64,000 bases of DNA, from positions 10,449,789 through 10,513,788 of the forward strand of contig CM119266.1 of assembly GCA_051294375.1 (NCBI GenBank). Reading direction: 5' to 3'. Within the stretch, counting starts at the first letter, position 1. Each line of letters starts with the position of its first letter. The position numbers and the translations under genes were made by a program. The DNA is from Paraspadella gotoi. Taxonomy: Eukaryota > Animalia > Chaetognatha. The notes under the pieces were generated by a model. The model did no database searches. It was given only the letters and a program-made list of their open reading frames with translations, and was not told the DNA's origin. Positions 1 to 64,000 of the stretch are shown here, one piece after another.

Positions 1-474
1 GAAAAGAGAAAATTCGTTTAGCGAACGTGATATAACGTGACAGATCGAACGTCGGACTCTTCAGGTTCTTAATAAAGTATGTCTGTTTGGCGGCAAAAAA
101 TAATTAGTTATAAAATGGCATTTACCTATTAACATCTTTTGTGAATCTTATTTTTTAGTTAAAATAATGGATTGTAACATGGGGACAGAATGGTTTAAAT
201 TTAGATTTTTGTATTTAAATATTTTTGCTGGAGAGCAAAAACACGAAGTTCCACTCTTGTTCAAATCTGTACGCTTTGGATGAAGTAAACGGTTCTTTCT
301 TGCCTTCAAACAGCCCATGTGCAATCGAGTTGCAGGCAACGAATCTTGCAAATCTTATGACGTCCCGAGGATAAAGAGCGCAAATGGAAAGCGTACAATG
401 ACAAATATGCCTTTCCTTTGGCTTCTAAGATTAACTATTTACCCGGAAGGAAATTTCTCCTTTCTTTCATTATT

Positions 475-505
<31 letters not shown>

Positions 506-1657
506 ACTCTCCTTGCTCTCTCTCTCGTCTCTCTCTCTCCATCGCTCGTGTCTCTCTCTCTCCTCTATCCTTTTCCTCAGCTTCTCCGCGCTCCTCCTCT
601 GCGGCTCGAGCACTACGCGCAGTCGTTCGGAACTCCTCTCCTTCTCCTCTCTTCTCGACCTCTACTCCATCCCTCTCTCCGTTCATCCCTCGTCATCCGT
701 CTTCTCTCATCTCTTCACTCCTCCTCTCTCATCCTCACTCTCATCCGCGGTCTCTCTCTCTCTCTCTCTCTCTAAAAGGCCAACGACTCAAAACAGAAAA
801 TGCAAAAAAACGCTATGCCCGTACCCTTCCTCTCATCCGCTCTCGGCGCCCCTCGGTCCCTTTAACTCCCAATATAAAACCAAACGAAAATTCCCAATTT
901 TATATTTTTTTTCCTCTTGTCCTCGCCTTTTTTTTTTGTTGTGTGCGGATTTTCCCTTTTTTTTTCCCGTGTGGACGAAAAAAAGTTTCTCGAGTCCTCT
1001 ATCGAACGCGAGAAACTCGTGTTTTGTGGTCATTCCCAGCGGGCATCGAAAAAAAAACCGCAAAACCAATAAAGCGCCACTAAAACATATTCTTTTTTTC
1101 ATATTTCAGAGAGAAAAAGTGTGGATTTTCTTAAGTCGCAGCGAGCGAACTTTCTAAGAGATGTGTTTTTCCTTAATTTTTTGTATTATTTTCAAAAAGT
1201 TAAAGAAAGAAGACATCATTCTTAGAAAAAAATACTAGCACCTAAACCTTTAAAATCAAATAAAATGACATTTCTAAGAATTGGATGGCGCTTTGTTTAT
1301 AACTAGCCACATAGTTTGTTTATTTTTTTTAAACGTTTTTTTTTTCTTTATTATTTTTTCCGTTTATACTTTTTATAAACCGGAACATAATTCTGACATA
1401 TTTTTGTTTCACAATGTGCACCGGACCTTCAAGTCGGATCAATCGTTGGGAAAAACAAAACAAAGAAAAGAAAAAAACGCAATCAAAGAAAAAGATTTAA
1501 AGAAAAGTGATCCAAGTTTTTGGATGTTTTAAAAAAACGACAAAAACTATTCTTTTTGCAGATAATAAGAAACAAAAAATCTCCCATAACTTTCTCTATT
1601 TGTTTTATAAAACGTTCCCTGCTGACTGAAATGGCTGGAGCTTACAACTTTTTTATG

Positions 1658-1688
<31 letters not shown>

Positions 1689-3689
1689 CTCGTTCTTCTA
1701 CTCTCTTTCTCTTTTCTGCTCATCTTCTCTCTCTCTCCTCTTCTCTCTCTCTCTCTCTCTCTCTCTGCTCTTCTCTCTCCTCTTCAGTGCAGTGCGTGAG
1801 CTGTTAGCCTATGTTAAAAAGGTGGAGGTACTGGTGGTAAAAAAAGAAAGTAAAGAAAAAAAAGGAGTTAAAATGTAAGGTATATGCAAATTGTCCGGGG
1901 CGCAGGGTCGCGCCCCTGCTCGCAGCGGCCGAGGCTGAGGCGCTAGGTCGCTACGGGCGAAAGCTCAAAAACTCCGCAGCCCAGCTGCGGTAACAAGTAC
2001 ATTCAGCCTATTGCATTCGAAACGAAAATGAGAAGAAAAAAAAATGGAATGCGCTCAAGATAGAGAGAAAGAGAGAGAGGAGAGAGAGAGAGAGAGAGGA
2101 AAAGAGAGGAGAGAGAGAGGAGAAGAGAGGAGAGGAGAGAGAGAGAGAAGATTTTAAAATTGTTTAGATTACAAAGGGAAATGTTCAATGTTATCTCTCA
2201 TCTCTCTCTCAAATCATAAAATCAAGTTAAAATGCCCGTTGTGTTGTACATCTCTTCGCCAACGCACTCAGCTCACAGATGCTCGTAAACTCACAAACAC
2301 ACTTAATGTCGTTAAATGTACTGAACGTATATTAGCTCAAGTCCCGAGAATTAATAGTCACACAATTTTCTCCTCTCTTTCCCTAAGTTGATTTTTAAAA
2401 AAAATTTTTCCGAAGTTTTGCCATAACTATTTATTGCTTATCATTAATAGTTGCGTAAATCGGCAAGTTAATGGCTTTGAATACCAATTTAAATCGAATT
2501 AAAAAAACTCGAACCAACTCTTTCTCATTTTAAAAACTCTTTCTATGAGACCTTTTTAAGTTAATTTTGTTTGAAAAAAAAGTCTCTTACAATTTTTTTT
2601 TCTGCCAGCGATGCGTTAAAATTTTTTCCCCCCTTGGAAATATTTGAAGGGCGGTTGAAAAAAAAAAATAAATAAATAAAAAAGAATGGGGACGTCAAAA
2701 AAGCAGATGCACTAAGTCGAGAGGTAATAGCCGTCGGAATACTCTGTAGGATATAAGCAACTTCGAGAGCGAATAAGTGTAACAAAAGTCACCTCGCTTT
2801 TACAGGGCGGAGGGGCAAGCGGACCTTGGACTGCCAAAACACCAGCCAGCTTCTAAGGGCGAGCGGTTGGGAAGAGTCCAAAACCGGCAACCAAATCTTG
2901 GGACAATTGAAAAGAAATGTTCGGGTTATTCTTTCAACAGAACAAATGATAAACAAAAGTAAATAATAGTAATAATGATATAAAATAATAATAATGAATA
3001 CATGATTAATATAAGAATTCATTAGAACAATAACGTAAAACTCGTAATTTCTCTCTTTTTAATTTTTCTCGCTTCGAATCGATCAATGTTTCGGCGCTTT
3101 CGCGCTTGTTTTCTTTTGCCGCCGTCCGATTCTTTTTTTTTTTTTTCATCTGCCTCCGAAAGAGACCGAGCCATCATGAAAGAGGCACGCAGCAGCCTTT
3201 GAGGTATCTTGACGTTTTTTTTCTTTGCAAGCTTACCTTCAGAGATAAAACCGGAAAGCTGTCGGTTCACATCCTGACACCCGATTTTCCTTCGTAGAAC
3301 TTTTTTTGTTGTTGTTCTTTGTAAAATCGCCTCAGTCGTCGACGAGAAAAAGATATTGTGTGTCTTTTGATTTGTTTGTGTTCTGTTGTTTGTTTGTCTT
3401 TTTTTCGCGTCGTTTCAGTAATTAACCGCAATTTTTTGTGTTTCGTTTTGTTTTTGTTTTTTGTTTTTTTCTCAAAATAGTTAATTAGTATAAAGAAGTT
3501 AAAAAGAAGCTTATCCACAAAAAACGAAAGAATAGAATTTCGTTTCACATTTTTTTTTTTTTGAATTTGGCAAACGGGTAGGTTTTCTTTTCTTCTTTTT
3601 TTTTCTTCTTCTCACTTCTTTTGGGTGCCGCCAGCGGGAGGTTGTTGTGTTGTTGGTTTTTATTTTATGTCCTTTGACTTTTTAATGTC

Positions 3690-3690
<1 letters not shown>
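1..3690 (+). repeat. Copy A of a ~3.4-3.7 kb direct duplication (other copy 13161-16545); probably an assembly artefact
   Basis: Colinear match from 'gcgaacgtgatataacgtgacaga' (1-60 vs 13161-13220) to 'ccgccagcgggaggttgttg' (~3630 vs ~16490). Differences are mostly single-base indels. Confidence 0.9.
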
Positions 3691-3720
<30 letters not shown>

Positions 3721-3817
3721 AGAAAAGGAAAGATTGAAAAAAATCAAGAAAGAAACAGAAAATACAATTGAAGTTGGTAATTTTGAACAACAAAGAAATC
3801 CCTGGGCCTTTCTCTCT
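3690..3817 (+). repeat. Short copy of 8830-8980 joined onto duplication copy A just before a 25-N gap
   Basis: 'gattgaaaaaaatcaagaaagaaacagaaaatacaattgaag...aatccctgggcctttctctct' recurs at 8890-8980. Confidence 0.8.
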
Positions 3818-6445
3818 NNNNNNNNNNNNNNNNNNNNNNNNNCGAGAGAGAGAGAAGAGAGAGAGAGAGAGAAGAGAGAAGAGAGAGGCTTATTTTTCCC
3901 AAGGCGTAAAAGAAATCATTCGTCGGAAAAATGCGTCTTTGGATTTGTCGTATTCAAGAATAAAGTTGTAAGAAGTTTGAAAATTTACATTGGCAAATCA
4001 ACTCAGAAATGTCAAATGTAGAGACCTATAAGACAACAACGAGTGTGGAGATATTCCTTAAGAATGAAATTTCACCATGTAGTATCCTTTCGTCGATAAT
4101 CTTGATGATAGCTTTAGCAACCAAATATCAAGCCTTTTAGTTACCTGCAGGAATGTCAGGTGGAGTTCGGCATAGGGCGAAGCTAACCGTATGGCAGAGA
4201 CGCGAGTAATTCAGTGAAGAACAAACAGAAAGAAACCAAAAATCGCAGTCTTATCCACATATTAGGTACTTACATAGTAAGTGCAAAATAACCTTTTATT
4301 AAAATAAGATTATTTTTTCTTTTTTCCGCCAACGACAATGCGATTATCAATCGAAACGACCGAGAAAAAAAAAGGTCAATTCAGCTCCATAGGAGGTGGG
4401 CGTGGCGGGAGGGTATGAAGGCGAATCGGCCAATCGGGTTGAGGAACGTTTGATATGTCCAATGTTCCACGGTTGAATCATATCATGAACCAGATAGACG
4501 AAGTTTAAGTTTCCTTTTATTAATGATAATGACTATAACTATTTTTACCCATGAATTCTTAAATGGTAACATAACATCAATAATAATTTATATCCAACAT
4601 AGAAAAATAGACGGACTCGTCGCGAGCCTAGACCTCGGATGCTTTCGAGTCCAAAAAGGCATCAGCCCTTTGAACAATCACGCCACGGAAGACGAATGTA
4701 GGCGAGAGGAGGCGCGAAAAGTTTCGAACGCGAGTCGGTACCGTTCAGCGCAGTCATGCCCTTATATCTCGAGAGGTCTTTGACGTCGAAGTCTTTGTCG
4801 TCGTCGTCGTCGTCGTCGTTTGTCGCCGTCGAAGCCGTGTGATTCTGGGCTTTGACGCCCGTGACGATTTCATTTCGGGCGATTTTCTTGCTATTTTGCA
4901 ATAAAAGGAATTTAGACTTTGTTTCGAATAATTGCCGGGGTGAGAGAGAGAAGAGAGCAGAGAGAGAGAGAGAGAGAGAGAGAGTGAGAGAGAGAAGAGA
5001 GAGAGATGCAATGAAGTAAGAAAAGAAAGAAAAGAAAGGAAAGAAAAGAAAGAAAGAAAGAAAGAAACTAAATATGCTTCAAATTAACCATCTCACAGCC
5101 AAACAGATCAATCGACATCACAGTCAATCAAAATCAATCAATCAATGCAAATACAATCAAATCAATAAATAACAAACTTAAAATCTCTCTCTCTCTCTCA
5201 CTCTCTCTCTCTTCTCTCTCTTCTCATCTCTCTCTCTCTCTCTCTCTCCATCCTCTCTCTCTCCTCTCTCCTCCTCCTTTGGGTGAGATAAACCGAATCA
5301 CCTCAAAGGACATTTCTGGGTTTTCCTCAAAATCGTCTCACGATACGTCTCAATGTCGTCGTCTTTGTCGTGTCGTCCTTTTTTTGCGTCGTCGTCTTTG
5401 TCGCTGTTTGTTCCAATGTCGTCTGTGTCGTGTCATCGTCGTCGTCATCCGTCGTTGTTTTGTTCTCATCGTATCTTCGTCATTGTCGTGCTACTGCCTT
5501 CTTTCCTTGAACATCCTCCAGCTTGATAAATGAGGTGTTAAACTATTTCTTGTCAGCAATTTTTGTCTATTCTATACTTTTGTCATTAGTCCGTGGTTGT
5601 CATCGTATTCTCTTATGTTGACATTGCTTCAGCCTTTATCCTCGTATTCGTCGTCGTTTTTATCGTCTTCATGGTCGTCGTCGTCTTTCATACGTCGTCC
5701 AGCGCGTCGTCGTCCTCATTCGTCGTTTGAAAGAGGACTTCTTTGTTGGAAACCGGAGTCACTGCCGCCTCTGTCTGACGCAAGCGAGGACCGCTTCAAA
5801 GCGCCAGAGAAAATGGAAGGCGGTTTGAAGAGGAAGGAGGGAGGAGGGGAGGGGAGAAGGAGAGGGAAGGAGAAGGAGAAGGAGAGGGGAAGGAGAGGAA
5901 AGGAGAGGGGGAGGGAGGAGAAAAGTAAATGGGGAGGGAGGCGAGGAGAAGGAGAGGGGAGGGAGGAGGAGAAGGAGAGGGGATGGGAGGAGGAGAAGGA
6001 GAGGGGAGATCGGGGGAATGGAGGAAAGGGGACGTCGAATAGAAGGTAGAAGGTGGAAGGTGAAGGTGGCGGGGAAGGGAAGGGGGAATGAATGGAAAAA
6101 AGGGGAAGAAAAAGGAAAAGAAATGACTGGATGGAATCGGTAAGGGTTGGTACAGGGTTGGGTAGAGGGTAGAGAATAGAACGAAGACTGAAGAGTTGTT
6201 AAGGGTGGGGAGCTAATCCGTGGCGGCAAAGAAGAAACTGGATGTAAAGGATTCCCTTCTTTCTCGTGAATTTCTCAAAAAACGACAAAGACATCCACGA
6301 AAGAACTCACAAACCAAGGAGCTGCCTCATATTCACGGTTGACAGCTCATCCAGCCACATTAGCTGGGCGCCACAACGACGGACATTAGCATCCGGATTT
6401 CGCAAACCCAACGAGCAGGCATCTTCGGAATCCGTGAGGTCGAGT

Positions 6446-6448
<3 letters not shown>

Positions 6449-6500
<52 letters not shown>

Positions 6501-6526
6501 AGAGAAAGAGAGAGAGAGAGAGAGAG

Positions 6527-6558
<32 letters not shown>

Positions 6559-6562
6559 CGAG

Positions 6563-6647
<85 letters not shown>

Positions 6648-6694
6648 AAAGAGAGAGAGAGAGAGAGAGAAAGAGAAAGAGAGAGAGAGAGAGA
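6449..6694. repeat. (GA)n microsatellite, representative of dozens of GA/TC tracts in 1-43100
   Basis: Seen directly; source of the poly-ER/SL pseudo-ORFs. Confidence 0.95.
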
Positions 6695-7850
6695 GTGTGT
6701 TTCGCCTACGAAACCATCTCCGTGTCTCGTTTCACGCTTCGACAAGTTTCCCCAATTAAACTTTCCATATTATTTGCATTTGTATGGCAAAACAGCCAAA
6801 AACTTTTTTGACGCGAAAGAATTGTTTCATTCACATTCTAAATGGAAAATGTTTTTTGTACTTTATTTATTTATTATTCTGAACATTCAGCAGAATTTAA
6901 CAACCGGCCGGCGCGGAGACTGCAAGCGAATTATATTTGATAAAATCAGCGGAACGGGCCGAGTGCGTGGATTTTGAAACAAAAACAAAAACGAACTGAC
7001 GAATAGATATCGAGTGTGAATTGATAAATTAGTTTAAAAAGCCCAATATTTTACTCACAGTGGTTGATTGATTCCGGGCGAGTTGAAACGGGACCTGTGT
7101 TACCTCTTGTCATTAAAATCACCAATAATTAATTTTAATTGTCCCTATCATTATCGACGACGTTGCGGTTTTGGGTCAATTTGCGTAAAAGAAAGATCAC
7201 AATGAAATCCCTACTCGAGCGATACAATTTGGATCGAAACTTGGGAGGACCGAATAAAAAGCGAGAAAACGGCTCGGCGTGGCCCCCGTTTTGCGTGAAA
7301 AAAAAGGGGAAAAAAAAAAAGCGAATGGCAAAGAGAGGCAAGGAATGGCAAAGAAGTCAGAGATGCGGTGGCGGGGTTAACATTCGACGCTCAATCGAAC
7401 CCTATCGAACGTTTAAGGATGAGCGAAGAGGGAGTGGAGTGGAATAACACGGAACATTTAATCCGAGCGGGGCCTTTAGGCACTAAGCTAGGCTTTTAAA
7501 AGCGAACTTATATAAATAACTCAGATATTGAATTCCGGTAATAACGACTAAAACTTATGTAAAAGGTAAACAGTTTGAAAGAGAGATGAGAGAAGAGAAG
7601 AGAGAAGAGATATATTTCTTCGCTCATTCTTTTTCTCCTCTCTCCTCTCGTCTATTTATCTAATGTCTAGAAAATTATCTTTTTCATTATATATACTATC
7701 ATATACTTTTCTATTTCATCTTTTCTTTTTCAGGGAAAGGTCACTTCTCGATCTCCCCTTAGTCAGACCGTTGACGTCTTCGGTCTTCACTCTCCAGTCC
7801 GAGGGGTGACCGTTTGAAAAAAGCCAACGTTCTGCACCCAATCATTACTG

Positions 7851-7893
<43 letters not shown>

Positions 7894-7900
7894 ACTCTCT

Positions 7901-7935
<35 letters not shown>

Positions 7936-8069
7936 CCGTTGTTCGCTAACTCAAAAGTTACCCCAAATGGTTTTCTCCCGCCCGGCCATTATACTTTCCC
8001 TTTTACATCCATTAACGACATTTTCCTTTTTTTCTAAAAAAAACTCACTTCTACGATCAACATACACGG

Positions 8070-8156
8070 TAACATAACATAACATAACATAACAATAACA
8101 TAACATACATTAACATAACATACATAACATGAACATAAACCATAACATAACATCAA
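8070..8156. repeat. (ACATA)n pentanucleotide microsatellite
   Basis: taacataacataacataacata... Confidence 0.9.
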
Positions 8157-8599
8157 CAGTAAGGTTCCCTCATATATTTGATTATGTATCATGGTATCAT
8201 GTTATCACGTCTCATGTAACTAATTATTTTAGCTATTTTTGCTTTTTAGAGTTTGTTTTAATTTTTCATTTAGTTAATGAATAGAGATTTTTATTGGCAC
8301 AGCGCGTATATTAAATAGTAAATAAATATGATATTTAAACAAATATCGAACCCGACGAGATTCGGCCAGTTTTCCTTGGCAAAGTTTCCGACATTCCCCA
8401 ACTCAGTGGGTCACCATCTCCCGGTCTCAGTTTCCACTTTCCAATAAAACGTCGGAGGGATCAGAGGAGGGGGGGGTAAATGGTGAGGAAAAGGAGAAGG
8501 GAGTTTCTTCCTTCCTTATTCTCCTCGCGCATGTCTCAAATTGAAATTCAGAGTCACGTGACGCGTCTCGCCTCATTGCGCGCTTATCGTTGAAGACGC

Positions 8600-8640
<41 letters not shown>

Positions 8641-9059
8641 GAGAGAGGAGAGGAGAGAGAGAGAGAGAGACAGTGTGGGCGCGCACGATCCGGAGAAAGA
8701 GCGCATGCATCGCCTAGATGGGCGTGGTGCGCGTGCGCGAGGGAGATGAGGCGCGAAATGTTTGCAAAACGACTTGAGAAGGGTGAGAGAATAGAGAATG
8801 GAAACGACAGAGAAGAGAGAAAGAAGAAAGAAAGAAAAGAAAGAAAGAAAGAAGAAAGTAAAGAAAGAAAGAAAGAAAAGAAGAAAAGGAAGATTGAAAA
8901 AATCAGAAAGAAAACAGAAAAATACAATTGAAAGTTTGGTATTTTGAACAACAAAAGAAATCCCTGGGCCTTTCTCTCTTACTCCTCTCCTCTCTCTCTC
9001 GTCTCTCTCTCTCTCTCTCTCCTCTCCTGCACTTTCTGGTCTCATCTCCTCTCTCTCTC

Positions 9060-9091
<32 letters not shown>

Positions 9092-10016
9092 GGCATACGC
9101 CGCACTTCGGACATTTCCACATTTGCATCTAGAGTTTCTCAGTAGACGCACACAGCGCTGCAGCTGGGACCCTGAATGCTTTCGAGAAAGAAATACAATT
9201 TTTCAGTTTAAGAAAAAAAAAATGAGAGCGAAGGAAGACAGATTAAAAAAAGCTGAACTAAAAAGTAGGAAGAATACTATTTACTAAATAAGCCTAAAAA
9301 GCCTAGAAAGTTGGAGAAAAGGTGATGCCGATACAAGTGAGACATGAGAAGATGATAATATTAATATAGAGAAATCAAAAATATGAGAGCGAAGAGAGTT
9401 AAAGTTATAATTATCCTTTTCTTTTAACGTTTGACGTTTGACGAGAGGCGATCCATGGCACCTGTCGAAGATAGGTGGCGATAGGATCGAAAACAGATGT
9501 CAAAGTTCAAACGAAATCCCTAACAATGTAGAAATAAAGTATCGGAATATCCTTACAGTTCTGAACTGTTTACGATGTTTGGAATGCAAATTATTTCTCA
9601 TCAATCATACATTCGATTAATTCTTGGAGACTAAGCAATTTTAAATCTATAATGTAATTTTTGATCGATGTGCTCAATTGGATATTATAACAGCATTTTA
9701 TCTTATTATAATACCTAATTTTATGCACAAAGTTCGGATTTAATAATTGGATATTTTCCCAGGTTGACACCGTTTCTCTCTCTCTCTCTCTTTCTCTCTC
9801 TCTNNNNNNNNNNNNNNNNNNNNNNNNNNNNNNNNNNNNNNNNNNNNNNNNNNNNNNNNNNNNNNNNNNNNNNNNNNNNNNNNNNNNNNNNNNNNNNNNN
9901 NNNNNNNNNNNNNNNNNNNNNNNNNNNNNNNNNNNNNNNNNNNNNNNNNNNNNNNNNNNNNNNNNNNNNNNNNNNNNNNNNNNNNNNNNNNNNNNNNNNN
10001 NNNNNNNNNNNNNNNN

Positions 10017-10049
<33 letters not shown>

Positions 10050-11531
10050 GAGACAGCTAGAAAGAAAGAGAGAGGGAGAAAAATAGCGAGAGACAGAGTG
10101 AAATAAAGTGTCTTTCCTTTTTTTTTTACGTTTCTTTTTTTCCTAATTCCTACTTTCCTGTTGTCGTTCTTGTGTCCTTTCCTTTATCTTTGTCTATTTT
10201 TTCGTTTATTTCTTCCTTTCATTGTTTTTTTTTCTTTCTTTCTTTCAATCTTTCATTAATCCATTCTTTTCTTCCCATCTCTCCGTCTTTCTTCTCCCTC
10301 ATTCTTTCATTCTTCCCTAATTCCATCCCTCGTTCCAAACGAAATGATTCATCGCCGCCGAAGTCTCTAATGAATTTTTTTTTTCCCGTCGGCGTCGAAG
10401 CCAAATTGTTGGTCAAAGAGGAAAAAGAGAGAAAGAAAGAAAGAAATAAAATGAAAAAAAAAATTCATATAAAAAATTATAAAATCCTTTTTTTTTTTAA
10501 AAGGAACAATTGCTAGCGAAAACGAGGAAGAGGACAAAGACGACGACCGTCTCGAGTTTTCAAAGAATTTAAAAAATAAAAAAGAATATTTCATTTATAA
10601 CTAAATTAGGTTACCTCTCCGGGACCTGTCCTTGTCAAGGTTTTATATAAATGGCGGACCATGGCTGAATACAATTATACATACTGTGAAAATCACATCA
10701 TTTATCCTTGTAAATCATTAAGACTTAGGGTAATGGTTGTATAATGAATGAACAATTTTTATATCGGTTGTACCAATTTCATATAATATTAGACCAGTCA
10801 AAAACGACAGTTCCGATGAAGCTTGTTGTTTGTGAACATTAATCACCCGACAATGATCTCAATCACTGTACTAATTGCAGCAACTTGACAATGAAGCCGA
10901 CGTCACGGCCGGAAGGAAATCGCCGCGTCAACTCGAATCGGCGGCGTCAAAACGAGCGCTGCGACGTTCTTCGTCGCAGCTGCCGCCGCGGCTGCTGTTG
11001 TTTTAGACGTTGTTATCGTTGTTGAACCTTTCATTCATCATTATTTATTTTCATTTCGTTATAAATATATAAAAACAAACCTTGGGAAATTTCAATTAGT
11101 GCTTACCGTCGAAAAAGCGCCAAATTTGGTTCCGCCTGAGATTTGGGACCAGAACCTTAGGTTTGCCGACCTTGCTCCGTGCCCGCAGACCCGGGGAGCA
11201 AATAGCTCTGCGCCGCGGACCCGGGGAGAGAGAGATCTGCGGGCGCGACAATAAGTATTCTAGATTATTCTTGCTGATCTCGCATCAACGGCAGAATTCC
11301 TTCCATGCAATCTTGCCAACGTCACCAAAGAGACTCTTATGCAACGCTGGCAATTTCGACGAGGCAGGGACATAAGGAAACGGGGAGGGAAGACAATAAT
11401 AACAACAACAACAACAACGGTCGAGGAGGATATATTGATCGTTTCTTTGTTGGTTTACCCGGATGTAGTGTGTGTGTGTGTGTGTGTATGTGTGTAGTGG
11501 GTGTTAGTATGTTAGTAGTGCTGGTTTTGTG

Positions 11532-11579
<48 letters not shown>

Positions 11580-11592
11580 AGAGAGAGAGAGA

Positions 11593-11624
<32 letters not shown>

Positions 11625-11830
11625 GAGAGAATATACGGAACATATGGCGCAATGGATCGAGGCGACAAATAATAAGGAGATCAGTATAGACTGAGGGGTG
11701 AATGGATTGGACGGTTGGACGGATGGAATGGATGGGGCGGCAATGTGTCGGAAGCGAGACCTGGTGGTCAAAGGAATTAAAAACGAGACGCAAAAAAAAA
11801 AAATGACAGCACGGAGCGATACAATAGAGA

Positions 11831-11916
<86 letters not shown>

Positions 11917-11989
11917 TATCTCAATCGGCTTTTTTTTCCGAGGAGCAAGCAACTAGGCGCGAGAGATTAAGGAAAGCAGCTTGGCAAGA

Positions 11990-12059
<70 letters not shown>

Positions 12060-12205
12060 AGAGAGAGAGAGAGAGAATGAGAGAAGAGAGAGAGAGAGGA
12101 ATTCTGTGTCGTATTTTTGGCAAACGGTTGGCGACTAGTTTTGGCTCGAGGCTTCCGCTTCGGCGACGACGTCGGGAATCCCAAAACCCGGGACGAGCAA
12201 AAGAC

Positions 12206-12237
<32 letters not shown>

Positions 12238-13029
12238 TGGAATATCATAAGGGTCAGACGACACCGAATTAAACACCTTCGACCGCAACGTTTGAAGGTT
12301 GAGAATAAAAAGAGAAATTGTTGCGAATGGCCATTAAAAAAAACGATGTCCGATTAATAATAAAATCGGAAAAGAGAGCTTGTTAAAAATCTATAAAAAA
12401 AAATATCTGCAATCATTAATCTTTATCCTTTGCCTTCGGCGAAATCGTTTTAATTTTTCTAAACTTTTGTATTCAGGTTGTCAAGAGATTCGATTGGTGG
12501 GATGAAGTTTGAAGGAGGAAACGCTAACAATAAAAGCCAAAAGCTGACAGGAGTTGAAGTGAGATTAAATGTTTCTCTGATGAAAAGATTCAACCACAGT
12601 TTCGAAAATTTAGACACGGTTTGAGAAACAGCTTGATGTTAATTCTTAATCTTAACTATGTAACTGCAGTATTGGTGCGTCGGTTACACGATGTACCCAC
12701 ACATTACCCACACCATTACCCACGGTCCGTTAGTCGTTACGCCACAGCCACCGTATTGACCAGCGACCACCGCCCACGCCTAGGGATGTCGACGACGCTT
12801 AACTCAAGTCCGCCCTCGCTCCGAAGTCGCCGACTCCGTATCGATCTTTTCTCGGAGAATTAATTGTCCAACGTCGATGGTTTGTGCTTCGTCCCGAAGT
12901 CCGTTCGTCCTTTCGTCCCTCTGTTTGTCCGTGACTCAACTGGAGACGCATTTGTTTTTGTTTTTTTTTGTTTTTTTTTCTTTTTCGGAACGTCGAAGGT
13001 TTTAACCTACTTCTAGACTCGATTCTACG

Positions 13030-16545
<3,516 letters not shown>

Positions 16546-17360
16546 TCGTCGTCTTTGTTCCTTGTCTTCGTCCTCTTCGTCGTTTATGTCGTCGTCGTCG
16601 TCGTCGTATTTCCGGTCCGCAGACTCGAAGGATATGGTGAGGAGTCGCCCTTGGGAGCGGAGGAAGCGAAGGCGCAGAGGGAGGTTCACATGTCGTCGTC
16701 GTCGTCGTCAGGGCGATCCGCGCGGAACGGGCGACGGTTGCGGGGGCGGGTTGGCGGGCGGCGCCGGAACAGGCGTCGCGAAGGGTAGGATCGGGGCGAG
16801 GGCGGCGGCGGCGGCGTCGGCGGCGGCTGCGGGAGAAGGAGGTGAGGCGTCGCCCCGGCGACGCGGGAGCGGGCGGGCGGGAGTCGAGGCGGGCGAGGCG
16901 GGCGAGGTAGAACGAAGTGGGCGTGGCCGGCGGAGGCGGAGGCGGAAGCGAAGAACCCGTGGAGGAAAAGACAACGCGTTCTTCTTCGTCATCGTCGCCG
17001 TCGACGTCATCATCCATCGGAAAAGTTTTGAAGAATCACTGTGCGAGAAAAGGGAGAGAGATTGATTTATTGATTGATTGATTGGCGAAGCAAGTAAGCA
17101 AGGTTAATTGATTTTATTCGTAGAAATAAACACTGGTTATTGAATTGATTGATTGATTGATTGAATAAGAAATATAGAAATTCCGAAATAATGTGTGAGA
17201 AAACATTACAGATTAGGTTGNNNNNNNNNNNNNNNNNNNNNNNNNNNNNNNNNNNNNNNNNNNNNNNNNNNNNNNNNNNNNNNNNNNNNNNNNNNNNNNN
17301 NNNNNNNNNNNNNNNNNNNNNNNNNNNNNNNNNNNNNNGTAATGAATCTCTCTCTCTTCC

Positions 17361-17434
<74 letters not shown>

Positions 17435-18443
17435 CTCTCTCTCCTCTCTCCCTTCCTAGACATCGCACTTTTCATTACTGTTAGCTGATGATTCATTTTC
17501 CCCGACGACAAAAAAAAAAAAAAAAATTACAAATAAGAGAGGAACCGCGAAAAAAACACAACCACCGGAGAAAAAGTAAAACACGAATGGGAAAATGGCA
17601 AGAAGAAGAAGAAGCAGAGATTAGGAAGGTAATAAGAAGAAGAAAGAAGAAGAAGTGACGTTATTGTAAAATAAAAAAAAAACTATGAAGAGGAACTCGA
17701 GTTCCTCATGTTACAAGGAGACTTCATTAGCGTCGATGGAGAAGAGAGAGAGAGAGATGAGAGAAGGAGAGAAAAGAGGAGAAGAGAGGAAAGAGAGAGA
17801 GATCTGCCCAGGATCAAGCCAAGGAAGCTCGTTTTCGCCATAAGTTTATGGGTTCTAAGTTGTTTTTTTTATGTATATATTAAAAGACTAGTAAATGCAA
17901 TATTTATTATTCTTATCACGAATCAATGTTTAGAGTGAGTAATTTTTTTATATTTTGTTCGTCCTGCCACGATAGTTTTTCAAATTATAATTTATAATTA
18001 TAAATAATAACTGGCAATTGGAAATTGGGTAATTTTTATTATTATTTACAATGACAAAAATGGCGTAGAATGCAAAAAAGTTGGGATTTGCTAATCGTCG
18101 CGTTGCGCAACTCGGGACGAGAATGCGGAGAATTTTGAGTCTCGACTCCGCTCCAGATTGAAACGACAACAACAACGACGACGATGATAACGAAAGAACA
18201 ACAACGACCATCTTTTTTTTTTCTTTTTTTTGTCTCTTCTCTTCTCCGTCTCTCTTCATCATCTCCTTCGCTTCTCTCTTCTCATTCTCTCTTTNNNNNN
18301 NNNNNNNNNNNNNNNNNNNNNNNNNNNNNNNNNNNNNNNNNNNNNNNNNNNNNNNNNNNNNNNNNNNNNNNNNNNNNNNNNNNNNNNNNNNNNNNNNNNN
18401 NNNNNNNNNNNNNNNNNNNNNNNNNNNNNNNNNNNNNNNNNNN

Positions 18444-18478
<35 letters not shown>

Positions 18479-21400
18479 ATGAATTTCGCAAGGAGCGCAC
18501 GGCGGGGGAAAATGTAAGGCATCAGTACGGCGTGAAAGTGAAAAAAAAGGGTTAATGCCCCAGAAAATGCCGAATTTTTCTCTCTCTTTGGCTGGAAGCT
18601 CAATCAAGCAGAGAAAGAGAGAGAGACAGAGAGAGAGAGAGAAAGAGAGAGAGAAAAAAAAATCGGAAGAGAAAAGTTCCAAGTTCCAAAACATAGCCTT
18701 GAAAAATTACAGAATTTTTTTTTTTTCAGAGAAACTTAATTAATTCATTTTTTTAACAAAATTTACAAAAGTCACATCAAACTTGAACTGTGAACCGTGA
18801 TGACGTCAGGCAACGACGCCATCTAGACTGGGAAACCAAACAAAAGGCACTTCGCATATTTTGTGCACGAGTTAATTAAAAAAAAAAGTGGCATTCTCTG
18901 AGAAAAATGTAGTCAGAAATTGGTTTGGTTTTTTTTTTCTTCCTTTTTATGACGTCGAATTCTCGAAACTTCCCCTGTACTTTAGCCCATTGACACATAT
19001 CTAATCTGCAACAGCTCGACACAGCCCGGCACGGCGCAGCTCAACCCCGCGCGAGTTGTTGACCGTCCAATCGTCGATCCAGATTAACTGAGAGTCAGGG
19101 AATATGTTTGCCAAACCGTTAAATCCCCCGGTTGTCGTCGTCGTCGTCGTTCTACGCGAAAACAGCACGATCTTTTCTATTGACATTAAAATTGCCAAGC
19201 ATTTCCAATTCCAATAAACCAATTATTGAATCGAATAAGTGTAGCGTCGTAAATGCCGAATACTCAGCGGGAGTTACGTGATCGATTAAAGTTTTTAGTT
19301 TTAACCAAAAAAAAAAAAAAGAAAGAAAAAAAAGAGTCACGTCTAACGGAACTGTTGTTCTTCGGGCAAAGAACATTCCACAGGTGAATCAGAAAACAGT
19401 CGATTTCGCAATTTTTTTTAAAAAAAGGGCAGAAAAAAAGATTAAGAATTTAATCTTTTTTTTCGATCGCGCGGCTTTCGGACAAAAAAGAAAATCCTCG
19501 TCACTCATTAGCACTTGCGTTCGCCTCGCGTCGACAGCTCCAATGGTGGCGAAAAAATGCGAGAACGAGAGAGGCGGGGGGGGGCTAATTTTTGCAGGTG
19601 GGAGCATCGAAATTTCTCAGAGAAAAGAAAAAACCAATATAAAAAATGTGGGCAGAGAAAATCTTTCGGAAAAAATTCTATCTTATAGAGAGGCAGCCCA
19701 ATCAGCTGTCAGATGTCTTGGGGAGAAGGAAAGGTCGGATCAATTAAGGCGGCATATAAAGAGAGCAGAAGACAGAAGATGAGAGAGAGAGAAGAGAGTA
19801 GAGCCGAGACAGAGAGAGAAGGAACGAGAGCCTAGATAGAGAGAGAGAGAGATAGAGATGGAGAGTGCAGCTTTTTAAGGAATTTATATTAGGACTTCTT
19901 AGCGATAATAAACACCTCATTATGTATGGACGTTTCGGGTTATTTCGGTAGACCTAAAATAAGAAATGAGCAAGAAAAAAAAATAATGGCCTACCGTAAA
20001 ATTTGATTAAGAAATATAAAAATTGAATCAGTTTCGTGGTAGGATGAGATGATGGAGAGAGGCAGAGAGCGAGCGGAAGAGAGATCGGAGAGAAGGAGGA
20101 GAGAGAGAGAGAGAGAGACGAGAGAGAGACGAGAGGAGCAGAGCATGCACAATAGCCAAATAAGGGCTGGCCGCCGCCGAACTAAACCAGCAGCAAGATC
20201 CGGTTTTTTCAAGTACGGCCATTCCTTCCCGCGCTGACGACCACTGTGCCGATCCAAGGCCGAAAAATGCCCTCTCTTCTCTCTCCGCTTCTCTCTCGTC
20301 TCTCTCTCTCTCGTATTGACTTGGAGCCTTAGACTTGTAGGCGCTAATGTGTGGATCGCAAGCCACTTCGAAACGGTTTCCAATGTGTACCAATTGAAAT
20401 CGATACAGAAGAAAACAGAGCTGGGGTACTTTTTGTTCAGGTGGTAATGCATTAAATTCGGTCGCTTGGGTCGTTAAGTATCTGTGTTGAATTCGCCTTC
20501 TTGATTTAATCATGATTTGGATTATATTGCCGCGGTGGACGCTTTTGTAAGAGGTAGATTCTTAAGCCGTTTTTATTTATATCTTGATGGACTTTAATAA
20601 AGTCAAAACTTGGGTCCGGCTAATGTACGACGTCAATATTACTCGGTTTCGATGTTAAACAAAATACTATTGTCTATAGTTAGTTTTAATTGTATGGTGG
20701 AAGAAAATCCTGCAACCGATGACCGCGGTCAGCGGAGACAGGGGAGAGGTATTCGCCATTCCGATAAAGTTTACTATTAACGAATTATTTAAAATTATTG
20801 CATCTCTTCAATTGGTATGCATTCGTTCGTCAGATCCGCCGATCGATTCTCGAATCGCGAGATTGTCCAAGTTTGTATTTTTTTTAGTTCTATTTTCAGA
20901 CAAAANNNNNNNNNNNNNNNNNNNNNNNNNNNNNNNNNNNNNNNNNNNNNNNNNNNNNNNNNNNNNNNNNNNNNNNNNNNNNNNNNNNNNNNNNNNNNNN
21001 NNNNNNNNNNNNNNNNNNNNNNNNNNNNNNNNNNNNNNNNNNNNNNNNNNNNNNNNNNNNNNNNNNNNNNNNNNNNNNNNNNNNNNNNNNNNNNNNNNNN
21101 NNNNNNNNNNNNNNNNNNNNNNNNNNNNNNNNNNNNNNNNNNNNNNNNNNNNNNNNNNNNNNNNNNNNNNNNNNNNNNNNNNNNNNNNNNNNNNNNNNNN
21201 NNNNNNNNNNNNNNNNNNNNNNNNNNNNNNNNNNNNNNNNNNNNNNNNNNNNNNNNNNNNNNNNNNNNNNNNNNNNNNNNNNNNNNNNNNNNNNNNNNNN
21301 NNNNNNNNNNNNNNNNNNNNNNNNNNNNNNNNNNNNNNNNNNNNNNNNNNNNNNNNNNNNNNNNNNNNNNNNNNNNNNNNNNNNNNNNNNNNNNNNNNNN

Positions 21401-21989
21401 NNNNNNNNNNNNNNNNNNNNNNNNAAAAAAAAGGCGGAAATAAAAACGCCCTATTCGTCGTAGACAACGTTGGGTTAAGAGAATGAACAAACTCCAAAGT
21501 CAAACCAAATACATCAATTCACAATATCCACTGAGAAGACGTGNNNNNNNNNNNNNNNNNNNNNNNNNNNNNNNNNNNNNNNNNNNNNNNNNNNNNNNNN
21601 NNNNNNNNNNNNNNNNNNNNNNNNNNNNNNNNNNNNNNNNNNNNNNNNNNNNNNNNNNNNNNNNNNNNNNNNNNNNNNNNNNNNNNNNNNNNNNNNNNNN
21701 NNNNNNNNNNNNNNNNNNNNNNNNNNNNNNNNNNNNNNNNNNNNNNNNNNNNNNNNNNNNNNNNNNNNNNNNNNCCCTCACACTCTCTCTTTCTCCCACA
21801 GGAGGAAAAACATTGTTTCCTGCTGCGCAATTTCGCGTAAAAATAAAACAAAAAAAATTGTTTCTCCTCTCTCTCCTCGGTGGGGGGGGGGTGCCGGTCT
21901 CGCGGGTCGTGTCCCTCTCTCTCTCTCTCTTCTCTCCTCTCTCTCTCTCTCTCTCTCATTAGACGATCTGGGCTGCTAGACACAAACTA

Positions 21990-23060
21990 GAAGGGGGTCA
22001 GAGCAAGACAATGGTAATGCAACATTGGGAAAATAGCTGGACAAACGAGAAAAAATGGAAACTTCGAAATAAAAATTAAAATTGCACGTCATATGTAAGG
22101 TACCTAGGGATATTATAAGTAAAGATGGTAAAAATACAGAAAACTTAAGAAAACCGGAAAAGAAAAAATTACAAATGAACATTCGAAAAATGTCGAAACA
22201 CAAGTGTCCTCAAAGTGAAGTTATGGGAAAGACAAATAGACGACATCTGTTCTTATCGATACTTCATGAAAAGAGTAGAGTTTACTGGTTTGCTTACAAA
22301 CTCTGTGAAACAGGCACTGAACAAAAAAGGAACAAGAAGGATTCTAGAACAAAATAGAAATCAAGCAATCAAACAATTATTTTCACTCTCCGTATTCAAT
22401 GACCAACACCAGCGATAAATTTACAAGCTTCGGTCTTTTGTACACAACTTGCCGAGTCATCCTCAAACAAATTGCTTTAATCTCCATAATTATCTTAACC
22501 AAAATGCAAACACATTGGACCTTACAGAGCTGGTAATCGTTAGATGAAAAGAACATTGGCATGGACCAAATATATAAAGAAAAAACAGTAAATAAAATTA
22601 ACCACCTTGATTTCAAACTCAATTAAAAAATAATTTCAAAAAATCAATGGAAAATCGAAGTCAAAAAAGAGATAGAAAAAAAATAATAAACAAAAATTAC
22701 TCTAGACGACTGCCATTAAAATATTGGAAAATTGGAGAGAAAAAATCAGTAAAGGAGTCTAAGAGAACTAAATCAATCATAATAAACTCAACAAATGGAA
22801 CTACAAAGAGAACATGCAAGGAACTACTAAAAGTGCACGAAAAACAACACCAAGATCTCTTTTGATAGCGAAGGATACGTAGAGTAGTGTGGAAAAAGGG
22901 CTCAAAGGATCTTTAAAAGAAATCTATGTGAACAATTAACACTTTTCGATATGAAGAACACCGTTCTAAATTATTGCGTTTAAATGTAAAAAAACATAAA
23001 TTTCTAAGGAAGACTACCAAATAAAATCGATTCAGAGAATTATTCTAAAGATACTTCCCA
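21990..23060 (+). mobile_element. Possible highly decayed 3' fragment of a non-LTR (LINE) retrotransposon
   Basis: A-rich coding-like strand with stops and frameshifts. 'YVRYLGI..SKDGKNTENL' (~22090-22150) resembles the RT YLG thumb motif; a possible Cys knuckle remnant lies near 22920-23000. Confidence 0.3.
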
Positions 23061-23821
23061 AAACTTATGAAAATAATGGTAACATGAAAATGTATGGGAA
23101 TGTAAAAATGGAAAGGTTCCGATCATAAACTTAAGCTATGATCGTTTGTATATAAAAATTTTGTCTTTTTTAAGTTTACAATATCTCTCTCTTTNNNNNN
23201 NNNNNNNNNNNNNNNNNNNGAGAGATCAAATCGCGAAGAGTCCATCAGAGCGATAAGTGTCACCCCCCCTCTTTTCTTTTGACACATTGGATCGAAGATC
23301 GAATCGATAAATGTCACCAGTTTTTCTTTTTTCCTTTATGTCTTTCTTCTTCTATTTTTTACAAAGTTTCGCCCCCTGGCGACTCCTCGGGGCCTCAAGA
23401 TCGCGGCGCCGCCTCCAGGGCCTCGGTACGCCACCTCGCGGGGTTCCCGTCGCCACGTCCGTCCTCGGAGACGTCATGAGTATTCCGCTCCCGGGTCCGC
23501 TGGCCGTGTGGGCCCTCGCGTCACTGGAAAGTCCCGTCGCATTGGCCTCGCGCTTCGGGGTCTATGCACGGCGTCAACCCCCGGGTCAGCGTAGCCTCCG
23601 GAGGAAGAAGAAGGGGGAGGAGAAGAAGGAGAAGAAACGCGCGCATGGAAAATAAACGAGGGTGACACAAAAAAATGGCGGCGACGACGACGAGAACGAC
23701 GACGACGTACGACGACGCGCCCCGAGAAACAAGCACGAGTTTTTTTATGAGAGAAAAAAAATAAACGTCGATAAGAAAAAGCGAAAAAAGTTAAGAGAAA
23801 AATAAGGATATGTAAGGGGGC

Positions 23822-23915
<94 letters not shown>

Positions 23916-24009
23916 CGATGGCAAACTAAAAAAAAAAGAGAAGCGAGACGAGGAGACTGTTGGCACGTCTGACGAGAAACGAGACAAGATTGAAGAAAGG
24001 CAGGATGAG

Positions 24010-24110
24010 GAAAGAGACTATTTACAGATGAAGAAGAAGGAAAGAGACGATTTACAGATGAAGGAGAAGGAAAGAGATGATTTACAGATGGAGGTGGAGG
24101 AAAGAGACGA
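24010..24110 (+). repeat. 30-bp minisatellite, ~3.3 copies (gaaagagacgatttacagatgaaggagaag)
   Basis: Seen directly. Confidence 0.85.
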
Positions 24111-25828
24111 AAGAGAAAGAGAGATGGTATCTGAGTGAAAAGAATATTGCTTGTACAAATTTCGAAACGATAAGAGAGCGTCAGATGTAAATTCTGGGTC
24201 GAGTTGAGACAAAGAGAAAAGATAATGAGGTTAATTAAGAGTAAATAGATAGAAGATTAATTGATTTAGCGAGAGGCAATGACATTGGATCGAACAAAAT
24301 TAAAAAAAAAAGCGAATGTCACTGAACAATAACTGTAAAACAGACACCGAATAACATAATATAAAAAAGACCAAAAAAACAAAACTAAAAAAACAAAACA
24401 ACTAAGAGGTGAGACAGATGTCCATGCTCTCGAAGCCGAGATAACGCTGAGGTCGCGCGCGTCGCTGAGGCTCATGGAACCGAGGTCGAAAGTTGAGACG
24501 GAATGCGATGTGTGGGGAGGAGAGAGAACGAACGAAGAATGAATGAAGAACGAATGAAGAATGAATGATGAACGAACGAAGAATGAATGATGAACGAACG
24601 AAGAATGAAGGATGAACGAATGAATTTTATTCAATTAAAACCAAACAAATTAAATTTGTCAGCGACATATGATGTTTAGAGACCGAATTTTAAAGCCCAA
24701 TGTCCAACAAAAAAAAAACCCAAAAAACCAAAGCTTAACCAGAAAAGCCCACTAACTAATATGAGAAATAAATCGAAAATACCGAACGTCACGGGATTTC
24801 AAAATTTTAAAAATTCTATAGGGTAAGCGAGTAGTTAAAAAATGTTCGTAAATACTCTAAAAGTCAAATGAAATCGGGAGAATCGAAATTTATTTATTTT
24901 TTTTTAACCATTCATTCTATCGCTGAACGATGAGAATAATACATTTTAGGTTTCGAGATTGTGAGAGAAAAACGAAAAACAAAAAAAANNNNNNNNNNNN
25001 NNNNNNNNNNNNNNNNNNNNNNNNNNNNNNNNNNNNNNNNNNNNNNNNNNNNNNNNNNNNNNNNNNNNNNNNNNNNNNNNNNNNNNNNNNNNNNNNNNNN
25101 NNNNNNNNNNNNNNNNNNNNNNNNNNNNNNNNNNNNNNNNNNNNNNNNNNNNNNNNNNNNNNNNNNNNNNNNNNNNNNNNNNNNNNNNNNNNNNNNNNNN
25201 NNNNNNNNNNNNNNNNNNNNNNNNNNNNNNNNNNNNNNNNNNNNNNNNNNNNNNNNNNNNNNNNNNNNNNNNNNNNNNNNNNNNNNNNNNNNNNNNNNNN
25301 NNNNNNNNNNNNNNNNNNNNNNNNNNNNNNNNNNNNNNNNNNNNNNNNNNNNNNNNNNNNNNNNNNNNNNNNNNNNNNNNNNNNNNNNNNNNNNNNNNNN
25401 NNNNNNNNNNNNNNNNNNNNNNNNNNNNNNNNNNNNNNNNNNNNNNNNNNNNNNNNNNNNNNNNNNNNNNNNNNNNNNNNNNNNNNNNNNNNNNNNNNNN
25501 NNNNNNNNNNNNNNNNNNNNNNNNNNNNNNNNNNNNNNNNNNNNNNNNNNNNNNNNNNNNNNNNNNNNNNNNNNNNNNNNNNNNNNNNAGAGAAAAAGAG
25601 AGGAGAGAGAGAAGAGAGAAGAGAGAGAGAGAAGCTAAATTCTGGATTCTCGCTGGAAACACATTTCTCTTTTTTTTGTAAAAAGGCAAGGAAGGGAAAC
25701 AGAAGAGAAAGTAACACTTGAACGATTTTACATTAATGTAGCAGAAGAGGAGAGAGAAGAAAATAGAAGGAGAGATCGATAAAGAGAGGAGAGAGAAAGA
25801 GAGAGAAGGAGGAGAGAGAGAGAGAGAG

Positions 25829-25872
<44 letters not shown>

Positions 25873-28253
25873 GAGAGACAGAGAGAGATAGGGAAGAGAC
25901 GAACGGAAGAAACAGACGGACCATAAAAGGAGGAGGAATAAATTCCCACGAACACGCCCCATGCAAACGACGAGAGAAAAAAAAAGTTTCATTGTAAGAA
26001 AACTATTGGGAGAAATGTATATACCCGGGAAGGTTGGCGAAGCTAACGTTAAAGAGAGAGAGAGAAAAAGAGAGAGAGAGAGAGAGAGAAGGAGAGAGAC
26101 TTGTAAGCATACTCTACTTCTATGCCTTCTTCTGCGACGGCAGGAGAACCGGCCGGATTGAGATGCAGCGGCGGCCGTCTCGTGCGCCGCGGCGGAGCAG
26201 CCCGGGCGAGAGACTCGCGGCCGCAGCCCGAGTGGCACTGCAGCGGCAGCGGCAGCGTGTGCAGAGTTCTCGAGATGCTGCCGCCGCTGGATCCTGCCGT
26301 GCTTTCCGTTCCCTGGGTTGTCCTTTTACATACGCTGCCGGAAAATGAATTGCGTATGGATGTCGGCCAAACCCACCACCCCATGGGCCATGTCGGCTAA
26401 TCCCACCCTTTATTAACCAACTCGAACTTTTATTTTGTCAGTTTTAATATGGAATGGACAGGATTCGGCAACTGAACTTTGCCCCTTTAAATGTAAGCGA
26501 AAAAAATAATTAAAAAAACTACATTTGTAATGATATCAAATCAATTGAAGTAAAGGAGTGGTTTTGACATTTGTAAAATGAAGATAAATAGAATAATAAT
26601 CCACAACATTCTATAACACTGCGATCTTGAAACAAATATCTGATATTCAACCTATTAGTTTAGTGCCCTTTCATGTTTTTTTTTTTTTTCAATATTGACT
26701 TTATTTTTGTTGGTGGAAAATCGATAAAGGTCCTGGGTAAGGTGGTTTTTCGACCAACTGTTGACGCAGCCTCCGCCGCAGCTGCTACCGTCGCTGCCTA
26801 CACTATTCTATACCCGGCTGTTCTACATACACGCATACATTTACATACGGGTTGCGGTCCGGAGCGGCAATGAGGAAGACCATGAAGAGGAGGAGGAGGA
26901 GGAGGAGGAGGTCTAGGCAAACGAGACTCGAAACGATGAAGAGGAGGAGCTGATCGAGGAGGAAGAGGAGGAAGAGGAGAAGGAAGATGAGGAGGAAGAG
27001 ATTGCGAAAGACTCCCAGTGTGGGTGCATAGCCTTGGACGAGGTTCTCTCGTGCCCGGTCGATGGCCGTCTTGGCGAACCGATCCGGCCGTGTGGGGGTG
27101 TTGGGGCCGAATTGGGGGCGGGGGTAAGTCGCGGACCGTATTAACATGGGTAAGTTGAAGTGAGAGAGTGTCATAGTTTTTAATTCGATGGAAATAAAAG
27201 TGATAAGACATTTTATTTTTGAAAGATACTTTTGCCGAGAAAATCCAATATAAATAAAGTAAGGTAATTAGAAACAATTCTATGAAACTTTTCACTCATT
27301 TAATAAAGTAGAATCTGGTCCATAGTAGCTGTAAGCTTACTGCAAATTTTACGTAATTTTGCTAATTGATTAATGATTCAGCAATAGTAAGGAGGAATGT
27401 AAATTCTTGCCTCTTTCTGAATTTTAGACTTAAACTCACACAATTTTTTATCTTTTATTCCCTAAATAGATACCACCAGGCAAGAAAAGCTAACGGTTGC
27501 CGGTAATAAAAAGTTAATTTTTCGATGGCTGTCACGCTTCCGATTAACACAAATGTAACGATACCGTTATTAATATTTTTTTTATAATTATCAATGACCA
27601 AAAGCAATAAGAAAAAGCAAAATGACTGTAAAACGTTCAAGGAAAAGAAAGGACTACAAAAACGCTAGGCACTAACTTCGGTAAATGTTAAAAATAATCC
27701 ATAACATCACAGAGGCAACTAACTAATTTGACATTGAAACGGTTTTAAGGCCTATAGTTAAAAAAAAACTTTAAAACCTAATGGCTGGAATTGATAAGCC
27801 TAAAGATATTCCGTTTTTAACATTATAACATTATAACGAGAAAGAGTTTGTTTTACTGCAGTATGATAATGATAATGCAAATGACATTACAGGCAGTTTT
27901 CAACATCTCGTTTTCTCTCACCAACCTCGTTTTTTCGACCCTAATGAACCCGAAAGGGTGAGGCCGAGGGAGATGATATTGTTCTCTCCGCATAAATTTC
28001 ATATCCGCCCCTTGGGGCATTTTCATGCATCCGAAAGAAGTACCACGGAAAATGAGGAAGAGGCGAGGGAGGGAGGAAGAAGAGAAGAAAAGAGGATAAA
28101 TATAGTCGAGATGTGTGTGTTTGTGAGAAAGAAAGAAAATAAAGGCAAATGGGAAAAGACAGGTGGGAATTTCGAATTGTGTTTTATACATTATTATAAC
28201 TTTTATAACAAATGAATGAAAAGTGAATAAAATAATAGAGAGGTGGAATAATG

Positions 28254-28374
<121 letters not shown>

Positions 28375-29386
28375 TCGGCATTTTTCGGGTTAGCCCTTCG
28401 TCAGGCTGAAGGTTCTCATCGCAAGGAATTTCACTTGATGACGTCACGCGGTGATCACGTGATCAGTCATCTGGAACAATTCCGCAGTTGAGTTATTATT
28501 AAGTTCGCGAGATAAAAAAAAAGTTGAATCGGATTCAAACAAATATTTTATATAATCAAAGCATATTAACCGTGTAATATAACGCTTTGAAATCTTGATA
28601 ACACTGCCCTTTTTTGAATAATACTACATTATCTCTCCAAAAATATCTCTAAATAATTTTATGAACGATTTATATATAACAATTCCAACCGCGACGAACC
28701 GTTTCGTGACCGGCCAGTTTATCCCCCGAGATCCCAGCATGATCCAAAGTTCCGGACCGAAATCTCTCGTTTTTTTCTCCCAGAAAACCCCGTTTTTAGA
28801 CGATCGATAATTTTATTGATTATTATGAGTTATGAGTTAATGATTTTTCTGATTAAAAGATTTACAATTTTTTTAATATTTGTTTCATGTAGGGTGGCAA
28901 CTGAATTTGTCATTTAGGTTCTCATCGTATATTGTACAATTTTTTTAAAGAATGCACAGCGCAATGAAAGTGAAGCATGTTTGGTTTCCAGCATTTAAAC
29001 TATTTTTTGTCCTAGTAGAGGGGCCCCAAGTTCGTATAAACTCAAAAGTTCTGGGTATTTTAACGCATTAAATGATCACAGATGCCTTTCAATTCTGTTC
29101 ATTGGAACCTGACTAGATTTAATGCAAATTCTTCCTTGCTTTCTTTTAAATTTTGTCTTGCAACATGTCTCTACCGCGTTCGGTTCACAAAACTACTGAA
29201 TGAGATTCTAAAATTCACAAGTCGTAATCGAAAAACCATAATAACCATGTATTGTGAAATCGCGCAACAAATTTTATGTTTCAAGTGAAACTCTCCTTCG
29301 GCTCATTGAGAATCTTGACGAGCTTTTCCAGTCTTCGGAGAGCGAGCGGCAATCCGCCCGACGGCTGCATCCGACGACCACCGTCG

Positions 29387-30759
29387 ATGTCAGAATCGGA
29401 GCCTCGACCGACGGAATGTCCCCCGAATCCTTACCCGAACTTACCCGCCTCCCTCGCCCCTTACATTCGTGTTTCGTTCGTCATTATCGTCGTCGTCGTC
29501 GTCGCCGGCGTGGGCGGCGTTCGCGTCGACGCCGATATCGACGACGACGACGAGGAACGCGAGAGGGCGACGCGTCTCTACCACGACTGCCTGAGGAGAA
29601 GAGAGGCGAGGATGAAGGAGACGGACGAGGAGAGGGAGGAAGAGGAGAGAGAGGGAGAGAGGGAGGAAGGGTTGGAGGAAATGGAGGAGACGCCGATGAT
29701 GAGGAACGAGGGGGAGGAAATCAATTTGGACTGCGATGTCTGTCGTCGCCCGGGACAAGGCAAGCGGTCAGTAGAGACGATGACGAAAATGACGACGACG
29801 ACGACGACGACAATGATTATGACGACGAAAACAGTGATCTTATTTGTGATAACAATTTAGACTTTTAGTCCGAGGTCTGTTAAGGTTGCCAACGCGATTT
29901 GAAAGTTGTCAGCGTCACATGATATTTATAAGAAATTGTGTACATACCATTGTCGGCCAAAATAGGTGATGAGTATATTTAAAATTTTAAATTTCCGAAA
30001 AACAACTTTATTATATATATTTTCGCGTAATTTTAGTGGAGCATAGTTCTCCTGCTTTATGACTGAGGAGTTAACTAAAAATTATATTAATATGTATTTT
30101 CATTTTGATTTCAGGCTCGATTTAAGATATTTCCCATATATTCTCAAATATTATCATTTCAGCCTTAAGGCTTAACGATCCGAAAATTCGCATTACATAT
30201 CTTTTTTTTTATTTCTGTTTCGCGCATAACTGATTATCGTATGAGCTTAGCCCTTCAGACCCGACTACGGAGGCGAAAAGAAGCAAGGGATAAAAGAATT
30301 AGGATGATGGAGGAAGAGAGAGATATATGCAGATAACAAATGCGGGAGGAAATGTGCGTGGAGGGATTTCGAGGTGGAAATATGCATGAGAGAGAGAAAG
30401 AGAGGACTTATAATACGCAACGGGAGGAAGTGTTGTTGATTGGTGATGGATGGAAGGGGGGGAAGTGATAACTTGACATATCCACCTCACATTTTCCCCT
30501 CTTTTCCTTTCCTCCGCATCGAGAAATGCAACCTGGCAACGAATCCTCCATTTTTTTTCTCGTCTCCCGAAATTCCATGTTTTTTCCCCGGGAATGTCGT
30601 TGACCATTTTTTTCCTTCTTTTTCTGGGAATCGCGGGGGAAGGCTTTTGCTGTTTTGGTGACGAAGCTGCGATATATTCATCTGCGCGTCAGTCATTTCT
30701 TTTCTCTCTCTCTCTCTCTCCTCTCTCTCTTCTCTCTCTCTCTCTCTCTCTTCGTCTCT

Positions 30760-30795
<36 letters not shown>

Positions 30796-33710
30796 CCATA
30801 GTCAGCGGGAGAAAGAAGAAAAAAAAGGTTTATAACTCAAAAACACGCCCAACCGCAAAAATAAAAGAGAAGAGGAATCGTTGGAATAAAAAAAAGTAGG
30901 GTTGCATGGATTAGTAGGGATTACAAATCCCAAACCTCAAATCCAACTTACCTTTTCGCCATCTTCCAAAAATCCATATCGTGTACATATATCTTTCCCT
31001 GGGTCCTCTCAAAGCCCTAAGCCTGCCATTCCGATTTGTCCAAACTTGTGCGAACGTCATCGGAAAAAGAAAGGAAAAGAAAGAAAATGGCCGAGGCCGA
31101 GGAAGATCCGCGATATAAGTTGGGGCATTCGAGCGTCGGAAAAAAGGTTTCGCCCACCGCAGCGGATCGAGTTTCCTTACCCCTTGTACATGACGAAAGT
31201 CAATAAAGTTCCGACCGGGATAAGGTTTTTCCGAGGGTGGGGGTTTGGGGGGGGGGGAACGGAGGGTCGCATACTGACATTTTTCGCTGACCAAGAAAAT
31301 CGAGGAAAGTCGCCGAACCTTGTCCGATTTTGTTGACTGGGCAGTAATCGACTTTTGCGTGTTAAATGACGTTTATAAACTAAGTCAACTCATGTTAATC
31401 AATGTAAAGGAAAAGTCTCCTTCGCTAAGTACATCTTAAGCACCATAAATCAGATTGCTATCGCCCGTGCCCCTGATCGAAAAAAAAAAAAAACAAGCCT
31501 GCAATGAAACAAAATGTTATAGAAATTCTCAGAAGGCGGAATATTTTGGGATTTTTTTTCTCGGAAAAAGATTTTTCTCTCCGTCTCGAAAATCATGCGA
31601 TGTCCTCCATGACCTAATTCCTTTTTCCCCCCGAGAAAGGCCGAGGGACGGGAAAGGCGGAAATGAGATCCTTTGTTTGTTTATGTTGGGATCGTCGTCG
31701 TCGTCGTTGTATTTCGTCGTCGTCGTCGTTGTATTTCGTCGATGCAATTGTACGAAAGCCGTCGAGAATTCTTTTCCTCGTTTTCATCACCCACGATTGC
31801 CTGTTGCAATTTATAACGACCGCGTAAATTAAAGAACAACAAACTTCAAGATTACAACAACATACAATAACGTTAAAGTAGGCCTTCAATAGGCAAAATG
31901 ATACCTTGCAATAACAATACACCCTTTGAGTGCTTACCAAAACAAGGGCAACAAAAATTAAACTGTAACATTTAATAATAACTGTACTAAAACATCTAAC
32001 CGTCTGCCTACAACCGCCACTTAACCGCCCCCCTCCCTTCTTTACAGTCACTACACGGTGACGTGGTTCTTTCGCCAACAGGAGTCGTCGTCGCGTCGAC
32101 GTCTCCGTCCAGAGTCGGAACGCGTCGTCGTCAGCGGCAACGGACGTTTGACGATTCAAAGGCTGACGATCGAGGATTCGGGGGTCTACGCATGCGCAGT
32201 AGCGTCCACGGTGGCGTGTTTTTGTTTTTACTTTTCTTTTTCATTTTTATATTGCTTAGTTAAGTTCTTTTCTTTTTTCCTTTCTTTTCCTTTTGCCTTT
32301 CTTTTCTTTTGTCTTTTCTTTTCTCGTCTTCTTTTTTCCTTTCATTTATTCTCTTTTATTTTTATTTTTTTCTTTCCTCCTTTTTTCCATTTGATAAGAT
32401 TCTTCAACAGTTTTAAAACTTTCAACTCTCATTCTAGTCTTCCCCTCATCCTTTCATCTCCGCCAATTTCCTCGTCGACGTCGTCCGCTCAGAGAGACGC
32501 ACCCTCGTCCTCCGAGGCCACAACGAGGATGCACTGCAGTCGCCGAAGCAGCTCGTCGACTTGAACTTAGAGGCGAGCAAAAGAAAGAAATAAATATAAA
32601 AAAGAAGAAAAAAACGGAAACAAATAAGAAGGGAAGGAAGGAAGGAAAGGAAGGAAGGAGGAAAGGAAGAAGAATGGAAGGAAGAAAGGAAGGAAGAGAA
32701 AGGAAGGAAGAAGAAGGAAGGAAGGAAAGGAAGGAAAGGAAGGAAGAAGAAGGAAGGGAAAAAAAGAAAAGAAAGAAAGAAAGAAACTTCCAACACACAG
32801 CTGACGACCCACTGGTCCGAGTGGAGCGACTGCAGCCACTGCGGCGCCGAAGGAATCCGTCGCCGGTTCGGCGACTGCCGCGTGGGCATCCTCGACCGGC
32901 ATCGAGAGAGCCTTCCCTGGCATCGGCTGCGTCGCTTCCCCCGTGGCGTTCCCTGCCGCTCCACCACGCTGTTGCCGCAGCGGGTGAGAGAGACGAAGCT
33001 GGTGGCGGAGCGGCGCAGCGTGACCTTCGTGGAGCCGTGTCGGGTGCCGTGTCGGGCGGCGGCGTCGGTAGAGGAGGTGACCGACGCCGATGGGCTCGTC
33101 GTCGCTCGAATCCACGAAGGCGTTGACAACTCGGTTTTCGAAGAGGCGTTCTCTGCGGCGGCGGGGGCGGCGGGAGCGGCGGGGACGGCGCCGACGCCGG
33201 ATATGGGGCTGGCGCCGCCGCCGTCGCCGGTGAAGAAGATTGTGAGGGAAGTCGCGGGGACGAACATCGTCATGATTTGTCCGCACGAAGGGAAACGAGA
33301 AATATTGAAGGTCGGGTTTTAATGCGAGGATTAGATTAGATTAGATTAGATTAGATTAGATTATTAATTTAGATATTTTTATTTTCAGTTTGGTGAAGAT
33401 ATTATAAGATTACTTTAAAACCCTCCCAAAAACTATAGTCTATCGCAGGAATTTTTTTTTTTTGTCTAATCCTCGCTCAGGTCAAATTCATTTGTTAATT
33501 TTTTTTTTAACAACTTTCATGACAAAAATCTTATTTCTCCCCCTATAAAGTGGTTCAAAGATGGCCGCAAGATGTCGACTCGCGAAACTATGCGAACGAC
33601 ACGCGGAAGAATAGTCATAGACAAAAGACGTCGCATTCACGTGAGATCCGCGCGGAAAGAGGACGAGGGACAATATCATTGTTACGTTGACGGATATTTA
33701 AGAGGTAAAC

Positions 33711-33798
<88 letters not shown>

Positions 33799-33960
33799 AA
33801 CCTATCTCTCTCTCCGACCCTCCGTCCAGGCGTGCTCAAGTTGATCGTAATGAGCAGTGCACCGTCCACAGCGTTTTGGGGCGATTATGTCGCTTACGTA
33901 GGCGTCATCGTCGTCGCAGTCATTTTTGGCTGTTTCGCTTGTAAAATTTTTTGTTGTTAA
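29387..33960 (+). CDS. FAM187A: FAM187A-like Ig-domain type I membrane protein, ~490 aa. Exons 29387-29766, 32048-32210, 32438-32572, 32801-33310, 33551-33704, 33830-33960
   Basis: All six exons join in frame (1473 nt). Hydrophobic N-terminal stretch; Ig1 (INLDC...VTWFF...LTIQRLTIEDSGVYAC); FAM187-type Cys module (WSEWSDCSHCGAEGIRRRFGDC...GVPCRS...EPCRVPC); Ig2 (IVMICP...WFKDG...EDEGQYHC); C-terminal TM helix. Family recognised from motif architecture; orthology not tested. Confidence 0.8.
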
Positions 33961-34917
33961 AAGTTAAATTATTGTTATTATAGTTCATTCTCAAAACTGT
34001 ATTTGCTATTTGGGTCGAAGTGAAAAAGTACTATTTTCCGTTTGGCTTTTGTTGACGGCAAAAATTCCTATTAGTAATCAAGAGAGAGCGGGTTATCATT
34101 AAGATATTGGAAACAAAAGGCTAAAAGTTATGTTCTTAATGATACGTATTGATGATATGTGCTTAATAATGATGTTTATAATAACACGCACAATTACGTG
34201 CGTCAAGCATATCATATTTTCATTTTTTGTTCTTTTTTACTTAGTACTTTCGGTTTTATACTTACGTATTATTAATTTTCGACAATTTCATAATGTTGTT
34301 GTCCTTTCTTCCTCTTTCCCCAAAAATAAATATCCTTTTAAAATACTATATTTCACAAAAGAAAAGTTGTCATTGTTAAGCTTTCTAGTAACGTTTGTGT
34401 TTTAAATCTGTTTTAAAATTGTATATTTTGCTTGTTGAAAACATTGTTTATCGTCACCAAATAATGAATTTACTGTATCTTCAACTTCAACTGTATTTAG
34501 GATAAAATATAACATCACACTAGACAACGATAAAAACCAACAAAAAATATTTGTGACAAAATTGTTTAAAAACGGACTGAGGAAGAAAGATAAGATTAGA
34601 AAAAAAGGAAAAAAAAGAAAGAAAAGAATCCACCAACCGACAAAGCGACTGATAAGATTTGAAAAATAACCTCAACGCATTTAAAAATTCGCTCGAAGCT
34701 TGGAAGAGAGAAGATTTTTATGGATTTGTGAAAAGAAATGTGATAAAAATTGTTAAAATCAGTGCGATGGGGAGAGAAGGAACCTTTGATTTATTTTCAT
34801 TCTTGACGGGAATGTGAGCTAAAAAAAAATATTTAACGGCGTCCTTTCAATCTTCCCCTTAAGTTCTTGAGTCTTTTGAGAGAATCTTGGCTCTCTTTCT
34901 CTTTTTCTTCTCTCTCT

Positions 34918-34989
<72 letters not shown>

Positions 34990-35062
34990 TCTCTCTCTCT
35001 CTCTTTCTTTCTTTCACTTTGTTTGCCTCCCTCTTCGTTAGTGGGTCGACGTCGGCAACCAA

Positions 35063-35099
<37 letters not shown>

Positions 35100-35511
35100 A
35101 GAGAGGAGGAGAGAGAGAAGAAGAGAGAGAGAGAGAGAGATGAGAGTGGAGGAAGCACCGCTCGTAATTTATTCTACATTTTTAAGAATCGGCCTTGAAT
35201 TGGCAACTGGTAAAGACGTTCGCCTTCGAGTGTTTACCTTTTTCCGCAAAAAAAAAAAAAAAATTGTTTTCGAACAAAAACTCAAAGTTTCTCATTTTTA
35301 AAAAATTTTCTCAGTTTGAAAGAAAAAACAATTTCGAAGTCTTTTTTTTTTCCACAGTTCTTATCGTTCGTTTATCCTTATTGACGAAACGAAACGAAAC
35401 GAAGGCCAAAAAGTTTTTTTTTTATCTAAAAAAAATGGTTTTGCTTTTCTTAATTTTTTTAACGATAACTATTTGACTAGCTTTACTTAATATTTTTCTG
35501 CCGCGAAAAAA

Positions 35512-36789
35512 ATGCCGAAGCCGTGGCGCCGCGAGAATTTTCCTCGCCGCGCAATATCCCCGCGCCGTGGCAATTCGCAACGCCGCGCAATTTTCACTTT
35601 ACCGCGTCGTCCTCATTCGCCACGCCGTGAAAATTCGCCGCCCGGCGCCGCCATTACACCGCCCGGCGCCACCGCGAGAACGATCGCGGGCGAGGATTCC
35701 GCCGTCGTGACTTTCCACTCGATCTCCGTCGAGGGCGCCACCGCGTGGTTGGCCTACGGACGGCGCAGCTCTCGCCAGGCGATCTACGCAATCGTCGCCG
35801 GATCCACGGAGGGGCTGCTAGAGGAGGCGTTTCGGCCCTGGATACGACTGGGCTGCGACATCGTGGCCTTGGCGCCGCCCACTCGCGTGGTGACGGGACT
35901 GTGGAGTTGGCGAACGCGGCGACGTCTCTCCTGCGTCTCCGTCGTCGATCGAGCGGAATGGAAATGCGGCGAGACGATCGATCCAGAGGCGGATGAACTC
36001 GTGGCTTATTTGCGGCGTCAATCCTTCGAGAGTCTGGGTGACGCGGAGATGGCGTTGGAGGAATGTTTGGAAGAAAACTTGGCTGGGATCGAAAGTCAAA
36101 CGTCTTATGATTCCGGATCGAGGCCAGTTTCGCAAGATGCTCGTCCAGTGTCTCCAACCTCGTCAACTCGGAACGTAACTATGTTAAATACCGACAAAAG
36201 ACCACTATCGTCAGCAATTGACTCACAGGCCTTTAACGGACCCGCGAAGGAGACAATCTCACGCTCGGATCGGCGAAGTCACAGAAACAAAATAAATAAT
36301 CGTAACGGGGCGCCCGACATGGCACGTGGAGGCCGCTGGACCGAACGGCACGGGCAGGCCCAGCCCTTTCAGCCGGGCCGCTCTCGAGGGGCTAGAGAAG
36401 ATCGATACAAGGATATTTTCCCGTCGCCCTCGACATCTTCCGGAACGGAGACACCTGAAGCTTCGCGTCTCGATAATTCGCGTCCGTCGCCGTCGAGATC
36501 GAAGGAGTCGGCGGTCGATGCGTCCACGGCAAGAAACGCTCGGACAAACATACTCTTTAATGAGAGGATGCAGCCGCCGCCGCCGCAGCCGTACCAGCCG
36601 CATGTCTCGCCGATGTGCAATTCCTCGCTCTCGCGATCCAACTTACCGAGACTTTTTAAACTTTCCCACGAGGGCGTCAACTTATGGAAGGAATGAGGCT
36701 CGCTTATTCAATGGGTCAGTAATTTTGAAATATCATAGCGAAAAGTTTTATGGAAAGAATTAATAAAGAAAAAAAGAAAAAAAAGAAAA

Positions 36790-36870
<81 letters not shown>

Positions 36871-38289
36871 GTAAACAACATCTCACTGACAATATCTCCT
36901 GTTTCGCTTTTTCTCTATATTTAAAAACATTTTTTAAAAAATTGAGAAAATTTGGCACTCGTCGTCATAACAGTATCCATTTTGATCAGATTCTAAATAA
37001 CATTCTGAGTTTTACTTACATAGGGATTCTTTATGCAAATAAGCAACATTTCTCTTTTATTTATAGACCACGGAACATGCATTGGCGTATGGCTCCGACA
37101 AGACCTACCAGAATGGCGATGTCGAATCACTTCTGGGCGAAGAGAGGAGATGGAAGAAGGGAAAGTACGAGAGAGGAAGTGAACGGCGAGAGGGAACGAG
37201 AGAAGAAAGGAGAAATGGAGGAGCAGAACTCTCTGGATTTTCAAAATGTCCGCAAGGAGAAAGAATGGCGTGAAAGTGGCAACGCTCAATATGAATTGAA
37301 AGATAATTATCCCGGGAAAGAGTGGCAAGGACACGAGTGGAAGAATGACTGCTCTTCGAAAGAGAAAGAGAAAGAAAGAGAGGAGAGAGAGGAAGAGGAG
37401 GGCGATGGAAAGAAAGAGGGGATGGAGAGAGAGGAAGAGAAAGAGGATCAGCTCCAGCAATCCTTGAAAAGGAGCGAAGAAGCTCGAAAAGCTCATTGGA
37501 ATTTGATGGAGCGAAAGTTGCGAAGCGGACAATTGGGTCCGCAAGAGAGAAGAGACTGGATCGAATACAAACGAATGGAATGGATCGAGAATAACAAGTA
37601 AGATGAAGAAGGAGAGGAAAGGAGACCGCCTTCGATTCGTCGCCGCTGACGGAAGAAGAAACGAGAGGACTCTACGACTTTCGATCGAAGAGAATTCCTC
37701 GAGTTTTGTCGTCAACGACATAAAGGAGGAATTCGGTGGAAGAGAATCGAGCGATCGATGGAGGAGGTGTCGGTGGGGAGGGGGGGGAAGGGGGAGGAAG
37801 GAGGAGTAGAGAAGGCGGGGAGAGGGGAGATAGAACTGGAAGGAGAAGCAAGGCGGGGAGCGGAACGATGAGAACGTGGTTGAAAACCCAGAGAAGTGGG
37901 AGAGAACGGAGAGGAGACGGGTGGAGAATGCCGAGAGAAGGGGTAGAAAGACGTCGGAGAGGAGAACGGGGGTGGAGAACGGAGAGAAGTGTTGAGAAGA
38001 TAACGGAATGAGGAGACGGGGTGGAGAATGAGAGAGTGTGAAGAGAAGGAGAGGCAGAACGGGTGGAAGAAACTGAGAGAAGTGGGAGGAAGAACGGAGA
38101 GGAGAAGCGGGTGGAAAAACCCAGAGAATGGGATAAAGAACGGAGAAACGGGGTGGAGAATGGAGAGAAGTGTGAGAAGAACGGAGAGGAGAACGGGGTG
38201 GAGAACGGAGAGCAGTTGGTGGAGAACGGAGACTTAAATGACTCTTTCCCGGAGGCGGAGATCGTGAGAGAAGTCACAGCTGGATAAGG
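35512..38289 (+). CDS. Unidentified coding region: 394-aa ORF (35512-36696), putative intron 36715-37066, then a Glu/Arg-rich frameshifted second exon
   Basis: Long GC-rich ORF with a globular-looking middle (VVTFHSISVEGATAWLAYG...CLEENL); donor gtcagt at 36715, acceptor ttatag at 37066. Frames break at apparent indels. No family recognised. Confidence 0.5.
37835..38230 (+). repeat. Degenerate ~40-45 bp purine-rich minisatellite (encodes GVENGEKCEKNGEEN-like units)
   Basis: Repeated ggagaggagaacggggtggagaatggagagaagtg; also at 42440-42840. Confidence 0.75.
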
Positions 38290-38344
38290 TTAAGCAAAAG
38301 CGGTAACTCTCTCTCTCTCNNNNNNNNNNNNNNNNNNNNNNNNN

Positions 38345-39447
38345 ATCCGAGTGATCGCGCGTAATGAGCAGTGCACCGTCCACAGCGTTTTGGGGCGATT
38401 ATGACGCTAGTAGGCGTCATCGTCGTCGCAGTCATTTTTGGCTGTTCGCTTGTAAATTTTTTGTTGTTAAAAGTTAAATTATTGTATTATAGTTCATTCT
38501 CAAAACTGTTATTTGCTATTTGGTGTCGAAGTGAAAAAAGTACCTATTTTTCGTTTGGCTTTTTTGGACGGCAAAAATTCCTATTAGTAATCAAGAGGAG
38601 AGAGCGGGTTTATCATTAAGTATATTGGGAAACAAAAGCTAAAAAGTTATTTCTTAATGATACGTCATTGATGATATGTGCTTAAATTAATGATGGGTTG
38701 TTATTAATAACACCACAATACGGCGTGTCAAGCATATCATATCTTTTCATTTTTGTTCTTTTTATTAGAGTTATTTCGGTTATTATACTTACGTCATTAT
38801 TAATTTCGACAATTTCATAATGTTGTGTGTCCTTTTCTTCCTCTTTCCCCAAAAAATAAAATTCCTTTTAAAATACTATATTTCACAAAGAAAGTTGTCA
38901 TTGTTAAGTTTCTAGTAAGTTTGTGTTTTAAATCTGTTTTTAAAATTGTATATTTTGCTTGTTGAAAACATTGTTATCGTCACAAATTAATGAAATTTAC
39001 TGTATCTTCAACTTCAACGTATAGGATAAAAATATAACATCACATAGACAAAGATAAAAACCAACAAAAAATATTTGTGACAAAATTGTTTTAAAAAACG
39101 GCTGAGGAAGAAAGATAAGATTAGAAAAAAAAAAAAAGGAAGAAAAGAATGCCACAACGACCCAAAGCGACTGATAAGATTGAAAAAATAACCTCAACGC
39201 ATTTTAAAAATTCGCTCGAAGCTGGAAGAGAAGAAGATTTTAGGATTTGTGAAAAGAAATGTGATAAAATTGTTTAAAATCAGTGCGAATGGGGATGAGA
39301 AGGAACCTGTGATTTAATTTTCATTCTTGACGGGAATGTGAGCTAAAAAAAAATATTTAAACGGCGTCCTTTCAATCTTCTCCTTAAGTTCTTGAGTCTT
39401 TGAGAGAATTCTTGGCTCTCTTCTCTTTTTCTTCTCTCTCTCCTTCT

Positions 39448-39519
<72 letters not shown>

Positions 39520-42500
39520 CTCTCTCTCTCTCTTTCTTTCTTTCACTTTGTTTGCCTCCCTCTTCGTTAGGTGGGTCGACGTCGGCAACCAAGGAAAGAG
39601 AGAGAGAGAGAGACGAGAGAGAGAGAGGGGAGAGAGGAGGAGAGAGAGACCAGAAGAGGAGAGTAGAGAGAGAGATGAGAGTGGAGTGGAAGCACCGCTT
39701 CGTAATTTATTCTACATTTTTAAGAATCGGCCTTGAATTTCGGCAACTGGTAAAGACGTTTCGCCTTCGAGTGTTTACCTTTTTCCCGCAAAAAAAAAAA
39801 ATTGTTTTCGAACAAAACTCAAAGTTTCTCATTTTTAAAAAATTGTTTCTCAGTTTTGAAAAAAAACAATTTCGAAGTCTTTTTTTTTTTCACAGTTCTT
39901 CTCGTTCGTTTTCCTTTATTGACGAAACGAAACGAAACGGAAGGCCAAAAAGTTTTTATTTTTTGGATCTCACAAAAATGGTTTTTGCTTTTTTCTTAAT
40001 TTTTTTTAACGTTAACTATTTGACTAGCTTTCTTAATATTTTTGTCTGCCGCCGAAAAAAAATGCCGATAAGCCGTGGCCGCCGCGAGAATTTCCCTCGC
40101 CGCGCATTCCCCGCGCCGTGGGCATAATTCGCATACGCCGCTCAATTTTCACTTACCGCGTCGTCCTCATCTCACGCCGTAAATTCGCCGCCCGGCGCCA
40201 CCGCGAGAACGATGCGCGGGCGAGGATTCCGCCGTCGTGACTTTCCACTCGATCCTCCGTCGCCGGGCGCCACCGCTGTGGTTGGCCTACGGGACGGCTC
40301 AGGCTCTCGCCAGGCGCATCTACGCAATCGTCGCGGTATCCACGGGCGGGGCTGCTAGAGGAGGCGTTTCGGCCCTGCGATACGACTGGGCGCGATATCG
40401 GCGCCTTGGCGGCCGCCCCACTCGCGTGGTGCACGGGACTGTGGAGTTGTGCGAAACGCGGGCGACGTTCTCTCCCTGCGTCTCCGCGTCGCATCGAGCG
40501 GAAATGGAAACTGCGGCGAGACGATCGATCCAGAGGCGGATGAACTCGTGGCTTATTTGCCGGGCTCAATCCTTCGAGAGTTCTGGGTGGTGTGACGGGA
40601 GATGGCGTTGGCAGGAATGTTTGGAAGAAAACTTGGCTGGGATCGAAAGTTCAAACGTTCTTATGATTCCGGATCGAGGCCAGTTTCGCAAGATGCTCGT
40701 CCAGTGTCTCCAACCTCGTCAACTTCGCGAACGTAACATGTTAAATACCGACAAAAAGACCACTATCGTCAGCAATTTTGACTCACAGGCCTTTAACGGA
40801 CCCGCGAAGGTAGACAATCTCACGCTCGGATCGGCGAAAGTCACAAGAAACAAATAAATAATCGTAACGGGGGCGCGCCCGACATGGCACGTGGAGGCCG
40901 CTGGACCGAACGGCACGGCAGGCCCAGCCCTTTCAGCCGCCGCCCGGCTTTTTTTTTTCTCGAGGGGCTAGAGAAGATCGATACAAGGATATTTTCCGTC
41001 GCCCTCGACATCTTCCGGAACGGAGACCACCTGAGCTTCGCGTCTCGATTAATTTCGCGTCCGTCGCCGTCGCGAGATCGAAGGGAGTCGGCGGGTCGAT
41101 GCGCTTCCACGGCAGAAGAAACGTCGGGACAAACATACTCTTTAATTGAGAGGATTTGCAGCCGCCGCCGCCCAGGCGACAGCCGCATGTCTCGCCGATG
41201 ATGCAATTCTTCGCTCCCTCGCGATCCAACTTTACCCGAGCACTTTTTTTTTAACTTTCCCACGAGGGCGTCAACTTATGGAAGGAATGAGGCTCGCTTA
41301 TTCCAATGGGTCAGTAATTTTGAAATATCATAGCCGAAAAGTTTATGGAAAGAATTAATAAGAAAAAAAGAAAAAAAAGAAAAAAAAAAGAAAGACAAGA
41401 AAGATAAGAAATAAAGAAAGAAAGAAAGATGTAAACAACTCTCACTGACAATATCTCCTGTTTCGCTTTTTCTCTATATTTAAAAACATTTTTTAAAAAA
41501 TTGAGAAAAATTTGCACTCGTCGTCATAACAGTATTCCATTTTGATTCAGCATTCTAAAAGAACATTCCGATGCTTTTTACTTACATAGCGGATTCTTTT
41601 ATTGCAAAATAAGCAACATTTTTCTTCTTTTTATTTATAGACCACGGAACATGCATATGGCGTATGGCTCCGGACAGACCTACCAGAATGGCGATGGTCG
41701 AATCAACTTCTGGGCGAAGAGAGGAGATGGAAGAAGGGAAAGTTACGAGAGAGGAAGTTGAACGGCTTGAGAGGGAACGCAGGAAGAAGAAAAGGAGAAA
41801 TGGAGGAGCAGAACTCTCTGGATTTTCAAAATGTCCGCAAGGAGAAGAATGGCGTGGAAAGTGGCAACGCTCAATATGAATTGAAAGATATATTATCCCG
41901 GAAAGAGTTGGCAAGGACACGAGTGGAAGAATTGACTGCTCTTGCGAAAGAAGAAAGAGAAAGAAAGAGAGGAGAGAGAGAGGAAGAGGTGCGATGGAAA
42001 GAAGAGGGGATGGAGAGAGAGGAATAGAGAAAGAGGATCAGCTCCAGCAATCCTTGAAAAGGAGCGAAGAAGAAGCTCGAAAAGCTCATTGGAATTTGAT
42101 GGAGCGAAAGTTGCGAAGCGGACAATTGGGTCGCAAAGAGAGAAGGAGACTGGATCGAATACAAACGAATGGATCGAGAATACAAGAAGATGAAGAAGGA
42201 GAGGAAAGGAGACCGCCTTCGATTCGTCCGCCGCTGACGGAAGAAGAACGAGAGGAACTCTACGACTTCGATCGAAGAGAATTCCTCGCAGTTTTGTCGT
42301 CACGACATAAGGGAGGAATTCGGTGGAGGAGAGAATCGAGCGATCGATGGAGGAGGTGTCGGTGGGGAGGGGAGGGAGGGAGGAGGAAGGAGGAGAGGAG
42401 AAGGCGGGGAGAGGGGAGATAGAACTGGAAGAGAAGCGAAGGCGGGGAGCGGAACGATGAGAACGTGGTTAGAGAAAACCCATAGAAGTGGGAGAAGAAA

Positions 42501-42926
42501 ACGGAGAGGAGAACGGGGTGGAGATATGCGAGAGAAAGGGGAGAAGAACTGGAGAGGAGAACGGGTGGGAAGAGAGAAGTGTAGAGAAGAACGGAGAGGA
42601 GAACCGGGGTTGAGAATGGAGAGAAGTGTGAAAAGAAGAACGGCAAGAGGAGAACGGGGTGGAGAATGGAGAAAAGAAGTGGTGAGAAGGAAACGGAGAG
42701 GAAGAACGGGGTGGAAAACCACAGAGAAGTGGGAAAAGAACGGAGAGGAGAACGAGGGTGGAGAATGGAAGAAGAGTGATGAGAGAACGGAGAGGAGAAA
42801 GGGGGTGGAGAACGGAGAGCCAGTTGGTGGAGGAACGGAGACTTAAATGACTCTTTCCAGCGAGGCGGAGATCGTGAGAGAAGTCACAGCTGGATAAGGT
42901 TAAGGCTCAAAAGCGGTAACTCTCTC

Positions 42927-42960
<34 letters not shown>
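38345..42960 (+). repeat. Copy B of the tandem duplication, with a frameshift-riddled version of the 35512 ORF and of the last FAM187A-like exon
   Basis: Colinear with 33843-38319; excess of single-base insertions typical of raw long reads. Confidence 0.9.
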
Positions 42961-42963
<3 letters not shown>

Positions 42964-43030
42964 CTCTGCACAAATCCCAGATCGAACCTCTTTTCGTTCA
43001 CAAAACAGCCGCGCGCTCTCTCTCTCTCTT

Positions 43031-43093
<63 letters not shown>

Positions 43094-43095
43094 AC

Positions 43096-43126
<31 letters not shown>

Positions 43127-44305
43127 TCACCACACACACTTCGCACAAATCCGATCCAATTTCTTGTCGTCAACACATCCGCGCTCGTTTTTATTGAATT
43201 AAATTAGAATTATTTTAAAACTGTGAACTCCTCTGCTGACCGTCGCGAGTTTCATAAGTTTTTTCTAATTAAAACTAAAAGTTCGCATTATTATGAAATT
43301 TGTACAACTGACTTTATTAATTAATAATTAGTGGGGTTTTTTTTTTAACACGAAGGTGAACGAGAAAAAAAATCGTTATTTTCATTCGTTTTAAAAAGAA
43401 TTTTCATCCTTTGTTTTAGAAGCGTTATTTTTACCTCACGCGACTATTTTTCTTTCTCGGGTCATTTTTCACGTTCTTCTTGTTTCTGTAGATAATTTTT
43501 TTTTTTTGAAGCGAGATAACGAGAACTTTTTTTGTTATTCCAAAATTCTTTTCCAGAGTCCTGACAGAATTTATAAACAACTAAAAATAACATTCTCGAA
43601 AAATCAAAGAAAACTCTGCTCCAAAAACTTAACTTTTCGAAAATCAAAGAAAGTTTGCAAGAGTATCGACTTTATGCGAACGGGACATTCAAACTGATAT
43701 CGTCCGTCCTATTGCGTCCGGTCGTTCCCATTTATCACAGAAACGAAAGCCATTCCGGGGTAAGTTATTTCACGTTTTCTTTTTACACTTTTTCCAATCG
43801 TCTAATTGCTCGCCAATTACCATCAGTGCTTTAACTTACCTAAAAATATTGCTTGTTTTCTCGTGACACGATTCAATCCCTTTGTGCGGGTTATAGTTAC
43901 AGCGGACGTCCGCATGGTCATTCTCCGCGTTAATTCAATTGGGTCAACACCGACGCTTTCTTTATCAAACTAACCTTTTAATATGACCCAAAGGTGTGTA
44001 CTATGTATGAACCAGGTTCAATTTATTCTATTAAAGATAAAAATATTTCGCAGAGTACATACTAATTAATACGTAGGAAATCTATCAGTAAAATTTAATG
44101 AAGATTACAAATATTCGAGATTTAAAAATGAAAGAAAGAAAAATAAAAGAAATACACAAAGAAAGAATGTATGTAAAATTTTCAGTGAAATGTAAAGTTT
44201 GTACGTAGAGGATATTAATCACTATTTTTCCTTTGTCTCTGTCTCTCAATATAATCTCTTTCTTTTTTTTTTTTTAGTAACTACATCCTCGAACTTTTCC
44301 CCTCA

Positions 44306-44927
44306 ATGGAAGAGATGGCGTTTCTCTACGAAGAAGAGTCGACGGCTACTGCTCTCCGAAATGACGGTGAGTAGAATTTATAATTTAGTTGTAAAATGTA
44401 AAGAAGTTTTAATCAATAATGATTCATGTTTGCCTGTAAATCTCATTGTTCGTCTTTTCCTATTTATTTCAGCCGCTGATTCCAGACGTCACTGCCGCAG
44501 CCGCAGCCGCAGCCAAAGTCACAGCTTCAGCCCAAACCCTGTTGACTCCAACAGTGATACTGGCGATAACCGTCACTGTCTTCAAAGCGAACGCGCGATT
44601 GTCATTTGTCGACGCACTTTTCACAGGCGATGCTCAACAACTTCCTCCGGTGAGTCCAGTTTCGCTTCAAGCGGATCGTCGACTGATGCTTTCTTCACGG
44701 ATTCCGAAGAAGGGCTCGACGTGGAAGACGGATGCAGCGGGGATTTTGAGAAACACAATTGGGATGATGAGTGGAAGGACTCTTATTGGGATGATGATGA
44801 TAAATATTATCACGATGTTTATGATGATGATGATGATGATGACGACGAAGTTTGTGACGACGACGATGACGGCGATGACTTTTTAGACGATTACGACTAC
44901 TTTGACGACTATGGCGATGATGATTAA
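44306..44927 (+). CDS. Two-exon orphan protein (171 aa) with an RS dipeptide patch and an Asp/Tyr/Trp-rich acidic tail. Exons 44306-44366, 44473-44927
   Basis: ATG 44306, phase-1 donor gtgagt at 44367, acceptor tttcag at 44472, in frame to TAA. Tail NWDDEWKDSYWDDDDKYYHDVYDDDD. Confidence 0.7.
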
Positions 44928-45559
44928 GAAAAATAAATTATAAAGTTAAAAATTTGAACCATTTTGACAAACTCCAAGCTTACAACACTAAACTTTATTA
45001 AGAAAGCACATAGTTGTTATTTAAAAAAATATTATTCTAAATTATAATGATATTTTTCTTCGTAGACTTTTTCATTAAGAAAAATAAAATGAAATTTTAA
45101 AGCATTAGATTGACAAGCAAAATCGACTTGAACCTGTTTAAAATAGTAATTAAAATTGAACCTCAAGGTTGCTTAAGGGGACAAGTAGGTAAGTGTATAG
45201 AAAAAATGTTTATAAAATTACAAAATGTTAAAGTATAAATCGGCCACAAGATCAGATAAAATATTTTTTGTCAGATGATTAAAAACAAAACTAAACAAAT
45301 GTTCCCTCGAGACCTATATTGTTTTTTTGTATGGATATAATCGCATTCACTTTGGCTATTCTGGATTTGCCTTTGATTGCTTTCCAGCTTGACTGCATAT
45401 TTCCTTTTAAATTTTTCAATTAGTTATTTTATCTTATATTTTAATATTTTATATTTTAATATTACTTGTAATATTAAAATATAAAATATAAAATAAATAA
45501 ATATATATTACTGATATATTTTACGAGTATAAAACAAAGCCTTACCTAAATCTTAATTT

Positions 45560-45790
45560 ATGAAGTTTTATCTTTCATTATTTTTCTCACATCTACAAAA
45601 TTGGATATAGAAATTTAAAGAAATAAATTATTCGTCCTTTTCCTTGTATTTCCGTGGGATGCTTGCTGTCTCCTTTTCTGGTTTCTGTAGTTAACCGAGT
45701 TTCCCGGGTATGGTATCAAAACATCGCCTGATACAGACGAGTCCAGATATGTATCTGTGCTTTCCTTCCCGGGCTCCCCTGCTCTAAATG
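45560..45790 (-). pseudogene. Degenerate paralogous fragment related to 46050-46120 and 55163-55230
   Basis: 'catctacaaaattgg...ccttttccttgtatttc' is shared with 46066-46110; 'gtttcccgggtatg...aaaacatcgcctgata..gacgagtcc.gatatgtatc' is shared with 55166-55225. No clean ORF. Confidence 0.5.
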
Positions 45791-46035
45791 TAACTTAAAA
45801 AAATAACTTAATGCTGCCATCATTTTTTTCTTTTTTTTTCATTTATTCACGACATATGCATTTCTTTATCTAGTTATTTGTAATTAGCAGTAGAATTAAT
45901 AAAATTGACAAATCTAACAAAATAATTTAAAAAGTTTCTGGTAAAGCCCCCGATAGGTAAGGTCGCCGATTTTCTTCCCAACACTACATACATTATATAT
46001 TTTACATCTAAAAAAAGCTTTACTATAATCTTAAT

Positions 46036-46439
46036 TTATAAAATTTTATTTTTCTTTTTTTTTCTGCATCTACAAAATTGGTTTGAGAAATTCCTTTTCC
46101 TTGTATTTCGGCGTGACACTTCCCTTAACTTCACATAATGTTTAATAAAACAAAAGGCCTCACCAATTGATTGATTCAAGGGATTGTACATGTATATTAT
46201 ACAATTATCACCCAAAGTTGGTAAGTTATTATCACTGATTGTTAAATTACGATTATCAAATAAGTCATTAATAATAGCTATAAAATGATTATCTTCAACA
46301 CAGTTACCATTTTTACATTTTTTACATCCCTTTACAAAACCGTAGCTCTTCAACCCAAAAATCCAGTAACCCTAACTTTTATCCGCTACAGTGGCTACAT
46401 TACCCATCTTGGAACGCAAAAATTATCTCTTTCAGCAGT
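46036..46439 (-). pseudogene. 3' half of an orphan gene split by the LTR insertion (46439-46404, 32-nt intron, 46371-46036)
   Basis: Removing 46444-54365 plus one TSD gives the continuous frame ...FVNS|TAERDNFCVPRW, then a gtaatg..ttag intron, then GYWIFGLKSYGFVKGCKKCKNGNC... to TAA. Confidence 0.65.
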
Positions 46440-46454
46440 AGAAAGTGAAGATTG

Positions 46455-46926
46455 TTCAAGCCACTGGAAATCCACAATACAGCATTTGAAAAAGCAAAAA
46501 GTGTACTTCTGGATGAAAAACTTGGGAGGGTGAGAGTTCCCTCAACCAAACTTGAAGATGAGCTGATTGTACTCACAGATGGTTCTCAGCATGCCATTGG
46601 ATCTGTGATTCTGCAAAAGCTGTATCCTACTTCAGCAGAGATTGCAGCAGGCGCTGATAAAGACAAGAGGCAACTCTACATTGTCCAATGTTACTCAAAG
46701 ACTTTAGTTCCAGCAAAAAGAAGTTTGCCAACTTTTTATAAAGAGTTTTTGGCTCTTTATGAAACAGTTCACAGATTTAGTTATCTTTTCACTGCAAGAC
46801 CATTCTACATAATCACTGATAGTCAAGTGTTGAGAAGATGGGCTAACCTGGACAAAGTCGATGATGCCTTTGTGAGAAGAATCATCTATCTTCAGAGTTT
46901 TGACTTCAAAATTCTTTTTATTGAAT
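46455..46926 (+). pseudogene. pol: pol fragment: RT connection and Ty3/gypsy RNase H
   Basis: AFEKAK...LIVLTDGSQHAIGSVILQ...YSKTL...KEFLAL...IITDSQVL...YLQSFDFKILFIE; resumes as SRANPADVVSR at 49800 after the nested insertion. Confidence 0.9.
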
Positions 46927-47169
46927 AGTGGAGGATAGTATTTTTAGTAGAAAAATTCGACGCCAAGGTGAAATTGAAGGAGAATTTATTTAGTGTAACA
47001 TCGAAGGGAAAGAAATAATAATAATGAGCGCGAGAATAAAATAACAATGACTTTTATATGAACTACTTTGTTTATCAAAGTAGGAATGTAAACAGAATGG
47101 AATTTTAGGCCGAGAGAAATATTATTTTACATTTTTGTAATTTACTAAATTCTTTCTCCAATCTTCACT
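46927..47169 (-). repeat. 3' LTR of the inner element
   Basis: Direct repeat of 49564-49796 and inverted copy of 54120-54365; preceded (element sense) by the same ggtaacatggccg as the outer 3' LTR. Confidence 0.92.
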
Positions 47170-47417
47170 CGGCCATGTTACCAAAATTTCAAAAACAATT
47201 AAAATAATATTTCTAAAAATGATACTATAAAAATACTCAGGGTTAAAAAAAATATATTTTTAAGCCAAAATAACACTATAAATTCACAAGGTTCTACTTT
47301 AATTGTATCAGTCAATGGAATCGCGAATATATAAAAGGGAATTAATTTCAAGTTTTATTATACACTTTCTTTCAAAATAAATTTCATAAGCTAACAATTT
47401 TCAATCTAACAAAAAAA

Positions 47418-48360
47418 ATGTTTGCCATACTTCTTTTCTTTTTCTCGGTAAGTCGATGCTCTTTTCTTTAAAATTCACGTTATCAAACTTTTGTAAAACA
47501 AAAGCATATGAAAATTGCATTATGCAGACGAAAATAGATAAGAACGCAAAACAATTCAAATATAAAATCATAACGACGAATTCAATTTATAGAATAATTA
47601 TTTTCTAAAGCACAAATAAGTTGAATTCGAAATGCAATAATTTTTAATAATAATCAAACGGAAATAATATATAGACACAATTCAATCAAGAATGTATTCT
47701 TAAAGTATAACAATACAGCAAAATGCTCAGAATGCTAAGCTTATACAATGGTATTTAAAATCAACTAGGAATTAACATATAATGAACCATCAGTTGTTAA
47801 CAATTTTGACGAGATTGCTATTTTATATGTTTCGTAAATTCATCAATTTTTTCTATGGAAAAAAAAGAAAAAAACTTTCACTAATTTTTCGCGAAATAAG
47901 TTTACTGTCACATTGATTATTGATCGTTTCTGATTTAAATATTGGTTCAACATGCAATATTTATTTTTGATCAGTTATCACAATTAATAAATTTAACTTT
48001 TAGCTCACACATATAGCATCCCCCTCTCACACTCCATGGCAATCTTAACATATTCAAGCGACTTGTCCGCCGTTAAGAATCTCGCAGGTGTCAGGGTGAT
48101 CGGTGCCTTTCTCTTCAACCGTGAGTCAAAACCTGAATCTCAAAAGGTTTGATTAATACGACATACATGTAATCAAAATTAATTTATTATGATTAAATCA
48201 TCATTGAATTAATATATATTAATCAATTATACTAGTGAAATTTACAAGTGGTCACCCATTCTCTAATTCGTTCTACAGCACCGGCAAAGACCAGGCACAA
48301 ACGCCGTGCGCGTCTCCACGTTTAAACAAAAGACGCTCGCATCCATCAATTATCATTAAA
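47418..48360 (+). pseudogene. Antisense spliced unit of the inner element: leader exon 47418-47447, internal exon 48004-48120, last exon from 48279
   Basis: TATA-like tatataaaag at ~47328; MFAILLFFFS|gtaagt; exon 48004-48120 is open in phase 1 (...AGVRVIGAFLFN|gtgagt); acceptor ctacag at 48278. There is a phase mismatch at exon 1 (decay or a poly-T read error). Confidence 0.55.
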
Positions 48361-49547
48361 TTCGCCAATAATTTCTCATCCATTGAAATTGCATTTAATA
48401 ATTATTTGTCACATTTATTTAATAAAACAAGTAAAACGATTTGGAAATTACTCAAAAAAAAAACCAAAAAAATCCCAATAGTCAGCAATTGCAACGAAAT
48501 ACAACGAAGTATCTAGTGAAAATAAGAATACAAAATTCAAAATCCACATTTACGATATTGTCTCATTCGCGAAAATAAGATGAATTGCATCAATAGCGAT
48601 CTCCTGCATTTGCAGAAGCAGAGCGGCGAGCAGCCAAACGGGTAAGAGGCGGTCCGCAGGCGGGCATGGCACGGCAGTCCAGCGTTCTCATTTTGTCAAT
48701 CATTTTGATGAGGCTCTCTCTGGACAAGTTTGAACGAATAAGATGATCTCCAGGGAATACTTTAAATTCACCAGAGACTAGAGAATGGCACTTGAATGAA
48801 TTTGTGCTATTTTGGCAACTATTTCCCACGCATCTTGATCCACTTTCCTTTGAATTTTTCGTGGAGAACCAAGGAAAAATGAAGTTTTCTTCTTCTAGAC
48901 TAATCTCCAACTTTTAGATGAGATGTAATATCTCTCGGATTTTTGCGTTTCCGGCGTTGAAGGAACCGGTTCACATCATGGCGCAAAATGTCATTCTGAA
49001 GTTTCTCCTTGCTTCCAATGCTTCTCTCACACTCTTTGCCGGCGCCGTCACGCCGCTAGATGGCAGTTCTCCGTCCGGGTCCAACAGGTTTGCAGATGAA
49101 CGACAAAATGGACGCAGAGGACTTTTTCCAGATAAATATCTGTACAGTTGAATTGTAAACAACTCTAGCTTCGCCGACGAGAGAATGAAATGGAAGATGA
49201 GGTTCATGTTCTTGTAATTTGAGCATTATTCTCGTAATAGAATTGATGAATCTCTCTACTTTAGACTGACATCTTGACACATTTGCCAATCCATGTATCA
49301 ACTCCACTCCATGTTGACTAAGGATATTTGGCTGAGGGAGTGTTTGATTTACAAAGAGCATTGTCAGCATGGATGCGACATGTAAAATTTCGCATACCCT
49401 CATCCATGACACAAAAAAAACACCCATTTTATATCATTTTGCGATGACGTTTTCTCGTTTCTTCAAAAAGTCCAATGCCAAAAGTTCATCTTTTGCCATT
49501 CTCAGACGCATCTTCTTTGAAGGTGTAATCCCACCAATTAGGTGGGA

Positions 49548-49563
49548 CCCACCGCTGCCACCA
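49548..49563 (-). promoter_or_regulatory. Primer-binding site complementary to the tRNA-Leu 3' end
   Basis: Minus strand reads TGGTGGCAGCGGTGGG directly after the 5' LTR, complementary to the ...CCCACCGCTGCCA-CCA end of eukaryotic tRNA-Leu. Confidence 0.85.
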
Positions 49564-49796
49564 AGTGGAGGATAGTATTTTTAGTAGAAAATAATTGACG
49601 CCAAGGTGAAATTGAAGGAGAATTTATTTAGTGTAACATCGAAGGGAAGAAATAATAAAATGGCGCGAGAAATAATAACAATGACTTTTATATGAACACT
49701 TTATTTATCAAATAGGAATGTAAACGAGAATGGAATTTAGGCGAAGAAATATTATTTACATTGTAATTTACTATATTCTTTCTCCTCATCTTCACT
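49564..49796 (-). repeat. 5' LTR of the inner element
   Basis: Direct repeat of 46927-47169, adjacent to the PBS. Confidence 0.92.
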
Positions 49797-51870
49797 GAAT
49801 CTAGAGCAAATCCAGCTGATGTTGTGAGCAGATGGAAGAAAATGATGGAGGAGATGGTACTTATGACAGAAGATTTCTCCAAGGCAGGATTCTGAATGGT
49901 AAAGGAGAAAAAGTTCCGCTTGAATCACTTCTGAATAAAAGTATTTAGATGAATTGTGTCTCATTTTTGAAAGCAAGAAGAGGACTACTATGTCTAAGCT
50001 TAATGTCTCCCACATTGAAATGTCCAGCCGGGACCGACTCCGGATATGGATGACACTGAGTGGACGCATTTTCCGGCAAATGATTCCACTGATCCGGCAC
50101 ACCCTCCGTCGGCAGTCGGTGACACAAGTAGAGTGTTCATCAGATGACTGGGATCCGGACAATCTAATAGAGAAGGAATTAGACAAAAGGAGCTATTCCA
50201 TCTCTTCAATTGTGCTACTCACAGTAGAGTGACAAGGCGTCGCAGAAAGCGTGAAATCAAGAGTGGAAAGGTCTTCTTGCCCCTTGGACAGTCTCAATTG
50301 TTCAACTCTCAGATAAAGATGTAGCTTCAGGCCACACTGAGGAAGTTGACGAAGTTGTGGATGAGCCAATTAAAGCCAAGGAAGTTCCAGTTTTTGCAGA
50401 CAAAGTTCTCCAGAAAATCTTGGAAATGTCAACAGGCGCCTGATGTGAGTGAAAAAATTGATTATTTGAAGGAAAAAAGGAAGTTACCAGATAAACATGA
50501 AGCTTTTTTTATCTATGGGGACTTTGGCATTCCTTCGTCACCGCAGTCTCTTCATCATCAGTAATCAGGGAGTGCTACTGCGCTTGTGACAGCCCCTGAT
50601 GAGGAATCAAGTTTCTCCTTGTTGTGTCTGAGATGGTATTTAATCGTCTTTTGAGTAAGACTCATGAAACAAAATTTGCTGCGGTCAATCAAGGTTCTGA
50701 TCATGTTGTTGTTGGTGATCGTGATCCTGTATCAACTCATGCTGGAGTGAATTGAACCTTAAAAACTGGGAAAAAGTTACTACATACTTGGGATGAGAGA
50801 GAAGATTTCTACATACATCAGGAATTGTGCAATCTGCCTTCAGAACAATCACCAAAAAGGTTCCAGAGATGAAGGAGGGATGCAGACACCCATGGAGCCA
50901 GGAAACTCCGTTGCAATTGACTTTGCAGGACCCTTCCACAATGATGCTGCATTTCCGTACATTTTTTGTGCTGTGGACCTCTTCTCCAGATATGCATGGG
51001 CATATCCTACAAAATCTACGCAAGACAAAGAAGTAGAGGATAGTCTAATGAAGATAAGACAAGAGTGGAGTGGTTTACCTCATCGCATCCATGCTGACAA
51101 TGCTCTTTGTAATCAAACACTCCCTCAGCCAATATCCTTAGTCAACATGGAGTGGAGTTGATACATGGATTGGCAAATGTGTCAAGATGTCAGTCTAAAG
51201 TAGAGAGATTCATCAATTCAATTACGAGAATAATGCTCAAATTCAAGAACATGAACCTCATCTTCCATTTCATTCTCTCGTCGGCGAAGCTAGAGTAGTT
51301 TACAATTCAACTTGTACAGATATTCTATCTGGAAAAGTCCATCTGACGTCCATTTTTGTCGTTCATCTGCAAACCTGTTGGACCCGGACGGAGAACTGCC
51401 ATCTAGCGGCGTGACGGCGCCGGCAAAGAGTGTGAGAGAAACATTGGAAGCAAGGAGGAGACTTCAGAATGACATTTTGCACCATGACGTGAACTGGTTC
51501 CTTCAACGCCGGAAACGCGAGAATCGGAGAGATATCACGTCGCATCGAAAAATTGGAGATCTCGTTATGAAGAAACGTACTTCGTTTTTCCCTGGTTCTC
51601 CAAGGAAAATTCAAAGGAAAGTGGATCAAGATGCGTGGGAAATAGTTTCCAAAATAGCAACGAATTCATTCAAGTGCCATTCTCTAGTCTCTGGTGAATT
51701 TAAAGTATTCCCTGGAGATCATCTTATTCGTTCAAACTTATCCAGAGAAAGTCTCATCAAAATGGTTGACAAAATGAGAACGCTGGACCGCCGTGCCATG
51801 CCCGCCGGCGGACCGCCTCTTACCCGTTTGGCTGCTCTGCTTCTGCAAATGCAGGGATCGCTATTGATGC
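49797..51870 (+). pseudogene. pol: pol continuation: linker and integrase (HHCC, DDE core, C-terminal domain), frameshifted
   Basis: ...THAG...MREKISTYIRNCAIC; VAIDFAGPF...CAVDLFSRYAWAYP...IHADNA; SKVERF; RKIGDLVMKK...WEIVSKIATNSFKC. Confidence 0.9.
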
Positions 51871-52036
51871 AATTCATCTTATTTTCGCCGAAACAGACAA
51901 TATTGTCAATGTGGAATTTTGAATTTTGTATTTTTATTCTCACTAAATACTTCATTGTATTTCGTTGCAATTGCTAACTATTCGGATTAATTTTTAGAAT
52001 ATTTTGTTTGAGTAAATACCAAATCGTTTGAATTGT

Positions 52037-53873
52037 TTAATTAAAATATGACAATGAATTATTACATGCAATTTCAATAGATGAGAATATATTGGCGAAA
52101 TTAATGATAATTGATGGATGCGAGCGTCTTTTGTTTAAACGTGGGAGATGCGCACGGCGTTTGTGCCGGGTCTGCCGTGGCTGTAGAACGAATTAGAGAA
52201 TGGGTGACCACTTGTAAATTTCACTGTATATTTGATTAATATATATTATTCAATCATTATTATACTCACATAGTAGACATTTTCAAGCCGGAAAAAGCCG
52301 TCGGGATCCTTCTTTCGAAGGCATTGGCGGAGGGCGGTGATCAAGGCTGTAAGAGAGAAATAGAAAATGGTCATGACTATGCAATTGATTATTCTAATAC
52401 TAATCATGTTAATTCCTATTAATTCGTGTGTGTACTAATATTGATTTTATTGAAAATTAGGATGCTTGACTCACTGTTCAGGATCAGAGCGCCGATTAGG
52501 CCCCAGACGCCCGCGATGATGCTGGCTTGGCGCTTGTAGTCCTCCTTGAAGTTGTCCAGAACTTCGTCGAACTTGTTGGAGCCTCTTCGAAGGGCCCGAT
52601 GATGATGTGGCCCTGTGTGTCGGTCACTGAGAAGTGTCCGGTTTGTCCGGTTTTCTGTAGGGAGAGAGGTATGAGAAGGATACAACTACAAATAAGTTGG
52701 GAGTAAAAAACATTCATATGATACATACCATACCGCTCCGGCGAAGTTCTTCCCGGATTGTTGTATCCGGGCATTGAACTTCCATCCGGCAAGGTGGGAG
52801 TGTGCCGGAATCGGCGAGAGAGATGATGAGCTGGGTGGATCATTGTATCATTAGTAGTTGGGATCCTTACCTCTCCTATTCCTTACCATTATTATGTTAT
52901 ACCTCCTCAATTGTCAATAGAAAGGGGTCCTAAAAGGTCCCTATCCCCTAGGCCCTGTCTTATAAAGAGAGATATAGGTTATGCTTAAGGGTTCATATAT
53001 TAATTTTTTTATGTCTTATGCCTCAACAGGTTGCATTTCAAAGGATCCGGAAACGACGGCATTCTGGACCTCGGCGTCGACGCAGGGGAGGCGGACATTT
53101 AATGCCGCCGCCCGGACTTGGCATCCAGAGCGGCGACAGAAAATGCACGCCAACACTGTGAAGACAACGAGAAAAAGAATGGCGCCGACCGCGATTCCCG
53201 CAATCTGCCTACCAGTGAGACCCTCGCCGATCTCCTCAATGAATTGGGTAATAGTCACAGTAAAGGGGTACCTGGGCCTATTAGGCACGACGACCACTAC
53301 TCCACTGTGATTGATTATCGATTCGCAGGTGTCTACCATATAGATTGAAAGATCGGTGAGAAAAATTGGTGCCTAAAAGTTTAACCTTAATGGCGATTAG
53401 ATCGCTTAAATGTGTTAAGATAAGCCTAATGTGTGAGATAAAAGTTATTTTGTTAATTTTGATAACTGATCAAAAATAAATAAATTTGCATGTTGAACCA
53501 ATATTTAAATCAGAAACGATCAATAATCAGTGAGACAGTAAACTTAATTCGCGAAAAATTAGTGAAAGTTTTTTTTTGTTTTTTTTTCCATAAAAAAAAA
53601 TTTGATGATATTTTATTTCCGTTTTGAATTTTTTTAAAAATTATTGCATTTCGAATTCAGCTTATTTGTGCTTTTAGAAGAATAATTATTCTATAAATTG
53701 AATTCGTCGTTATGATTTTATATTTGAATTGTTTTGCATTCTATAACTATTATCGTCTGCATGATATATTTTTTTCTTCATATAGCTTTTGTTTTACAAA
53801 AAGTTTGATAACGTGATTTTTTTTTAAAAAAAGAGCATCGACTTACCGTAAGAAGAAAGAGTATGGCAATCAT
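52037..53873 (-). CDS. Antisense retrotransposon-borne five-exon type I membrane protein (isoform B, 174 aa). Exons 53873-53847, 52830-52734, 52654-52475, 52346-52270, 52180-52037
   Basis: All introns are GT-AG and the phases (0,1,1,0) give one open 525-nt frame. Signal peptide MIAILFLLTLIISLADS, Cys pair, two NRT sequons, TM IIAGVWGLIGALILNTLITAL, then RQCLRKK and a basic tail. The frame of the last exon is the least certain part. Confidence 0.7.
53016..53873 (-). CDS. Antisense retrotransposon-borne membrane protein (isoform A, 127 aa). Exons 53873-53847, 53372-53016
   Basis: MIAILFLLT|gtaagt joins in phase 0 to ttttag|APIFLTD...; TM IAGIAVGAILFLVVFTVLACIFC followed by RR; ends at TAA. Confidence 0.7.
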
Positions 53874-53951
53874 ATTTTTTTGTTAGGTCGAAAATTGTTA
53901 GTTTGTGAATTTTTTGTAAGATTGTGTGGACTGAAACTTGAAATTAATTCC

Positions 53952-53961
53952 CTTTTATATA
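53952..53961 (-). promoter_or_regulatory. TATA-like box upstream of the antisense leader exon
   Basis: TATATAAAAG ~80 bp upstream of the ATG, conserved in the inner copy at ~47328. Confidence 0.45.
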
Positions 53962-54119
53962 TTCGCGATTTTATTGACCGTTACATTTAATGTCTCACCT
54001 TGTGTATTTTATAGTGTTATTTTGGCTAAAAATATTATTTTTTTTAACCCTGAGTAAATTTGTAGTATCATTTTTAGAAATATTATTTTGTTTTTTTTGA
54101 AATTTTGGTAACATGGCCG

Positions 54120-54365
54120 AGTGAAGATTGGGAGAAAGAATTCAGTAAATTACAAAAATGTAAATAATATTTTTCTCGGCCTAAAATTCCATTCTCATTT
54201 ACATTCCTACTTTGATAAACAAAGTAGTTCATATAAAAGGCATTGTTATTTTATTCTCGCGCTCATTATTATTATTTCTTTCCCTTCGATGTTTCACTAA
54301 ATAAATTCTCCTTCAATTTCACCTTGGCGTCGAATTATTTTCTACTAAAAATACCATCCTCCACT
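54120..54365 (+). repeat. 3' LTR of the outer element (246 bp)
   Basis: agtgaagat...atcctccact; inverted copy of 46927-47169; followed by TSD AGAA. Confidence 0.92.
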
Positions 54366-54824
54366 AGAATTAACAAAATACACAAATTTAAAAGAATCGT
54401 TTAAAAAATTTCTCGTAAAACCCCCAACAGGCAAGGTTGCCGAATTCCATCTCAAAACCATGACGAGACTATAATACTTTGCATCCCTTGTCCGAAAAAT
54501 CTCTTCCCCAACCGATAGCTCACCGCCGCCCCTTACTTTAATTTGCTTTGGAGTTTCCAAATCCCGGCTTTTGTTGAATAGCCGCGCAAACCAACCAGTG
54601 CGTCGCCGCACCGATGATGCCACCGACGTCAAAATTTGATGCGAAGAGGGCGCCGGGGACTCCACCGGTGCTGCTTTCATCCCTGCAGCACTGACCTCAC
54701 CCCGACTTGTCCCAATTCCTGGCAGAGATGATCTAAAAATAAAAGAAATACCTGTAAATAGAGTTCTTTACGGCTCCAATCTCTTCCTATCCCCCTCTTT
54801 TTGTTGCAGTACATCTCTATCCAT
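54366..54824 (-). pseudogene. 5' half of the orphan gene split by the LTR insertion (54824-54772, 39-nt intron, 54732-54366); reconstructed protein ~263 aa
   Basis: MDRDVLQQKEGDRKRLEP|gtaaag...ttttag in phase 2; the frame runs into the TSD and resumes at 46439. Confidence 0.65.
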
Positions 54825-55383
54825 GTTTATTTTACTTTTTATTCATTTGTTCAATTTTTGTAAATTGTTGACTGAAGTATATCATATTGAAAGTATTTAT
54901 TCGAGTCCCTGGCCGGAATAATATTAGCGTTAAGGGAGAGGAGAGAGAGAGAGAGAGAGACGGGGACGGACGAAGGGCGAATTCGAGACTCACGAAGACT
55001 GAACTAAAAAAGGGGCGGCTCCTCGGGAGAGGGATTGGAAGAGGAGGATGAGGATCGAGGTTGCGATAAGAAAATTAAATATTTGCAAAACCCGAAATGA
55101 CAATAACTATAAAATTTCCAAAAGACAACGTTTACTAAAGTGTTTTCTGGTTTTTACATTTAAACCAGTTTCCCGGGTATGTTAAGCAAAACATCGCCTG
55201 ATAAAGACGAGTCCGGATATGTATCCTTGCTCTCATTTACTATTTTTATTGCTCATCTAAATCCATTGGCCCAAGCAATTTAATATTACAACTGTAACAT
55301 AAGTGGCTGATGTAGCATAGTGCAGCCAATGAGATGCTGTCGCTAGTTGCTAGCTAGTACCGATAACTACTTTCTAGTTTCTT

Positions 55384-55626
55384 TCAAGATTTACTTACTT
55401 TCATACAAACAAAGTTGTATCCTTCTTCCTCTCCCTTGTAGTGATGGGGATCGAATTCCCAAACGAAGCACTTATCGCAATAGTGCCCGGCAGTAGGTGC
55501 ATTAGGTGTGCATCGTCCTCCGTCGTACATACAAATCACGATTCGACCTGTCAAACATGTCAAACGCGCGCGCGAGAGACAAATCACCGCCGCGGTTCCG
55601 TCCCGCGCGCGAACAGACATTTCGGG

Positions 55627-55666
<40 letters not shown>

Positions 55667-55745
55667 ATACACCGACGTCTGTTCAGTCCCCCATATACCG
55701 ACGTCTGTTCCGTCCCCGACGAAACAGACACTTGGAATCAAGGGC
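55384..55745 (-). CDS. Possible small Cys-rich spliced orphan gene; 5' end unresolved
   Basis: cag|PLIPSVCFVGDGTDV|gtatat can join tgacag|RIVICMYDGGRCTPNAPTAGHYCDKCFVWEF...CMKVSKS*. Confidence 0.35.
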
Positions 55746-55966
55746 TGTATTACTTTTTTACGGCTTAAAGCCAAGGCGCCCCTATATTTTCAAAACTCGT
55801 CAAACCGTTGACAGCTCCTAGCCAGAGGCAATGTTTACCTTCTGTCACACAGAGAGAGCGCGTCCTCATAAAAAACTTTTCACGAATATGCGGGTTCCCC
55901 CGGCTATCTTATTCAATAGTTAACTTGCATCAATAGAACTATTCATTGGCAAATATTTTTTATTAT

Positions 55967-56315
55967 TCAAACATAAGTTTCTACATCTAACAAAGGAACA
56001 AAACTAACTACGACATTGTTACGGGCATTAGGGAATAAACTAGAAACTAACCTACGAATTTTATTTCTGCATGCACACGACAATATTACAATGAGAGAAA
56101 CAATAATCAACGCGGCCAAAAATATGATCACGATCTCCGTCTCGTGCCCGGATGATTGAACTCGAACATCTTCCCCGATCATCGTACTGGATAATCTTTA
56201 AAGTAATAAACAAAACATTTTTAAAATCTATTTTCAATTTTAAATATACTATTATTACTTACGCGATCGTCATCGGATTCGCACTCATTTCAAAATAATA
56301 TTTTTTGATAGCCAT
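55967..56315 (-). CDS. Two-exon small single-pass membrane protein (93 aa). Exons 56315-56263, 56195-55967
   Basis: Phase-2 gtaagt...aag intron keeps the frame; TM IVIIFLAALIIVSLIVILSCAC then RNKIRR; C-terminus ETYV. Confidence 0.7.
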
Positions 56316-56470
56316 TTTTTCGAATTTTAAATTTTTAGTTTCTTCTTTACAAACCTCGATCGTTTCAAACGAGGAAAGTATTCGAAACCCGTGCCAAAAA
56401 AAGTTAAAATATATTATCTAGACACGAGAGAGAGAGAGAGAGAGACCGAACGACAGCGGAGAGACCGAAT

Positions 56471-56504
<34 letters not shown>

Positions 56505-57721
56505 TCAGTCGACCGCTTCGTACGTGGGGAAAGCGACGGGAGTTAAATAACGATCCCCTCCATCCGCTTCATCCTCCCCCCAGTCCGTTCCCCAACTAGC
56601 GAGATCTTCTTCGCTCTCCCCCACCCTTTCCAGCTCCCCGTAAACGGTTTCCCCCCCATCGGCGGGAGCGTGAACCTGTGGATGGTGGACGAAAGACTTC
56701 GGCAGCGTGTTATGACGCCGCAACGGCTGACCAAAATTGGCGGTCAAGTCCACGTAGGGGGAATCCCTCGTCGCGGGGAGCCGTCGCACTCGACCCGGTA
56801 GAGTTTTCCCCTCGATCGATCTTCCCGCGCCGATTCTCGGTAAGGTCGACATTTCGAGACACTCCCTTGAGGGGGGAGGAGTCGGGCGTCTCCCCGGACG
56901 ACGTCCACCCCGCTTCACACGCCGAATCACGTAAAATAAACCTACGACCACCAGACAGATGGCCGTAGGTCCGACGTAACTCGCAAAATCGACGTTGACG
57001 GGAGAATTATCACCCGGCTGTAAAAAAATTAAAAACTAATCAATTTCGAACGAAAGAGAAAAATTGGCTATTAGCATCGATTACCTCGTCATCATCATCG
57101 GGTTCGTTTCCCCGCCCTTCCTCGATCTCGCCATCTGCCCCCGACGCCTGAAAATTTTTTTCGGATATAACGATTGCCCTAAAGACGCGAGACCCGCATA
57201 TTTTTTACCTCGGTTCCATCGGGCGCGAATGCTCCGGGCGCTCGATCGGTCCCATTCACCGCGAGAATCGCCGTCGTCGTCGTTGAAGCGGCACTCGTCG
57301 TCGTCGGCGCGGCACCCCTCGTCGTCGGCGCGGTACTACCGATCGACGGCGCGGTACTCTTCCTCGGAGGCGCGGTTATCGTCGTCGTCGTCGTCGTCGG
57401 CGCGATCCGCGTTTCGATCGAGATCGCGCCCCGCGTTTCGATCGCCGGCGTCGTACCGATCGTCGTTCTCCCCGTCGCCGCCCCCCGGGAAATGTCGGCC
57501 TTCACGCGCGCCAGTTCGAGAACTCGTTTGAAAAAAACGTTCCAATCGACGACGGGCGCCGTCGGCGCGATGGTCGAAGTCGGCGAGGTTATTCTCGACG
57601 TCGAAGCGGTGACGGCCGGTGGCTCAGTATAATACCCCCCGTAGTAATAATAGTCATCCGGGATGACTGGGTGAGCGAAGGTGAGCGTGAAACAGCACAT
57701 CGTGAAGACGAGTGGAATCAT
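56505..57721 (-). CDS. Three-exon mucin-like type I membrane protein (362 aa) with cytoplasmic tyrosine motifs. Exons 57721-57209, 57147-57085, 57017-56505
   Basis: Phase-0 GT-AG introns give an open 1089-nt frame. Signal peptide, Thr/Pro-rich stalk, TM AICLVVVGLFYVI then RRVKR; tail contains PYVDL, TVYGEL, RYLTP, TYEAV. Confidence 0.8.
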
Positions 57722-58058
57722 TTTTCGTTGGTTATTTGAGAGAGAGAGAGAGAGAAAGAGAAAAGTCGGAAAAAAGCTTGGAAGTCGAAAAAGCGAAAAA
57801 AGTGAAAAGCGAAAAAGTGAAAAGTGAAAAGCGAACAATGGAAAAAGAAACTTATCAGTTGACAGGAAGAAAAACTTTCGCGAGCCTTAGGGTCATTAGT
57901 CATTTATAGATAAGAAGGCAAAGAATGAAAACCACCGAGAGAGAGAGAGAGAGTGTGACACACACTGGATAGAGAGAGAGAGAGAGAGAGAGACTACGCA
58001 AACTCAAACATCTGTCAAAGTTTTTCCGTAAACGCGCGGTCGCGCGTGGCACCCGAAC

Positions 58059-59665
58059 CATGTACGATTCGCGTTCTCGATTCGTTACCAAAAAAAGAAT
58101 CGACGTCATTCCCCCATTTCGCGCCATGGCATCGAGTCCTCATTTTTCCTTAATTTCTTCCGAAGAAGAACGAACGAAAAAAGAACGAAACTTTTTTTCG
58201 ACCAGTCCCTAACACATTTACAAAGTAAGCGAAGAAATCGATTTTTCCTCAACAAGTAAAAGACAAAATAATTTTTGTTATGATGCAAGAACGAAATTGC
58301 CAAACACTGCGGAAAATTGTCACACAACACCATTCGCCGCGCAACGAACAATCATTTCCGTCCTTTAAGGGGACCAAGTGAACAGGGGGGGTAAAAAGCT
58401 GAAAACATAACGTTTGACCGCTTTAACTTAAGCTGGTTTGACCGATAATATTTTTTCTTTTATAATCATATGGGAAAGTAGTTAAAAAATTCATAAATTC
58501 AGCGAGCTTAATTTTTCTTTAAAAAAATCGTAAGAAGAAAATCTTTTTCAAGTTTAAAATGTTTTTTTTTGCAAAAAAAGGGGGGGGTAAGATCTAATTT
58601 TAAAAGATTTTTTCAGCTTTTATCACAAAAATTTAATAAGAGAAAAATCTAGGAATGAATCAAAATTTAAGGTATGCGACTGATTTTATTTAAAAAAACT
58701 TTCTTTCAAATGATTCTGTTAATTGGATGAAAATAAAACTCTTTGAAGTAATATAAAATATAAAAAGAACAAAAAGATTCTGTACTTTTGCCTAAATTTT
58801 TAGTTATTATAATTAGGAATCATAAAAAAATAGATTTAATAATACATTTTAAGGGATAAATATGAATATTAATTAATAATTTTACAATTTTGTTTCTGGT
58901 AAGAATAGAATTTAAGGTTTGATTTGTTCTGCTTTTAGGTAAAATTAAAAAAATATAAAAACTATTAGTCTTGTAAGCCTTTGTTTCAATGAGGCTTAAA
59001 CCTAAAATTGTAGCTTTGTACTAGTAAAATAAAAAAATCTGGAATTTAGTAAAAAATACTTTCTAATTAAAAAATAAATAATGGACTTATTATAAATTTA
59101 GGTAGGGTCAACTAAATGTTTTTTTCATAATTAATTAATTTTTGTTTCCGCTACAATAAGAGAAGGAATTTTTTTGCTACTTTCCCCGTGCAAAAAAAAA
59201 TTAATTTTGTATGCATAGATCACGAACATTCAAATCACTGAATGCATACGACCTCCCAAGCTTAGGAATCAACTTTTTCTGGTCCCCTTAAACGTCTTTT
59301 TGCGAACAAATCGAAATAAAAAATTCTACTCCCGAACCGTCAATCGTTACCAAAACCGTTTACAAACCGCAGGAGAACATCTCAGAGAATTGTCGCTAAG
59401 GTTCGACGACAACGACGCCCTGGACCTGTCCGTTCTCCGCAAAAAAATCCACGCGATCGAGCGCAAGGAAGTAGATTCGTATTTTCGCTTCGAAAACATC
59501 CCAGACTTTCCTACGATCACCAATCCTGACTCCGATCCCCGTCACCGTCTTCCACCCACGATTTTCACACGCCGTTCTCACCACACAAATTTCGCCCAGC
59601 ATGAATCGACGGAACCGGAAGCGGAAGACCCACGCGTTCTACAACAACTCTCGACGACTTTTTAA
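58059..59665 (+). pseudogene. Decayed ORF of unknown function, split by a DNA transposon and upstream of PolB
   Basis: Removing 58369-59291 restores ...RRATNNHFRPL|NVFLRTNRNKKFY...; the upstream part has in-frame stops. Confidence 0.55.
58369..59287. mobile_element. Non-autonomous DNA transposon (~920 bp) with TTAA TSD, Kolobok-like
   Basis: TTAA|GGGGACCA...TGGTCCCC|TTAA, AT-rich non-coding interior, and excision restores the flanking frame. TTAA TSD with GG termini fits Kolobok rather than piggyBac (CC). Confidence 0.8.
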
Positions 59666-60559
59666 AAAAAATGGAAAACGATAATTTTATGCCAACAAGA
59701 ACTTAATTGCGCTGTTACGAATGTTTTCTATAAAATGGAAATGACTTTTACGCACAATTCATCGAAGCTTACCTAGCCCCGACGAAGAGATGTACATAAA
59801 CGATTATTTTTCGACCCGTTTACCCACAAGAAGAAATGCTGAGAGAATTCTCCAACCCCACCCCGAGCGAAGGAGACTCAGGATATGCGGGGAACGAAGC
59901 GGTCATCATGGACATTACTAACGCCCCCCTTACCCCACCACAACCCCCCCTAACAACTAAATCATGGAAACGGAAAAACGAAAGAAAAAAAATTACTAAT
60001 ATCCCAAATTCGAATTATCAGAACCCAAATTGCGAATCATGTAAATTTTTTTAACACACAAACATTTGACAATTGTACTTAAACACGTAATCACGGAACT
60101 TCAAAATAAAAAAACAAAAAAAAAGTTAAAAAACTTCTCGTGAAAACGTTGAACTCTCCCGACATCTATCGTTTTTAAAGAATAAACGATCCACGATGCC
60201 GTTCGATCCCTATCGTTCTCGGCGACTTTTGGATTCACGCCCCATCGACTCATGGATCCATTCTTCGCAAAGAGGAACGGGAGAAAGTTCGGCACGGGTC
60301 AATCCCCAACCCTCTTCCACCGAAGCGAATCCGAGAACCCTCGTACTCGCGCCGCAACACGCGAAAGTCCGCGAACGACCCCCGCCACCCAGCAACGATT
60401 CCACGCAGCACCACGAAACGACGAAGACAACACGAGAGACCACGACGACGAAGGAACCCCCGGAGCTCGAGAGGAGAGTCCGACGACTGGGAGGACGAAG
60501 AAATTGTAACCCGTAAGCATTTTACTAACAATAATTTAAAGAAAAAAAAATTAGCCAAC

Positions 60560-62597
60560 TCGGTAAAGAGGACGAATACGAGAGTCTTTATTCGGTTTAT
60601 TCCAAGAGAACGTTATTTTATTTTAAGTTCGTATCAAAAATCATTAGGAAAATAATTCAATCGTTTAGATTCGTTCCTCGGAAGAGTCGGCCGATTTTGT
60701 CGAATTGCTCAACAGAGCCAAACCCTTTTTAGTAATATTATATTCAGAGAACTAAAAAAAAAACAAAATCTATCAAGTTTTCAGTAAAAATTCGTTTAGC
60801 GTTATTTTCCGCCGTTGGCACGTCCACAGAGGGAGGAAGAGAGCGACGTCGAACACATCGAAGACGCCGACTTGATATATTACGAAAGTCAACAACCCGT
60901 AGAGATCTTGATCCGCGGACGGCTTACGGGAACGTTAACAGGATATTCGAAAATTTGTTTTACGAATTTCCGAACTGACGCTGAAACGATCCGGACTCGT
61001 CTATCTATACACAGTATTCTTAAAATTAAATATATTTCGCTTTAAAAAATATATGAGTGTCGAGGAGGCTCCCAAAAATCCCAAATTTCCATAAAAGAAA
61101 AAACGCGCTTTTAAACGTTCCAAGTAAGGATGGTAAATGTTGTGAATTGCATAATAGCATCAATTTTTAATTTTTCTGCCAAAATAGCCCCGATACGAAA
61201 AAAAAATTAGACCCTTTTTATAAATATATTAATCACAGAAGCGTGAATTTCCCGATCACCAGTCCGAGACAAATCGAAAAATTAGAGAAACTCAATAAAA
61301 ATTTATTGCTATTCATATTTATACATACAAATATAAGAATAAGAAATTAAAAATTTTCCCGTTCTTCATTTCGTCCTGCAATGAAAAACCGCAGTTCGAT
61401 CTCACCATATTACAGGTCGGAAAAGGCGTCAGCCACTTCATGGTCATTCGGTCTCTCTCCAGACTTCTGTCGTCATCCATAAGCAGGAATACCCGCATTA
61501 AGCTCTTCCGCGTTAAATGTTTAAGATCCTTTAGTAAGCTATATTTAAAAAATCAACATTACGAAACGTGTTTCAAAGAAAAAAGAAACCAAAAATTTGT
61601 ACTGACTCCACCAGGCACTCACATCGAATTTAAATCCTGGTCTTCGTTTTACTGCTCAAAATTCATAGGCGCCTGCGACACAGAAGCGATAAATACCCTG
61701 AATAAAAATCTGAATCTGAACAGAGAGTACATTCCCTTGGAAGAGGGAGAGGTCAAGAACAGACCTTGGTGCCAATTCAAGCACGAAAACGAACACAGTA
61801 GGGACTGCGAAAAATGCGGTAGCGCCATGCCATGCATCAAATTTTTAAAATGAAGTAACATTATGAGCAATTTAAGATTGGTTTCATACGCCTATCAGAT
61901 AATTAATACCTATGATAAAACACATACCTTTCCTATCAGGCACTATCAGGCAAAGAGCGAGGAAGAATTTGAAAATTACACCGTTCAAAAACATTTTTTG
62001 GATTCTCTGTATAATGACTCTTACAAATTAAACGAACTCATAACTACCAACAATGATTTAGAAATAACGGATAAAATTCGCAAAGAGTACAAAAGCGCAA
62101 AAAACTGTGAATTATGTAAGATTCCATTTCCAAAAAAAAATGATTTATTATTTCAGAAACATAGTAAAGTTTTACATCATGAGCATTTATCTGGCAATAT
62201 TGATTTGGATTACACATTTAACAATAAAATATATGCTATAGTTTGCAATCAATGTAATTTAGCATTGATAGACAAGAGCGAAATTACTATAGCTATACAA
62301 AATCTCAGTTATGACTTCACCCAGATCCTCTCCTCTTCCATAGCGAACTTAAGCCATTATTTTCGCAGAGTGGATGTCTTGGGTAAGACGGAAGAAAAGG
62401 TCATGAGCGTCAGCATACCTTTCTTATACCAGGACTGCAGAGCCGAAAAGAAGCGAAAGATCGAAGAGTACAGAAAGGGCACGGTTCCCAACCTGATCGA
62501 AGAGAGAAAAAAAGAAAAGTGGTTTTCGCTGACATGCCCGGGAATCTCCGAAGCTTACGACCGTCTGGAGGCGCTGGAGGCCGCGGGAGGCGGCTGA
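60560..62597 (+). pseudogene. polB: Polinton/Maverick (adintovirus-like) protein-primed DNA polymerase B, N-terminal/exonuclease half, decayed
   Basis: Ordered motifs across frameshifts: RGGS..NALLNVPSKDGKC; VNFP...IEKLEKLN; SHFMVIRSLSRLL; KCLRSF...QHYETC; ExoI FIGACDTE; EndoVII-like CELCKIPF...VLHHEHLSG...CNQCNL; ExoII QNLSYD. Polymerase palm motifs not seen. Confidence 0.8.
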
Positions 62598-62879
62598 AGC
62601 CGGCGAGAAAGGTCCGCCCGATGAACGAAGACAAACAATGGGAGTCGATTCGAACGGCGGGAGCCGGACTTCGAGGCTGTGCTCCGCGAGGACGAAGACG
62701 GACGATTCGGAGAACGAACGACGATAATGACCGAACCGCTTGGAAAGAACGGGGTCGCGTTCCAAAAGCACGGTTCCGCCTGTGGAAACACACCGCTCAG
62801 GAAAAGAGTTTCCAAGGACAAACAACTGACGACACTAAGTCGCCAGCTTGCGGGGAGTGAATGAACCTCCCAGGTCTCT

Positions 62880-63375
62880 TTAGATGGTTGGTTTGCGATG
62901 GTAAGATGCGGATCGTACGACCGTGGCGGCCTTCACCAAATCCAGATATCCGCTGGCCGTGTGTCGTGCACCGAGCGCCAGGGAATTCAGCGGAAAAAAC
63001 TTCCACATATCTATCCTGTAATGGCGGAGTGCGTCCCCAAGGAGGGCGCGCTCCGCGGTTGAGACAACACAGCCATCCTCCGCGATATCTGCCATCGTCC
63101 TCCACCACCATGCCCCATGGCGGTTTTGGGCCATCTCGAAAACGTATTTCCTCAGTTCGATCGCGTCAGGAGCATGACCTCCTTACACGATCCAAAGTAG
63201 AAGCTCTCTTCATTTCCATATTTGCCGCATCCACGGCGTCACACTTGCACGTTAATTGTCTGGGGAATCGGGAACGCGGCGATCTGACCGCAGCGGTCCG
63301 TCGTAAAAAGTTTGTCCATGCGAAGCCAAACAAAATGGTCTTTTCAGCAAAGAACTTGGCTAATCGCCCGACATT
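62880..63375 (-). other. GC-richer coding-like segment with broken frames, converging on PolB; 3 x 11-bp repeat (gttagacgt) upstream at 63383-63414
   Basis: Fragments such as AIELRKYVFEMAQNRHGAWWWRTMADIAEDG; no family recognised. Confidence 0.25.
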
Positions 63376-64000
63376 TTCGAAAAGTTAGACGTATGTTAGA
63401 CGTAAGTTAGACGTCATGTGGTCGAAGCAAACCTGATAAGAATAAAACTGAAAATTAGAAATTGAAATTACTTCAATTCCAAAATTACTTTTAAGATAGA
63501 GAGAAAAAAATATAAAAACACGAACCGATGCTCTTTTGTCTTACAGTTAGATTTTTCCCCGAAAATATAATTTCCGTCTCAGTCGCTAAGAATGTCGCGA
63601 ACCAGATTAGGCGCGCTAAAAAACGCAAACACAAAATAAGACAAAATGAACAACGCGCAGATTATTGATACGAAGAAAAATAAAATTCAAATAACTTTCG
63701 AAACATTATCAAAAATTAGACGAAAATTTGTATGATGTAAAAAACGACATATAAATTCCAAATCACGTAAAAGACGACATTTATACCGCGAAAATTATGA
63801 AAATTCGATTATTTTTTATTGAAATTAGCGAGTAATCCATGTAGATCGTCGCTCCGGCAAGTAGAAAATAAAATCCAAATTTCCGGCCGATGAAATAGCG
63901 ATATTTGAGAACGCAAAATTAACTCGTAAAATATTAAAATATTTTATATACATATTAGTCAGAAATACCCAATAGTCCGTCCGTAACTCACACAAACGGA

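Follow-up and report, generated by a model that had tools for sequence, protein, structure and literature searches.

An LTR retrotransposon in the window (the whole stretch of 64,000 nucleotides analysed here) holds promoter-like and exon-like signals on the opposite strand, in the interval where env would normally sit. This raises the question of whether the element carries a spliced antisense gene there, and what such a gene could provide. The original prediction read the interval as an independently transcribed accessory gene system. Part of that reading stands, in that the unit is element-borne, antisense and spliced with predicted small membrane products, whereas its basis in FAST fusogens falls away. 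We regard it as very probable that the antisense spliced unit is real and borne by the element, and as probable that it is protein-coding in the family. The best explanation overall, held with about even confidence, is an antisense spliced unit whose two predicted small membrane proteins play an accessory role at the host surface.

The element and its surroundings

The retrotransposon lies within a member of another repeat, whose paralogue just upstream shows an empty site. The features of the element are as follows:

46444-54365, plus strand: Ty3/gypsy LTR retrotransposon, recognised by TSD, LTR stub, empty-like site and a pol match from 46455 to a related pol protein (P0001)
46444-46454, plus strand: 5′ LTR stub of 11 nt, joined straight to RNase H
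46455-46925, plus strand: pol RNase H (Pfam RT_RNaseH, E=1.6e-13; 61% identical to P0001)
46927-49796, minus strand: nested, inverted second copy within pol, internally deleted (LTRs, TSD GAAT)
47280-48440, plus strand: partial antisense unit in the nested copy
49797-51790, plus strand: remaining pol including integrase, in several frames (tblastn with P0001; Pfam rve and Integrase_H2C2)
54120-54365, plus strand: 3′ LTR of 246 nt with AGT...ACT termini, 97.5% identical to the nested 3′ LTR
45674-45767 with 55143-55237, and 45888-46008 with 54362-54485: paired repeat segments around the element

The claim that the unit lies inside a TSD-bounded element was borne out, with the 4-bp duplication AGAA at 46440-46443 and 54366-54369, though the 5′ LTR is nearly gone. 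The opening 11 letters of the 3′ LTR recur at 46444-46454, between AGAA and the start of the pol match, and both flanks of the element have a counterpart in a paralogous empty-like site near 45888. Direct repeats with short inverted termini and TSDs (AGAA, GAAT) are present, as in Ty3/gypsy LTR elements. The element has lost the rest of its 5′ LTR, gag, protease and RT by deletion. What remains of pol has RNase H before integrase, the latter at about 50530-51785 (+).

The only close protein found, P0001, is a stand-alone 1759-aa pol with long inserts on an 11-kb ENA contig, 61% identical, which contains protease, RT, RNase H and integrase domains and has Ty3 Gag-Pol as its best solved match. 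No loci related to pol were found in the scanned viral contigs, metagenome contigs and prokaryote genomes. Between 51977 and the 3′ LTR there is no sense ORF of at least 120 aa, and hence no large sense-strand ectodomain there as in errantivirus env (F or gB type).

The surrounding DNA is repeat-rich and eukaryotic, with duplicated blocks and N gaps, three of which are exactly 25 N long. The assembly looks rich in errors in places: the two LTRs of the nested element show 18 gap columns against 4 substitutions (229 aligned letters). A 4.5-kb tandem duplication (33846-38318 / 38360-42931; 89% identical, many gaps) flanks a 25-N gap, which likely marks a join made in assembly; an ORF of 401 aa within the duplication (35491-36696) matched nothing in Pfam or NCBIfam. 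A further block, about 3.5 kb long, is duplicated at 3-3689 and 13164-16547 with 87-89% identity and many gaps. Elsewhere in the window, host gene exons with Ig domains and a TSP1-like stretch, which point to an animal host, lie at 32025-33844 (+), an apparent small spliced gene with an Asp-rich tail at its end and no Pfam match at 43740-44930 (+), and ORFs with a weak Endonuclease_7 match (E=0.06) at 61299-62600 (+), which we take to recall the N-terminal portion of a DNA polymerase region of Polinton/Maverick type.

The antisense unit and its splicing

The unit occupies the interval between integrase and the 3′ LTR on the minus strand, with these features, all on that strand:

53954-53961: TATA-like box TATATAAA, the same in both copies
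53847-53873: leader exon, first nine residues of a predicted signal peptide, phase-0 donor, retained in the nested copy
53016-53372: terminal exon of predicted isoform A, with its phase-0 acceptor 53372 in the first intron, open to 53016
52729-52830: exon 2 of isoform B, to the observed donor 52728 (skips ending at 52729)
52475-52654: exon 3 of isoform B, which holds the greater part of the TM helix, both ends observed as splice ends
52270-52346: exon 4 of isoform B, with the TM end, a Cys and basic stop-transfer and a Tyr-containing tail in translation, acceptor seen
52037-52180: last exon, with a GC-rich coding part up to the stop at 52137-52135

The TATA-like box was found where it had been claimed, and the five exons of the original model (53873-53847, 52830-52734, 52654-52475, 52346-52270 and 52180-52037) do have GT-AG ends and do join to 174 aa, but the RNA-like contigs use another second donor, and the last exon in that join is likely frameshifted. 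Dinucleotide shuffles reach at least 174 aa in 1 of 200 cases when the whole region is shuffled and in 2 of 200 with 100-nt blocks, under site definitions that were fitted to the same region and with which the real sequence yields 171 aa. Coding exons have 52-62% GC, with 37% in the leader (27 nt) and 23-35% in the introns, and polyA-like hexamers lie at 52041 and 51938. Transcription of the unit likely starts from a TATA promoter of its own, as the box in both copies and the minus-strand intron skips suggest; the contigs that carry these skips give presence only, with no strand, start or level information.

Part of the stretch occurs in nine public runs, which come from three studies of a single organism; four of the nine (X1, X5, X6 and X7) were compared. 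X5 is labelled RNA by guess, none of the nine being on record as RNA, and X5 and X6 are counted as one dataset because their depths are nearly identical, X6 probably being X5 refiled. Among the 11 joints listed, two distinct skips, both in X5/X6 only, have CT..AC ends, which is GT-AG on the minus strand; the chance of such ends is about 0.0015 per skip, and both skips fall at predicted acceptors. The first removes 52347-52474 and reproduces the predicted junction 52475/52346 exactly. The second removes 52655-52728, so that of the other predicted junction it touches, 52734/52654, the acceptor 52654 was seen but the donor was not: 52728 is used instead, 5 nt from the proposed 52733. A further contig with a variant exon start also uses donor 52728, making two contigs per run in X5 and X6, and donor 52733 is used by no contig in the four runs compared.

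The joints 53847/52830, 53847/53372 and 52270/52180 are absent among the 11 joints listed, from contigs that show presence only. X7 has one contig continuous across both introns, and X1 has one through acceptor 52654. In X5 there are, in addition, contigs that run unspliced through intron 1, the acceptor at 52830 and the last intron; these may stem from sense genomic RNA, from pre-mRNA or from DNA. In X1 the summed contig depth, which is not copy number, is 0-960 over 52322-53452 against about 800-5,500 in the flanking unit, and this dip may mean that the central exons differ among subfamilies. As a separate observation, an X5/X6 contig skips 118 nt at 52703-52820 with GT..AG on the plus strand, either through cryptic splicing of the sense strand or because another copy carries a deletion there. 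Other copies appear diverged across the leader exon (53849-53908), and one X7 contig becomes unlike the window exactly at the last acceptor (52181), together hinting at exchangeable exons with conserved introns.

The nested copy gives a second view of the unit. Its LTRs lie at 49796-49564 and 47169-46927, and below 49564 is a PBS of tRNA-Leu type whose 12-mer equals Leu-annotated PBS rows in supplements of PMC13524379; RT is deleted in this copy as well. The unit had been claimed to be present in this copy, which is only partly so: it keeps the TATA box, the leader exon, the larger part of intron 1 and the last exon, but the middle is missing, nothing matching about 52540-53429 or exon 4. The leader exon (47418-47447) retains its phase-0 donor, and its ATG, frame and donor phase are kept in both copies despite a 3-nt length change. 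Its partial unit includes a 104-nt exon (48017-48120), and where exon 3 ends a match remains, in diverged form. The remaining exons fail to join in frame. Exon and intron divergence between the window copies (8/73 vs 27/482) does not differ significantly (P=0.11). Intron 1 lies inside a copy that has its own LTRs and TSD, and antisense introns are therefore carried through transposition, as had been proposed. At the level of the family, both window copies hold at least part of the unit, and related, diverged sequence occurs in all four runs compared.

Two predicted membrane proteins

The leader joined to the 53372 exon would give the predicted isoform A, of 127 aa and unbroken in the window copy, with a 47-aa ectodomain, one NHS sequon, a TM at about residues 66-88 (mean KD 2.99 by hydropathy), a Cys/Arg stop-transfer and a 39-aa tail. 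An X5/X6 contig spans 53020-53362 of it with 13 differences and no gap. The 10 differences listed fall five at codon position 1, none at position 2 (P=0.022) and five at position 3, and four of these 10 are synonymous against 2.9 expected, which is not significant; the pattern may be taken as weak evidence that isoform A is under constraint. Its single-sequence structure model is poor (pLDDT 57), with the TM helix as the only confident part, and the viral fold search with this model, which returned nothing at E<=0.001, is uninformative.

Isoform B is more damaged. When the window letters are read through donor 52728, a stop follows after 95 aa. The last exon in the window is 2 nt shorter near 52172 than in all four runs compared and in the nested copy, and the frame entered after adding 2 nt reaches a stop codon at 52137-52135, the point at which GC goes down from 62% to 27%. 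Because that stop coincides with the drop in GC, the 47-aa basic tail of the original model is likely 3′ UTR read-through, and the polybasic tail is withdrawn as off-frame. The end of pol likewise differs by 7 nt from all four runs compared.

A further change probably lies in exon 3. The second record of X1 has 19 letters more than the window over 52477-52691, and this excess is probably within exon 3, because the X5/X6 records are ungapped at both of its sides, with no coding gaps over 52475-52504 and 52626-52758. Exon 3 of the window copy is thus likely frameshifted by a deletion between about 52505 and 52625, a position combined from records of different runs and possibly different copies. 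Modulo 3, 19 leaves the remainder needed to bring the donor frame supported by RNA into the TM frame, and the net excess of 18 in X7, over a longer span, is consistent with a deletion in exon 3 and does not locate it.

In undamaged copies isoform B would have roughly 150 aa, with a predicted ectodomain of about 75 aa and a TM of mean KD 2.03 by hydropathy. Its corrected end would be Ser-His-Val, which presumably resembles a class I PDZ-binding motif. An ATG at 52889, directly before a donor at 52886, offers isoform B an alternative start in place of the shared leader.

The intact 174-aa protein was accordingly rejected as a likely misreading of a damaged copy, its second donor being unused in the RNA-like contigs and its last exon likely frameshifted. 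The argument for selection from a frame intact while pol is broken fails with it, because the 174 aa need both that unused donor and the likely frameshifted last exon; the window copy is likely a decaying insertion in which isoform B appears frameshifted twice. The glycosylation sequons claimed for the 174-aa protein are lost too, two NRT sites lying in an exon-3 frame that is not entered from 52728 and a third in the off-frame tail. A signal peptide and TM survive as predictions, given the hydrophobic leader (KD 2.1) and TM, but not in their 174-aa context.

Searches returned no relatives of these proteins. For the 107-aa ORF of isoform A, no homologue was found by a word search (58-188 aa) or by phmmer over 1.84 billion representatives, and there was no match in PDB sequences or NCBIfam. 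In Pfam it matched only the NB glycoprotein, under the cutoff (E=1.4e-4) and likely through TM/Cys bias. Feature-atlas matches for isoform A are generic small eukaryotic TM proteins, all <0.9, with none for exon B3. Isoform B was searched as the single exons B2 and B3, neither of which matched Pfam or NCBIfam, and no Transposase_28 (Retand TRP28 type) or other DNA-binding Pfam domain was found in the A ORF or in B2 and B3.

Known systems and possible roles

Extra ORFs that lie antisense in the interval from pol to the 3′ LTR (aORF-3R) are listed for maize Grande gene23, rice RIRE2, Retand TRP28, PvRetro13 and fungal Boty (PMC7264820, PMC11963269), and brtn of Boty is likewise cited as an antisense extra gene in PMC8365987. 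The maize Grande gene has a separate promoter (PMC7264820), and the plant and fungal products studied look nuclear (PMC7264820, PMC11963269). The unit is like aORF-3R in being antisense, in its place after pol and before the 3′ LTR in a Ty3/gypsy element, in probably having its own promoter (shown for Grande) and in lacking known homologues or function. It differs in its animal host and in encoding predicted type I membrane proteins with a signal peptide rather than nuclear or DNA-binding ones, and also in its introns, at least two of which are seen skipped, and its predicted alternative terminal exons, the introns of brtn lying outside this comparison. In position the unit may thus be likened to aORF-3R, and in predicted form to small viral membrane accessory proteins.

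The FAST proteins of reoviruses have a type III topology and no cleaved signal peptide. Like them and like sORF2, the unit's products have about 100-200 aa and a single TM (by hydropathy, with a helix in the model), and like sORF2 they belong to an LTR element without env; they also carry four K/R within 16 residues after each TM with an adjacent Cys, which is common in type I proteins. Unlike both, they have no MGxxxS/T, residue 2 being Ile with the leader and Val from the internal ATG, and their hydrophobic leader suggests a predicted signal peptide. Hydrophobic moments (amphipathic motifs) are not above shuffles, since 374, 1486 and 171 of 2000 shuffled sequences reached the observed values. 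According to PMC11952523, sORF2 of the MDG1 group, known from insect elements, is encoded on a sense transcript spanning gag and pol and is mostly N-myristoylated, whereas the unit is antisense, after pol and spliced. Membership of FAST or sORF2 was rejected on the myristoylation motif, the predicted signal peptide, strand and position. The suggestion that a small TM and basic tail recall FAST fusogens is given up, with the sequons and tail off-frame and several FAST features lacking.

Accessory proteins that are small and carry a TM have been described before from LTR elements of animals, in PMC11952523 and PMC5408684. The latter gives ORF3 of bdelloid Vesta4 as 220-230 aa with two TM regions, RXXR and a coiled coil; it resembles the unit as a short non-env TM extra gene in an animal LTR element, and the available text of PMC5408684 does not describe it as antisense or intron-containing. 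Metazoan errantiviruses have F-type and gB-type env, and a Leu-type PBS occurs among them (PMC13524379); env of Tor3b/4b has its own internal promoter (PMC4402516), and env-carrying LTR elements are further covered in PMC12992720. Errantivirus and Tor env, like the unit, are membrane protein genes apart from gag-pol, but they have large structured ectodomains and lie on the sense strand, compared with predicted ectodomains of about 47 and 75 aa encoded antisense in the unit. In the literature covered, outside which most subscription papers and repeat-database reports and the sORF2 supplements fall, no paper listing describes an LTR element of an animal with an antisense unit that has several introns and encodes membrane proteins.

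As to function, we put forward tentatively, with less than even confidence, an accessory modulation of the host cell surface, for which the sequence suggests the following course. The unit's own antisense TATA promoter would drive it separately from gag-pol. Its introns, because the unit is antisense to the genomic RNA, would not be spliced from that RNA and would be copied through reverse transcription. The signal peptide would come from a single leader exon, joined to acceptor 53372 for A or to 52830 for B. Two membrane proteins of type I would result, each having a small ectodomain and, as stop-transfer, Cys and basic residues. These proteins could bind or reroute host surface and junction proteins, or exclude re-entry by the family. 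A role on the host cell would fit better than a particle fusogen because a separate antisense promoter uncouples the unit from gag-pol. The accessory role is preferred because the ectodomains are far smaller than those of known env and the promoter is uncoupled; sORF2, by comparison, shares the gag-pol transcript.

A substitute for env, in which small membrane proteins pass capsids from cell to cell and are sORF2/FAST-like in action only, is unlikely, though the least so among the alternatives. The unit occupies the env position, no env lies between pol and the LTR in this element, and both isoforms combine 100-200 aa and a single TM with a Cys and four basic residues within 16 after it. FAST motifs vary, and in some a palmitoylated Cys takes the place of myristate (PMC12945298 and PMC11952523). 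Against this are the lack of MGxxxS/T, the predicted cleavable leader, the amphipathic moments no higher than in shuffles, an antisense position apart from the gag transcript, and a long basic tail that is likely an artefact.

It is more doubtful still that one or more host genes were captured, their own promoter still active, and now decay as passengers without use to the element. The introns, TATA box and polyA signal do look host-like, the nearest matches by features are small TM proteins of eukaryotes of a generic kind (all <0.9) and both window copies are damaged or partial, but the isoform A ORF found no host homologue among the 1.84 billion representatives, and related unit sequence, in diverged versions, occurs in 4/4 runs compared.

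That the antisense transcript acts as RNA, silencing or regulating the element with its reading frames incidental, is improbable, although antisense non-coding transcripts of LTR elements are known and such a role is proposed for micropia (PMC7264820). GC-rich exons, signal-peptide and TM patterns in two frames and codon-position bias speak against it, as does the predicted end of the transcript near 51938, before it reaches the coding region of pol. Nematodes have selfish elements with small TM toxins, and two different small membrane products from one independent promoter could be a toxin and its antidote, a selfish maintenance module favouring carriers; we consider this very improbable, as window copies lacking one product exist. 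Chance splice signals in an error-rich assembly are scarcely credible as an explanation, since the 25-N joins, the 4.5-kb duplication, indel-rich stretches and a 174-aa protein that is itself likely an artefact are outweighed by intron skips at predicted sites in an independent dataset and by the shuffle results.

Beyond the accessory role that we prefer, a bolder reading is conceivable, though we hold it to be unlikely: env would have been replaced by an independently promoted, antisense, alternatively spliced cassette, in which one signal-peptide exon serves two or more interchangeable small membrane proteins that dock at cell junctions, enabling the element to cross between cells or to shut out competitors. 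If this is true, antisense introns surviving reverse transcription would let the element diversify its proteins by host-style exon swapping, with promoter and introns kept. The family bears on how env-less LTR elements move between cells and on what antisense extra genes do. The published sORF2 screen required a myristoylation motif in unspliced short ORFs (PMC11952523), and because of this spliced antisense genes would have been missed. The family thus offers a testable animal case with some splicing evidence, and repeat libraries would be worth screening for spliced antisense membrane genes.
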